Shown here one piece after another: positions 1-64,000 of a stretch of DNA of 64,000 bases (positions are counted from its first letter, which is position 1; each line of letters begins with the position of its first letter). Made by a program: the position numbers and the translations under genes. Under the pieces are notes generated by a model, which was given only the letters and a program-made list of their open reading frames with translations, had not been told where the DNA came from and searched no databases. Source of the DNA: Botryllus schlosseri (lineage: Eukaryota); contig CM119371.1 in the NCBI GenBank assembly GCA_051294905.1, positions 248,001 through 312,000 of the forward strand, given 5' to 3'.

Positions 1-146
1 TACTGAACTTTCAGATATCCATTTTTAAGTTGCACACAACTGCCTTGAATACATGATGGTATGATTTCTATTTTTGATGACTGGTCTAGAGTTACGTCAG
101 CACCACGACACTGACAAGATTGAACTGAATGTTGGCTCTCAAGTAT

Positions 147-915
147 CTGGTCGTACTATACCTTCCTTGCCGAGGTTCAAATTCCTTTTGTCATTCATTT
201 CATTCTTTTGCTTCTGTTGACCGATCATTCCGTTCGGGAAGCCCTGAAATGGCAGTCAACCGCATGGTCAAAGCCAGACTCGTACAAATTCCCAGTCTAG
301 TTAGGGTATTTAGTAGTGCTAAATAAGGATTTCGAAAAGTGAGTAGTTCTAGCTCTGGTTGCAGATTTTATAAAGTGAGCAGTTCTAGTTGTGCATCTTA
401 AATATAATTCAGTAGTAAAACAACCAGAAAGCAGGTGTTATTGTTCGATGTTTCGTTGTTATGTGTTATTGCATCCCTCGCTAGGTCAGAGTCATAGCTT
501 CTGACAGTGGCGTAGCCAGGGGTTGGTTTTGTGGGTACAACCTCTCATTTCAAGCTCGAAACACTTGCCTTTAGAAATGCCGGTTCTATCTCCAATATTT
601 CTCAGCTCATTTGCAATTCAGTAGTTTTATTTCTTTATTATTATTAGCTGTTTTAATTAGGATTGTTAAGGTCGTTGTTTATAGATTAGTTGAAGATGCG
701 AGTTTTGCAACGTCAATACAAATTTTGCAAATCCAATAGTTTGTACTTAGTCCAGTTGCAGCACCGCAATAGTGGATCAAAATTGATCATGGACGTAAGT
801 ACATACGTTTTCCACACCATTCAGCGCGTTGATACAAATTGTCCCATCTCAAGAGGTCTTGAATTGGATGGAAGCACATCTGTTGGACATTTCCGATGGC
901 GGAGTTGATGGAGAT
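147..915 (-). pseudogene. RBM28: RBM28/NOP4-like pseudo-exon pair, copy A (exons 807-915 and 147-243)
   Basis: Exon 807-915 (ttcag|...|gtatgt) reads MSNRCASIQFKTS*DGTICINALNGVEN, an RRM RNP1-like segment with an in-frame stop. Exon 147-243 reads ...NDKRNLNLGKEGIVRP, matching the RBM28 'RNLYLAREGLIR.G' linker, and its donor is mutated. Family assignment is from recalled RBM28 sequence, not a search. Confidence 0.7.
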
Positions 916-994
916 CTGAATACAAGATGACAAAAACGTGACAACGCGTTCAAACACACCAATACATCTAGTAGTTGTACATGTACATGTACAT

Positions 995-2962
995 TAGGGT
1001 TGTCCAAAATTTGGAAAATCTCAAGAATGATGGGTATCAATGTCTCATTCTATAGATTATTGATAAAAAACAACAATGAGCCTGGAATAAGCTCACAGGA
1101 ACGTCGTTAAGATTTGTCGCAAAGCGTTCGAAAGTAGCTATACGACGAGTGGGCGTGCTAGCGATTATAGAACGGAATCAAGACTAGTAATCACGAAATC
1201 ACGGCTCTCGATTGGCTAATCAGCTATGCTTCAATGATCACGACGGCAGTGGCTTGCTGATCAGTTGTTAAAGGAGTCTACTAACGGCGGTGATTCTGTA
1301 AGCGCATTGTAGGTTGGTTGGCAGATAATGATTTAAGATTGATGCAGGACATGTTCAGTGACTAGACACATGATGATGAACAAACAGCGGCTACTTCCCA
1401 CAAACTTAAAGCATGACTGGCTTACTTACTGTGAAGGAAACCGCCGTAGCCTACATGTCTGTTTTAACCGATGGATAGCACATAACCTGCGGATAAATAT
1501 TGCAAAGGCGCTTATGCAAGTGGTGATCGAATTTCTTGTTTCAGAAGGGATGCATCATCATTGAATACAAATATAAAACTTAACAATGACACTATACTTT
1601 GTCTGATCTTATTAGGTTCCAGTCGTGGTATATTTGAAGTCTTGAATGCCCTAAGGATTGGCTGAATCAGCCGTATATGCTGGGGACTGTCAAAGTCGTC
1701 AATGATGCCGCACAAAGAGTTAAAAGGTATTAGCACAGACTATGCTATTATGCCCATTAAAAAGACAGTTTGATTGTATAGCTTAACTTAGCCTTAGAGA
1801 ATTGCAGGCATGACAGAGGTGAAACGGCGAATGATTGTGCTCTTTGAGAACTAGATATAAATCCAAGAAATACCTAGTTATGGTTACAAATACGTCAGAC
1901 TGGGCGTAAGTAAAGTATATTAGTCATCGCAAACTGGTACAGCACACCATACGTGAGATGGATGCCACACAAAATCTTATCTGCTCAGAAGATGTTATAT
2001 TGGCCGACCATATAGCTTAGTGGAACCACGAAGAAATGTAACTATCGCACTGCTTCATTGCATTTTAAGCTCGTTTTACATTCCAGCATTTGTAGTGTTA
2101 CAGCCGGTAATGATTCAAGATTTCTTCAGGACATGCTAAGATGTACTGTATTTTTGCTGGTCATACCAGCAATCCAGCATAGTCTGTGCTTACCTCTAAA
2201 CCTCTTTCTACGGCCTCATTGACGACTTTGACAACACTTACGAGTGAATTCATTTTGCTGTAAGAGTTTAATAAGTCCCCAGCATAAAACTGATTCAGCC
2301 AATCCTTAGAGCATTCAAGACTTGAGTTATACAGCACGACTGGAGCCTAATAAGATCAGACCAAGTAGTGTCATTGTTAAGCTTTATATTTGTATTCAAC
2401 TATGATGCATCTCTTCTGAGACAAGAAATTCGTTCGCCTCTTGCATAAGCGCCTTTACAATATTTCTCCGCATGTTCTGTGCTATCCATAGGTCAAAACA
2501 GACATGTGTAGGCTACGGCGGTTTCCTTCACAGTAAGCCAGTCATGCTTTAAGTTTGTGTGAAGTAGCTGTTGTTTGTTCATCATCATGTATCTAGTCAC
2601 TCAACATGACCTGAATCAATCTTAAATCATTATCTGCCAACCAACCTACAATGCGCTTACAGAATCACTGCCGTTAGCAGACTCCTTTAACTACTGATCA
2701 GTAAGCCACTACCGTCGTGATCACTGAAGCATAGCCGATTAGCCAATCGAGAGCCGTGATTTCGTGATTACTAGTCTTGTTGCCGTTCTATGGTCGCTGG
2801 TACGCCCACTCGTCGGTAGCTACTTTCAAACGCTTTGCGACAAATCTTAACAACTTTCCTGTGAGCTTATTCCAGGCTCATTGCGGTTTTTTATCAATAA
2901 TCTATAGAATGAGACATTGATACCCATCATTCTTGAGATTATCCAAATTTTGGACAACCCTA
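995..2962. mobile_element. Non-autonomous hAT-type fold-back element with ~750-bp inverted arms
   Basis: Termini TAGGGTTGTCCAAAATTTGGA / TCCAAATTTTGGACAACCCTA with a perfect 8-bp TSD ATGTACAT (987-994, 2963-2970). Arms ~995-1746 and ~2176-2962 are diverged reverse complements. Both end in a transposase-like remnant (VKVVNDAAQR..STDYA / VKVVNEAVERG.EVSTDYA). Confidence 0.85.
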
Positions 2963-4299
2963 ATGTACATGTACAATTGTACAGGCACCTGATGACTATA
3001 CAACTAATGGTGAGGGTAATATACAGACACTACAGTAGGATATCTTGACCTGGGGTCTATATATCCCTTGATGGTGTAGGCCAACACATATTACCGTAGT
3101 TGAAGGGCCATGAAAGGCCAACGTTTAAAAAAGAATAATAAGCTATATTGTCCTTTATAACATCTGTTCTTATTGCAGACTGACATATTTATTTTGTTTC
3201 ATTTTTGGCGCTCACAACAGTTCGCGAGCAAAAGTGACAAGCATTTATTAGTAATCAGGGGCCATCATTAGGAGTGAGCAGAAGAGATGAAATTTCGTTT
3301 GTAGTCATCGGGATACCAAATCCCCATGAAGTGTTTTAACTGAAAATTTTCATAAAAAAATCAAGCTCTCAAAGAATGAACAAGGCGATTATTAGGGCGC
3401 CAAATTCCCCCATTGTATACTAGGAGTTGGTTTACTTACATCAGACGTGGTCATGGTCAGTGACAAACACTGCCGACAACACGCCACTATTCGGATCTGA
3501 AATCATGGATTTGCCAAAATAATGTAATTTATAATTTACTCACCTTTCACCTCCTCGTGTGTGTCAGTTGAACATTTATGTTTGTCAGATTCCGACTGAA
3601 TGGTTGAGATTGTCATGCAAACGTCTTTCACGAAAGAAATTTAGATGTATCGGAGGAACAGCCTCTCAAATGAGATGTTATGTCCGATGATATTCTGATG
3701 GCAATCCACTGTAATAAAATCAGAAGTAGCTGTATAAAGTAGATTCAGTAAATCTAACCATCTATAAAAGGATAGCACCCGACTATATTCATCTATTTCC
3801 TATAGTCACAGGCTGAAAGTCAGGTTTTCCTCAGTGTTACTCAGGTAGAAGTAACATCATACGTTTCTACTCAAGTGCAATTTACAAGTAACTTGAAAGA
3901 CAAATGGCAGTTTTGCCAGAAAAATGAAAACTGTTTAGGTAGAAGTGCAAGTAGTCCTAAATCATAACAACTCGAGTACGGTAAATACGGTAGTACAAGT
4001 GTGCAAAACTTATTTGAGATTTAAGTACTTTAAAAAAAATTTAAATGACTTCATTACTGACCACCACTGCTTGCAGAGGACCTGATTTGGTTTTCTAGTT
4101 TATTTCACGTCCAAGCTTAGCAATGGATGTGTGTGTTTGAAGCGAGATGAAATGTATTTTGAGCATCGGCGGCTACATCGGAATGATCAGCAAAGGTTTA
4201 GTTATCGGTTTGATGGGTAGTTCATGAGATATACGGTAATAGTCAGGCTCTAGTTCAACACACAATGGCAGGGGGCAGACTAGTACACCATACTCAACC

Positions 4300-4657
4300 A
4301 ACCATTGAACCGGGAACTACTTAATTTTTAAAACAAGCAACTATAACTACTTATTTTCAAAACTAGTAACTAGAATTACTCATTTTTCAAAATTCGCTAC
4401 TAGAAATAGAAATTTAATTACTCAATTTTTAACAATTAGCAACTTGAGTTGGAACTACGCTATTTTTAAAATCCGTCACTAGAACTAGAACTACTTATTT
4501 TTCAAAACTAGCAATTAGAAATTGGAACTACTCAAGTTTTCAAAACAAGTAACTACAAATAGAAGTATAATCACTCAATTTTTGAAAATTAGCAACTCGA
4601 GTTAAAACCGGAACTACGATCTTTTCAAAATCCGTAGCTAGAACTAGGACTGGCTAC
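4300..4657. repeat. Degenerate tandem array of AACTAGAA/ACTACTCA/TTTTCAAAA motifs (probable MITE interior)
   Basis: Repeated units such as 'ctagaactagaactacttatttttcaaaactag'. Related inverted fragments occur at ~330-400 and ~5710-5760. Confidence 0.5.
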
Positions 4658-4770
4658 TAGGGTGGAGTGAAAAATGGAAAATTTTGAATTTTAAAACGGA
4701 CACTTGATATGTGGTGCCAAATTAAAAAAAAAATCTATAATAATTTTGGGCTCGTGCACCCTCTAGTTGT
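4658..4770. mobile_element. Terminal fragment of the transposon whose end lies at 60722
   Basis: tagggtggagtgaaaaatggaaaattttgaattttaaaacggacacttgatatgtggtgcc... is the near-exact reverse complement of ~60605-60722. Confidence 0.75.
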
Positions 4771-4799
4771 TGAAATTGACTAGACTTTACTATAGTCGA

Positions 4800-5245
4800 T
4801 CTGTATAATGACTGTTTGAACGCGAGTCATTGCCCATGACTCTGACCAAGTGATATGACTCGAGTCTGAAACGGCCAAGACCAACATACCATTGCAATTT
4901 CGAAGAATAGTGAAGTAACCACAGTGTTGGTATTTCATCACTTGCTACTGGTACTTGAAAATGCAATCTGAAACTGTAGAAAATGCGAAAATCAGTTTAT
5001 ATGTTTTAAATGTTAACCATTCAATATCGCCAGATATCGTTATAAAAAGTAGTTTTAACAAGACTAAATCGAAACTGAGCAGTCAACGCAATGACTTCGA
5101 CTCGGACTCGAGTCACAATATCATGACTTGGACTTGACCCTCTGCTCGCTGACTTGGACTCGGAATGACTCGATGGTGAATTAAAAATGACCCGACTTGA
5201 CTCGAGTTGAAACTATAAAAGTAAGATTGACTTGTGACACGGAGC
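4800..5245 (-). mobile_element. GACTCGAG-rich hAT MITE family, degenerate copy
   Basis: Reverse-complement similarity to the complete copy at 7000-7543. Confidence 0.6.
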
Positions 5246-5509
5246 CTGTATGGTTGTCACTAAATGATTAGGAACTTCAACGTCACAAGATTTGAAAATA
5301 TTACGTTCTGTTTTGGAATGACCGCAAGATCAGACTACAGCTTCAATGACTAGGCTACATCTACTTACTCAACCTTGTACATTGTGAATTTAACACTCAC
5401 ACACATACCCACACACAATCCCGAAGCCTGCACAATACATAAACAGAGCACGTCAGCACCACAATACCGACAAGTTTGTGCTGAATATGGAATATTGGCT
5501 CTCACGTAC

Positions 5510-6726
5510 CTGGTCATAGGAGGTCGAGACACAAATTACTCTTGTCCTCCTTTTGATTCTTTAGTTTCTTCTGTTGAAGCACATTGATAGCTTTGAATCT
5601 CACTCCCGTTCACGATCTTGCCCTGAAACAATACCCAACACACAGTTACAGCCAGATTTATAAATACTACGAATCTAGTCAGTCGACGGTCATTAACTAC
5701 TGGTTATCCCGTAGTTCTAGTTCTAGTTACAATTTTTTTTTAATGCGAGTAGTTCTAGTTGCCTTACGGCATAAGTTAGTTGCGAAACTATAAAACACGT
5801 GTCACCGTTCTGTGAATCGTGATATCGGTGTTCTATCGCGCGTTGTTTTTGCATTGCTAGCTAAGAGTCATCACTACTAACAGTGGTTAAGCCAGGTGGT
5901 GGGTTTTGATTCACGGAACCCCTTTCATCGCAGGCTCGATATACTGGCCTTTTGTAATGCCGAATCTATCTCCAATATTTGTTAGGTTGTTTGTGATTCA
6001 GTAATTTGTATTATCCATTATTAGTCAGCTCTGTTTTAGTTAGTTTGTTTCAAGTTATCAAAGATGGTTAGTTCTATAAAATATAGTCTAGTTGTGGTTG
6101 CGAATTTTGGAAAATGAGTACCGTACAGATTTTGCAAATCCAATAGTTAGTAAAGGTCTTGTTGCAGCGCCGTAACAGTGGATTGAAAGTACCACTCAGC
6201 ACGAACGCATATACATTAGTGCGGAGCATGGACCGGAGCCGGGTTGGATATCCGGCCGGATTTTTTTTAAATTTTGGTTGGACCGTATCGGAGCCGGATC
6301 AGTACTTCTTTGATAAGGTCAGAATCTCTATGGATAAGCATGACGTTTGTAACTAAATAAATACCAACCAACAACACGCAAGTAACCGCCAAGCCAGTGC
6401 GAAAAGAAACGAGCTATATTTTTAAATTCATGGAACCACCGTACCGTGTTAGGTCGGATTTCCAGCAGGACTTTTTAATTTTTGGCCGGAGCCGGATCAG
6501 TACTTTTTCCTGATACGGCCAGAGCCGGATCGGAGCCGGACCAGAGAATTGACAAACCGGACCGGAGCCGGACCAGAGAATTTGTCGATCCGCTCCTCAC
6601 TAATATACATACGTTTCCTCGCCATTCAGCTCGCCGATACAATTTGTCGTTTCTTCCGGGGTCTTGGATTGGACGTAAGCGCATCTCTTGGACTGGCTGA
6701 TGGGCTATGGCAGAATTGCTGACGAA
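5510..6726 (-). pseudogene. RBM28: RBM28/NOP4-like pseudo-exon pair, copy B (exons 6613-6726 and 5510-5622)
   Basis: 6613-6726 reads QSKRCAYVQSKTPEETTNCIGELNGEE with AG/GT boundaries. 5510-5622 reads GKIVNGSEI...EDKSNLCL...*PG across frameshifts. The intron sequence is collinear with copy A (roughly 60-970 vs 5450-6790). Confidence 0.7.
6217..6602. mobile_element. hAT-type MITE (CCGGA-rich)
   Basis: TIR tagtgcggagc / gctcctcacta with perfect 8-bp TSD ATATACAT (6209-6216, 6603-6610). Inserted beside the donor site of pseudo-exon 6613-6726. Confidence 0.85.
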
Positions 6727-6999
6727 CTAAACAATATATATTGAAAATGTGACAGCGACATATTCAAATACACAAATACATGCAGAAAAACACGAGTTAT
6801 ACAGCATATAAGGAGTCTTCAATTTTTTTTTTCAAATTCAACTGACTACATGATAAAGTTGTTAGCTTGGCTATAAAAACTCACTACACCAAACTTGGTT
6901 TAATACCAATCAGTAGCCGCGTTGCTACAAGAGATGAAAGATTTGGATATAGCCTAATATATAAAAATTAAATATTTTTTTTCAATACTTTCTGATCAC

Positions 7000-7543
7000 C
7001 AGGGTTGTAACCAAGTCACAAGGCTCCGAGTCACAAGTCAATCTCACTTTTATAGTTTTGACTCGAGTCAAGTCGAGTCATTTCAATTCACCACCGAGTC
7101 AAGTCCGAGTCCAAGTCAGCGAGCAGAGTGCCGAGTCCGAGTCATGGAGTTATGACTCGAGTCCTAGTCCAAGTCATTGTGGTGACTGCTCAGTTTCCAG
7201 TTGAAGTCTTGGTAAACCCACTTTTTATAGCTCTGTTTGGTGATATCGAATGGTTCGCATTTATAATATGCCAATTTTCGTCACTTTCAGCAGTTTATGG
7301 TCGCATTTTCAAGTACCAGTACCAATAGACGAAATCCCAATAGTGTGTTGGCTTCAGAATTACAATGAAATATCGGTCTTGGCCGTCTGAGTCTCGAGTC
7401 AATGACTTGGTTCGAGTCATGCGCAATGACTCGAGTCCAAGTCGAGTCAGTACACAATATGACTCGAGTCGAGTCGAGTCATCAGAAAATCATGAGTCGA
7501 GTCGGACTCGAGTCGAGTCATGACTCGAGTCATTACAACTCTG
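7000..7543. mobile_element. hAT-type MITE (GACTCGAG/GAGTC-rich)
   Basis: TIR cagggttgtaa / ttacaactctg with perfect 8-bp TSD CTGATCAC (6992-6999, 7544-7551). Confidence 0.85.
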
Positions 7544-7751
7544 CTGATCACCCCATGAAATTTATAGTTTTTCGACAGAAACGCTGCCAAACAAATTTGC
7601 TCAATTCCAACCAATGGAAGCGGAGTTATTGCAGTCGGAAAATTAGGATATGAAAAAATTAATAATCTGCCCACCGTGAATACGACACCAATTATTCATA
7701 TCCAAATTTCCGACTGCAATAACTCCGCTTCCACTGGTCGGAATTGAGCTA

Positions 7752-7905
7752 AATGTAGGATTGATGTTGAAACTTCTCAAAGCTTCAAAAGCGTGTTCGA
7801 CTTTTCATGCTTGAAATCGATGAATGCGTATCAGAGCTATCTTCTAACTTCTAATATTTACGCAGGGATTTATCAGATCTCGTATCACTCGAGATTCAGT
7901 GATAA
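7752..7905 (-). pseudogene. RBM28: RBM28/NOP4-like RRM4 pseudo-exon
   Basis: After a gtgtag acceptor it reads ITESRVIRDL...YAFIDFKHEK.EHAFEALRSFNINP across frameshifts, resembling RBM28 'ECRVMRDL...[24 protein letters not shown]'. Confidence 0.7.
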
Positions 7906-8764
7906 CTACACTGCGTCGATCTTTGTATTGGAACAGGAGAAGTTGCTGAAATAGGATGGCATCATTTTATCAAAGAACTCATAGAGTAAACATGTCAGCC
8001 GATTCCAAAGAAGAGCAACACATTCGACTCCGCTATTTTGGACAGTGTTGTTCTGCTCCCTTTTGGCCAAATTAAGTCGAGACACTGCTTTGTTCAAGTT
8101 AACCGGAAATTTGGTTGCTCCTTCATGGCCGTGCATTACTGTATTAGGACTGTTCAAGAATAAGCTTTTTTCTGGATTCCAGCCATTCGGTGAATAAATA
8201 GTCAGGTTACCCTAAAAAACGCTCACACCAAATTTGGTTCAATCCTGACAAGTATAAGGCTCCGCAGATCCAATTAAAATTTTCAATTTGCTAGGGAAGA
8301 TATAAAAAAAAAATCGAGGATGATAATCAGAGAATTATCAACGAAAAACTCGAATAAATCTGCTAGTTGGGATTGACTGAAATTTGTTTTGCATCGTTTT
8401 TGAAGACAGCTCAACAATATCATGGGGTTGACAGTAACAATTTGAATTTTTTTTTTTTCAATTTGACCTAATAAATTAAATATTTGAATCTAATTTTGAA
8501 AAATTGTGTAGCTTCAACTGCGATTCTGATCTAATTTGAAAAAAAAACAGTCTAATTATAATTCTAAATGTAGTACAATTTTTACAAAAAAAAAACTGTA
8601 GCTTTTAGCTATCATTCTAATTCCAATCTAATTTGAATTTGACAATGATCTAGTTGTCCCAATCTGGCTGAGAAAACCCAGTTACCATGTGAACCCCCGT
8701 TAGAAACCCCTGCTGCAAGTTAGCTTAACGAGAAAGTATGCTAATAGTTGTGGTTATTATATAT

Positions 8765-8910
8765 CTTCAGCTTTTGACACTTCTAGTAAGATTGTCAGCA
8801 CATAATCGAGTTGTACGTTTGCATTTTTCAGTTTGGCCCGATTTGCATTTTCAATCTTCACATGTTTCTTCCATTCTGTTGCGTTGAGACCTTCAGGGGC
8901 TTGCGTTTCC
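8765..8910 (-). pseudogene. RBM28: RBM28/NOP4-like linker/RRM4-start pseudo-exon
   Basis: Reads TQAPEGLNATEWKKHVKIENANRAKLKNAKRTTRLCADNLTRSV, resembling RBM28 '[47 protein letters not shown]'. Confidence 0.7.
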
Positions 8911-9859
8911 ACACAGAAAAATCACAGGTGGTCATGTAGTCTGCATCGCACTTTTCTACAAGTGTTAATCGGAGGTGGCTACCTAGCTTCACGCTGGGTT
9001 GCTATGACTTGATTTACCGATGACTCAACTTGACTCGAGTGATTTTTTCAAATAACTCTACTCGAATAAATTGATGTGTTGAATCAACTTGCCTCGAGCA
9101 ATTTCTTCAATAGACTTGACTTTAGGATTACCATATTCTGGAATCGGGAAAGGGGGACACTTTTTCAAAATATTTAAACTTGGAGAAGTCAAAATTATGT
9201 CAAAATTGTAGCGTTAGGCCAAAAATTGTCTAAATTGTTTACAAAGTAATAACTTTTTTGCAACCTGCGTTTCGTTCATTTTGTATATTTTGCAGTGTCT
9301 GTGAACTTGTCATTTGACATTTCACCGCTTGTAGCCTACTTTATAGGCCTGCAGTTGTAGACGGCCCATGGTATGCTTATTGTGAATCGTAAACATTCAA
9401 ATGAAACAAATAGGTCAACATGGTGCTCAACGTACCGCAATATCCCAACTGAAGCTACACTGCGTGGACATTGCAAGGTTCTTATATCAAGAAGTGTTGT
9501 GTTACTAAACATTTTAATTATTTCTACCATAATCCGTGGTGTAACTTCTGCAATTCTTCATAGGGCCAGATTTTCTTAAAATAAAGTTAGAAAAATTTTC
9601 AGTTATCGATGCAAAAAAGTTTTTTCAGGCCATACTAATTCGTAAGGTAAGACAGTTCCAACTGGAAATTAAGACAATGCTAACGTTATGTGGGAAAACA
9701 CCTCATTTGTATACATTTTTTTTTTAAATCAGTCAAAAATGTCAAAATATTGATTTTTAGGTCAAAATCGTTCATTTTTAGGTTAAAAATAAGCCTAGTC
9801 AAAACCATACACGTCATCAAATTCTCCGTTGGGATTGCCAGCATTCTGATTGCATTTGC

Positions 9860-9960
9860 ATTTTCCTTACCATTCAGTGAGTCGATACAATTTGAAACTT
9901 TGTCGGAGGTGAGGTCATGAATCAGACGAGAGCACATCGCTTGGACATGCCAATGGCGAT
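9860..9960 (-). pseudogene. RBM28: RBM28/NOP4-like RRM3 pseudo-exon, copy C
   Basis: ttcag|IAIGMSKRCALV*FMTS...SNCIDSLNGKEN, with a stop and a frameshift. Paralogous to 807-915 and 6613-6726. Confidence 0.65.
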
Positions 9961-10264
9961 CTGAATAGAAGATGTCATAAATGTGACAGCAACGTATTGA
10001 ATTTGAAACATATGAATACAAGCAGGAAAATAATGTTCATGCATCTGAGATCTGATGATCATACATACAACCCACTCGATATCAAAAAGAAACCATCAAG
10101 TTTCTCACTAAATTCAAATTTCCGATATTTATTTATTTATTTGATATTTTTGGTATTTGGCATCGCCATGACCCAACATATCCATCACTGTTTCAATTCA
10201 ATAGTGGAAATCGCCTAATAGTTTTATGGTCTTGTTCTACGTTCACTTTAGTTACAGCAAGTAG

Positions 10265-10520
10265 TAGAGGTGGACCGATATCGACCTAGCCGATGATCGA
10301 GGCCAATGTTTGGAACGTCGCTCCGAGTTCTCAGTCTCAGGAAATCGACGACACAAAGGGGGCTGCGGGACAGATTGCCCTTGCAGGACAAGTTGAACTG
10401 GGTGAGCATGCAGTGAAACTATGCTTCCTGCATCACAGCCTACCTCTACTGGACTCATCTGTGATTCTGCATCATCTTTTGCTCTTTGGGATACTCCACA
10501 TTTCAATGAATGTGCACAAT
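10265..10520 (+). mobile_element. hAT-derived element end with C-terminal dimerisation-domain remnant
   Basis: Starts tagaggtggaccgatatcg, like the element at 23346-23836, and shares its internal 'tgcatgctcacccagtt' segment in the opposite orientation. The translation AAGQIA...GEHAVKLCFL resembles a hAT C-terminus. Right end not located. Confidence 0.5.
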
Positions 10521-10611
10521 TAGGCAATAATTGTTTTCCAGTTTATTGATCAGCTTTCTGTGGCATGCACAAGAGACAACTACCCTAATCGAACAGAACA
10601 GAATTGAACAG

Positions 10612-11231
10612 TAGGGCTGTTCGAAAAAATCTTTTTTTTCGGAATCTTGTTGGCTGCATCATTAAATCATTAGTTTGGCTTGAAAAACGATGCACACGAA
10701 ATTGGAATTCATTCCAACCGGTAAGCGCGGACTTTGTATAGTTTGAAAATTTTGAATATACCAAAAAATGCAAAAAAAAAATTTCAAATTTTTGGTCAAC
10801 CCCAAGAAATTGTTGCGCTGTCTTCAAAAACGATCCAAAACAAATTTGACTCAATTCCAACCAGTAAAAGCGGGGACATTTGAGTTTTTCTTTGATAATT
10901 CTGGGATTATCCTTGATCGTTGGATAATCCAAGAATTATCAACGAAAAACTCGAATAACTCTGCTTCTACTAGTTGGAATCGAGTCAAATTTGTTTTGGA
11001 TCGGTTTTGAAGACAGCGCAACAATTTCACGTGGTTGACAGAAAAAGTTGAAAATTATTTTTTATGGCATTTTTAGGTAGGCTAAATTCTAAATTTTCAC
11101 ACTGTACGAATTACGCCCTTACAGGTTGGAATGAATTCAAATTTCGTGTGCATCGATTTTTTAAGGCAACCTAATGATTTAATCACGTAGCTAACAAGGT
11201 TCAGGAAAAAAAGTTTTTTTGAACAGCCCTA
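10612..11231. mobile_element. Palindromic hAT-type MITE
   Basis: TIR tagggctgttcgaaaaaa / ttttttgaacagcccta with long imperfect inverted arms. Degenerate 8-bp TSD ttgaacag/ctgcacag. Relative at ~46561-47415. Confidence 0.75.
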
Positions 11232-11860
11232 CTGCACAGCCTGTCGTAGTGGTCTGGCGGAAGAGATGGACATGGCCTATTTTGCACCATTCACACATGA
11301 TTCAGCAACTGCATGATACTGCAGTATAGTTGTTCCAGACGCAAATGAATAGCTTTGCACAGCATAGAGGTAACTAGAGTGGAACATGGCGTTACAAAAA
11401 ATCATGACTTTGCAGTTCCAATACAGCAGTTTTATGAAGAAAATAGCTACAACCAAAAAAAATTCATGATATTATCTTTAATTTGATATCACTTCATTTT
11501 TGGAGGGAAGTCACCCTTGAAAACAATAATTTTTGAATATTTTTGTACGACAACATTTTTCAACAACTGATGCTTCAGCAATTCCTAAACATGTTTTGCA
11601 TATTGGAAAACAAAATGCATGTATATGCTGGTTTTATTTTCGTTTCAATCGGGATCAGGTTGTCGACCACACACTTTGACAACTCGATAATTCTAGTTGT
11701 ATAATTTATCTAAATTAGAGCGAAATGACAGTAATCTAAATTTAATCTAATTTGGAAAAGTCCATAATTTTCTAGTTTTCCAAGTCTGACCGACCGGTGG
11801 TCTAGAAGGTCCGCCCTACAATACTGACGATTTTTTTGCTGAATATTAGTCCGCACATAC

Positions 11861-11983
11861 CTGGTCATAAGAGACCTTTCCTGCCGAGATACAAATCCCT
11901 TTTGCCATCTTTCTCATTCCTTCATTTCTTTGTCTGCTCACAGCTTGATCAAGCCGAATCTCATTCCCTTCCAGGTTGTTGCC
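11861..11983 (-). pseudogene. RBM28: RBM28/NOP4-like pseudo-exon (end of RRM3 + linker), copy D
   Basis: ctgtag|GNNLEGNEIRLDQAVSRQ / frameshift / EKDGKRDLYLGRKGLL*P|gtatgt, compared with RBM28 'GLKLDGRQLKVDLAVTRD...RNLYLAREGLIR'. Confidence 0.7.
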
Positions 11984-14900
11984 CTACAGCGGTAGTCATG
12001 AAGTCACACATATGTTGACAGACAGCTTTGTACAAACTATCATCCAGTTAGGCGGTGATCAACTGACCACTGATTATTTAGTAATTCTGGTTCTAGTTGC
12101 GGATTTCGGAAAGTGGAGAGTTTCAGTTGCGCATTTCATAAAATAATTTGTGGTACAATTATATGCGCACCAGTACTCAAATCTGAATCAAGCACCGTAA
12201 CTGTAATGATTTGAGTCGATCAGTGAAAGACGATTTTTTTGGACTAATGAAACTTTACGCCCATTTCCATCGAAAAGTTATAATTGCATAAACTTTCTGA
12301 AACCTCGATTAGTTGTATCCCAACATACGAAACATATTGTACAAAGCTATGCACGTTAGCGTCAATGACATTTCTGTGTAGCTGTGATCGCAAAGCCAAA
12401 TGAAGTATTTTCGAAAAATACCAAATCATCATTATGTGGTGAAGAGCAGGCCTTATGTTTGGTAGTTACATGAAAAGTAGGCTACATACTCAAGCTTTTG
12501 GGTCTCCCATATAATTATATCGTCATCATGAGTGATTATAATCACATATAGGCTATCATATATCAAATACACGACATGAAGCCTAATTCAGAATAGAATC
12601 ACTCATGCACTATGTATTCACTCATGCAAGTCTAGTAATTACGAGCAAACCTTATTCCTCCATGATTTTGCCTCCAGCATCATCGTCCATCGGTAATTCC
12701 ATTTCAAGTCAACAACACAGTGACCCACTAGGTCTCAGATATTCGTGTCATTTTAAGAGTGAATCTGGTATCTAACACTGAGAGTTGAAAACATGATTTT
12801 TTCATTATTGATACACTGATACCATTTTGTGCTCACTCAACGATGAAGTTTAATTACCGGTACCGTAGTTTCATATTCCCTGTTACAGTACGGTCATAAA
12901 ACAGTGTGCCGGTATTAAAGTAGTTAAGAGCGGATGATGGCTTTTAATAACAGATTACAAGAAACTCTTGATATTGAAGGGAAAATTTTCAACAAACAAA
13001 TGGAGTCAGGGGTCAGTATCAGTCTTAATAGCCTACCCCTTTCAATATCCATCATGCGTGACACAAACTTGGAACATTTTAAGCGCTATTCTGTCTACAT
13101 AAAAATTGGAAGCAATTTGTTATATGAAAGCTGGTTTGGAATAGAAATGTGACTTACAGGTTTTGCCTAATAATATGTAATTGGTAGGCTAATAGACCTA
13201 GTCTAAATCAACTTCATGCATAGATACTTCCGACTCCAATCTGTAATTCAATTTCAGATGAAACAAAAATTAGATTGGGTATCAATAAAGTTTCAGATTT
13301 TGCAAATATTTTGATCAAGACATTATGAAGTATGAGTTGATATGATTAAAAAGCAATTTATTTTACCGGAACACCGGCAGGCCAACATGAGCGTTATCAG
13401 GTTATCCCATTAAAAAAAAAGCTTTTTCTGTTTATTTAACCTTGAAATGAAAGTTTTTTAAGCTGATTTGAAATTGTCTGTAAATGAGATACTTTGACAA
13501 TAAATAGTTGTTCTCATCGTTATGTTACATAAGTTGATTGATTTTATCATGCAAGAGTTGAGGTAATAATTTCAGGTACACAGCCCCTAATGTCTCCCTC
13601 TCATTCCTGTCTATATCGTAGGCTGCCTACTTCAAAAGTTTTATGAAGGTTGTCACATGAATTCTGTTGCAACATGGAGCATGTACTTAAGTAATGAGTT
13701 AGATGCCAAAATTCTGTAACTAGAATATGGAGCATAATTTTCAGATAAATCACCACATTTTTATAATCTGAAATATTCCCTGTAGTCCAAGTTCGTAAGT
13801 AAATATTACATAAAAACTCCTTTCCTAAAGATTCTATGCGGCAGGTATTATACGACACTATTTATCAAAATATTCAGGCAAACAGAAATGATAGGGAGAG
13901 TTATGAAATATTTTTACACGCAGCGATTTCGATGGGCTTCAACTTCAGCTACATTCTTGGCTGGGCACCAAAGATGAATATTTTCTCACTGGCTTGCTGA
14001 ATTTATCAATTTATACAACATGACAACATCCTCAGGTATAACTTATAGTACAGTCTTGGTATATCGATAGGAATAGAGGTTACCAACTCGAAATTGTGAT
14101 GGCCTCTGGCTGCATCTGTTTGTTACGAAAGGTTTGGTGTGAAGTGAAATCTTTTGAAATGGTAACATGGCTTGATAGTCAATACCGGTAACCCCGGACT
14201 CTGAAAATCGCTCTCGCCAAGGAAGAAGTGTTTATGCCCGAAAATGGAATCCTGATACGTTTAGAGTAATATGTTTGGTGTGCCAAGACGGTTCTCAGCG
14301 TCTTGCTTCACACCTGTGTGTATTCAGTAGACTCTTTAGTCCGTACGAGACACCGATAACATATTGGCTTACAGCTTCTATCAAACATGATTTGCGAGTT
14401 TCCATGATGTATCGATCGTTCGTTCCTGCCTCACTTGAGAATGCAATTACTGAATGTAAAATGATGCTGCAAGTCTGATTAAGTTGAACCTTAAGCCATG
14501 ATCAAGCCAGCTTACTGGATTGTTTGTGACTGCTGTAAATAGGTAATTCTATGTGAAATGAACCAAAGATAAATTCGGTCTCCATCAAGTTGCAGATTTT
14601 GCTGAAATTTGACTCATCACCTTGTGAAATGCTATAGCGGAGCTACCGGTATCCATTTTGAATGAAGTTTTCAAGTTATCGCGTGATGAAAACAAGCTTT
14701 TTGCTCATTTAACCGTGAAATCCAAGTGCTGTTTTTATGCAGATCTGAACTTGTGTCTCTATAAATGAGCTACTTATACCTTAACTATTGTATGTGAGCA
14801 TAGTAGAAGCGCGAAACGGTATGCCAATAAAGCACTGGTCTACAATCAATCAACGCTTTACCGAGTAATATAAGTGAATCAGCCTGTACTCTGAAACATA

Positions 14901-17900
14901 TTAGCTATATCTCAAACGTCCAATCGAATTAAAACTGATATTAGTACACTCAATCAGCTGATTTCACTCCATGTTTTGACTCAGAGCCATTCATGCACGA
15001 TTGCACGTGAGACATTAGCTCCACCACGCGGAAGAATGAAAGGCGTTAAATCGATAACATCATGCAGTTCGATATTACATTTCCTTCATAACCTATTTGG
15101 TTTTGTCATCTCTCCTAATTTTATTCTCCTGTACATGTCGTTATCATCGGATTAGTCGATAAAGCGCACACTCGAATAGGGTACGTATTATAAGCATTTA
15201 AAAGAACTATACTGCTAGAAAAGTTAGGAGCCATCGATGCATGACGTCCTTGGAAGCCGAGGACCGCTTGCCTAGTAACCACTGTATATATCGTTTTGCA
15301 CTTTGCCCTATGCCAGGGGCAAGCAACTTGTCCGGTCAGTGAGCCGCATATGGGAAAATTAGGCACTTGGCGGGCCAGATTACAGAATATATACAATTAT
15401 ATATTATACCTTAATCGCGTATTTATTCACCGCTACAAGGAATCGATTGTGTTTAATACCAGCTATCCGACAGTCGTCGAGCATGTCCGCATTCAAGTCG
15501 AAATACAAGCAATTTCTCCTAAATCAATACTAGCCAGTCTTCGAGATTACCGGACCACGACCTAACATCGACCTCGCCCTTCGCCACATGCCACCTCATT
15601 TTGTCGCTTGCGTCTTATATTCTCTGCATTACTTTTCAGTCAGTGTCCACGCCTCTTATTTACTTCGCCTAGGCTAAGGTTGGTGTCTGATCTTAATGGC
15701 TGCTTCAAGTTGTTTCGACACCTTCCTATCTTCGCATTGTATCGCAGTCTTGTGATGTTTTGAAACGATGAAAATATTAATAAACCTGATTGATTGATGT
15801 AAACTTCAAGTTTAAAGCATAGAGATCAAAATGAGTATTTCATGAATTTATTTACAACAGCTATTGAAGTCAATTAGACACCTATGGTCACTCAATACTA
15901 GTTTTTTGAACTCTGATTGCATGTCATATGCAAAAACCCTTAGTGAAGACTGCTAATGTTCGTGGCAGTGTTGGGATTTAGTCACTGCCTTCGAATCACA
16001 AGTCATCTCGAATCATTGCACATTTTGACTCGAGTCAAGTCAAGTCACTCGATTTTTGGAGGTGAGCCGAGTCAAGTCAAGTCAAGTTGAAATTTCAAAG
16101 TACTAGATATGATTCTAATTCATTACTAGGGCGATTTTTTGACACTTCAAAAGAAGTCAAATTCTGTTTTACATAACTAGTTTGATTTATTTAGCTGTTC
16201 ATGTGTAAATCACACTAGCATGTAACGTAGTTACTCCCACCATTTACCGACTTCAAAAATCTAGCGTGATTCGGCTATAACTCGTTTTGTGTTCACAATA
16301 GGGAAAACTTTCTTCTTAAGACTGATAGAAACATGATGTTTTGGCAGCTTTCATGACCCATGACTAGTGGTTGTCGAGATGGGCAATTTCACCCCCTCTC
16401 GCACAGACATTGGGTAATACCGGCTGGAAATGGAGGCAGTCCCCTAAAACCAATTTTTATTGAAGTTTCAAGTAATTTTTCAGGACTTGAAACCCCCTTT
16501 TTAGGATTTGAAAAAAAGTCATTTTCACTCCACCCTACAGCGCATGCCAATTAACATTCCAACATTTAACGACAAATGACGATACATATCCTCACATCTT
16601 CACCAAGTCTACCTGCCTCTAATCCGAATCAAGTTCTGACAAATGAAACAATTGTCTGGCATATATCCAGATTGCTATACAATCTTTTGTCAAATTGTTT
16701 GCGTTAAATAAACCAAAGAAAATGCAAGGCTCAAATAACTGATTAATATTTATTTCAAATCGATTCTATACATTTCATAACATGAAAACGCAGCCCAATA
16801 CAACATAAAATCACGGAAATTTCAGCCACTACTTTCTAAGTCTAAGATGCAGATACTGATTAGCAGTCATTAACAATACTCTTGAGTTATAATGAGTTGT
16901 GGATGATGTCAGTATAATTGCAAATTAGTCACAATGGACAGTAAGAGTAATTTATAGAATGTCAAGCAGCAAATCATAATATCTCAGTAAAAAGGGAACA
17001 TTGAATCACATTCATCAGATTATTTGAAATTTCGATTATTATGGATTAACAATTTTCCTCTTTTTCTGTTAACTACGGTGTATAAGTAATTTAGAATCAA
17101 TTAATCACATATCAATAATAAACGAGGTCATCAAGAGAAATGAGCCAACTATATTATGCTCGAAGCAATTAGAAACACCAAGGTAGCAGAAAACTTAGTC
17201 ATTGGTCATAGAAGCCAGAAAAATCGTTGGCTCGAAGTACAGCGACCGTCATTCTACAGAATAATATTAATGTTATGAAATATCTTGGTAATGAAAGTTT
17301 TCAACTCGGTAAGTATACCTTTCAACACTCTACTGAAGTCAACTGTACTAAAGATATAGAGAAAAATCACCAGATCATGATGGAATATGGAGAATCCTAC
17401 ATAATTGACATTACAATGGATTTCATACACTAATACTACATTCATTTTCAACAAAATTTTTAATTTTATATTTTTTGGGGTTTTTTGAAGTATTTAATTT
17501 CTATCATATTCCAACACACAAAACGTAAAGACAGTACACACTGCACGTCTAAGAATATAACACTTTTTTCATTTTTCCATATTTATTATTTTTATGTAAT
17601 TTGTATTATAATCAATTATTTTATAAGTGAAGGACGATGGAATATATTCATTTTATCCCGCGAGTCGATCCCAACTTGCGAGTAAATCCTTATAATAGCA
17701 ACCCATTCAACAGGATGACGGCTTGAACTCTACTGTAGTCAAACAACCTTCGCATTCAAATCCATTCAACTAGTAATTTGTGCCGTAAAACATTCCTTTT
17801 TGGAAATAAGTAGGTTTGACGAGACATTTATGGCATTACCATTGTTTTCGTCGATTTGTGAAAATTTATGCAACTGTTTTGGTTACTTAATTGTGAAATG

Positions 17901-20547
17901 CATATTAGAAATAGTTTCGTGAATTTGCATCGATTGAACATGAAATAGTCAGTTTGAATTCTAAAACGAATAGCAGTAATTCTGCTCTGCAAGTCTCAAT
18001 TTTGACGATGATGATTGGCTCTTGTACGCGATTAGCATTGTTGTTTCAGATGTCTTTTATCCCACTCCCTGAAAAACAAATACCTCTGAATAAATCACTA
18101 TCCCATTTAATCAATTATGTCAGCAAACTATTCGGACTATGAGCAGAAAATTAACTGTTCGCACGGGTATGTCATAACAATGCACAAAATAGAATTTGAC
18201 TTGCTGTAGAGTACCTGGGATCAGAGTCGGATGAATCGTAGGGATTGAATCTACAGGACGATTCGGCATTTAAATTTTCGCGAGACGATTCTCACGTACC
18301 GTCGGTACACAATCCAATATACGGTAACATATTTAGCCAGTACACGAATTTCATGAAAATAAACCTGCAGGCAATACATCGTATCGCGGGAGCGGTATTG
18401 GCTGGGACGGTGTACTTGCTAGAGGACATTGTTAACAGTTAACATTTCGATTATAGAAATTGCGGTGCTGTTAACAATATTGAGTATCACTGACACTCGA
18501 AAAGTAGCTATCGGCTTGCTTTATGGAAAGCCTAAAATATTGGTGACGATAAGCGTACTTCTGTCATAATTGGATAATTAGATGATTCTAGTTGTCTAAT
18601 TAGACTAATTAGAGCAAATGCCGGTAATGTAACTTGAATCCATTTTGTGAAATGATTCTCTGCACTAATTCAAATCTAATGGGTAAATAATTTTTATTTT
18701 CTCATTTTAATTCAAACCCTATCTCTGGTTTTCCTGTAAATGCTACTGAGAGAATTTTGTAGTGCGAAACGAGCCAAGCTTGTTGGACAGACCTATTGCT
18801 ATTATCATGTTGATTTGATAGTAACGGAACTGGATTCAATGACCTAGTTTTTTGCGGACTCAGTAATTCTAATCCCAATCTAATTTGGAAAAATGTATAG
18901 CTATAAGTACAGTTTTAATCTATTTTGAATTAAGTAATGCGATAATTATAATTCTACCATAAGTTGGAAATAACTGTGTAGCGTCAATTCTAATTCTACT
19001 GTATGTTGAAAAAAAATATAACTGTAATTATAATACTAATCAATTTCGCAAAAGCAGGAAATCTTCTAGATGACCGAGTCTGACTGGAAATTAATCTGAA
19101 ATCTTGTCGATTTGCAGTACAACTATTGAGCACATTCAAGACGAAGTTTACGAAAAAATTTGTAAGTTATCACTTGCGATTACCTAAGAAAAGTATTCGA
19201 CAACCAGTCCCAGTAATAATATTTGAAACGCACCTACTCTATTACTTTTCAAACTTTCATTTACACTATTGCTACATGCACCCGAGCAAAAAATGAACGG
19301 GATCACTCCAACTTCTGTTCGAGTTTATTCAATGACTATTTCGATAGTCTCTTCAAAAATTTTGTGACAACATATTACGACCAATAACTCTATTTATTTC
19401 ACCCCCAGCAGCTAAACAATCCGGACGCATTATTTCTCGAATTACGCCGCATTTGACAAATAAATTCTTCGAGTATCACATCAAATCTCAGTTTCATAAT
19501 ACAATAAATATTTCTCATAATAAAATGCAATCTGTGTGGTCTGAATGCAGCAAGTAATCATAAATTGAAGTGACGCTTTACTGCCGAAGATCAACTTTAG
19601 TATATATTGACAGAGGTGGTCGGTAACCAACTAACTCCACTTTTTTAAAGTATAAAAGTACGTTTTGCCCACTTACACTACTTACTTAAGCAGTTATTAG
19701 TTCATACTACTTCTACTTCAATTTGACAACTTTCATTTTTTTCAGCAAAACTAGGAGTGATGTGAACAGTATGTTGCGACTCGATCTGAAATGATGCATG
19801 ACAGCGCTATTATATTCTCGCAGAATAAACAAAGTCTTTTCTCCACAAAGATACGTGTGATGCACCCTTGTCAACGTTATGACGTCACTATCCGACATCA
19901 CATCAGTTAATATTGTATATTAATTTATATAATGCACAGTTTGCGTCACAATATTTCTAAGCTGTTGTTTAAAACCAGATGTGCATGAGAATGGATCGGC
20001 GATGTAATGGAAAGATAAATCTCAATTCTCATTTTAGAACGGTCAGACTCCGCAACATCTGCTCACCTATGATAAAAATCCCAGTCGAGTCGGCTCCAGG
20101 CATCCGTTTCTCGGATAACTGAAATAAGAAATAAGTTATATAGCTGAAAATGCTTGTTAGCAAAAGATGTATGCATCCTATGAATTGTGCTCTGTTGCTG
20201 AGCCTATTGCGTAATATCTGAAACAATCATCAGGCTCAAAGAGAGTTGAAATCATCAAAAATATAAATGAATTGTATCCTACGATACACGGTGGTTTAGT
20301 TATGGTAAGTAAGCGTACGGAAGTTGCACTTATCTACAATTTTAAAACCGAATCCTATTCCTGATGATACATTCAAATCCAAGTGCAAATCCATATTTTA
20401 TTTTGTCTCGCGTCCATATCCACGTCCAATCCGGTAATGGCTGAAACTTGATCAAAAAGTCGCACGAAAATGAAAGTTACGTGAAATTCTATGTCAAAGT
20501 ACGGATGAAAATCCATCTTCGAATGAATCATAAACCATTATCTATAG

Positions 20548-20917
20548 CAGTGGTTTCCAACTTGAGCGATTTTGCGGTCTAGGAGGGCGAAAATGACGAA
20601 GGGGGCGATGGGTGAAAATGGACAAAGGGTGCGACAGGGGGCTAAAATAGCGAAGGGGACAATAGGGGGTCGATGGCGCTTTAAAACGACCATATCGGAG
20701 TCAAGTCGGAGAAATGAACTTTTTTAGTCAACCCACGAAAATTTAACTGCAAAAGTGTAAAAATTCGATATCTGGCCGAAAAGTTTACCTTTTTTTATTC
20801 AACCCGCCGGTGATTACAGTTTATATGCCCATTTTTCAGATCACAAAATTTGAGGGGAGATGATCGGTGTGGTGCTTGAAAATGGGGCATTGAGTCGAAA
20901 AAGGTTGGGAACCACTG
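20548..20917. mobile_element. hAT (Charlie-like) MITE
   Basis: TIR cagtggtttccaac / gttgggaaccactg with TSD atctatag/atctaaag (7/8). Confidence 0.8.
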
Positions 20918-22883
20918 ATCTAAAGCCAGGCAAAAGAGATGACACGTGACCTCAATACCATAGAGATGCATAGAGTGGATTCGCAAAATCGTGAAATTAT
21001 TTGTTATAGTTTCCGTTCAAAAGTGGTGGCTTTCAAAGGGAATATTGCTGCGGCTAAAATGTTTTTCACACTCTCCACTTTTATTTCAGACAACGTTATA
21101 TTTAGAGCGCAGTGTCCTTTTAATGTGTTATAGTAATGTCAGTGGGCAGTGAAATGAGAAATTACACATAATATGATGCCCTGGCTGTACAATGTATATT
21201 ACGTACGTCTAATCCAATTAGATATGGGAATGAGTGAAAGTAACTCTAATCTATTTGTAAAACATTCCCTGCAATATGCAGCTAATTATTTACGTATTGT
21301 CAATCGATTCGATTCACTAAATTTATATTCGATTTATATTCGCACCGGTTCCTCATTCTGTGAGGTACTTTCACAGAACGAATATGAACTCGCATATTCG
21401 TTTTCGTATCAAAGGGAAATCGACCACAAAGTAATTCCGAATGCTATTTTAGGATTTATAGTACTTGATTAGGTTGGACAAAACGATTTCGGAATTAATG
21501 CAATGTTGTTGATTACAATTCAGTTCTACCTAAAAGAATACACAATGCACAAATGCACATGAATGATGAAATGATTCGTATCAACGCCAATATAAAAAGT
21601 GGGATACTGTATGACATAAAACCACGAATCCTGCAGAGAGCTGCTCAATAACGAAGTAACTCTACTTTATCAGACTACCCAAGTAGTGCTGTCTACTTGC
21701 ATCGCCTAATCAACAGGTTGTCATTTTAGACTACTTCTGTTTCTACTGCTTGTTACAGTTGTTAGTCAAAACTACTTACTTTATACAATATTGATTTTGA
21801 AAGTATCGAGTTGTTCCTAGCTGCGTATTCGTCATCGTTTTCAGTGAAATTCTTATAGGAGCCACCTTAAATAGCCCATGATTCACGGTGAATGCATGAA
21901 TATATTTTCAAGATTCCACTCAATTGCAGTGTCATTAGTCATTTTGCATTTGCCGCAAAGACATATCTAGCAATTTCGAAAGTAGATATATCCTATAATC
22001 TGCTAAAATTATGCGTCCCTTAGACCAAATCTACTTTTTGAAACTACTTATTTCACTGCATTTCAGACTGATACATTTTCTACTTCCACCTCAAGTCAAT
22101 TTGTGATTTCTTGGAAATTGCTACTTCTTCTTGTATATCAGCTGCAGCTTACGGCACTATTTATCGTTCTACATGAGTCTGAACTCTTGACTACTTTGAC
22201 TACCTCTAATCATTGATGGACTTGTGTTGGCAACTTTCAGAACTAATCGGAGTCCGCTTGGTCACCAGATGTCGTAAATAAGCTGCATGAAGTAATAAAT
22301 TTGTTCCATAGTTATAAAAGTATATGAAAGTGGTTTACAAGTTTCTTTGACTTATCGTCCCCTTATCAAGCTTGATATATCTTTATCACGCCCCATAATG
22401 GTAGAAGCACTATCAACAGCGAAGTACTTGTGCTTTTCTGTAGTACTTATTATTATATACTTGTTTCGATTACTCAAGTAGTTTTGAACGCATACTACCT
22501 CTACGTCAACAATTTTTTATGGTGAATACTAATTTATGCATATTTGACATTGTCAAGTGAAGTAGATTTTGACGCACTTCAACGATGCCTTGCTTCGAAA
22601 TTGATATGCAAGCTCACAACCAGCAACGTGTGAGAGATCATGCCTGAATTCCCTACAACAATTAATTGTATTAAGAATGGGATATTGAATGAAATCAAAA
22701 TTCATGAATACCGTGCGTTATCACAAAACCCCGATAACGATACTATGTCATGAATGAAACTAAAGCCTCATGATTTCTGGCGTTAGTAACGAATTGGACC
22801 TGAATTAATCATTTCATTCAAAGTGATCGGGCATATTTAATATACCTAATAAAACGCATCTAAAATACGATGCAACCAAACAA

Positions 22884-23081
22884 TCACTCACAGTATAAAA
22901 CTTCCAACTCAGTATCGAGATCATTTGCAATCTTCTTGACTTTCTGCAATTCGTCTTCTTTCAACATATCATCTTCTTCGTAATATATCAATGTAACTTT
23001 CTTCAAATTTGAGTTGTTGATGAGAGACGAAATGTCAACGAGAGAAGCAGGATGCCGTAATATACATCGGATATATTCGAT
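22884..23081 (-). CDS. NLR (NACHT-LRR) gene, predicted terminal coding exon
   Basis: ctgcag acceptor, phase 0, 65 codons IEYIRCILRHPASLVDISSLINNSNLKKVTL...EVLYCE then stop. LRR-like 'NLKKVTL'. Phase compatible with exon 39979-40146. Confidence 0.6.
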   Translation of the reverse strand: MEYIRCILRHPASLVDISSLINNSNLKKVTLIYYEEDDMLKEDELQKVKKIANDLDTELEVLYCE

Positions 23082-23345
23082 CTGCAGTGAGAAATTATTA
23101 CTATTCATATTGTGTATTACAATGATGCTTACCACTATTGTTGACCATTTCATCAGGGGCCATGATGTTTTACAATATACTTTAGATCGTGGGTGTCAAA
23201 CATACGGCCCACCGGCAACATCCGGCCAGCTAGGATATTCTGAAAAAATGGCTGTATTATCTGGCACATTTCTAACAAATGTCGAGAATTTTAGTACGAA
23301 ACACTTCCATTCTCTCAAGACAGAGAATGCCGAGCATGTTCATAG

Positions 23346-23836
23346 TAGAGGTATTCCGATATTGATTTTTACAGGCCGATACCGATAAATCGGCACACTC
23401 ACAAGGCTGATACCGATATCATAGGTCAATATTAATACAGAAGGAGCGGAGAACAATTTCACCAAAAATATTATATACCAAGCAAGAGAGCACTTGTTCA
23501 TGTCACAGAAAGCAGAAAAACAAACAAGAAACTGAAATTGAAAAGCAAAACGTGATACAGAATTAGGGATCATTCCAGGAAAAGTATATTGTAATGCAGA
23601 AAACAAATATTTTCTCTGCATGCTCACCCAGTTAAACTCGTACTGCATGGGTAAATCCGTCATATATCACCCTTTGCGTCGTAGATTTCTTGAGATTGAA
23701 AAATCGGAGCATTGAATTTCCGAAATTTTCGAATTTTTTTAAAATATAAAATATCGGCCGCGATATTTTATATAAGCGGGAAAGCTCTAAATATCGGCCT
23801 CGATAATCGGCCATGTCGATAATCGGTCGACCTTTA
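23346..23836. mobile_element. hAT-type MITE nested in the 23188-39789 element
   Basis: Ends tagaggt...ccgat / atcggtcgaccttta with perfect 8-bp TSD GTTCATAG (23338-23345, 23837-23844). Confidence 0.85.
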
Positions 23837-23904
23837 GTTCATAGGCCAAATTATAACCATCCGACAGTGGTGTTGAGGTTACACTGTAAGTAGTATAATA
23901 GATC

Positions 23905-24490
23905 GGTCGTGGTGTGCCATTGTGGCTTATGGGTGCGGCGGCACGGTGCCGAGAAACTCGTGGTGGCACGGTGACCCTTATCTCTTATGGGTGCGGTGGC
24001 ACGGTGCCATTGTGTCTTATGGCTGTGGTGGCACGGTTACCTTTTCGGGTATAGGCTGCGGCGGCACGGTGCCGTGAAAACTCGTGGTGGCATGGTTACC
24101 TTTTCGGGTATAGGCGCGGTGACATGGTGACCTTTCAGGTAGAGATGATTTGACTAACGTTGTGGGTATAGGCGGCGGCGGCACGGTGTCAGGTAGAGAT
24201 GATTTGACTAACGTTGTGGGTATAGGCGGCGGCGGCACGGTGTTGAAAATGCATCAGGTATGGTAAATAGTGACGTGAATGGTTCTTAGTTAATGTGTAT
24301 ATTACAAATTATTAAATATGACCGATTCGAGTTAATCCCAACGTTTACGGTGAGTACGACAATGATATATCGTTATTCTTATGGCGGGGGTGGCATGCGG
24401 CTATTTGTGTCTTGTGGTCGCACGGTAACCCTTTCAGGTAGAGATGATTTGACTAACGTTGTGGGTATAGGCGCGGCGGCCCGGTGTTGA
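23905..24490. repeat. Subterminal GC-rich GG(C/T)GGCACGGT motif array incl. 54-bp tandem duplication
   Basis: About a dozen ggcggcacggtg/ggtggcacggt motifs and an exact 54-bp tandem unit starting at 24136 and 24190. Mirrored at ~38240-38830. Confidence 0.85.
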
Positions 24491-27269
24491 ATATGTACCA
24501 GATGAATAGTCATGTGAATGTACCTTTGTTAATGTGTATATCGTAAATTATTATATATGATGTAGTTTAGTCGTGACAAATGACCGATCGCGTTCTAAGT
24601 CTTTCCTCACTATTGATCACTAGCTGAATAGTACTTTCAGATCGGGTTATTCGCGCCTTGTATCCCGCTGTTTCGCACCTACAGAATAGTCGTTATTCTT
24701 ATGGGCGCGGCGATGATTCGTACTTTCGTTTATAGACTGCAGGCGGCATGTCGTACTTTCACCAAAAAGGGTGTGAAATAGTTTGCTAAATCTAGGAATC
24801 AGTCGCATAGTAATGTTTGGACAATTAGATTACCACAGTACCGGCGTAGACGGCGATACGAATATCAACAATAGCCGCGTTCACAAACTAACACTTCAAA
24901 TAGGTGTGAAATAGGTTGCAAACCCCGCGATTGCTGACAAGATAATGTCTCGGACATACGCGACTTGATGTTACAGGCATGCCGATCGCTCACGAGGTAT
25001 TATTTTGGTAATTAGTTTGTCGCAGATCTAGATTTCACTGGTAAGATTTAATATGTAACGAATAACAGAACCGTCGCAGACGGTGATTCTGATACCGACA
25101 AATTCTCACTTATTTCTGATCCAACCCTAATCCTCTGTGAAGTTGACGCTTATTCAAAAAGGTGTGAAATAATTGTAAAAATCCTACGTCGCTGACACGA
25201 TAATGCATCAGACATAGCGATCTAGTTATAGTACGGTGTCGGAATCCATTCGCGAGATGTTCTATAGGTAAATTGAGATAATCCAAAACCGAATATTTTG
25301 ACTTTGGCGTAGTGTGAATTGAAATAGGATTGACAAACATGACTACCAACTTTCCCACAGTCCCGTTTCGATATTATACGTACATTGATTTGAAACAAGT
25401 AATGAAACATTGCAACTCTATTCGCGATCCCGCTTTCCGTTTGTCAAAGAGATATTTTAACATCTTACCATACTCAAAAGAATTATTCACAACATTAACA
25501 ATTGTTAAAAATCTAGTTTTCACTTACTTGATTATATCACTGCAACTCGCAAACTTGAATTAATTCATCCTGAATGTACTCATATGACCGATAATTTTTA
25601 TTCGACTGTAAAAGTCGTTACTAATCTATAACACAAAGTAATTACTACTCGGTACATATACGACTTGACATAACCTATTAGATTTTGAGTATACGAGATT
25701 TGAATGTCTGAACAATAACTGAGAATTAAATAATCGCAAGTGAATCCGTATATTACAGCGTAAAAGATATTGGAATGTCAGCAACTCTGTACGGTCATAG
25801 TTACTACCACATTACCTAATTTACCCGGCCAACTCGTCATGATCATCCCTGAAATCAACACAAACATGACCACTGACTTGAGTTAACCACAAAACAGCAT
25901 CAAGTTTTAAATCCACTTGTAGCTTACGGATTATTTGAATGCTGGTTATGTTTTGTTGTAATTGAGTGTACAGAAATAATATTACATCTCGACATCTTAC
26001 CATCTTACGATATTCAAAGAGTCAACCTCAAAAACATTGTCAAGTAAATCCGTTACCCGACCAAATCAAACAGTATCAGTATGAAAAACAGCCAAGCATA
26101 CACGAGTCCATACAATCACTAAAACCTAAAATCCATAACAAGTTCGGTTTTACTCATATCCCTACGACGCATCTTTTTTTATTCAACTTTAAAAGTCGTT
26201 ACTATTCTGTAAGATAGAGGAATTACTACGTGGTATATTCTGCAAGACAAAGTAATTATTACTCGATATATTTTGTAAGACAAAAGTAATTACTACTCGG
26301 TGTAGGTGACTTGAGAATAACATAATATGTTTGAGTATACGAGATTTGAAAGTCTGATCAACGTAGTTGCGACTTCATTTCTTACAATCGAACGCTGGTG
26401 TTATATTCAAAGTTATCATGCTGTAAACATAAGGATTGACACATTGATTTGACATATGAGATTTTGTAATAGTTGATCATGACTTAATTAATAAATTATT
26501 TGCGTTAATTAGACCCGGCGTTGTGGTAAATGTTATGACAGCAACAAACTTTTCAGTACCATTGTTATTAACATATTGAGTTGTAAACTATGTGTGTCTA
26601 AAATGTTCTCGATTGGAAAATTATTCAACCTTGGTACAAATCACTCTGGGTATTACGGATATCAGAAAATATTTTACAAATGTAATTGTTTCCAGTACTC
26701 AAGACTAAAGATGAAACAACAATTTCGTTTGCTGATTAACAACCGGTGCAATACTGTATTGTCGGGATCTGCGGTGAGAATTGAAACATACGCACATTAC
26801 GCAGTACGAAAATATCACTTCGGCTCCGGGAGGAGTAATTTAATCCGTGTTAAACTCTGTTCACGCTCTCTGTCGAAAATGTGCGAAATTTAAAAACATT
26901 ACGAGGTCACACTCTAAGACTTTGATCATCAAAAAGTAAATAGAGGTATCTTTACTGGACGGATTCTATTCAACCGGTCTTGATTAATACAAAACCCCCC
27001 ATAACAATAATATCGACGTATGTGCTACACTGAAATCTACAAAAATGTGTTTGTATTGCTGTTCATAGTAGCGATATCGATTTGAACCTCCAGAATAATT
27101 GTCATCATGTAACCAAACTAAGGAAAGTTGTTGTCAATTTGTATGATGTTCACTGAATGCGTACTAGAACTAATTGTGTAACGCACACGATCAGAGAAAT
27201 TGGAAATTTTCCCATTGTCATTCGTCACAATACTCGGCCACTAAAATACGTTACTTGGATGTGATTGAA

Positions 27270-27508
27270 TCGCTGGTAGTTAACTCGATTAATCAAACCC
27301 CTAAGAAATTTCACTCACTCATTGGATATTAAACAGTGTCGCCTAATCGGTGTGGGTCGCTTTTTCTAAATACAAATCATACCTGACCATCGCTGATAAT
27401 TAACTCGGTAAATCAAAACCCTAAGAAATTTCACTCACTCGTTGGATATTAAACAGTGTCGCTTAATCGGTGTAGATCGTTTTTCTAAATGCAAATCATA
27501 CCTGATCA
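27270..27508. repeat. 120-bp tandem duplication inside the Polinton-like arm
   Basis: ctaagaaatttcactcactc..ttggatattaaacagtgtcgc starts at both 27301 and 27421. Mirrored at ~34275-34505. Confidence 0.85.
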
Positions 27509-29339
27509 ACAGAAAACAATTTTCACTCACCTTGTAATGAAGCCAAGTGGTGGACCTTCGTTCAATATTTTGTTTGTGTCAAATACTTTGCAATAAACAC
27601 ACTGGAGTGGTCGAGCTTTACATCAGCAGACTGTAATCTGTAAATCAAGCTTACATCCGACTTGTAACTGTATCGTTTACCTAACCGAGTTGTATGCAGA
27701 GTTTGATATTTTTTGTTATTTGGTAATTGCTGAATATACTACTTCGAAATACCCCCTTGAACGTAATTTCCATCATCGTAATAATCGAAGTACATTTGTG
27801 TCGAATTCGTAACAACCGACTATGACATGATAAATTTTTTACAAGTTATGCTTGGAAGGTTGGTTGTATATCACGAAAAATAATTACCGCTCATTTTGAT
27901 ACTGTTATCCATTGTTCGGTATTTTCAAACGAGTAAAATTTATTACTTGAGTTACTCCGCTTAATGCAAATGTAAACACAACCGCCTTTCAACATCACAA
28001 AGACATCGATACAAAGTATACAAGCAAACGCAACAAGTTTTACTTTTGTAGGTTGTGTATGATTATCCTGCATAACTCATTTCTTACCAAAGTCATATGA
28101 AATATATTCATGTTACACGAAAATATTCCCATGCTACAAACCTATACAAGGATTGGTGGCGCTTTCAAAATGTTTCGATACCACAAGAACTTTATTGTCT
28201 GAATAATCAAATAGTTCAACACAGAACTAGTACTAACAGAAACATCAGAGTTGTTTACACAAAACTTTGTATGTGTACAGTATGCGAATACCATGTGTAA
28301 GTCCAGCACAATTTTGGTATCCATCCGGGTTTAGTTAACACAATTTACGACACCGAGGTCACCTCATCTTTCGTAAGACAACAAACCAACCAAGGTTTCA
28401 GGATATGTCCATGTCATAGCAATAAATCAGCTACTCCAACAACAGAGTACATATGTTTTCTAGTTACGGTGCTTACATCTTACACACAAATCAATCTACT
28501 TTGCTAACAAAAAGTGCTGGGTCATCAAGTGATTGCCCTAACAACAAAACAGCTAAACGTACTATCATACAAAATGGCCGTTATAGTCACAAGGTACATG
28601 ATACAAGTAACAAGTCTCGAGAATCCAGTTATTGAAAAAACATGAAAGTGTTTCTCCTGCGCCAAGTCGTTATGTTGACGAAAGCGTATATTGTAATATC
28701 ATGATCGATTTGCATTCGTTGGTCACAAAATGTCACTACTCTAAATAATTATTTTTCACTCAAACACAAACACATACTTGTCACCAATCGTTTTCATCAA
28801 GCACGAGTTCAAGAAACCTGCTACGACATGAATTCCGATTTAGTTTTACAAATATTTTATAATTGTTTTTTATTAACACTATATCAATGTCATCAAGTTG
28901 AGTGTTTACGATATTAGTGTGTAGGTGTGTGTGTCATACTTGGAGGATCCGTATTACAATTGACTCGAATTGACTAAATGTAAGAAGGGTTGAAATGTTT
29001 CGAATCGATTCATAAGTGGTCTTCGTTGTGGTTTTCGTCGGACATACAGCACGAACTAACTGTAGACTCCTCTCTGTTGTGCAGCTACTCGGTAATCGAA
29101 ATGCATTAACATGTAAACAACCATCTTGTTTCGTTACACCAAACATATGTTCACTGTCGCGATACTCTGCACAAGACGTGCAAATCCTTTTCACACTCGT
29201 AATAGTATACCAACGTCAAGCGATAACGTTTAACAAGACCAATGACACTGAACCCACGACGTTTACCTATGTAAAATTACCACTTTCACTTGTCAGTCCA
29301 TCGTTTACCTGACTAAACATATTATTTTCCTTTGGAGAT

Positions 29340-29850
29340 CTGACGTTTACCCAGAGTAAGAAACCATTTTCACTTGTAAATATATTTTTTCCTTGGCTAA
29401 CAAACCTTTTTTCACTTGGAAATATATTTTTTCTCTGGGTAACAAACCTTTTTCACTTGGAAATATATTTTTTCTCTGGTTAACAAACCTTTTTCACTTG
29501 GAAATATATTTTTTCTCTGGTTAACAAACCTTTTTCACTTGGAAATATTTTTTTTTTCTCCGGTTAACAAACCTTTTTCACTTGGAAATATATTTTTTCT
29601 CTGGGCAACAAACCTTTTTCCCCGGGTAACAAACCATTTTTCGCTGAGCAACAAGCCATTTTCACTTGGTGGTCCGTCGTTTACCTGAGTAAAAATATCA
29701 TTTTCCTTTGGAGATCTGGCGTTTACCCAGTGTAACAATGCATTTTCACTTGGAAAAATACTTTTACCTAGAGTAACTAATCATTTTCTCCTGGGTAACA
29801 ATCCCTTTTCACTTGGAAATACATTTTTTCCCTGGGTAACAATACCATTT
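29340..29850. repeat. ~40-43-bp minisatellite inside the Polinton-like arm
   Basis: Tandem units aacaaacctttttcacttggaaatatattttttctctgg(g/t)t. Mirrored at ~32255-32765. Confidence 0.9.
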
Positions 29851-31528
29851 TGAAATCTGACAAACACACCGGCCAATTTGATATTTTTGTATATTGTTCC
29901 AACGAACAGTGACGGAAATATACACAGACTACCGGTTTCAGAGTATACCCATCGGTCGTATCACATCAATATCATCGGTTAACCACATACAATATGCTCT
30001 TGTACACCGAAATGCACGCTTTGGAAAATTGGACAATAGGCTTCGATAGTTCTGTGATGTCCGGGTTCGTGCTTTGGATTTTCCAGAGTCAAAATGTCTG
30101 AATAAAACACCTTCTCGACGATGGTCGGTATGTGGATAACGGTGTTCGGAAAACGGTTGGGTTTATGTCACCCATCGCGATAACAACTCCAGGTCGAGTT
30201 TTCTCCCACATGTTTACTATATTGTGTCTTTATTGGTCAATGTATGTCTCGACATTCAGTTTGAAATCGGAAACCCTGATAAAGTATGTAACCGGATCCG
30301 GATATCAACTGTGAATCGATAAACCAATGGACAATATTCAAAGTAAACATGTTACACCCTGTGTTTCCACTAAAAAATACCATCCAGACATACGTCGCGC
30401 TTGTTTGCCCACATCAGTATACGCGCAAATGGAGGTGTGTGACATGGCATGCAATGTGTTGGTATACAAACATCGGGGAGTAAGCCTTCGATCCACAGAC
30501 ATTATCATAGCCGGTAGTTTTGATGTAGATCGAATGTCACCTGATAAAAATGTCATACCAATAAGCCACATTGCAGGGTCAAATGACTGTCGCGCTATTA
30601 CATCGATATTTCGGTACCGTTCACTGATTTACTCGATGGTGTTATCGTGTTGTAACATTGCAAGATAGTCATGACCCTATCTCCGGACAGACCACCCAGA
30701 GCAGTTGGATGCATCGGTCAATATCCGTCGTGTTGTCGACACCGAAGTTCTCTGCTGTACAGCGTTTGACCAATGTGAACTATCGAAGTATGGGTGCTCG
30801 AAATGATTGTGATCAGTCTTTCAGTCACGATGAATGGATGTCGCTACTCCCACATAACGACTCCAGATAAATATCGTGAACCGCGATTCTGTAAATCTCG
30901 GACTGATACTGTGATCCAGTAAGGTGTGTTTCTGTGGAATGAAGACTGCAATCGTACACCGCAATAGAACACTACCTCGTGATTTCACACACAATCATAA
31001 AACACATCGTCGTAAGGGTCCAGTTCGTCCGGTGACATTTCGAAACGGGCATCACCACAAGAGATCGGTAACATTTTGAAACGGCATCGTCACAAGGCTA
31101 TTGACGTCGATTCTGTTGGTCATGTCAATCCGTTTCACAATCCGCCGTTTCTCAAGTCCCTGCACCATAGTGTTACGACACAGACAAGATGCGATGGTGG
31201 AAATAATAAAGTACGGAAGGCACACTTTGGTGTTATTTGACATGGATTTTACACCCGACGAACCTTACATTCGAGCGATGCATTGGAATGGCGCTTGCAT
31301 TATTGACGTAGAAGGAACAGAAATGTATCGATTTGTCGGTTTCGTACATATCCAACAAAAATCTGGGTATATGAGTGTGCACGGTTCGCATATTCGACTG
31401 TGAACGCTCTATTGGTATATGTTGTACTCTATTTGTATATGTTCACTTTCACCGTCGTGCGAATAACCCATGTTACGGTTCCATGTTTGTGTGTCGGTAT
31501 GTCATACTTCAGATTGACTCAGAGTCAT

Positions 31529-34500
31529 TGCAATGTGGCTTATTGGTATGACATTTTTATCAGGTGACATTCGATCTACATCAAAACTACCGGCTATGAT
31601 AATGTCTGTGGATCGAAGGCTTACTCCCCGATGTTTGTATACCAACACATTGCATGCCATGTCACACACCTCCATTTGCGCGTATACTGATGTGGGCAAA
31701 CAAGCGCGACGTATGTCTGGATGGTATTTTTTAGTGGAAACACAGGGTGTAACATGTTTACTTTGAATATTGTCCATTGGTTTATCGATTCACAGTTGAT
31801 ATCCGGATCCGGTTACATACTTTATCAGGGTTTCCGATTTCAAACTGAATGTCGAGACATACATTGACCAATAAAGGCACAATATAGTAAACATGTGGGA
31901 GAAAACTCGACCTGGAGTTGTTATCGCGATGGGTGACATAAACCCAACCGTTTTCCGAACACCGTTATCCACATACCGACCATCGTCGAGGAGGTGTTTT
32001 ATTCAGACATTTTGACTCTGGAAAATCCAAAGCACGAACCCGGACATCACAGAACTATCGAAGCCTATTGTCCAATTTTCCAAAGCGTGCATTTCGGTGT
32101 ACAAGAGCATATTGTATGTGGTTAACCGATGATATTGATGTGATACGACCGATGGGTATACTCTGAAACCGGTAGTCTGTGTATATTTCCGTCACTGTTC
32201 GTTGGAACAATATACAAAAATATCAAATTGGCCGGTGTGTTTGTCAGATTTCAAAATGGTATTGTTACCCAGGGAAAAAATGTATTTCCAGGTGAAAAGG
32301 GATTGTTACCCAGGAGAAAATGATTAGTTACTCTAGGTAAAAGTATTTTTCCAAGTGAAAATGCATTGTTACACTGGGTAAACGCCAGATCTCCAAAGGA
32401 AAATGATATTTTTACTCAGGTAAACGACGGACCACCAAGTGAAAATGGCTTGTTGCTCAGCGAAAAAGGTTTGTTACCCGGGGAAAAAGGTTTGTTGCCC
32501 AGAGAAAAAATATATTTCCAAGTGAAAAAGGTTTGTTAACCGGAGAAAAAAAATATATTTCCAAGTGAAAAAGGTTTGTTAACCAGAGAAAAAATATATT
32601 TCCAAGTGAAAAAGGTTTGTTAACCAGAGAAAAAATATATTTCCAAGTGAAAAAGGTTTGTTACCCAGAGAAAAAATATATTTCCAAGTGAAAAAAGGTT
32701 TGTTAGCCAAGGAAAAAATATATTTACAAGTGAAAATGGTTTCTTACTCTGGGTAAACGTCAGATCTCCAAAGGAAAATAATATGTTTAGTCAGGTAAAC
32801 GATGGACTGACAAGTGAAAGTGGTAATTTTACATAGGTAAACGTCGTGGGTTCAGTGTCATTGGTCTTGTTAAACGTTATCGCTTGACGTTGGTATACTA
32901 TTACGAGTGTGAAAAGGATTTGCACGTCTTGTGCAGAGTATCGCGACAGTGAACATATGTTTGGTGTAACGAAACAAGATGGTTGTTTACATGTTAATGC
33001 ATTTCGATTACCGAGTAGCTGCACAACAGAGAGGAGTCTACAGTTAGTTCGTGCTGTATGTCCGACGAAAACCACAACGAAGACCACTTATGAATCGATT
33101 CGAAACATTTCAACCCTTCTTACATTTAGTCAATTCGAGTAAATTGTAATACGGATCCTCCAAGTATGACACACACACCTACACACTAATATCGTAAACA
33201 CTCAACTTGATGACATTGATATAGTGTTAATAAAAAACAATTATAAAATATTTGTAAAACTAAATCGGAATTCATGTCGTAGCAGGTTTCTTGAACTCGT
33301 GCTTGATGAAAACGATTGGTGACAAGTATGTGTTTGTGTTTGAGTGAAAAATAATTATTTAGAGTAGTGACATTTTGTGACCAACGAATGCAAATCGATC
33401 ATGATATTACAATATACGCTTTCGTCAACATAACGACTTTGCGCAGGAGAAACACTTTCATCTTTTTTCAATAACTGGATTCTCGAGACTTGTTACTTGT
33501 ATCATGTACCTGGTGACTATAACGGCCATTTTGTATGATAGTACGTTTAGCTGTTTTATTGTTAGGGCAATCACTTGATGACCCAGCACTTTTTGTTAGC
33601 AAAGTAGATTGATTTGTGTGTAAGATGTAAGCACCGTAACTAGAAAACATATGTACTCTGTTGTTGGAGTAGCTGATTTATTGCTATGACATGGACATAT
33701 CCTGAAACCTTGGTTGGTTTGTTGTCTTACGAAAGATGAGGTGACCTCGGTGTCGTAAATTGTGTTAACTAAACCCGGATGGATACCACAATTGCGCTGG
33801 ACTTACACATGGTATTCGCATACTGTACACATACAAAGTTTTGTGTAAACAACTCTGATGTTTCTGTTAGTACTAGTTCTGTGTTGAACTATTTGATTAT
33901 TAAGATACATGAACACCCATTCAGACAATAAAGTTCTTGTGGTATCGAAACATTTTGAAAGCGCCACCAATCCTTGTATAGGTTTGTAGCATGGGAATAT
34001 TTTCGTGTAACATGAATATATTTCATATGACTTTGGTAAGAAATGAGTTATGCAGGATAATCATACACAACCTACAAAAGTAAAACTTGTTGCGTTTGCT
34101 TGTATACTTTGTATCGATGTCTTTGTGATGTTGAAAGGCGGTTGTGTTTACATTTGCATTAAGCGGAGTAACTCAAGTAATAAATTTTACTCGTTTGAAA
34201 ATACCGAACAATGGATAACAGTATCAATATGAGCGGTAATTATTTTTCGTGATATACAACCAACCTTCCAAGCATGATTTGCATTTAGAAAAACGATCTA
34301 CACCGATTAAGCGACACTGTTTAATATCCAACGAGTGAGTGAAATTTCTTAGGGTTTTGATTTACCGAGTTAATTATCAGCGATGGTCAGGTATGATTTG
34401 TATTTAGAAAAAGCGACCCACACCGATTAGGCGACACTGTTTAATATCCAATGAGTGAGTGAAATTTCTTAGGGGTTTGATTAATCGAGTTAACTACCAG

Positions 34501-37500
34501 CGATTCAATCACATCCAAGTAACGTATTTTAGTGGCCGAGTATTGTGACGAATGACAATGGGAAAATTTCCAATTTCTCTGATCGTGTGCGTTACACAAT
34601 TAGTTCTAGTACGCATTCAGTGAACATCATACAAATTGACAACAACTTTCCTTAGTTTGGTTACATGATGACGATTATTCTGGAGGTTCAAATCGATATC
34701 GCTACTATGAACAGCAATACAAACACATTTTTGTAGATTTCAGTGTAGCACATACTTCGATATTATTGTTATGGGTTTTGTATTAATCAAGACCGGTTGA
34801 ATAGAATCCGTCCAGTAAAGATACCTCTATTTACTTTTTGATGATCAAAGTCTTAGAGTGTGACCTCGTAATGTTTTTAAATTTCGCACATTTTCGACAG
34901 AGAGCGTGAACAGAGTTTAACACGGATTAAATTACTCCTCCCGGAGCCGAAGTGATATTTTCGTACTTTGTAATGTGCGTATGTTTCAATTCTCACCGCA
35001 GATCCCGACAATACAGTATTGCACCGGTTGTTAATCAGCAAACGAAATTGTTGTTTCATCTTTAGTCTTGAGTACTGGAAACAATTACATTTGTAAAATA
35101 TTTTCTGATATCCGTAATACCCAGAGTGATTTGTACCAAGGTTGAATAATTTTCCGATCGAGAACATTTTAGACACACATAGTTTACAACTCAATATGTT
35201 AATAACAATGGTACTGAAAAGTTTGTTGCTGTCATAACATTTACCACAACGCCGGGTCTAATTAACGCAAATAATTTATTAATTAAGTCATGATCAACTA
35301 TTACAAAATCTCATATGTCAAATCAATGTGTCAATCCTTATGTTTACAGCATGATAACTTTGAATATAACACCAGCGTTCGATTGTAAGAAATGAAGTCG
35401 CAACTACGTTGATCAGACTTTCAAATCTCGTATACTCAAACATAATATGTTATTCTCAAGTCACCTACACCGAGTAGTAATTACTTTTGTCTTACAAAAT
35501 ATATCGAGTAATAATTACTTTGTCTTGCAGAATATACCACGTAGTAATTCCTCTATCTTACAGAATAGTAACGACTTTTAAAGTTGAATAAAAAAAGATG
35601 CGTCGTAGGGATATGAGTAAAACCGAACTTGTTATGGATTTTAGGTTTTAGTGATTGTATGGACTCGTGTATGCTTGGCTGTTTTTCATACTGATACTGT
35701 TTGATTTGGTCGGGTAACGGATTTACTTGACAATGTTTTTGTGGTTGACTCTTTGAATATCGTAAGATGGTAAGATGTCGAGATGTAATATTATTTCTGT
35801 ACACTCAATTACAACAAAACATAACCAGCATTCAAATAATCCGTAAGCTACAAGTGGATTTAAAACTTGATGCTGTTTTGTGGTTAACTCAAGTCAGTGG
35901 TCATGTTTGTGTTGATTTCAGGGATGATCATGACGAGTTGGCCGGGTAAATTAGGTAATGTGGTAGTAACTATGACCGTACAGAGTTGCTGACATTCCAA
36001 TATCTTTTACGCTGTAATATACGGATTCACTTGCGATTATTTAATTCTCAGTTATTGTTCAGACATTCAAATCTCGTATACTCAAAATCTAATAGGTTAT
36101 GTCAAGTCGTATATGTACCGAGTAGTAATTACTTTGTGTTATAGATTAGTAACGACTTTTACAGTCGAATAAAAATTATCGGTCATATGAGTACATTCAG
36201 GATGAATTAATTCAAGTTTGCGAGTTGCAGTGATATAATCAAGTAAGTGAAAACTAGATTTTTAACAATTGTTAATGTTGTGAATAATTCTTTTGAGTAT
36301 GGTAAGATGTTAAAATATCTCTTTGACAAACGGAAAGCGGGATCGCGAATAGAGTTGCAATGTTTCATTACTTGTTTCAAATCAATGTACGTATAATATC
36401 GAAACGGGACTGTGGGAAAGTTGGTAGTCATGTTTGTCAATCCTATTTCAATTCACACTACGCCAAAGTCAAAATATTCGGTTTTGGATTATCTCAATTT
36501 ACCTATAGAACATCTCGCGAATGGATTCCGACACCGTACTATAACTAGATCGCTATGTCTGATGCATTATCGTGTCAGCGACGTAGGATTTTTACAATTA
36601 TTTCACACCTTTTTGAATAAGCGTCAATTTCACAGAGGATTAGGGTTGGATCAGAAATAGGGGAGATGTGGTACCGATGGATCACTGGGACCGAAAATAC
36701 TTGAAAAATTCACCATGATGATTCCATGATTACACTCCGTGAATTTGTCTACAATTACATGCTTTTGGAATCTTTCCTCACATGCAAAAAAATTCGACCT
36801 GCGTCAGTTATGCGGTCCGTGACGAATGATTTACGTTTTAGGGGGTGTAAAGTAAATTTGGATCGACATTTGCATTTTTCTATATCACCTTTCAGACTGA
36901 CAAACCCGCCATGATTTTTGATGTGAAGTATAAGGCTTGTATCAAGGTATGTAACGGCACATATTTTTTTAATCAATACCATCATCGAGTGGACTATTTC
37001 TAGTCAATTACAATATTTATGGGGTGGGGGACCTATGGTACCATCGCCAAATCAAGCAAAATAGATGGACCAACTAATCACTTAACAACAGAAACTCGCC
37101 TACATATATATAGGCTGTAAATCAAAGTTACCTGTGGTGTTTCATCGCTATCACGAGGTAGTTGAAAGTCAAAATGTCGATTTGCGGGTAATATATATGT
37201 GGCATTAATTTTGTAAATTTAGGCGTAAATCAAAACATGATTTGATGCCAACATTTGAGTTGATATAATCTATTTTATTCTTGAAGATCGTAACGAAACA
37301 TTCTTCATTGGCTTGCTGTAGCTTAGCTTATAGTACACAACAAAACAATTGACAAATTTGAGTTTTTGAGCGTATGAATCATAGGTTCCATGGCCGTGTG
37401 CCATAGGACCCACCGGGTGGGGACCGATGACACGTTCGAGCAACAAATTTTAAACGTTTATAAATATTTTTTGAAAAGGCGGATATTCATGTAAATGTCT

Positions 37501-38843
37501 GCGATAGGTAGAGCTTGTATCGAAGTGTTGAGACAGCAAAAGATATGCTATTCTCGGCTGAAGATTTGAGGGCCAGAGACCATTTTGCAATTTTTGATCC
37601 ATCGGTACCACATCTCCCCTAAGTGAGAATTTGTCGGTATTAGAATCACCGTCTGCGACGGTTCTGTTATTCGTTACATATTAAATCTTACCAGTGAAAT
37701 CTAGATCTGCGACAAACTAATTACCAAAATAATACCTCGTGAGCGATCGGCATGCCTGTAACATCAAGTCGCGTATGTCCGAGACATTATCTTGTCAGCA
37801 ATCGCGGGGTTTGCAACCTATTTCACACCTATTTGAAGTGTTAGTTTGTGAACGCGGCTATTGTTGATATTCGTATCGCCGTCTACGCCGGTACTGTGGT
37901 AATCTAATTGTCCAAACATTACTATGCGACTGATTCCTAGATTTAGCAAACTATTTCACACCCTTTTTGGTGAAAGTACGACATGCCGCCTGCAGTCTAT
38001 AAACGAAAGTACGAATCATCGCCGCGCCCATAAGAATAACGACTATTCTGTAGGTGCGAAACAGCGGGATACAAGGCGCGAATAACCCGATCTGAAAGTA
38101 CTATTCAGCTAGTGATCAATAGTGAGGAAAGACTTAGAACGCGATCGGTCATTTGTCACGACTAAACTACATCATATATAATAATTTACGATATACACAT
38201 TAACAAAGGTACATTCACATGACTATTCATCTGGTACATATTCAACACCGGGCCGCCGCACCTATACCCACAACGTTAGTCAAATCATCTCTACCTGAAA
38301 GGGTTAACGTGCGACCACAAGACACAAATAGCCGCATGCCACCCCCGCCATAAGAATAACGATATATCATTGTCGTACTCACCGTAAACGTTGGGATTAA
38401 CTCGAATCGGTCATATTTAATAATTTGTAATATACACATTAACTAAGAACCATTCACGTCACTATTTACCATACCTGATGCATTTTCAACACCGTGCCGC
38501 CGCCGCCTATACCCACAACGTTAGTCAAATCATCTCTACCTGACACCGTGCCGCCGCCGCCTATACCCACAACGTTAGTCAAATCATCTCTACCTGAAAG
38601 GTCACCATGTCACCGCGCCTATACCCGAAAAGGTAACCATGCCACCACGAGTTTTCACGGCACCGTGCCGCCGCAGCCTATACCCGAAAAGTTAACCGTG
38701 CCACCACAGCCATAAGACACAATGGCACCGTGCCACCGCACCCATAAGAGATAAGGGTCACCGTGCCACCACGAGTTTCTCGGCACCGTGCCGCCGCACC
38801 CATAAGCCACAATGGCACACCACGACCGATCTATTATACTACT
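31529..38843 (-). repeat. Right arm of giant inverted repeat (7,315 bp incl. 960-bp MITE)
   Basis: Reverse complement of the left arm except for a 960-bp insertion (36660-37619), loss of 350 bp corresponding to 27500-27849, an extra 20 bp at ~33901-33920, and scattered substitutions. Confidence 0.95.
36660..37619. mobile_element. Non-autonomous DNA transposon with TA TSD (Tc1/mariner/pogo-type MITE)
   Basis: Perfect 25-bp TIR GGGGAGATGTGGTACCGATGGATCA with TA duplicated on both sides. The empty site is preserved in the left arm at ~25110. Confidence 0.92.
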
Positions 38844-39978
38844 ACTGTAGACACCATATCAGCAACAAGTCAATGCAATTGACAATAGTGTTACCATATG
38901 ACCTCTTTTTTCAAAGTATTCTCAGAGCAAGCACAAATGTCCTCTTCTTTGTGAATTTATCCTCTGTTTTGAAAATTTTGGTTGAATGTATGTGAAAATT
39001 AAACTGAGAAATTGGAAATAAGTACTGAAGTAACGCTCCGGCAGGTGTTTCGAGAGTTGACCCAGAATGGTGACCTTTTTTTTACTCAACCAACTACAAA
39101 ATTGGAACAAATTTGACAATTTTTTAAAATTTAACTTCTGCATTGCAAGTCTGAATTTTATTTAAATGGTATCCTCTTTTCAGATCCCAAAACATGGTAA
39201 CCCTAATCGACACTAAATTCTGAGAAGGCGAAAAAGTGCTCGATGAGTACACAGTTACATGCAAAAACGGACCACAAAGTAGTTATATGTAGAAGTGGAT
39301 AATATAATTATTACACCAAAATATAATTCAAATATCTGTGGTTGCACTCCTTTTGCGCTTATGAGTCAACATCTCCTTGGCTTCCAGAGAAACCCGAATC
39401 AAGATGTAAAAATGATGAAGCAAATTTCAACGTCCACGTTTACGGTTAAATCGCTTGTATTTCTCACAACGCTTACACAGGAATGTCGGATTCCGACTAA
39501 AACAAAGCAAGCATGGCATTTCGCCAACGTATATCGTCGGTCGGCCAGTCATCGTAATTTAGCCAATTCGGTTGTTTGCGAATAATAAAGGTATTGATTG
39601 ATTGGAACCAGATGGCCGTGATATAACGTGATTATTATAATGAGTATAAGCTTTATAATTAGGTATTCAAGTGAAAAACAAGGGCATGGATTTTAAGGAA
39701 AAATTTTGGAATCATTTGACTGGTCCGGCCCGCGAGTGCTCTGAAAGTTTGACCATGACCCGCAACGTCAGTTGAGTTTGACACCCCTGCTTTAGATGAA
39801 TATATTACCAGGAATCAGGAACTCCGCAACTGCGGTGGATATCTCGGGCATGGAATAGAACTTAATTCACGTGGATGGGACACGTACTGTACGGGCAGAA
39901 CTAAATGATAAACGCGCGATGGTTTGAGGAGAACGTTCAATATATCCAATGCAACTGAAACTGGATGATAAGTACTAC

Positions 39979-40146
39979 CTTCATTTGCTGACAAGCTTCT
40001 AACGTCTTCCTGAATTCATCTGCTTTCTTAATGAAAAATACGGCATGGATATTGCCGAAAACGGAAATTGCTGTCCTGCGCTCCAAAATTCGTCTGTAAT
40101 CCTGGACGGGTATCAGGCCATTCACGGCAATATCCAGAAGATCCAA
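39979..40146 (-). CDS. NLR gene, LRR-region exon
   Basis: ttttag|LDLLDIAVNGLIPVQDYRRILERR...LEACQQMK|gtagta, 168 nt, phase 0-0. Confidence 0.65.
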
Positions 40147-41601
40147 CTAAAATGCGAAAAAAAAGTATTTTTCAGACTTAAAAAAAGTCGCCGAAGAGAT
40201 GATTGGGTTCGAAGTCATATAAAATGATAGGTAAATATAAATGCGTTTAAAAATACTTTGGGAATAGAATCAGGAATCATACTTGATACTTTTTCCAGCA
40301 AGTCTCAATCATCGACCAATCGATGCTTTCTTCTTCTTCTGTGCAATCGAGCATGATCTTGCTTATCTGAACACGATATTGATTTCATTAGGTAATATGA
40401 CGTAATTGGCTCGATGTTCTCCAATTTGAATAAATATTCATATATGTAAAGTTCAATACTGATTCATTAAAATTCTTCGGTTTTCCATAATGCATATGCT
40501 ACATCGGTTTTAGTCTCATTCCAGAGTTTGATATCTTTTTCAATATACTTATGAATATTCTATCAATTGAACAAACGTATGATATAGAAGGTGGTGGTCA
40601 AACTAGTCACCGTCAGTACTCAAGTAGAAGTGAAAGTAGCGATATACAAGTAGGTAAAATATAATTATTGTAGGCCTAGCTTCACGTAAAAATGATAACT
40701 GCCTAATAGAAGTAGTCTGAAATCTTATCTACTTGAGTACGTAGGACCAGTAGATAAATCTACCTGAAGTACTATGACAAGTAGCAGTACTTCGTTACTG
40801 ACCACGTCTAGATAAATGCTGTAAGGAACGCTGGATAGCGTATGTAGCGATGTCGCTTATGCTTACGCAAAGGTTGATTTTTATCCAAATAGTAAAACAT
40901 ATTGGAAACTGGGTAAAAACTGACACGGACAGAAGCATACCCTATTTTAAATTTTATCTACCTGCTTTAGAAACCTAGATTTGGAGCAGGCATTGTTGCT
41001 TTTCAACTCAGACTACGCCAATGCTTGAGCGCATATAACGAGATGATCAGTAACAATCTGCTTCTACTTCTTAAAAGTATGTGGTTGATATAACGATTCT
41101 ACTTATCAGATTGATGCAAAATTATATCTGAAAGGGGCACTGCACACTTAAAATGATGTGGTCTCAAATTGAAGGGAAAAACGAAAATAAAAATTTGGCC
41201 GCAGCCATTTTCTTCAGAACGCCGCCGTAATAGAGCTGCAATTTATTAAAATTTCCACAGGACCTTCACGCACCAGCAGTCATGCAGAGATCAAACTTTA
41301 CTTAGTTGTCAGCCAATGATATGAAGATGCCCAGTCAGGGATTTATTTCAAAATCGGGCCTAGTGTAGTCCATTTCTTTAGGTCAGAGGTAAATCATGTC
41401 TAACAATTTTTTATACATAAACAATCTTTTATGCATAAGAATAGGACATGATTTTAGACTACTTTCACGCAAAATTACTTACTTTTCACAGATTGAATTT
41501 TGAGAAATAGAAGGTAGTTTTGTGTTACGTTTGTATCACTAGTGATTTGTGGTACAGAACTTCAGAATAACGCGAAACAATAACTTCATATTGTTAATTT
41601 A

Positions 41602-41641
41602 TTCGCTAAAAGCTTTTCGACTAACTCTCATCAGTAGCGAA
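41602..41641 (-). ncRNA. Minimal type I hammerhead ribozyme motif (inverted pLTR copy)
   Basis: Exact reverse complement of 43570-43609. Confidence 0.75.
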
Positions 41642-42115
41642 CGTTAGTGATGGGGTGAATCAAATTCGAAATGTAAGAACTATTTTGTCTGTATGACGTA
41701 ATAATAACAAAAACAAACAACTAGTAGACGGGCTAGATACGGTAGTAACGGTACAAAACAAACGTTAACGAGTACATATTCGGTTACAAATAACCGAAAA
41801 CACAACACATAACATTAATGAAATATTCCAAGAGTGTAGAGGCGTTCCTTCTGGCGACAGAGAATCGGCTTTCGTAGCTTTATGATCGTAGATTCCAGGA
41901 CCTTTAAATGAAAAAGAGAACGGCCACGAGCGAGTATAGAAAATTTACTGTCATTGTAATGATCAGCACATTCTGGATGGGATAAGAGATGCTGTCCAAT
42001 AGCCGAATTACAAGCAGTAACTTGATCATAATCACGCAGTGTGTCAACAGACTGCGATGAAGGAGTTATCCCATCCAGAATGTGCTGATCATTACAATGA
42101 CAGTCCGAAATCTCT

Positions 42116-43396
42116 ATGTGTTTGTTTGATATATCTAGTTTATTCACGAACGTGCCAGTTCAAGAGACTATAGAGATTTGTGCCAATGAACTCTATGGTG
42201 GTGTCCTTCCATCTCCTCCATTCTCAAGGTCTTCTTTTGTTAAATTAATGCGATTGATCACTTGTGATGTCGAATTTAGTTTCAATAACACCATATATAC
42301 ACAGATCGATGGTGTTGCAATGGGATCGCCGCATGGTCCCATTCTGGCTAAGATTTTTGTGGGGTATCACGAAAAACGGTTATTCGAAGATATTGATCGA
42401 CCATTAATGTATCAAAGATATGCTGATGACACCTTCGCCATATTTGAAAATGAATCCCAGTGTGATTTGTTTCTGAGCAAATTGAATGGTCTTCACCCAT
42501 CACTGAAATTCACCATGGAAAAAGAGGTTAATAATTCATTAGCATTCCTTGATGTTGTAGTGGAAAAGACGGGTGCTAATTTTGTTACATCAGTTTACCG
42601 TAAGCCTACATTCAGTGGGCAATACATTTCGTGGGATTCTTTCTGTCCAGTAAAACGTAAAGTAAATTTGATAAGAACTCTGGTACACAGGGCTCTGATG
42701 ATTTGTAGTAAAGTCAAACTTGATTCTGAATTGGAGAACATTCGGTCAATCTTTCAGTCAAATGGTTATCCCGATCATATCATTAAAATGACCATAGATC
42801 GTAAACTCAAAGATTTCAGAAAAGTTAAACCGTTTGGACCTAGAAAATGTCCTGTTTATTTGCATCTTCCTTGGATTGGGAAAGTGTCCAACAGGTTTGA
42901 AAAACAAATTAAATCGTCAGTGAGCCATTGTTTTTCACAAGTAGAACCACAGATAATCTTCATGACGAAATCTCTGATGCCTGCAACGCAAAAGGATGTC
43001 CTACCTGCGACAAATCAAAGCAACATAATATATGAATACACGTGCCGATGTGACAGTCGGTATGTAGGTCGCACGTCTCAGCGCTTGCAGCAAAGAATTC
43101 GCCAGCATGTCCCACGGCAAATTAGAATAAATAATGTTTCTCCAACTCCTTCATCGCAGTCTGTTGACACACTGCGTGATTATGATCAAGTTACTGCTTG
43201 TAATTCGGCTATTGGACAGCATCTCTTATCCCATCCAGAATGTGCTGATCATTACAATGACAGTCAATTTTCTATACTCGCTCGTGGCCGTTCTCTTTTT
43301 CATTCAAAGGTCCTGGAATCTACGATCATAAAGCTACGAAAGCCGATTCTCTGTCGCCAGAAGGAACGCCTCTACACTCTTGGAATATTTCATTAA
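42116..43396 (+). CDS. Penelope-like reverse transcriptase + GIY-YIG endonuclease (N-terminally truncated)
   Basis: RT motifs FDISSLFTNVP, YTQIDGVAMGSP, RYADDTF, LAFLDV, VYRKPT. GIY-YIG NIIYEYTCRCDSRYVGRTSQRLQQRIRQH with CCHH residues. Confidence 0.93.
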   Translation: MCLFDISSLFTNVPVQETIEICANELYGGVLPSPPFSRSSFVKLMRLITCDVEFSFNNTIYTQIDGVAMGSPHGPILAKIFVGYHEKRLFEDIDRPLMYQRYADDTFAIFENESQCDLFLSKLNGLHPSLKFTMEKEVNNSLAFLDVVVEKTGANFVTSVYRKPTFSGQYISWDSFCPVKRKVNLIRTLVHRALMICSKVKLDSELENIRSIFQSNGYPDHIIKMTIDRKLKDFRKVKPFGPRKCPVYLHLPWIGKVSNRFEKQIKSSVSHCFSQVEPQIIFMTKSLMPATQKDVLPATNQSNIIYEYTCRCDSRYVGRTSQRLQQRIRQHVPRQIRINNVSPTPSSQSVDTLRDYDQVTACNSAIGQHLLSHPECADHYNDSQFSILARGRSLFHSKVLESTIIKLRKPILCRQKERLYTLGIFH

Positions 43397-43569
43397 TGTT
43401 ATGTGTTGTGTTTTCGGTTATTTGTAACCGAATATGTACTCGTTAACGTTTGTTTTGTACCGTTACTACCGTATCTAGCCCGTCTACTAGTTGTTTGTTT
43501 TTGTTATTATTACGTCATACAGACAAAATAGTTCTTACATTTCGAGTTTGATTCACCCCATCACTAACG

Positions 43570-43609
43570 TTCGCTACTGATGAGAGTTAGTCGAAAAGCT
43601 TTTAGCGAA
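43570..43609 (+). ncRNA. Minimal type I hammerhead ribozyme motif in Penelope pLTR
   Basis: ttcgcta-CTGATGA-gagttagtc-GAAA-agct-T-T-tagcgaa: 7-bp stem I, conserved core, short stem II and palindromic AGCT stem III. This is the form known from Penelope-like elements. Confidence 0.8.
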
Positions 43610-44262
43610 TAAATTAACAATATGAAGTTATTGTTTCGCGTTTGTATCACTGTGATACGTGAAATCGTCTCAAGAAATCGCAATATACATCATGGTAACT
43701 GTTGAATCTAATGTCCAAGATTATACAAATTAGCAATAATATTCATATTTAGTTAGTCGCTGAGACTCATCTTGCAATTTACAAAGTAACCGCTAGCGAT
43801 AAATCACCAAACACTTACTAACGATCGACCAAAACTACCTTTCGAAACTCAAGTACTTACTAAGGTACTTTTCAAACTGGTCACTTTCTACCTCCACTTG
43901 AAGTAGTTTTAACACATCTTGGACACATCTATTTCTACATATAATTGCATATAAAATGAAAACGTTACTTTACTTCACGATTATCAGTGCTGATTACTTT
44001 CACCACATCTACATACAATCGAGACTCGACTCGCAATACTAGAGATGCAAGTAGAGTAGAAATTGAGAATGGAAGTTTTTGTCGAACAGTGAAGAGCGGA
44101 TTTGAAATTTCGAAATACAATTCCTCTTCAAATCCAGAATTAATTTTGTCTTAACTCTAAGTCCAAATCCAATTAAGGCTGAAATTTGTCCAAAAGTATC
44201 ATGGAAATTGAACAATATCAGTAAATATTTTACAATAATATTATTGAAAATGTATCTAATAC

Positions 44263-44415
44263 CTTGTTTAATTTAAACTCGGATAACTTCTGCAAATCAT
44301 CCTGCTTGGCCAGTGGTATCTGTTCTTTAAATTTGATGAATTCAGCATCAAAAAGTATTCCAAGAAATACAACGTCTGCTACGGCAGAAATCCGGTTGAA
44401 CGATAGATTGGAATC
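44263..44415 (-). CDS. NLR gene, LRR-region exon
   Basis: tttgtag|DSNLSFNRISAVADVVFLGILFDAEFIKF...LSEFKLNK|gtatta, 153 nt, phase 0-0. Confidence 0.65.
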
Positions 44416-44919
44416 CTACAAAATAAAAATGTCAGTTACGTCACAATCTGCACCAATAAGAAACACTCAGAGGCACGATCATACATGAGCAGATTTTTGT
44501 TACTACTGAAGGCTAGTGCGGGTGAAGTGACGGCTATGATGCTTGTCCGTTGGAAAATGCGATGTGAAAGAAACACAATCCTTATATTTTCGAAAGATGT
44601 AACCCAACATTTCGAATGGAGTTCATAATCAAAGTACAGTGCCGACAACTTTTTTTTATAAATTCATCATGTAAAAACTCTTACTTATAAAATCAGCACA
44701 AGTTTTTAGCTTACTATTCTCAACAAAACCATCTCGTCTTCATGACACTTATGATTAGGTCATAATCTACATCCTGACTGTACTACACCGCGAGGTCATC
44801 GCTGTATGTGCCTAGTGTAGCTGACAGCTCCGTACAGTAAAGTCAGTGAAATGAGCGAAACTTCATTCCAATCATTAGTATGGACTCGTTATCGAAGTTG
44901 AATCATCTTGATATCAAAC

Positions 44920-45030
44920 CTTGATAGTGAAATGACCCTCAGCCACGCTGAAACTACTTATCTTGATGACATCTTCTTCGTTCTTCAATTCAAAAGGCCG
45001 TCCATCTTCTCTTACAGTCAGCTTGACAAC
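44920..45030 (-). CDS. NLR gene, LRR-region exon
   Basis: attcag|VVKLTVREDGRPFELKNEEDVIKISSFSVAEGHFTIK|gtttga, 111 nt, phase 0-0. Donor position uncertain. Confidence 0.5.
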
Positions 45031-46560
45031 CTGAATATTATCCAGATGTGAAACTCGAGATTGTGCATTGTATCGATCATCCACCATCTATGGTGACGTC
45101 ATATCGTACATACAGTGACGACCGCGGCATCACAGATCATCATGCGCTATACTTCTTTGACACAGGTCACTGATTTTACTGACGTTTTTGCCGCTGGTGG
45201 CGTTTTGCTACTTTAGTGACTCGATATCTCCAAAAATACTCGTTTATATGAGGTAAGAAGTATCATGGCGGAATCCGTAGAAAAAGTATAAGTATTGAAA
45301 CGAAGATATTTTGGGCAATATTGTTGACCATTAATAAAATCGTGAGTACCCGGAACCGTATTGCTGCATTGACACGAATTCATGAGCTAATTTCGTCTTT
45401 TCAATCGTAGCGCAAAAATGAACCGTTTCCTATTGTGAGCACGTAAATTGGAATTACTCTATGGACATCATAGTGAGTCCTATATTACAATGGAAATAAA
45501 ACACTGCAGTCAAAAACGCTGTTATAATTAGGGCTGAGCACAATGATTCGAGTGCTCAAATCTGAGCCGAATATTCATTTTAATGATTCGGGCCGAGTAG
45601 TAATAGTCGATTTTCTCAAGTACTGAAATTGTCCGTTCGTCGACACTGAAGGGTACTTTATGGACAGAAATTGTAGTTTTGACAGTATTTGCACTCTTCA
45701 AGCCTTGAAATCACGATTGGCCCCATATCAGCATATGAAACATATCGTACAAAGCTACGAACGTTACTGGAATAACATATTTTCAAAGTCATGATCATCG
45801 ACCCAAATTGAAACAAACAGCAATAAAATTGGTATGTTCGAAAAAATACCGAAGTATCTTTATTGTGATGCATAACAACAGGCATTATATTATTTAAGGT
45901 AACATAAAAGGTACATATTTAACATTTTACAGATTATATTCTGTTATGGCGTCATAACGAGTGATACTCGCATAGTCGTCTAGACTCAAAGCTTTATATG
46001 TGATTTAGATTCGAATCACTCAGATACTCGATTTTTCCCAGCCATAGTTATAATCAGTGCACAATTTCGCTATGCAATGTCAAATTCATTGTGTTGGCCT
46101 GAAAGCCAGATGCGCAATTTGTTGGTTAGAAGTAGTAATGTTCTGTTGCGCACTACTTCATGTCGACATGCACACTTTTGAATTTGACGATGCTGACAAT
46201 GTTACTTTTTATTTACGCAGTGCGTTTTGTAGGGGCACGCGCCGTTTGCTCGCGTAACTATGACATAATTTTTCAAAATATTGATGAACAATTCGATCAT
46301 CGCCAGACTGGCTGGTATCGATCACACCAATATCAAATTTCATTACATTGCATTCATTTCATTCATTGTCAATGTAGTAGAAAGCGATTTCTATTGATGA
46401 GGTCGTGACATTAACTCAGCGCTCTTATTGCTGCCACTACTTTACATAATGCGCCATTTCACCAAATTCGATTACATAGCTCGATATTAATGACACAGTG
46501 CGGATATTAAAACATCATATCAGTGGGTAAATACTCTACGGCTTCCGGATGAAAGCAGAG

Positions 46561-47415
46561 TAGTACTGTTAAAAAAATTCTTCAGAATTCACTGGCTATA
46601 TGATAAAATTGTTAGGTTGGTTGAAAAAACGCTGTAAACCAAATTTAGCTTCAAGTCCAACCAGTAGAAGCAAGATTCTTGCTGTAAAAAGTTTTGAAAT
46701 TATAATTAAAAAAAATTCAAAGTTTTTCTTTCAACCGCATAAAATTGTTAGTTAATCAGTAGTGATGATGCATACCAAATTTGGCTCAATTCCAACCGCT
46801 ATGAGCAAACCCTATTGCTACTGTAAAATTGCCAATTCCGTGATTTTATAGGAAATAATTATAGCTTTCAATACAACATCCATTGTAGTACAATATTTAA
46901 ACTCAAATACTTTCCGGCACACTAAAGGGGTTTAAATGGATTTACAAGCAAAACCAAATCTGTTTAACTTGCTTCAGTGTGCCGTTAACTCTTGAAAGGC
47001 AACAAAAAGTCTTCAAGTTCAATAAATATTCTGCAACAATGGATTTTGTATTGAAAGCTATATTCAAGTTCTGTACCACGAATCAGTTATTTGAATAAAT
47101 AATTAAAAAGCTAGCTACCGTAAAATTATTTTATTCGAGTCCAAATTTTTTCTACCACAATAACTTCGCTTCTAGTGGTTGGAATTGAGCCACATTTGGT
47201 GTGCATCGTCTCTACTGACAGCCCAACAATTTTACGTTGTTAAGAGAAAAATTTTAAAATTTAAATTTTTAATGATAAATCCAAAATTTTCTACTGCAAG
47301 AAAATCGCTTCTACTGGTTTCAATTGACCCAAAGTTGGCGTGCTGCGTTGTTTTCACCAGCCCAACAATTTTATAACATAACCGAAGATAACTGAAGGTT
47401 TTTTGAACAGCCCTA
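46561..47415. mobile_element. Palindromic hAT-type MITE (family of 10612-11231)
   Basis: Ends tagtactgttaaaaaaa / ttttttgaacagcccta, flanks aagcagag/ttgcagag, and inverted internal arms. Confidence 0.6.
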
Positions 47416-47558
47416 TTGCAGAGAATGTATGTATATTGCTCTCTATCACAACTATGGCGTCGCCGATCACGTGCGATTGTTCTTTACAAGTCTCCGCATA
47501 CCCACATAAAATTATAGTGGCTTGTTAGTACACAACTAAATCATAGAATCGATCTCAC

Positions 47559-47663
47559 TTTCCAAGCCAATTTTCCAGAGAGCGATTCAATCCTACGATG
47601 TCCGAGAAGTGAACGCAGTGCTGTTGCTGAAAAATTATTGCCACTCAAATCCACTCCGTTCAC
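47559..47663 (-). CDS. NLR gene, LRR exon
   Basis: ttccag|VNGVDLSGNNFSATALRSLLGHRRIESLSGKLAWK|gtgag, with a canonical xDLSGNxF LRR, 105 nt, phase 0-0. Confidence 0.75.
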
Positions 47664-48639
47664 CTGGAATGATGAATGAAATATGAATACAATGTCTGCC
47701 AATATCATGCCAAACCAACAGAACTTTGCACAGACTTCTTCAGGGCATATTTTGGAAGCTGAGTATGTTCAACATCATTGCGATCCCCATAATAAAAGCA
47801 AACTACCCTAGGTTTAGAGCCACGGTCTTTTACTAATCCATTCAAACGGCTTCAATCAATTCTAGGAATACACCGTACTCTATAATTGAGATTACGATTT
47901 GATTTCAGTGAATCATAGCTAATTTTAGTCACTTTCGATTTTATTTTGCGAGCGAGGCAGCCGCAGTATGATTAATTGTAATTTGTAATTGATCTGCATG
48001 TGCTTACTTAATTTTTTTCATGTTATTTTAATTGTCATTGAAGCATTTCTATTCTGTGCATTGTAATTGTAATTTGATAAATATTATACTAATTACAATT
48101 TCAATAGCATTGTTATTGAAACCTGACAATCACAACATAGAATAATTAGCCCATTAACACGGATGTTCTATGCGTACCTCGTTAACTAATTCAGCCATAC
48201 TAAACTGTTTTCCATCGGCCAACTTCGGCTCCAACAGAAAACTTGGTGAATTACAATATAGGCTATTGAACAAAATCTCACTATTTCATAAATGGACGAA
48301 AACCAAATAAACTCTTCTGTAACCTGTGCTGAACCATTTCCCACACCACGGTCAGTGTTTTTTATAAATCTCTTTTCAGTACTGAGGCTTGCTGCAGCTA
48401 TTGCAAAAAGAAATTCAACTTTGCAACCAAGACTTGATCACGCTAGATAACAAAATTGTAGAGATGTTATCCCACTCTTACCTCCTATCTTAGCTTAATT
48501 TACTGGGATCAGAACCTTTCCGCATCCTAATGCTCATCAAATGCAGTCGAACAGTTTTGAGCAAGTGAAAATGTAAATGTGAACCAAAATTTTGTAATTA
48601 GCAGTTATCAGGAGCTTTTTTACTTTTGCATTTATTTTT

Positions 48640-49125
48640 GCTGATGACTCGACTTGAATCGAGTCAAACTGTGTATTGACTCAATTTGGACTTGAGTCAT
48701 TACACATGACTCGAACCAAGTCATATGACTCGAGACTCAGACGGGCAAGATCGACATTTCATTGAAATCTCAAAGAATAGTAAAGTGACCACACTATTGG
48801 GATTTCGTCTATGGGCACTGGTACTTAAAAATGCCACCAGAAACTGCTACAAGTGAGGAAAATTGTTATATAATAATTCAATATAATAACATGCAAACCA
48901 TTCGGTAACAACAAACTGGATTATAATAAATGAGGTACCAAGACTTTAACTGGAAGCTGAGCCGTCAACACAATGACTTGGACTCGAGTCATAATATCAT
49001 GACTCGAACTCCACCCTCTGATCGCTGACTTGGACTCGGTCGGGAGTTGAAAATGACTCGACTTGACTCGAGTCAAAACTATCTACTTGTTACCCGGAGC
49101 CTTTGTGACTAGGTAACAACCCAGA
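48640..49125 (-). mobile_element. GACTCGAG-rich hAT MITE family copy
   Basis: Reverse-complement similarity to 7000-7543. Confidence 0.65.
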
Positions 49126-49596
49126 TTGTAGTTGTAATTTGATAATTTTAGAATAGAGTAATTGTAATTATAATGTAATTAAAACATTCAATAAAGTAAT
49201 TGTAATTAAATTGACTTATTGTAGTCGATCCAACTCTGGAGGTGGCCCTATATTCAAATTAATACACATTGTACTAAAGTGCGCGTAGCACTTGAAAAAA
49301 ATTAAGTAGCATAAATCTGCTATTATTGTTTATGTTTATTTGGAAAATATGTTAAGTGTACTTCAAGCCTTCAAAATTACGGACTTTGAGGCAGATTATA
49401 ATTTCCTTCTAGACACAACTTGAATGGTGAAATCTGGAACAGGTTACAGAAAATTTAGACGTATGGCAATCCTAATAACTTCAGAATTTCGGACAATCAT
49501 CCGTGCGCACATTCTTCAACAAGAGCATTTTTATTGTGATGCAACGATGCGTTCGGAAAATACCCACACCGCCCTGCGATGATCTAAATCAGTGAT

Positions 49597-50522
49597 CATT
49601 GGCGTAGCCAGAGAAGAGCGAAAAGGGCGATCGCTCCCCCCCAAATTTCAGGAAAATTTTCGTAAAATCAATAAATCTTACAGAATTTTTGGGAAGATGA
49701 ATGCGACCTAAAGTTTTTCTTCGCGCTTTGCGCGATTTAGCGTCCGTACATGACGTTATTCCATTATCGGTGTCCCGATAAAAATACCCATAATTGAATT
49801 TAGCTGCATTCTCAATTTTTTAGCGCCAGTAGATACACTAGAGTAATCCACGTAGTTGGGTTGATTGACGGGGTTGTCAGTTCAGTATGGGGGTTGGGGA
49901 GTGTTAACTCAGGCAATTTCCATCCCGGGACCGCTGCGCGACTAGGCCCGAAATTCACACTAACTGTTCATCAGTCAATGTCAGCGACTTGTGCTCGTCC
50001 GTGCGTCGATCGCCTAATACAATTATAGTTAGCAACTATGGAAGCTTCCATAGGGTATGTGTGTGTGTGCGTCTAAGAATCGTACGTATAACGGGTAGTG
50101 ATGAAATCGCCCATGGCAGGATGTACGGTTGTGCGAGGAGTTCCCTCGAGGGAGCTCTCCCAAACTCATGAACAATTTGACCCTCCCCCCCATAAAAAGC
50201 TGCTTTTCTGGCTACGATCTTGCGTGTGAGTGATCTTTCGAGTGGCGAGAGCTTTCTCTGCAAGTCATGAAGTAACAGCAATAATGACAACTGTGCCGTA
50301 GGGCACTCACCCTCTAGAAACTCTAAATAGTCTTCACTTTCACTCACATCACTTTATGTCTGTGAGTGGAATATATATGTATAACGATCGTCCCAGATGT
50401 TGTGTTAATCATCCAATAGGGGCCCAATACCATCGTTTTTAACGTTATCTTTAAGGGGGGGGGTCAATTTACGTCATCGAATTTTTCGCCCCCACCATAT
50501 ATTTTTTCTTGCTACGCCCTTG
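49597..50522. mobile_element. Non-autonomous hAT-type element
   Basis: TIR cattggcgtagc / gctacgcccttg with TSD tcagtgat/tcagtgct (7/8). Confidence 0.7.
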
Positions 50523-51496
50523 TCAGTGCTGTCGAAGAAAACGAATGTTTAGTTATATTGATAGGCCAAATTATACCCACTATGGTGGCAAAATGTGCAC
50601 ACTGAGTTCACAGGTTTGTGTAAAATGTATCAAAAAATATTTATTTATAGAGGCGAAAACACAATGCAAAATCGTGCAAAAGGTGACAAAAATATGGTTC
50701 TGATTTCTGTTTTTGCAGCGCTATGTCAGTTGTGGGTCATACGGTCCGTGCTTCCCATAGACACCTGAAATGGGATTCAATATGGATGAACTAAATTCAA
50801 ACGTCACCGTTTATAGTTAAATCCATCTTATTCCTCACAACGTACAGTCAGGGCTAACGCCAAATCAGGACTAAAACAATAAGAGAGCGTAGAAGCATAG
50901 CAACTTATCGTTAGGGCCGCTGCTTTAGCGGTTTATTCATCTATTCAACTCGCAAATCGTACTTCTGCCAAATTGATTGTTTAGGAATTAAATTGTTACT
51001 AGGTTAGAACCGATATGATCCGTCAAACAATATAATATGCTATCCTGTACACCGGCTTCATAATGAAGTAGTACAGTGGCAAAAAAGGGCATTGGATTTG
51101 AGGTTACATTTTGGAATAATTTCAATGGTCCAGCCCGCGAACTATCTGATGGTTTGAATCCAGCCAGAGACGCAAAGTTAAGTTTGACACCCCTAATCCA
51201 AATCCTATCCTCGTATCAAGATGATTTCATTCAGGCGCCAGTATTAAATGGGAAATATGTCAGTAGATGGAGAAATTAGGATTTGATGCATGATACGATT
51301 TTAGTTGACGGAGAGGCTACTGCTTATTTACCAAGTCACTATCAGTATACTGCCGGAAGTCACGCTACTCATAGTGGATGACCTCGCACGTTGATTATAC
51401 GGTACGTGGACATGGCACTCACTCGTGCCAGTCATACCTCTCGTAATTTACCTACCGAACAACGTATCAACTCAAGTGTTTTTTGCCTAAACCTAC

Positions 51497-51810
51497 TTGT
51501 GTTCTTTCTTTCAGACAGCCCGTAATGATCGCCAAAATCTCATCGTCGATACTGCAGTCGGCCAAACTCCAGCATTCCAGACTTACACTCCTTTCTGCAA
51601 GCGATCCGACAATATGAGCCTTGTCGCGACTTAATGAGATGCCAGATACATCGATATAGGAAATTTGTTTCATAAGAGCGTCGTCTCCTGATTCATAGAT
51701 TGCTGTATACAGTTCCATGCGAATGTAGTTGTCTTTAATCTTAAACTTCTCCTCGAGTTGCGAATGAATCGATCCAGCGAGAAATCGTTTTTTCAGTGAC
51801 CGAGTCGAGA
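51497..51810 (-). CDS. NLR gene, HD2/first LRR exon
   Basis: taacag|(V)STRSLKKRF...MELYTAIYES...SLECWSLADCSIDDEILAII...ERTQ|gtaggt. The phase 1 start matches the phase 1 end of the NACHT exon. Confidence 0.78.
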
Positions 51811-53320
51811 CTGTTAGGCAAAAAATGCACCTCACTGTATGATATTACAATTGAGTAAAGAGAAACCACAATTTGCACAGATCAACAGCCAAGTGAGCGG
51901 ATAAAATGTGCCTTAGCCCGCAAATGTTTTAATCAGACGCCTATTTTCAAAACAACTCCATGAATCCAAGACATAATGTCATTGTAGTGAAATATAAAAC
52001 CTAAAGTCGCATCGTTAAAATTTCCAATTATCCGTTGCAGCTTTTACGGCTGATAACGCAACCTAATGTACGTAGACCGACTGAATATGAAACAGTTCTG
52101 ATTGGATTGATCTCTTACTGAACTGTAGCGTTAGTGCGACAAAGCATCAATTTAATAAGCTCGTTGGATCCGTGTGCACCATACTGTAATGCGTTCAAGA
52201 TTGATTTTTCTACATTTAAATTCATTTAAATTCTTTTGCAACTTCGCAAAATATAGGCCTATAATTATGAAACGCATTCCAAATATGGAGTACGGCGAAT
52301 TGAAGTCAGTCGGAAAGTTACATTACATCACAATATATCACTTATGCATGTTGATAGCATATATTTTCCATCCCATGCACTTGATTACAAATTTCTACCC
52401 GTTGAGCAAGATAATGCAGTCTGTCAATGGAGACTTGTTTATTTGTCGCACTCATTAGAATAAGTAGTCCTATTGCATTCAAAGATGTAGGAACAATCAA
52501 ACCTTCAAGCATACTAGCAGACATCTTAATTCTGTAACTACCTTGGTTCAATTCCTTTATCACAAGCCATGGAAGTAGTGATTACCTCATTTTTCAAGAT
52601 GGACGTGTTTAGAGCACCGACGCCGTCGCAGTAAGGGCATATAAAATATGGGCATCATTCTGAATTTGCACATATATACCAAGTAAAAGACGACTAGCGA
52701 TGTGCACAATGATTCGAGTATTCTAATCCGAATTGAGAAGGCCTAATGAAATAGCACAAGATTTTTTAAAGTTCCGAAATTATACGCCTACACTGATAGT
52801 TATATTATCCTCGATATTTATAGTTTCAATGCTTTTTATCGGAACGCGGAGCCCTTGAGACCTCAAGTGCTTATATCACAACATCCAAAACGAAGTAGTA
52901 GTACGAAGCTATGCACGCTATCAGGTATGATATTTATGTGTGGTCGTGATAAAACTACAGCATCGCCACTAAGTCTAGTGTGGTTGGTATGATCAAAAAT
53001 ACCAAATTATGTTAATGTGGTATAGAAGTAGTACTATTTTCCTTGTGGCTTTGCGTATCATACAGCTTGTGGTGATGCAATGGGTGTTACTTGAATACTC
53101 GACTAGACTTGACTAACCTACGAATAGAAACACAACGCTGGCTGTAATCCACAATGTGATTTTCTGCCAGCAGCGTAAAAACAGCATAATCAGTACTCAG
53201 ACTATAGTTGGTGACCCAAGCGTTAGCAATAATTACAACAGATCCTAATCGATAACAGATTTCAAAAATATAAATCTGAGTCCTACCAGGGCAATGAAAC
53301 CACTGAAAGTCGTGAAATTG

Positions 53321-53621
53321 GCATTGTTCGAGCAATCGGACCGCCACTACACAATGACAATGGCCTGTTTTTTTTTTTTGTTTTTGGGTATTCATGGTGT
53401 TTGTCGAGTCGACTACTATGGTCATTTACACCAGGCCGATATTCATCTTATTTTCCGTAACTGCCGACTTATAACACGGATGAGGTGGCGAGGAGGAGCC
53501 TAGGTATACCTCCAACACTTGGGTGTCGGAATTCGGAAATCGACCTCAGCCAGACTCGAACCCGCACCCATTAATGTTGCAGCCGCGGATTATACCACTG
53601 CGCTATCTCGCCACAATGGCC
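53321..53621 (-). mobile_element. tRNA-derived SINE-like repeat (left member of divergent pair)
   Basis: The minus strand has an A box TAGCGCAGTGG, CT-GCA-A (Cys-like anticodon loop) and a degenerate B box GGTTCGAGTCT, followed by a ~220-bp body shared with 53626-53927. Confidence 0.7.
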
Positions 53622-53625
53622 TATT

Positions 53626-53927
53626 GGTGGGTCGAGATAGCGCAGTGGTATATTCCGCGGCTGCAACACTAATGGGTTGCGGGTTCGAGTCCAACCGAGG
53701 TCGACTTCATAATTCCTACACCTAAGTGTTCGAGGTTTTTCTAGGCTCCTCCCCGCCGTCTCATCCGCCTAGCGGTGTCCTACAAAAAGAAGTGGGCCGT
53801 GCAATAAGTCGAGATGGAATAAAAATGAAGAATATCGGTCTGGTGAAAATGACCATTGTAGTCGACAAACACCACGAATACCTCAAAACAGATGGCAAAT
53901 TGCGTCCAGCGATTGTTCTGAACAATG
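53626..53927 (+). mobile_element. tRNA-derived SINE-like repeat (right member of divergent pair)
   Basis: gagatagcgcagtggtatattccgcggctgcaacactaatgggttgcgggttcgagtcc contains A and B boxes. The acceptor stem does not pair, so it is not a functional tRNA. Confidence 0.7.
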
Positions 53928-54258
53928 AACGATCACAGTGAGTAAACTCAAGATGTGATCTAACCGTTAGGCTTATCAGTGCTATCTCGGGGAAAGAATT
54001 ACCGTATGTAGCATACTGCCAAAAAAATAGGAAGATCTGAGATATTCATGAAAAGTGTCAGTTTAAATATCACAGTAATATTATTTTGTTTTTCGGGTTT
54101 CGCAATTTAAAAAAGACGAATACGGTTTCACTGCATTCTATCTGCCTTGAAATTGAATCGATGTTATTGGTTAACGTATTCAGGAGATAAATATGATCCT
54201 TCTGCAGTGAATCAAGCGAATGCGAACACGATAAACTATATTTTCCGACGAGACTCAC

Positions 54259-55701
54259 CTTCATGAAGATTATCCGGCGTTTCGTCGTATATGATGCCGC
54301 ACACGAATCTGCGGACGACCGACCATCGCTCTTTGTGCAAGTGTTTAGAGTTGAAGCTGATGAACTTTGTATACGTCATTTCGACTACAAAGCCCGCGGC
54401 GAGGAATTCCTGGAGACTTTGATGGCAGAAAAAGAAAATGAAACTGCCATCCAACAGATTGCAACTGAGGAGGTTATTTCCTGGAACCTTCATCATAAGA
54501 TCTTGAACTTCATCTTTTGAAAGTCTAAACCTCTTCAAATCATTTTCAGAGAATGTCACTCTCCCTTCTTTCATGCCAAGATATGCCATTGCTTTCAATT
54601 TATTGATAATCCCGGCAATAGCATCAGCCTTTCTAATGTTTTTCACGCTACTTAAAGTGGATACAATTATTTTGTAGAGTCCTGTGACCGTCTTGGGAGG
54701 AGGCTCGTTCGGATTCTTGGCCATGATCACAGCGGTTAAGACCAGAAAAACGGGAATGGAAACTAAATTGATCAGCCTTGGTGACATCGTTTCTATCCTC
54801 GCCCATGCTTCATCCCCATGCTGATGTATCAGAAACACAAAAAGCTTCTTTGCGTCATCTAGATTCAAACCAGAAAGTGTGATGATGTCGGTGGGTCGAG
54901 CTTCCGCGGGCAAATCCGAGACTTGGAATTCTCGGGAAGAGATGACGATTTTTGTATCAGCGAGCAGATTACGTGAGAGGATGTTGTACATGATCGTTGC
55001 TGCTTTGGCTTTACTATAAGGATTTATGTTCTCGTCGCCATCTCTGTTGATTTTCCAAGTAGCCTGATCCAAACCGTCGAAATATAAAACTGCTTCTGAT
55101 TGATGTTCGATCAACCACTGATACGCATTATCCTCGTCGATCTTATTCTGAAAGAGGCCTCCGAAGAGAAATTTAGATGGTTTCATGGATCTTTTATCTC
55201 GCATGCCTTTTATTTCTATATAATGTATCAATTTATACTTGAGCTGAGAGGGGCTTGCAGTGGCTCCTGTATTCGTGAGTGAATGCCCTAAAGTTTTTCT
55301 AGCGATTCTGCGCATGAGAGTGGTTTTCCCAGATCCTGCAGACGCAACTATAGCGGTGATAGAACTTTCCCCGATGATAACTTGTTGTAAAACTTCATCT
55401 AGCTTGAGGAATTTGTTGTCGTCAACTTTTTGTCGGAGGAATCCGAACTCCTTTCTGAATTGATTTTTAACCACCTCTTCCTTTCGCCAGAAGAAGAATT
55501 TTCTTTTTACTGCCACTTCCATTTCGTGCACCTCTTCATAATTGCCTTTGAAATATTCCGACTTAGTGACTCTTCTCATCTAGGGATGTACTTGGAAATC
55601 AGGTTTGTTGAGGTCGTCGGCGCCGATGTCTTCGAGGATTCTGTCCGCCGTCTTTTGCGACGCATTATCGTTTATGCACTTTATCAGGGCTGAAGCTTTT
55701 T
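54259..55701 (-). CDS. NLR gene, NACHT NTPase exon (ORF 54236-55579; in-frame TAG at 55580-55582)
   Basis: Walker A ASAGSGKTT, Walker B VLYFDGLDQ, sensor-1 IVISSR, helical-domain IPVFL and winged-helix FCHQSLQEFLAA. Acceptor ttccag at 55702, donor gtgagt at 54258. Confidence 0.92.
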
Positions 55702-57190
55702 CTGGAAGATAACAATATTCTTTCTTCATTATATTTTATGTATAGAAATGATCGGACAAAAGCTATTACCACTGTTTGGTAATATTTTATATAACCTAGA
55801 ACCCAGGTATTAAAGAAAGATATAGAGATTTATATTGTGAATATTGCAGAATTCAGTTCGGTAAACCCGGTACCCTAAATTTACCAAGATATCAATTCAT
55901 TAGGGTTGAGTACAGCATCGTAAATGCCGCTAATGCAAGTCTATTCGTTTGTACGAACTTACGCGTAAGCTCCTCTCTCGCACCCATTCTCGGTATTGGT
56001 ATAGAACCCCGCGGCCCTAGTCTGCCGAGATTCCCCACTACTTGCTTACTACGTCAAATTTTAGTGACTGTTTGTTATTATCTTCGTGTGCGCTCTGCGC
56101 AGCGTGCGAGAGTGGAGCTTACGCGTAAATAGAAGCGAGAAGACTTCCATTATCGGCACTTACGGTTCTATACCATTACCGGTACCGAGAACGGCCAATG
56201 CCAGGAATGTAACTTACCGAGAAGGCGTTGTCAAGAATTTATATCTGAGAATCGACGCCGAATTTGGCAAAGCCGTCATGCACATGCACGTGACCTGTAT
56301 ATTAGGATCTTCAAAAATGACTTTTTTTTTTCTCAAATCGTACTGGCTACTTGATAAAATTGTTAGGTTGCCTAATTTAAGCCTACACACAAAATTCGGT
56401 TCAATTCCAGCCCGTAGTCGCTTTGCTATAGGAGAAAAATTTTTATATTTATTATAAAAAAATGAATATTTAAAAAATTAAAAATTTTCTGTTCACCCCA
56501 TGAAAGTGTTAGGCCGTCTATAGAAACGATGTTCACCAAATTTGGTTCAATTTCAACCAGTGGAAGCGAAGTAATTGTCGACGAAAAATTTGGATTTGAA
56601 TAAAATACCGTAGTATTTACGGTCGGCGCTACTATAATAAATAATTAAATTGGGTTACCTAACTATTTTATAAGTAGTACGATTTGAGAAAAAAAGTCAT
56701 TTTTGAAGATCCCTTTTGTTTATATGCATAACATGCCTGAATTGCATACTTTGCATTCTCGGTAACGGTTTCATCGGTATTGACCGGACACCGGCCGGCG
56801 GGCCACTTATCAACCAAGACTGGAAACTCGCGGGCCGTATGCTGCCCGCCTCTGAGCTAGGCCATCATATAGCTCTTTATGCAAATCGAAGAGAGTAGAA
56901 CCATACTAGAAATAGTTTACAGCATGTTGTTGAATCACTCCCTGACATTATTATGCAATATTTGATGAAAATTGCACCAAAAACTGGCTACGAAAAAAAG
57001 AGGAAAGTTGCAAAAAGTTGCACTATAAAATACCGCCAAACAGTTTAAAACACCATAGTACTTAGATTATGAGTATTTATTTACAAAGCTTTCGGAAGAG
57101 GTAGAAAAGTCGGCATAGTATACTAAACCACAGCTACTCTACTATATTCGAAAAATTACGGTACTCATTTACTATACATGTACTGTGCCA

Positions 57191-58336
57191 CAGTGGTTCT
57201 CAACCTCCTTGATCTCGTGGACCGCTTGAACTTCAAAACAAATGGTTTGGTTTATTTCCACAAAGCGTTTTGAACTAGGTATTTTATCCCACAGCGAATA
57301 GCGTGTCGAAATCAAGAAAGACGCACTGTACCACTTTTAAAAGTGAGAGTGAGAGCCAGAGCCATTTGTGTATTAAACATGATTAAATGATTAAATAAAT
57401 ATATTTGTATTTGATAGCTGAAAATCAAATCTTTATATTATTTCTCCATCATATATAATAAAGGATGATACTGTTTAGTTTTGTGACCTGCAACCTTGCA
57501 TGAAGTTTTTATAATATGGGTTGCTTTGATTGGAATTTGGAATACGTTTATGTTAAATTTATTGGACCAGATAGTATGAGCATAGTGTCCTATATGGTGT
57601 GGACACAGCGGAAGTAAAGGGCTCGTTGCATTTTGGTTAGGTCATACTTTCCATTTGACCAAAGGCAACTTTACGGCCATTTTTTATCGGGTTGATTAGC
57701 GCCAAATTCAATAAAACGGGGATCAATGGAACGCTATTGCTTTGATTCCGAAAATACAAATATCATTCTGTTCATGGCCCTAGAACCCCCATAATTAGTC
57801 TAGAAATTTGCATTGTTCTCGAGTTTTGTCATTGTGATGCAACAAAACTGACTGTCTCTTTCTTCTGAGCTTTACTCTCGTTTTGCCAGACGTAGCGTTA
57901 ATTAGTCGAGTGCTATTCGGGCACGATTCAAAACTATTTCCAATAGTAAAGTCACATAACCCAAAAATACCAACCAGCCTTTGAACTCTTACCACTTGTT
58001 TTTACTACTGTCCTAAAAATATGGGGATACCAGACCCAGGCAATTTTCGAAAGGGAGCGCTGCATTGGGAAAAAGGTTATAAGAACAACTGTACTATAGC
58101 CTCCACCATACTACCATGTATCACTTTTGTTTAAAAGTATGTGTAGCATTCACATAAAATCTGTCCAAAACGAGTTGCGGGCTACTTATGAGTCGCCTGA
58201 TAAAGACAAGAAATTTGCTATCAGAACCGAGTGCAAAAATACGTCCTAAACCCTGAACTATTTTCATCTTTAAATTAGGATAAATACTTTTAATACATTT
58301 GGTGGACCGACACTGGTCGGCAGCTGAGAACCACTG
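57191..58336. mobile_element. hAT (Charlie-like) non-autonomous element, degenerate
   Basis: TIR cagtggttctca / tgagaaccactg. TSD poorly conserved. Confidence 0.55.
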
Positions 58337-58486
58337 CTGTACAGTACATGTACACTACATGATGTAGGCTACTGCTCGTGCAGGATGTGTGCTATACATG
58401 GGTACTGGAATTTTCTCAGTAACTACATGCCAATTTCAGGGTATGTATTATACATGGGGGCGTAATATACATAAAAAATTACAGTA

Positions 58487-60906
58487 CCGTAAACCGGGGT
58501 TACTTTTGACTCAAGGGTAACTTTGGACACTAAGCAGTAAAAGATTTAAATGGTTATTAAATGGTTGCCGCTGAATGTCAAATTCTTTTTCATGAGGCAA
58601 CAGTACCACAAGTAGTCTCAATAAAAGATGGATTCATTTCACTACAAGATAAACTTGACCCAACATTGATAAATTAATGGCGGGGGTCTATTTCATCAAA
58701 ATTGATGGCTATTAAACTTCTCTCCAATAAACATTAATAGCATGTGATTCATAGACACAAAACTTGGCAACAGATACCTCTAAGTGGTCCTAATCCATGG
58801 CAATAATCTCAGTGGGCTCACCCTTACATCAATACAAGAAAATGTGATGTCCAAAGTTACTTTGGACAGTGGAAAATGTGATATTTAGAGCTCTGGAAAG
58901 TGGATGCTTCATCTGTGTCAAAGTGTATCGTCAACTCTATTTCTTATGACCGGCCTGATGGCTTTTTAAAATGGAATGAGAAGATTAATAAATTAGAGTT
59001 TGCCAAAATATGAAAAAATGGGTAGGCTAGGCAATGAGGTGAGATAGTGAGATATTGTAATCGGGTGTAAGCTACTTGAAAAACATATCACATATGGTAC
59101 TCCTAAAGATGCACCTGCAGAGTAAGGGATATCGTAAATTACGATAAATATATCCATCAGAGGACATAGGAAAGGGAAAGTCTATCTTTTAAAGAACAGT
59201 AATATATCGGAAATCGGCAATAAATCACGGTAACATGCTTAATGTATGCTGTCGATTGCTGACACTGCCAGTGGGATACCCCTTATCTCTATATGTCATT
59301 TATAAGTCCTAATGGGTGAAGCCATTGGGGAAAATTGAGAGAAGAGATGAATAAGGGGGTATTAGCCTACCTAATTTTTTTTTTTTGGGGGGGGGGGGGG
59401 GATTAGGTAAAAATCATGCGATAGGCCTGACATATACTATTTTGTTTCAGTTTTAGCTACTGCTCTCATCAACTCTTACCAAATAAACCTCATTTACGTG
59501 GTTTCATAAACAGTAGAGTGTAAAGGCATACAAAAAACTACATTTTTCACAGTTACCCCATCAAGCAATCTGAACTATCTTGCTTAATTCTGCATGGAGT
59601 TTTATTTTCCGTCATGGTTTGAAATAAAAAGGCACAATTGCATTGTTGATGGTGCTAAAAACTTCTGCAACATAGTTTTCCATATTACAAAGCTTTCTGA
59701 TACACGAATTCGCAACCTTGTACTACCTTTGCTACAAGGAAAAGCATATTTTGCACATCCGGATAATGTCTTTTGGAAATGCTCGGTGACGATGATGAAG
59801 GCCTCGGAAGACTTGCAAGATTTCAACTGTGAGCAGATCAAACAGAATACCAGATTCCAATTAATGACTTAGAAGGAGGATATGTTAATGAAACGAAACC
59901 TAAAAACAACGTTGACACTAGAATCAGATTGTTTAAAATCCCAATTATAAACATCAAGGCCAAATCATACCACTAAATTGTCAACTTGAATCTAAAAGAT
60001 ATGGAACAGCCACCAGCAATCAAAAACTCACCATATCTCGAGATGGAAAATCTAAGGTCATCTCCTCAATCATCCTTGGCACAACCAGGCAGTGGAAAGA
60101 GACGTTAAAGTGGTGACCAAAGCATCTGCCCATGTGTCGGGATTTAAACGTAGAGATGACTTAATCAGAGAAAAACTGAAGTCTCAAAAACAGATGAAAT
60201 CTTTTAATACAAAACAAGATTTCAAAGTTTGTGCAGACTAATACTCTGGTAGTGAAATCATCTTCGAAATATATCTTTTTCAATATGGAATTGATGGTTT
60301 TGTGTTTTCAATATGAATTAACAATTTATGTGTTTCCAATATGGAGTTGTCAGTCATAAGATCGATCACTACACGCTTTTGGCCTCGTACCCTGCTTCAG
60401 TGCCTAATTTTACCGAAAAATGGCCTAAAAATCAATAATTTGCTCATAACTTTTTTTCTGTTCATTTTCATGACAAAGTTCTGTGGAAGTGAGATAGAAA
60501 CTTGTTGCTTCCGCATCTTTTGAGCCCAAAATCATCTTTCTAGAGGAAGCGGTCATCAATATATAGCGAAATTAGCTATTTTTGGCTCGCCCGATGCAAT
60601 TGCACGACCACTAGAGGGTACACGAGCCCAAAATTATTATAGAAATTTTTTTTTTTAATTTGGCACCACATATCAAGTGTCCGTTTTAAAATTCAAAATT
60701 TTCCATTTTTCACTCCACCCTATTGGACACGGATAATTTACAAAAATGAAGTACTTATTTATAACAATGAAAATTTTTGATTAGGTAATTCTAATCTTTG
60801 TTCCATGACCCCTGAAAAACACAAAACTTGCCTCCCCTACACCCTAGCATTTCCAAGATACAAAGCGGAATTGTTGAAAATTGTCCAAAGTTACCCCGGT
60901 TTACGG
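58487..60906. mobile_element. TA-TSD MITE (pogo/Tc1-mariner type) interrupted by a hATm-like element
   Basis: TIR ccgtaaaccgggg / ccccggtttacgg flanked by TA, with repeated aactttggaca motifs. Confidence 0.75.
59560..60240 (+). pseudogene. Decayed DNA transposase (hATm-like) within an element ending at 60722
   Basis: YFPSWFEIK...DGAKN...AYFAHPDN and, downstream, HNQAVERDVKVVTKASAHVSGFKRRD across frameshifts. Terminus ...cactccacccta at 60722. Confidence 0.65.
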
Positions 60907-62784
60907 TACCACCCAATAACCTATTACATTTTATAAAGGGAATATAACTTAGAGCAGTGTTTAAATATAGAAGATTTTGAGAGACGTGAGTGAAAAAAGT
61001 GTTGAAGTTCCGGTGCTATACAAGCAAAGCCAGTAGGCTAAATGTGCACGTACATGGATACCATCTTCGTGAATACCACTGAAAAGTACAGGCATAACGG
61101 TACTGAATACCTCTGGTCTAGTTTTTAAAAGAGCCAATAAAGATATTTTCAACTTTTTAATAGAGAGTTGAATCGAAAAAGTTTGGGAAACACTGACGTA
61201 GAAGATATGAAGAGCATACTGTAGCAAAAATGTATACATCATTCATGATCAATATGTTGCCAGTAGCCTACTAAAACCAGTCAAGATATGATGATTAGGG
61301 GTAAGAAGTAATATTCATAGCCTGATTTCATTGAAGCTTTTTGTCATATTGATTGTTACTGGGTGATTCAATATCAAATCAACCATTTTGTGGTCACCCA
61401 ATCGTGAAACTTAACAAATTTTACATTGAATCCTTGCGATGGTGTCAGTCAGTCATAAAACAGATTAGCCAGATCACCTTGTCTAAACATAGTATGGAAA
61501 AATATCTTGAACTTGGCAATAAAATGATCCCAGGAGTAGAACCTGCTTAGAACACAAGTCTCAAAACAAGTCATCAACATAAAATTCAAATATTTTTAGT
61601 GTAATTCTGTCTACACAAATATAGCAAACGCTAGTTTCAAGAGGACCAAATCGCCTACTTCTGACTACAATACACATTACTGTCACAACTTCGAAAGTAG
61701 GCCTACGTTATATTACCATCTCATTTGCTTAGCATTCAGCGTTAGAATATATAGCTTTCATATGGCAAAAATGGAAGGGATACTTCCGTGATTTCAATGA
61801 GCAATGACCTCAAACTTGAGTTATATGCTGGTTCCGTACACAAATAACACAAATAGCTTGAAAAATATGGCTATGATATTATATGTTCATTCACGGACGG
61901 GCCACAATTGAGTACCGCCAGTCAATTGTGGGTTTGGGATGCGGCAGTTACATCTTGTGTTCCACTACTCGAAGTGCTATACGGTGTCGCGAGATTTTTT
62001 CTGTCTCCTGAGAGAGAGTGCCGCAAGGTCCAAAGGTTTGGAACTACTGATATAGAAGTCACGTTGTTAAAAATATTCGAACCAGTCATGGTCCTCTTCT
62101 CAGTGAATTCTTAAAAATTGCTGCTATTGGTATATTCCCGATTTAAGGCAGGGGCACCAAACTCAAACTCGGCCACATCGGTATGACGAGCCAGATATCG
62201 GCCTCACTCAATGTATAACCTGCGATATTCTCTCCCAGTTCCCAATCTAATCTATTCCAACCCCAATCTACGCGTCTACACTTTGTGAGGCTATAGCTAA
62301 CTAACCTACGGACCGTAGGTTAGTCATTTATAGTGAGCCATATTTCTCTATCGCCCTCTCCTGACCCATATCACTATTCCGCCAAAACTTTTGTTATATT
62401 CTGGCTGTTACTGAAAAAGCTTCTGACCCCAGCGGCAGATCAATCTCCTTCACTGCAAAACCATTACTGCTGTATACTTTTCCTGCTGTACGCAGGTTGT
62501 TTCTGTTGTTGTTGCAAGTACGGTACTCTTGTGTTATTGTATTATGACGTAACCCACTTAACAGAGGGTTCACCCTTAGGTCAAGGGAAAGTGATTCGGT
62601 GACCATTCATTGCGTATGAATCACTAGCATAAGCTGTATTAGTTTGTACTTTGTAGCAGAGATGAGCGGACTTGAATTTCTATGTCCTAATCCAATCCAA
62701 ATCCGACAAAATTTCACAAATCCTGTTTTTTCAAATCTCTAATCCTAATCCATGCTCATGGCGTCCTTCTGGCGTTCCTTCTTC

Positions 62785-63020
62785 GCCAACGCCTCTACAC
62801 CCTTGGAATATTTCATTAATGTTGTGTGCTGTGTTCTCGGCTATTTATAACCGACTATTTGCTCGTTAACGTTTGTTTTGTATCGTTACTACCTTACTAT
62901 CGTATCTTGCCTGTCTACTAGTTGTTGTTGTTTTTTGTTATTATTACGTCATAGACACAAAATAGTTCTTACATTTCGAATTTGATCCACCCCATCACTG
63001 ACGTCCGCTACTGATGAGGG
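62785..63020 (+). mobile_element. Penelope pLTR fragment (same family as 41541-43642)
   Basis: aacgcctctacacccttggaatatttcattaatg...ccccatcactgacgtccgctactgatgag matches 43366-43584 and breaks off inside the hammerhead core. Confidence 0.85.
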
Positions 63021-63539
63021 TCATCAAACTCGATCATGCATTTGTAGAGATGTTATCCCAATCTTATCTAGAATCTTAGCCAAATTTACTGGGGCCAGAA
63101 ACTTTGCGCACCCTACTGTTCACGAAATGCAATCTAACAGTTTTTGAGCAAGTGAAAATACTAATGCGAACCAGAATTTTGTAATTCGTAGCTTCTTTAC
63201 TTTTGCATTTATTTTAATTTCACAAACCTTATCGGTATCATCCTTTTGGCTGACGCCTCACATTTCGTTTGCCTCACTCAGATATGAGTATATTCGTTTG
63301 ATAACATTTCATTGACTGTCTTGTAGCCTATTCGCTGTTAGTCGTTGCCAGTCACTTATTTCTATTCTCTGTTTGTATTTTCCAGTACTCATGATTAGGA
63401 ATAGTTCGAATACGTTCAAGTTTTTATTTAATTAAACGGTAATCTATGTATCACGAATGAAACATGAATTGCTTGAAATTGTAGTTAATTATGTCGCTGC
63501 GGTTGTCAAAGAACACCTCTGTACCGAATCAATAACACG

Positions 63540-63875
63540 TTCAACAGTAATTGTAATTATAAATGTAAATAATTACATGTTTAACAGTAATTAAATTGTA
63601 ATGGTAATTTGATATTTTTAGCATCAAGTAATTTTAATTGTAATGTAATTGAAACATGCAAGGGAGCAGAGTTGGATCAATTGTAATTTCTAATTGTAAT
63701 TGACTGTAGTGAATTACATTTTTCAATGTAATTGTAATGTAATTATAATTGAAGCATTTTTATTTTGTGTAATTGTAATTGTAATTGTAATTTAACAAAA
63801 AATTTGCCTAATTACAATTTCAATTACATTAAATTGCTATTGAGACCTGACAAGCACAACATAAAATAATTGACT
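63540..63875. repeat. (GTAATT)n-rich dispersed repeat
   Basis: Degenerate TGTAAT array. The same family occurs at ~47970-48150 and ~49125-49225, and the shared body at 48455-48620 matches 63042-63215. Confidence 0.65.
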
Positions 63876-64000
63876 TATAATGCATTCTTTTTAAATGTCG
63901 ACAAGGAATTTGGTGGATCCATTCGCGGAAGCCCTTGACTGCGCCCTTGCGGGCGAAGTTTTTATATTTTTACCGCTATGCTGGCCTCGGCTGCCATTGT

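Follow-up and report, generated by a model that had tools for sequence, protein, structure and literature searches.

What kind of element carries the ends of a virus-like transposon, holds no recognisable gene and consists almost entirely of one sequence followed by its own inverted copy? This question is raised by a locus in the 64-kb window of the tunicate Botryllus schlosseri (the whole stretch of 64,000 nt analysed here), where positions 23889-38843 (14,955 bp) form a near-perfect inverted repeat of non-coding DNA. Mavericks/Polintons are regarded as viruses with a second life as transposons, and their protein-primed replication, packaging and parasites have hardly been observed so far. 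A gene-less element with Maverick ends would offer a way, from sequence, of asking which part of the end suffices for replication and integration. It would also bear on whether a capsid limits the size, and on whether Mavericks have defective-interfering or satellite genomes such as are found in adenoviruses and RNA viruses. Because the palindrome extends over the whole length and the sequence is highly repeated, these questions become approachable here. In the literature searched (Repbase entries lay outside its scope), we found no description of a gene-less non-autonomous or whole-element palindromic Polinton/Maverick; the one Polinton paper on palindromes among those listed concerns terminal palindromes of 52 nt.

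Six collinear segments with 99-100% complementarity span the element from 23889 to 38843, and the innermost arms lie 953 nt apart. In layout, a non-coding segment of about 7.6 kb (one arm plus the 953-bp centre) is joined to a copy of its first 6.7 kb in reverse orientation. In a global alignment, the left arm (23889-30575, plus strand, 6,687 bp) and the reverse complement of the right arm (31529-38843, minus strand, 7,315 bp) are 99.62% identical, with 24 mismatches in 6,333 aligned columns (0.38% substitutions) and five indels. The initial annotation had described two arms of about 6.7 kb around a 953-bp spacer; the near-identity and the spacer stand, but a nested insertion (960-962 bp) gives the right arm its extra length. 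This is a 960-bp MITE (36660-37619) with perfect 25-bp TIRs and TA at 36658-59 and 37620-21; it is missing from the left arm, where the empty TA site is visible. A 350-bp segment is confined to the left arm (27498-27847, plus strand), so that either the right arm has lost it or the left has gained it, with short microhomology at the junction. Conversely, 20 bp are confined to the right arm (33902-33921, minus strand). Contigs of samples X4 and X12 continue into these 20 bp from position 28204, so their loss is a private deletion of the left arm. The element measures 14,955 bp as it stands; leaving out the nested MITE reduces this to 13,993 bp, and restoring all arm indels gives 14,367 bp.

The centre, or loop (30576-31528, 953 bp), is unique and has a GC content of 0.443, versus 0.377 in the arm. 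Just inside the arms, with an offset of 7 nt, complementarity returns for a further 6 nt (ATGACT at 30583-30588, AGTCAT at 31523-31528). Two simple origins of this layout were rejected. Two whole TIR elements lying head to head would require an inverted repeat within 23889-31528, and none of 18 nt or more is present. Nor does the centre correspond to the nested insertion of the right arm: both comprise 953 nt between repeat arms, yet they have no similarity to each other. Both extremities of the element are repetitive. The left subterminal zone (23889-24560, plus strand) contains direct repeats of 32, 54 and 58-65 nt and is mirrored by the right zone (38172-38843, minus strand). The 8-mer GGCACGGT occurs seven times between 23940 and 24241 in a single orientation, and the right zone has seven copies of its complement; each subterminal 350 bp therefore carries seven same-sense copies, and the 8-mer is absent elsewhere in the window. 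A 41-bp tandem array (6.4 copies, 29357-29620, plus strand) is located further inwards, with its mirror at 32435-32747 in the right arm.

Having diverged by 24 substitutions, the nested MITE and four other indels, the two arms are distinct copies, and the same substitutions and indels rule out that one sequence was read twice as both arms. The rate of substitution and the presence/absence indels, including the MITE, do resemble allelic differences in marine invertebrates, which would suit an assembly artefact in which two haplotypes of a single-armed locus were joined in inverted orientation; a fold-back chimera is the other form that such an artefact could take. The centre is without read-level support in public contigs, and X1, the best-matching sample, may be the source sample. 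However, the inverted repeat stops exactly at both ends, with a 6-bp direct repeat and unrelated, unmirrored flanks beyond, and the arms are parted by the unique centre. Moreover, both versions of the 20-bp indel are supported, the segment being absent in the window's left arm and present in the X4 and X12 contigs as well as in the right arm. We consider an artefact highly improbable.

The element begins with AGTAGT, or (AGT)2 (23889-23894, plus strand), ends with ACTACT, or (ACT)2 (38838-38843, plus strand), and is flanked on both sides by ACTGTA (23883-23888 and 38844-38849), which confirms the termini and the perfect 6-bp target-site duplication (TSD) noted in the initial annotation. Among the lengths of 2-10 tested, 6 is the sole length at which the boundary shows a direct repeat, and a 6/6 match has a chance probability of 3.5e-4 from base composition and 4.0e-4 empirically. 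The 18-nt terminus occurs twice in the window, once at each element end (0.07 occurrences expected). In the survey of vertebrate Mavericks by Barreat and Katzourakis 2021 (PMC8097293), the commonest end signature is 5'-(AGT)2//(ACT)2-3' with a perfect 6-bp TSD, (AG)3//(CT)3 is a further end motif, and 628 of 2,863 candidates were picked by (AG)3 or (AGT)2 motifs with perfect 6-bp TSDs. Polintons have also been described with a 6-bp TSD, a terminal tandem repeat of 1-3 bp and a racket-like single-strand model (PMC4196379). The duplication found here is of the length given for Polintons/Mavericks in these accounts (PMC8097293, PMC4196379, PMC10045372), but the end motif is documented for vertebrates (PMC8097293) and not for tunicates, to which the host here belongs. 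Because the published signature, (AGT)2//(ACT)2 with a 6-bp TSD, is matched exactly, the assignment of these ends to Polinton/Maverick is well supported. The earlier view that a 6-bp TSD and short terminal micro-repeats are end features of Polintons is likewise in print (PMC8097293).

Size agrees as well. Intact vertebrate Mavericks in that survey measure 12,723-24,620 bp (mean 16,862 +/- 1,678), their genome size being constrained (PMC8097293); all three lengths of the element lie within these 12.7-24.6 kb, as the initial annotation had anticipated in calling it close to an autonomous Polinton in length. The arms do not agree. Published TIRs of vertebrate Mavericks are 46-1,447 bp (PMC8097293), the ranges in the Polinton literature are 100-1,500 bp for TIRs and 13-25 kb for length, and the 6.7-kb arms are 4.6 times the maximum of 1,447 bp, well outside the usual range of about 50-1,500 bp. 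In summary, the element shares with the vertebrate Mavericks of that survey the 6-nt end motif, the perfect TSD, the possession of TIRs and the range of total length, but differs from them in being gene-less and almost wholly inverted repeat, in its subterminal 8-mer arrays, in its highly repeated sequence and in its tunicate host (PMC8097293).

Such an architecture is known from foldback elements. Galileo (P superfamily) and Drosophila FB also have very long TIRs and internal repeats, together with abundant non-autonomous copies and structural variants attributed to template switching (PMC4168063); their end sequences differ from those of the element. The locus could be a cut-and-paste transposon of foldback type from a different DDE superfamily, perhaps one not yet described, with a transposase that binds the 8-mer arrays and with Maverick-like ends by coincidence. 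Published foldback architecture combines very long TIRs, tandem repeats within them and a short unique middle (PMC4168063). The seven same-sense copies of the 8-mer at each end and nowhere else in 64 kb, the lack of genes, a very high copy number and many deletion derivatives (see below) fit as well. Same-sense subterminal arrays of this kind resemble the transposase-binding arrays of cut-and-paste elements. Galileo TSDs, however, are 7 bp long and those of FB 9 bp, neither of which is found at this boundary, and the TIRs of both reach about 1.2 kb, against 6.7 kb here. The ends also speak against coincidence, being the specific signature published for Mavericks (PMC8097293). Among cut-and-paste groups, IS3EU/GingerRoot shares the 6-bp TSD and has a transposase of the integrase lineage, but its described termini are TA..TA (occasionally TG..CA) (PMC10045372), whereas the element has AG..CT, and one base further outward the repeat has A opposite A. 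The TGTNR termini and 4-5-bp TSDs of Ginger1/Ginger2 are not found here either. We regard a foldback transposon as quite improbable.

Read from stop to stop, 24 ORFs with a length of 80 aa or more overlap the element. Among them the longest has 126 aa, exceeding the upper limit of about 115 aa given in the initial annotation, but the description as gene-less holds: of 87 ORFs of at least 45 aa in the left arm, centre and nested insertion, none matches at any Pfam cut-off (best E-value 0.011, with E up to 1 considered). The 126-aa ORF itself is not protein-like (ESM Atlas recognition 958, best score 0.80). We detected no Pfam signal of pPolB, integrase, protease, ATPase or capsid, either in the element or among the window's 40 ORFs of at least 90 aa, and no helper gene among the latter. 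The virion module (major and minor capsid, packaging ATPase, adenoviral-type protease) is unmatched, in a Pfam collection that may lack models for Maverick capsids, and Rfam and tRNA scans of the window returned 0 matches. Intact Mavericks are described with eight core ORFs (PMC8097293). The element is not an autonomous Maverick, as pPolB, integrase and capsid genes are missing, and, since no core gene has a Pfam match, it is at most a non-autonomous derivative. Judged by its end signature, it is probably a gene-less hitch-hiker of a Maverick/Polinton.

Public contigs were matched to positions 22900-31800, covering the left flank, the left arm, the centre and 272 nt of the right arm. Contigs at least 90% alike numbered 150,275 in X1, 10,992 in X4 and 1,553 in X12 (another species label), and 30 of 30 bins were covered. 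The arm and centre sequences are thus highly repeated in this species and also present in two related species. In X1, summed depth is 20,000-520,000 within the element versus 2,000-9,000 in the flank; that of the centre is about 100,000, the centre being repeated as highly as the arms. From bin to bin the depth differs by about 20-fold, as a mosaic body would lead one to expect, and the high values may come from unrelated repeats of which this body is composed. Inner-arm bins are deeper than the three centre bins by about 1.9x in X1, 1.4x in X4 and 2.3x in X12, and no loose end falls at 30575/30576 or 31528/31529 among the best-supported ones listed. These depths and loose ends give weak hints that the centre belongs to the repeated family. 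The family is structurally unstable, as is seen from its many internal deletion joints (15 listed, 296 more). None of the 15 joints listed (of which there are 296 more) changes strand, the contig pieces listed being 24 of 107,283, all of at most 377 nt. We saw one copy of the element, at the window locus. Metagenome contigs yielded 0 matches to the 21-nt terminus or to a 22-nt word from an internal repeat, and viral contigs yielded 0 to the 18-nt terminus. A candidate empty site within the window was rejected: positions 10265-10486 are 76-82% like the left flank (23541-23836), but the likeness does not continue into the right flank.

A rival reading is that the palindrome formed at this site. 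An ordinary non-autonomous element with shorter TIRs could have integrated and later suffered an internal break; in the repair the two TIRs would have annealed and the left half been copied, whether by fold-back, by break-induced synthesis or by gene conversion spreading inward, so that the right half was replaced while the ends and the TSD stayed intact. Both ends and the TSD would then be expected to be identical, as they are. In foldback-like Galileo copies, structural variants and long TIRs are generally put down to template switching and abortive gap repair (PMC4168063), and the deletion joints (15 listed, 296 more) point to an unstable family. The depth data lean weakly the other way: the centre is as repeated as the arms and the inner arms are about twice as deep as the centre in X1 and X12, which fits a palindrome shared by the family, and the centre junctions lack a loose end among the best-supported ones listed. 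In our assessment, formation in place is possible, though rather unlikely. Since extension of ordinary TIRs in situ leaves the same ends and TSD, the TSD is no proof of transposition as a palindrome.

The explanation that we favour, though our judgement is evenly balanced on it, is that the locus is a gene-less non-autonomous element with Maverick/Polinton-type ends that became palindromic by copy-back and was integrated as a palindrome. The retroviral-type integrase of a Maverick encoded elsewhere would have joined the ends to the chromosome through 6-bp staggered cuts, and the doubled trinucleotide at each end would serve as the origin for the jumping-back step in protein-primed replication by the helper's pPolB. 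At some point a strand-displacing polymerase, or fold-back repair synthesis, would have quit its template at a distance of about 7.6 kb from one end and then used the new strand, or the displaced one, as template back to that same end, yielding a product with the same origin and integration end on both sides. It is this palindromic form that would have integrated. A single strand of it would fold on itself as a hairpin with a 6.7-kb stem and a 953-nt loop, an extreme of the racket structure proposed for Polinton replication. Because the element codes for nothing, all enzymatic steps would be supplied in trans. The polymerase used in multiple displacement amplification (MDA), that of phi29, is of the pPolB type. 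Strand displacement in MDA yields mostly inverted chimeras, primed at complementarities of 2-21 nt (PMC1855051). More than 85% of the rearrangements reported there are inverted with intervening deletions, and the 6-nt ATGACT/AGTCAT at the inner arm edge is comparable. MDA is an in-vitro reaction and offers a mechanistic model of what a Maverick pPolB might do.

Helper-dependent copy-back draws further support from the host, tunicates being the sister group of vertebrates, from the total size, which is within the published Maverick range at each of the three lengths, and from the mismatch of other 6-bp-TSD families at the termini. That the host is a tunicate fits the names among 17 NACHT homologues, four of which carry one, three from Styela clava and one from Clavelina; we gave this sequence search preference over the ESM Atlas, in which a cnidarian cluster ranked first. 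Against it are arms that exceed every reported vertebrate Maverick TIR and a very high repetition, whereas Mavericks are mostly low-copy (on average 22 copies per vertebrate genome, median 8; PMC8097293). Also against it are the lack of Maverick-derived coding sequence in the 7.6 kb adjoining the end, the absence of any Pfam signal of Maverick core proteins in element and window, the same-sense 8-mer arrays and the single copy seen. The element has the architecture of the copy-back class, namely two inverted copies of one end, a unique loop and no essential genes, and to this extent the initial annotation of a copy-back or snap-back defective Polinton is borne out. A Maverick coding remnant, however, is not found in the 7.6 kb, so the element is not a simple copy-back of a helper genome. 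If copy-back occurred, it would have started from a parent that lacked genes already, or the body would be foreign or host repeat DNA. Copy-back and snap-back defective genomes of RNA viruses (PMC6140465) similarly have two complementary end copies around a loop, lack complete genes and are replicated in trans, but they are products of an RNA polymerase that stay unintegrated, and the likeness is in form only.

A bolder version of copy-back, which we think unlikely, is that the locus is an integrated, defective satellite-like genome of an endogenous chordate Maverick virus. Such a genome would have one origin- and integrase-bearing end, a filling of non-coding or host repeat DNA, a copy-back doubling to near genome length that fits the helper capsid, and hundreds of copies or more. 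It would be the first parasite of the defective-interfering type for a Maverick, and indirect evidence for protein priming and packaging in Mavericks. It would also be a natural counterpart of the adenovirus SYREC, with amplification far beyond that of Mavericks themselves. SYREC, a symmetric recombinant, unites DNA of adenovirus type 12 with that of human cells and depends on a helper (PMC2396429). The likeness would lie in a protein-primed replicon with one terminal segment, non-viral filling, a giant inverted repeat of about genome length and dependence on a helper. Deuring, Klotz and Doerfler are said to have found SYREC in 1981 to be palindromic, of genome length and with two left viral ends. 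It is an extrachromosomal, packaged laboratory isolate, whereas the element is a chromosomal insertion with a TSD, for which packaging and a helper are hypothetical.

A 6.7-kb hairpin, if ever transcribed, would be a potent source of double-stranded RNA, for which maize Mu killer is an analogue. RNA run X23 (about 6 in 100 reads examined) gave no sign of a transcript of this copy; 287 of 12,895,792 records read match, 281 of them only in part and 200 at 90-95% likeness.

The palindrome at 23889-38843 is one insertion, bounded by Maverick-type ends and a TSD, with a copy-back architecture and no genes. A repeat search of the window resolved it into six collinear inverted segments of 99-100% complementarity that span the entire interval, with the innermost arms 953 nt apart, and BLAST of the element against the window returned the same inverted layout (98.7-99.7% per segment). 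The left arm spans 23889-30575 (6,687 bp) and the right arm 31529-38843 (7,315 bp). When the right arm is reverse-complemented and aligned globally to the left, the two are 99.62% identical, with 24 mismatches in 6,333 aligned columns (11 transitions and 13 transversions). The palindrome reported in the initial annotation is thus present as described, including its 953-nt spacer. In element coordinates, positions 1-7,640 come first and the reverse complement of 1-6,687 comes after them, the arrangement of a copy-back molecule.

Five indels separate the arms: 962 bp and 20 bp are present in the right arm only, 350 bp in the left arm only, and the other two are of 3 bp and 1 bp. The right arm carries a nested, non-coding element of 960 bp (36660-37619) with perfect 25-bp TIRs and TA on both sides (36658-59 and 37620-21), opposite which the left arm has an unoccupied TA site. 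By these sequence features, the nested element is a Tc1/mariner-type MITE that inserted later than arm formation. The palindromic element measures 14,955 bp as found, 13,993 bp minus the MITE, and 14,367 bp when every arm indel is restored. Contigs that continue past 28204 in two public contig sets (X4 and X12, the latter under another species label) contain the 20 bp that the left arm lacks, so the left arm has a private 20-bp deletion. The arms are distinct copies that diverged after formation, each with its own history. One arm plus the centre contains no inverted repeat of 18 nt or longer, and therefore a single arm is not itself a complete TIR element; two whole elements inserted head to head are ruled out for the same reason. 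Alternatively, ordinary TIRs could have been extended in situ by fold-back repair or gene conversion, which would leave the identical ends and the TSD in place. In the foldback-like element Galileo, structural variants are attributed to abortive repair and template switching, described as their accepted origin (PMC4168063). We regard such an extension here as conceivable but unlikely.

At the left junction ACTGTA is followed by AGTAGTATAAT, and at the right junction ATTATACTACT is followed by ACTGTA. When direct repeats of 2-10 nt were tried at the element boundary, a length of 6 alone fitted, and a six-of-six flank match would arise by chance with a probability of 3.5e-4 by base composition, or 4.0e-4 by random 6-mer pairs of the window. 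An A lies immediately beyond the inverted repeat on either side, so the repeat stops exactly at the element ends. With up to 3 mismatches allowed, the 18-nt terminus has two matches in the window, both of them the element ends, where 0.07 are expected. That the fold-back was created by assembly is very improbable, given that the inverted repeat ends exactly at the direct 6-bp duplication, that the flanks are unrelated, and that the 953-bp centre is unique, with no second copy in the window.

The ends themselves are in all likelihood of Maverick type. The initial annotation had named a 6-bp TSD and short terminal tandem repeats as Polinton end features, and both are borne out in print (PMC8097293, PMC4196379, PMC10748475): Polintons are described with a 6-bp TSD, a 1-3-bp terminal tandem repeat, a length of 13-25 kb and TIRs of 100-1,500 bp (PMC4196379, PMC10748475). 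In vertebrate Mavericks, the most frequent end signature is 5'-(AGT)2//(ACT)2-3' with a perfect 6-bp TSD (PMC8097293). Among 2,863 vertebrate Maverick candidates with inverted repeats, 628 are reported to have (AG)3 or (AGT)2 motifs and perfect 6-bp TSDs, and jumping-back in protein-primed replication is the role expected of the end-motif repeats (PMC8097293). The same source gives 12,723-24,620 bp for intact vertebrate Mavericks (mean 16,862 +/- 1,678), a size variation of about 10% that suggests a constrained genome size, and TIRs of 46-1,447 bp. The element resembles these Mavericks in its exact (AGT)2//(ACT)2 termini, its perfect 6-bp TSD and its length, but its arm is 4.6 times the longest TIR recorded there. 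The Maverick assignment of the ends is stronger than it was in the initial annotation. Two other families were considered, and neither fits. IS3EU/GingerRoot elements have fitting 6-bp TSDs, but their ends are given as TA..TA or TG..CA (PMC10045372). Ginger1/2 identity is ruled out, as that family has TGTNR ends and 4-5-bp TSDs.

Each end also contains direct repeats over about 650 bp, with periods of 32, 54 and 58-65 nt. The 8-mer GGCACGGT occurs seven times within the outermost 350 bp of each end, in one sense relative to that end, and is absent from the remainder of the 64-kb window. Such subterminal arrays, together with high copy number and deletion derivatives, would suit a cut-and-paste transposon of the foldback type from another superfamily; we consider this improbable, as the element matches the exact published Maverick end signature.

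The element overlaps 24 stop-to-stop ORFs that reach 80 aa or more; the longest, of 126 aa, is not protein-like in the ESM Atlas (best score 0.80, recognition 958). A Pfam search with E up to 1 covered 87 ORFs (45 aa or longer) of the left arm, the centre and the nested insertion, and no ORF reached a cut-off (best E 0.011 and 0.013). Rfam at the gathering threshold and ARAGORN gave no matches on the whole window. Pfam detected no pPolB, integrase or virion genes in the element or elsewhere in the window. Polintons are defined in part by encoded pPolB and integrase (PMC5499653); because both are absent from the element and the window, membership among autonomous Polintons fails. CpG observed/expected, measured over 23889-31528, is above the window value of 1.0, at 1.19 for the arm and 1.31 for the centre, and the repeat bears no mark of CpG decay driven by methylation.

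No gene-less non-autonomous Polinton/Maverick turned up in a literature search, the Repbase collection, a possible home of such entries, being outside its scope. Nor did a Polinton/Maverick that is palindromic over its whole length, among the 25 of 486 papers listed. Polinton terminal palindromes of 52 nt are described in one paper.

The likely cause of the palindrome would be a strand switch by a strand-displacing polymerase. The MDA polymerase, that of phi29, is of the pPolB type. In more than 85% of MDA rearrangements, the sequence is reported to be inverted with an intervening deletion, priming taking place at complementarities of 2-21 nt (PMC1855051). A displaced single strand of the element could snap back into a 6.7-kb hairpin, which would be the extreme form of the racket-like intermediate that has been put forward for Polinton replication (PMC4196379). 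Replication would be primed at the doubled AGT through the terminal protein and pPolB of a helper Maverick encoded elsewhere, and integration would follow from the helper's retroviral-type integrase acting on two identical ends.

The initial annotation had read the element as a copy-back defective genome, and in the form of a simple copy-back of the helper genome this does not hold: the 7.6 kb adjoining the end contain no decayed Maverick gene, despite the youth of the family. Either the parent would itself have lacked genes before the copy-back, or the body consists of foreign or host repeat DNA joined to a Maverick end. The adenovirus recombinant SYREC is reported to be palindromic, of genome length and bounded by two left viral ends. 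It derives from adenovirus 12, combines viral and host DNA and is helper-dependent (PMC2396429), and offers a precedent for the second of these cases.

The centre (30576-31528) has a G+C of 0.443, compared with 0.377 in the arm. A 6-nt inverted match extends past the arm edges with a 7-nt offset (ATGACT at 30583-30588 and AGTCAT at 31523-31528), and may be a relic of the repeat, the microhomology that primed the strand switch, or the product of a small later indel. Within the arms, a 41-bp tandem array at 29357-29620 has its mirror copy at 32435-32747.

Parts of 23001-33000 are contained in 20 of the 24 public sequence runs listed, most completely in X1 (0.68 of words), possibly the source sample, and runs labelled as two other organisms contain 0.30 and 0.28 of the words. 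We matched the contig sets X1, X4 and X12 and a raw RNA run (X23) to 22900-31800 (one arm, the centre and the left flank) at 90% likeness or more. This gave 150,275 contigs in X1 (of which 42,833 reach 99% likeness or more), 10,992 in X4 and 1,553 in X12, with 30 of 30 bins covered; the contig pieces listed are 24 of 107,283, each of at most 377 nt. Summed word depth in X1 is 20,000-520,000 over the element and 2,000-9,000 over the left flank, which is itself repeated. Internal deletion joints are plentiful (15 listed and 296 further), and alternative junctions are recurrent and consistent in consensus, with 24 loose ends listed and 2,642 further. The arm and centre sequences, found in independent samples and related species, thus derive from one or more repeat families that are very abundant, young and variable in structure. 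Depth differs about 20-fold from bin to bin, so the body may be a mosaic of unrelated repeats and not one family.

The centre is also repeated, at a depth of about 103,000-113,000 in X1, and inner-arm bins exceed it by about 1.9-fold in X1, 1.4-fold in X4 and 2.3-fold in X12. This ratio of about 2:1, together with the lack of loose ends at either centre junction among the best-supported 24 listed, hints weakly at a family-wide palindrome pattern. The X4/X1 depth ratio is 3.0-3.6 in flank bins versus 0.5-1.7 within the element, so that, relative to the flank repeat, element sequences are several times commoner in sample S1 than in S2, and the relative depth of the centre drops further in organism B. 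A recent expansion specific to one lineage, or else an effect of contig building, may lie behind this.

Both flanks are old dispersed repeats of two different families, which places the element in repeat-rich DNA. The second copies, 67-82% identical, lie within the window: the left-flank repeat (23541-23836) recurs at 10265-10486 on the minus strand, and the right-flank repeat (39315-39788) at 50686-51194 on the plus strand. Beyond the right flank, a plus-strand ORF of 431 aa (42101-43393) matches RVT_1 (E 9e-07, 29.2 bits against a gathering score of 29.6) and, weakly, GIY-YIG, a combination typical of Penelope-like retroelements. On the minus strand, an ORF of 447 aa (54239-55579) with NACHT and NOD2 winged-helix domains is an exon of an NLR-type immune receptor. 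The ESM Atlas ranked a cnidarian cluster first for this ORF, but we gave more weight to the sequence search, by which the host is probably an ascidian. That search returned 17 relatives at E 1e-20 or better, of which 13 come from Logan assemblies (36-52% identical) and four carry names, three belonging to Styela clava and one to Clavelina lepadiformis, both ascidians, at 26-38% identity.

Follow-up and report, generated by a model that had tools for sequence, protein, structure and literature searches.

In most descriptions, Mavericks (Polintons) are low-copy elements whose terminal inverted repeats (TIRs) measure a few hundred base pairs and, to our knowledge, non-autonomous partners have rarely been reported. 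The closest parallels to the locus described here come from several directions. Defective genomes of the snap-back or copy-back type, as in adenovirus and further linear viruses, arise repeatedly at break points that vary, and they are not known to give rise to lineages. Transpovirons and virophage-type satellites are of linear type, have long TIRs and very few genes, and depend on another virus-like element. The Foldback (FB) elements of Drosophila have arms built of tandem repeats and 9-bp target-site duplications (TSDs), and TSDs of 6 bp occur beyond Polintons in the Repbase classification. For vertebrate Mavericks, the accessible text of PMC8097293 gives as a signature (AGT)2/(ACT)2 or (AG)3...(CT)3 ends with 6-bp TSDs, TIRs of 46–1,447 bp, and an average of 22 elements per genome. 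Our search of the literature found no palindromic non-autonomous Maverick.

The window is the whole stretch of DNA analysed, 64,000 nucleotides from Botryllus schlosseri, and the element within it is a palindrome of 14,955 bp (23889–38843), the arms measuring about 6.7 and 7.3 kb and the centre 953 bp (Table 1). It starts with AGTAGTATAATAG... and finishes with ...CTATTATACTACT (AGTAGT...ACTACT). An earlier note on this DNA had described these termini with a perfect ACTGTA TSD, and near-identical inverted arms of about 6.7 kb around a 953-bp spacer. Both copies of the TSD were read directly, and the arms were recovered as six collinear inverted-repeat blocks (I3, I1, I5, I6, I2, I4; 23889–30575 versus 31529–38843) with 99–100% complementarity; BLAST of arm against arm gave 99.67% identity over 1224, 99.46% over 2396 and 98.80% over 2748 aligned positions. 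A chance origin of a 6.7-kb inverted repeat was dismissed given its length. The arms are unequal, a point missed at first reading: the right arm contains a 960-bp insertion and the left arm has a surplus of 337 bp of repeat, the 120-bp tandem unit of which is found at 34274–34504 in the right arm (Tandem Repeats Finder). The insertion, flanked by a TA duplication (36658–59 and 37620–21) and with a 79%-identical copy elsewhere on contig C1, is foreign to the palindrome family, and the element without it and its TA duplication measures 13,993 bp.

Table 1. Features of the palindromic element, with positions in the window
Feature	Position	Strand	Basis
Target-site duplication, left copy, ACTGTA	23883–23888		Direct reading; same six bases at 38844–38849
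Left arm, 6,687 bp, opening with the (AGT)2 end motif AGTAGTATAATAGATCGGTCG	23889–30575	+	Inverted-repeat blocks; arm identity 98.8–99.7%
Outer arm, with homology to a coding-Maverick TIR	23889–24728, mirrored 38004–38843	+	First 300 bp 91.6%, then patchy matches to about 24728
Subterminal tandem repeats, units of 32/54/65 bp, with repeated GGCACGGTGCC palindromes	23934–24243, mirrored 38489–38772		Tandem Repeats Finder
337 bp present in the left arm only, additional units of a 120-bp tandem repeat	27505–27841		Arm-to-arm BLAST: gap and offset 90% matches
Tandem arrays with units of 41/42 bp, close to the inner arm end	29356–29754, mirrored 32253–32747		Tandem Repeats Finder
Unique centre, 953 bp, homologous across the family	30576–31528		Gap between innermost arms
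Conserved ORF, 93 aa, predicted all-beta	31122–31403 (stop codon included)	+	Homologue, selection, AF2 model
Right arm, 7,315 bp including the secondary insertion, closing with ...ACTACT	31529–38843	-	Inverted-repeat blocks
Secondary insertion: 960-bp TA-duplicating non-autonomous transposon, 24-bp TIRs GGGGAGATGTGGTACCGATGGATC	36660–37619		Left arm uninterrupted at the homologous site
Target-site duplication, right copy, ACTGTA	38844–38849		Direct reading

The 20-nt end motif AGTAGTNNNNNNGATCGGTC (at most one mismatch) was found 1,310 times in forward and 1,268 times in reverse orientation in the 495-Mb genome (2,578 occurrences), versus 41 and 61 (102) for the control motif, and most of these ends are paired, about 14 kb apart. 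All ten further copies read, on nine contigs, were palindromic (arms of 2.0–6.9 kb, identity 99.19–99.96%), and the TSDs of the 12 elements examined were all perfect, 6 bp long and different from one another. The element had been proposed to transpose in palindromic form, and these copies bear this out. An inverted duplication confined to this locus, or an error of assembly here, would be compatible with the fact that, in the runs compared, no single record spans the element, the Logan contigs there being about 85–150 nt long. However, because the ten further copies share the architecture, this is very unlikely, with a probability close to nil, and the different TSDs and the excess of end motifs over the control also argue against it, as does the empty site: one contig of run X6, from another sample, passes from position 23888 straight into the right flank and has only one ACTGTA (shorter side 23 nt).

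The element is one member of an old, diversified family. The centres of two copies (C32 and C1c) align over their full length with that of the window element (86–90%), and a genome search with the centre gave 1,049 first-look candidates, with 39 scored non-self matches of 90–92%, nearly full length. Differences in centre length among copies are accounted for by deletions, and deletions in the full palindrome also gave rise to the short-armed copies C10 and C1b. On contig C1, 41 end-motif pairs have a median length of 13,955 bp (24 between 12 and 16 kb); five are coding and 36 are others, only those five being positively identified, by a Maverick marker. By an estimate based on the motif count and first-look candidates rather than on full annotation, the family comprises about 1,000 copies, or about 3% of the assembly.

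The end motif is also carried by coding Mavericks in this genome. POL1 (14.7 kb, AGTAGTAG ends, TSD CGTATC) contains BIR, Bcl-2, Pox_A32 (E 8e-9), rve (E 2e-13) and Chromo domains, and POL2 contains rve (E 2e-16) with Chromo, an ATPase and a frame of 1,212 aa that resembles the PF03175 clusters of a protein atlas (score 0.96, 224/256 features). This frame has 370 candidate matches in the genome, 35 of the 38 long ones lacking a stop, and a 26-mer internal to POL2 occurs 95 times (0 in the control); on C1 it lies 3.1–4.6 kb inside the five coding pairs, which are bounded by the end motif of the palindrome family. The coding element at C1:34868426–34884932 (TSD CACGAA; TIR 99.43% identical over 700 bp or more) has an open pPolB-like frame of 1,213 aa. 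The coding Mavericks thus possess an integrase of the rve-chromodomain type, an ATPase that is A32-like, and pPolB-like frames that are open over 1,129–1,300 aa. The pPolB assignment is based on a language-model search for look-alikes and a sub-threshold Pfam match (E 0.39, genome search); hmmscan of the frame did not list the pPolB family, and no sequence match was found in PDB.

The first 300 bp of the window element are 91.6% identical to the TIR of C1:34868426–34884932, the likeness of ends expected between a non-autonomous member and its autonomous counterpart in one genome, and the subterminal repeat motifs are also present in the end of that coding element; we infer that the GGCACGGTGCC palindromes are putative binding sites. 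The first 140–200 bp of the coding copies are only 70–80% alike, and with such variable ends the pairing of the palindromes with a particular helper subfamily appears ambiguous. The palindromic element resembles autonomous Mavericks in its (AGT)2...(ACT)2 ends, perfect 6-bp TSDs, TIRs, end sequence, total length and one small gene, but it is devoid of pPolB, integrase, ATPase, protease and capsid genes; tblastn yielded no match between the element and the polymerase, integrase and ATPase of POL1 and POL2. The longest stop-to-stop frame is 126 aa (among the 24 frames of 70 aa or more in the left arm plus centre), so that the earlier statement that only short frames are present holds, although not the limit of about 115 aa that it gave, and all 50 frames of 55 aa or longer fell short of the Pfam cut-off. 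Under the definition of Polintons in the accessible part of PMC5499653, an element with no frame above 126 aa and no Pfam match falls outside the strict sense of the name, and it is therefore considered a non-autonomous derivative. With this qualification, the Polinton affiliation proposed in the earlier note is upheld by ends and TSDs that fit the vertebrate signature in PMC8097293 (as far as that text was accessible), and the expectation that copies would lead to coding relatives by the elements with integrase, ATPase and pPolB-like frames that have the same 20-nt end. The TIR of 6.7 kb and the approximately 1,000 copies differ from the vertebrate values given in that text (46–1,447 bp and 22 per genome on average).

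Affiliation with another DNA-transposon superfamily that has 6-bp TSDs or fold-back ends (IS3EU, Dada, Foldback-like), the likeness to Mavericks being coincidental, is highly improbable. Both pPolB and integrase are absent from the element and 6-bp TSDs are not unique to Polintons, but the 300-bp end is 91.6% identical to the TIR of an element with an open pPolB-like frame, the 20-nt motif is identical, the (AGT)2 ends fit the published signature (PMC8097293, accessible text), and the gene of the centre has a homologue inside a coding Maverick. FB elements likewise have inverted ends of great length that contain tandem repeats, but the palindromes have arms of mostly unique sequence, 6-bp TSDs and Maverick ends. 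Like MITE-type non-autonomous transposons, the palindromes have only end sequences in common with the autonomous partner, which they outnumber (36 to 5 on C1); unlike these derivatives, they are unshrunk (modal length about 14 kb), almost wholly palindromic and keep a selected gene. We favour, with a probability of about 0.8, a reading in which the element is an insertion of a high-copy non-autonomous Maverick/Polinton family, about 14 kb in length, with arms of 6–7 kb, a centre of about 0.95 kb and a single gene of 93 aa, and in which a helper would mobilise the family and the arms would be renewed in a hairpin, as set out below.

The element had also been interpreted as a copy-back, defective Polinton genome. 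Two inverted arms joined at a turn-around are indeed present, as in snap-back genomes, and dependence on a helper would be a further likeness. However, recognisably Maverick sequence is confined to the outer 0.3–0.95 kb of each arm. The remaining 5.7 kb or so had no protein match among the 54 frames of two coding Mavericks, the centre ORF excepted, and no match to the sampled POL1 and POL2 DNA, a sample from which about 2.7 kb of the POL2-type helper is missing. Nor was a recurrent origin with variable break points seen, since the copies and lineages compared have homologous centres. The architecture is accounted for if a Maverick genome was copied back, but the origin of most of the arm sequence is not. 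A recent, single accident is contradicted by lineages that differ at pS of about 0.55 in the centre gene and are all still palindromic. The family further differs from snap-back genomes in its one architecture, conserved centre, selected gene, diversified subfamilies and chromosomal integration with TSDs.

The element is not gene-less, as had been stated: the ORF of the centre is conserved, under purifying selection, and has a homologue in the coding Maverick POL1 (50% aa identity, tblastn E 2e-26). In the genome, all 150 scored matches were full length and 112 were free of stops. Comparison with the C7 lineage gave pN of 0.20–0.23 and pS of 0.54–0.57 (Fisher p 8e-8 to 1e-5), the signal among close copies being non-significant (p 0.07–0.12). 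The other 38 matches contain an in-frame TGA, and since that subfamily has multiplied, the gene is dispensable in cis; it was intact in four of the 11 copies examined. Sets of copies have identical ORF scores, a sign of recent bursts. The protein had no Pfam match. Its AF2 model (pLDDT 74.8) has nine strands. In a comparison bearing on a beta-sandwich of the alpha-crystallin or CS type, small heat-shock protein (sHSP) chains head the lists of both VIA-align (best Z 5.4, 5zs3_A, rmsd 4.6 over 75 residues) and Foldseek (best E 0.019), at scores below the reliable level of either tool.

If the family is mobilised in trans, as the earlier note proposed, the integrase of a helper would insert the element, which would explain the 6-bp staggered cut and the common CG/YR preference at the target centre (in 14 TSDs, CG in 7, p 9e-6, and YR in 12, p 3e-6). 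Coding Mavericks with the same ends and a TIR 91.6% identical make such a helper plausible, and its protein-primed polymerase may copy the element from its two identical ends. At each cycle of replication or transposition, the single strand would fold into a 6.7-kb hairpin, in which one arm may be corrected against, or completed from, the other. A racket or panhandle has been proposed for Polintons and is known for adenovirus, and a 6.7-kb hairpin would be its extreme form. The founder would most likely have arisen once, by copy-back just beyond the small gene. Arms corrected in this way would be identical at insertion and drift later in the chromosome, like two LTRs.

In all 12 elements the closest relative of an arm was its partner arm, nearer than any other sampled end, with identities of 98.25–100% within and 85–96% between copies, the divergence between copies thus being 4–15% or more. 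The same figures could be produced by gene conversion between the arms in situ, as in sex-chromosome palindromes, in a non-autonomous Maverick derivative with no hairpin stage. This alternative to renewal in a hairpin also fits the copies differing by 4–15% and the window element having no close sibling in the genome beyond one 99% partial match (otherwise 90% for the end and 96% for a piece of the inner arm). We nevertheless regard it as unlikely. The three lowest arm identities among the 12 belong to the three elements with nested insertions (the window element, C1c and a 42-kb element on C6), as expected of decay after insertion, and the 960-bp insertion and the 337-bp repeat difference have persisted unerased. 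The perfect TSDs of all 12 elements, together with the bursts indicated by the ORF scores, argue for young copies rather than old homogenised ones.

Host-domesticated or tolerated hairpin loci, from which long dsRNA and small RNAs would silence Mavericks with common ends, are quite improbable, although the architecture on its own, long perfect inverted repeats with 0.3–0.95 kb in common with helper TIRs, would suit this role. Run X23 gave no RNA evidence for it, the 114 reads found there each lying only partly on the stretch; some 1,000 copies scattered through the genome, with their TSDs and bursts, look selfish, and the arm matches the helper over a small part only.

We return to the favoured reading, a non-autonomous Maverick family, which may tentatively be extended: the palindromes could be satellites of endogenous Mavericks, with a protein-primed linear genome, a length kept near that of the helper by packaging into capsids, a gene acting on the helper or on their own ends, and arms remade in the hairpin. 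This extension is possible but doubtful. The length was correctly noted as close to autonomous size (median of 13,955 bp for the 41 C1 pairs versus 14.7–17.3 kb for coding copies); it is no more than a hint of a capsid limit. The element had no matches in the viral_contigs and metagenome collections. Like transpovirons and virophage-type satellites, the palindromes have long TIRs, few genes and a size compatible with the helper genome, but the helper would be an endogenous Maverick rather than a giant virus.

On one chromosome, a gene-poor derivative has about seven times as many copies as its coding relatives, and it may occupy about 3% of the genome; it retains a length close to that of the helper, a mirror-image structure and one gene under selection. 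Screens for polintoviruses based on hallmark genes, such as that in corals (PMC11131425, accessible text), would miss such a family. Arms that are apparently identical at insertion and then decay provide a built-in clock, similar to LTR dating, and a direct test of whether Maverick replication passes through a single-strand hairpin or panhandle stage. The family is also a natural system for asking whether Mavericks form size-limited particles. If the palindromes are satellites, they would be the first case in which a genome records the single-strand racket, an intermediate that has long been postulated in Polinton transposition, and a Maverick counterpart, in an animal genome, of the hyperparasites of the virophage and transpoviron type.

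Inverted-repeat analysis of the window revealed a near-complete palindrome, the arms of which pair in six collinear inverted-repeat blocks (complementarity 99–100%) around an unpaired centre, in agreement with the arms of about 6.7 kb and the 953-bp spacer described in the earlier note. A BLAST comparison of the element with itself gave identities of 99.67% over 1,224 nt, 99.46% over 2,396 nt and 98.80% over 2,748 nt. The termini (AGTAGTATAATAGATCGGTCG... at the left and ...ACTACT at the right) and the directly flanking 6-bp target-site duplication (TSD) could both be read at the element borders, as had been claimed, and GGCACGGTGCC is borne by subterminal repeats. The arms differ by an extra stretch of tandem repeat on the left and by a secondary insertion on the right, which is a non-autonomous transposon, Tc1/mariner-like judged by its TSD; without this insertion the element measures 13,993 bp. 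A copy of the insertion, 79% identical, adjoins POL1, a coding Maverick on contig C1 of the same assembly. The fold-back was read from the assembly; the Logan contigs, derived from sequencing runs, are shorter than an arm or the centre.

The element had been said to contain no ORF longer than about 115 aa. Only short frames were indeed found (24 with 70 aa or more across the left arm and centre), but the longest, from stop to stop, reached 126 aa. The Pfam cut-off was not attained by any of the element's 50 frames with 55 aa or more, and no tRNA or Rfam match was found anywhere in the window. Among the sequencing runs listed as containing the stretch, none was RNA, and in the RNA run X23 (about 6% of the run) there were 114 reads, each lying only partly on the stretch.

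Coordinates of the palindromic element and of other features; positions without a contig label count from the start of the window
Feature	Position	Length	Remarks
Palindromic element	23889-38843	14,955 bp	ACTGTA on both sides
Left arm	23889-30575		pairs with right arm
Extra tandem repeat	27505-27841	337 bp	left arm; 120-bp repeat
Centre	30576-31528	953 nt	unpaired
Small gene	31122-31403	93 aa	ATG-initiated ORF in centre
Right arm	31529-38843		pairs with left arm
Secondary insertion	36660-37619	960 bp	right arm only; TA duplication, 24-bp TIRs; homologous left-arm site uninterrupted
Penelope-type frame	42101-43396 (+)	431 aa	reverse transcriptase look, then GIY-YIG-like tail (reading of sequence)
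NACHT-domain frame	54236-55579 (-)	447 aa	nearest atlas cluster cnidarian
POL1	C1:15400348-15415020	14.7 kb	ends AGTAGTAG; TSD CGTATC
Coding element	C1:34868426-34884932	16.5 kb	end motif AGTAGTTATATAGATCGGTCG; TSD CACGAA; TIR at least 700 bp at 99.43%
Array on C3	C3:30392033-30431403		one left end, then three right ends 12.9 kb apart; common flank; TSD GTCCAC
Long element on C6	C6:2230749-2272799	42 kb	family ends; matching TSD ATCCTG
Inner-arm match on C17	C17:995028-996528		single 99% match to 25400-26900; no listed partner arm
DNA polymerase delta frame	C5:11747079-11750306 (-)	1,075 aa	intronless; full catalytic subunit (Pfam E 4e-157; PDB 6s1m)

The NACHT-domain frame in the window is most like cnidarian clusters, which makes a cnidarian host probable. 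The 20-nt end motif AGTAGTNNNNNNGATCGGTC, with at most one mismatch, was found 1,310 times in forward and 1,268 times in reverse orientation in the 495.5-Mb eukaryotic assembly (reversed control: 41 and 61). The 100 listed places, all on C1 and without mismatches, formed 41 adjacent plus/minus pairs with a median span of 13,955 bp (12–16 kb in 24 of them). With the centre as query, 1,049 first-look candidates were obtained, and 39 scored non-self matches were 90–92% identical and nearly full length; an inner-arm piece yielded 2,576 candidates genome-wide. From these motif and candidate counts, rather than from an annotation, we estimate a family size of about 1,000 copies or more, amounting to some 3% of the assembly. 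All of the other copies read (nine and a tenth) were palindromic, with arms of 2.0–6.9 kb and identities of 99.19–99.96%, the short-armed C10 and C1b (8.6 kb each) being collinear with the full palindrome except where internal stretches have been deleted.

Perfect 6-bp TSDs, all different, flanked the 12 elements examined (the window element, eight copies, C7, the C3 array and the 42-kb C6 element, with the tenth copy unscored), so that the additional palindromic copies with different TSDs sought as a sign of transposition in this form do exist. When two coding elements were included, the TSD centre was CG in 7 of 14 cases (p 9e-6) and YR in 12 (p 3e-6). One contig from run X6, from another sample with the same organism label, joins position 23888 to the right flank via a single ACTGTA, corresponding to an empty site; we consider this evidence for insertion polymorphism to be moderate, because the shorter side of the contig is only 23 nt. 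The idea that no copy has close siblings was rejected, given groups of copies with identical ORF scores and the partial match on C17, interpreted as a fragment or as a close sibling of the window element. The C3 array corresponds either to a tandem duplication in which a palindromic copy took part or to an assembly problem, and the 42-kb C6 element presumably contains nested insertions.

Among elements with both ends available, within a sample of 36 ends, the partner arm was the closest relative in 12 of 12 cases (98.25–100% over 1.2–2.0 kb, versus 85–96% for other ends). Lineages whose central gene differs by a pS of about 0.55 and whose arms differ by 12–28% all retain the palindrome and the same centre; concerted evolution of the arms is therefore of long standing. 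Arm identity is lowest in the three elements carrying nested insertions: the window element with its 960-bp insertion (about 99.2%), C1c with a Penelope-like insertion (99.19%) and the 42-kb C6 element (98.25%). The remaining nine of the 12 have identities of at least 99.46%. Furthermore, the insertion and the repeat-length difference of the window element are still un-erased between its arms. These observations fit arms that are identical at integration and drift apart later; continuous conversion between arms in the chromosome fits them less well. The insertion within C1c is similar to the Penelope-type frame present elsewhere in the window. Between C7 and the window element, conservation drops inwards, from 86–89% in the outer 3 kb to 72–77% in the inner arm and 71% in the gene; cis-acting constraint, or an exchange of outer-arm segments between lineages, is a possible cause.

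The earlier note proposed a Polinton maintained in trans by a helper; this Polinton-with-helper reading is supported, and coding Mavericks are present in this genome. POL1 encodes a Pox_A32 ATPase (E 8e-9), rve (2e-13) and Chromo (4e-9) domains, and, alongside its ATPase and integrase, apoptosis regulators of the IAP-like BIR (2e-18) and Bcl-2 (1e-20) families. POL2, a second coding Maverick, read in part on C3, has an rve-plus-Chromo integrase, a P-loop ATPase and an open frame of 1,212 aa with no significant Pfam match and no PDB sequence match. This frame is a putative protein-primed DNA polymerase (pPolB), a call based on a protein-atlas look-alike search in which it resembled eukaryotic PF03175 clusters (score 0.96, 224 of 256 features, 20 of 30 hits). 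It gave 370 candidates genome-wide, and 35 of the 38 long scored matches were stop-free, with open frames of 1,089–1,300 aa. A PF03175 profile search of the genome produced no match at E ≤0.001; at E up to 10 there were nine weak rows, and the repeated rows of 774–1,212 aa pointed to POL2. The best weak match, on C5, was rejected as a Maverick pPolB, as it is a DNA polymerase delta, either an intronless gene or a retrocopy. The Peptidase_C5 (PF00770) profile found no candidates in the genome, the controls being silent as well.

A 26-mer internal to POL2 occurs 95 times (control 0), never in inverted pairs, and on C1 five of the 41 pairs delimited by the end motif of the palindromic family contain it at a depth of 3.1–4.6 kb. 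Three of these five hold polymerase-like frames; continuation of copies with these ends into coding genes had been named as a way to identify the helper. The 16.5-kb coding element on C1, one of the elements that contain the 26-mer, is 91.6% identical to the window element across its first 300 bp, and its similarity to other palindromic copies is patchy, out to about 950 bp. Given this end match and the common end motif, the palindromic family and the coding Maverick family share ends, which, judged from sequence, would be the pattern expected of a non-autonomous element and its helper. The coding copies are only 70–80% alike in their outermost 140–200 bp; inward of about 390 bp they are 93–96% conserved, with one occurrence per element.

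The element had been described as gene-less, but its centre holds a 93-aa ORF with a selection signal. A tblastn search of 54 POL1 and POL2 frames against ten palindromic copies gave a single family of matches, in which a 95-aa POL1 frame matched the centre (50.6% identity over 87 aa, E 2e-26 in the window element). Of 11 copies, four have an intact ORF (the window element, C1c, C2 and C7), C32 a broken one and C4 a truncated one, and five have none. Among 1,177 candidates genome-wide, all 150 scored matches cover residues 1–92 or 1–93, with 84–100% amino-acid identity; 112 of these best 150 are stop-free and 38 share one in-frame TGA. Identical scores among many of these 38 point to a young subfamily, one that spread in spite of a gene that is broken or read through. 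When the lineage of the window element is compared with that of C7, from which it has diverged deeply, alignment within the centre is confined to the ORF, where pS (0.54–0.57) far exceeds pN (0.20–0.23; Fisher p 8e-8 to 1e-5); for close pairs, omega was about 0.46–0.56, which is not significant (p 0.07–0.12).

Public collections contained only six relatives of 90–95 aa, unnamed and without Pfam domains; a search of representatives gave one real relative, and three long repeat proteins (RTX, cadherin) were discarded as noise. Alignment-based searches confirmed no relatives in metagenome or viral contigs, and a pattern scan of viral contigs gave no matches. A poor AF2 model from six sequences (pLDDT 46.9) was replaced by one from 11 sequences (pLDDT 74.8, pTM 0.66), predicting an all-beta protein with nine strands. 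The top structural matches were small heat-shock/alpha-crystallin and CS-type beta-sandwiches, at scores below reliable levels (Foldseek best E 0.019; VIA-align best Z 5.4, rmsd 4.6 over 75 residues).

In POL1, 2.4 kb separate the small gene, which is oriented outwards, from one end of the element. The POL1 version gave 1,195 candidates as query, and many of the best 150 were minus-then-plus pairs 1.3–27 kb apart. The gene therefore appears to be present, in outward orientation, in both arms of other element families; outward-facing inverted pairs 1.3–6 or 11–15 kb apart (e.g. C2:27215777/27217117 and C6:3174711/3185685) suggest further palindromic or long-TIR families of this kind. No POL2-type polymerase was found near any of the best 150 matches of either ORF search, and the sequence covered for the POL2-type helper lies outside the interval of about 2–4.7 kb from its left end.

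Non-autonomous DNA transposons typically shrink, whereas the mode of the palindromic family stays at about 14 kb, with shorter forms of 3.3–11 kb in 7 of the 41 C1 pairs. Coding copies are of similar length (POL1, 14.7 kb; four C1 elements, 14.9–17.3 kb), which bears out the proposed closeness to autonomous Polinton size and is compatible with a replication or packaging constraint on length.

Vertebrate Mavericks, according to PMC8097293, end in 5'-(AGT)2//(ACT)2-3' or (AG)3//(CT)3 and have perfect 6-bp TSDs, TIRs of 46–1,447 bp, sizes of 12.7–24.6 kb and an average of 22 copies per genome. The palindromic family has both the end motif and the TSD, and is a Maverick derivative in its cis features. 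However, it falls outside the strict definition of Polintons, which, according to PMC5499653, must encode pPolB and an integrase. A coral polintovirus study describes a hallmark-gene screen with TIR limits of 100–2,500 bp (PMC11131425), and an anole study reports that non-autonomous Polintons are apparently absent (PMC3014272). In searches of full-text articles, and in passages of PMC11131425, PMC6431247, PMC8097293 and PMC3014272, we came across no non-autonomous Maverick that is palindromic, high-copy and one-gene; such an element may nevertheless have an entry in Repbase.

The family resembles copy-back defective genomes in build, but differs from them in origin pattern and arm content. Its founder would most probably have had a single origin, by copy-back just beyond the small gene, a reading that does not explain the source of about 5.7 kb of the arm without Maverick similarity. 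A single strand of the element, displaced in protein-primed replication or excised, might then fold back on itself to form a hairpin of 6.7 kb, the centre providing the loop. The symmetry of the arms could be renewed in each cycle by mismatch correction, or by completion of one arm with the other as template, and the helper's integrase would make the 6-bp staggered insertion. We infer the hairpin and its renewal from two models, the panhandle repair of adenovirus and the Polinton 'racket' reportedly proposed by Kapitonov and Jurka in 2006. In place of the single defective genome envisaged in the earlier note, the palindromic element is a member of a family that is old and successful and has one gene under selection.
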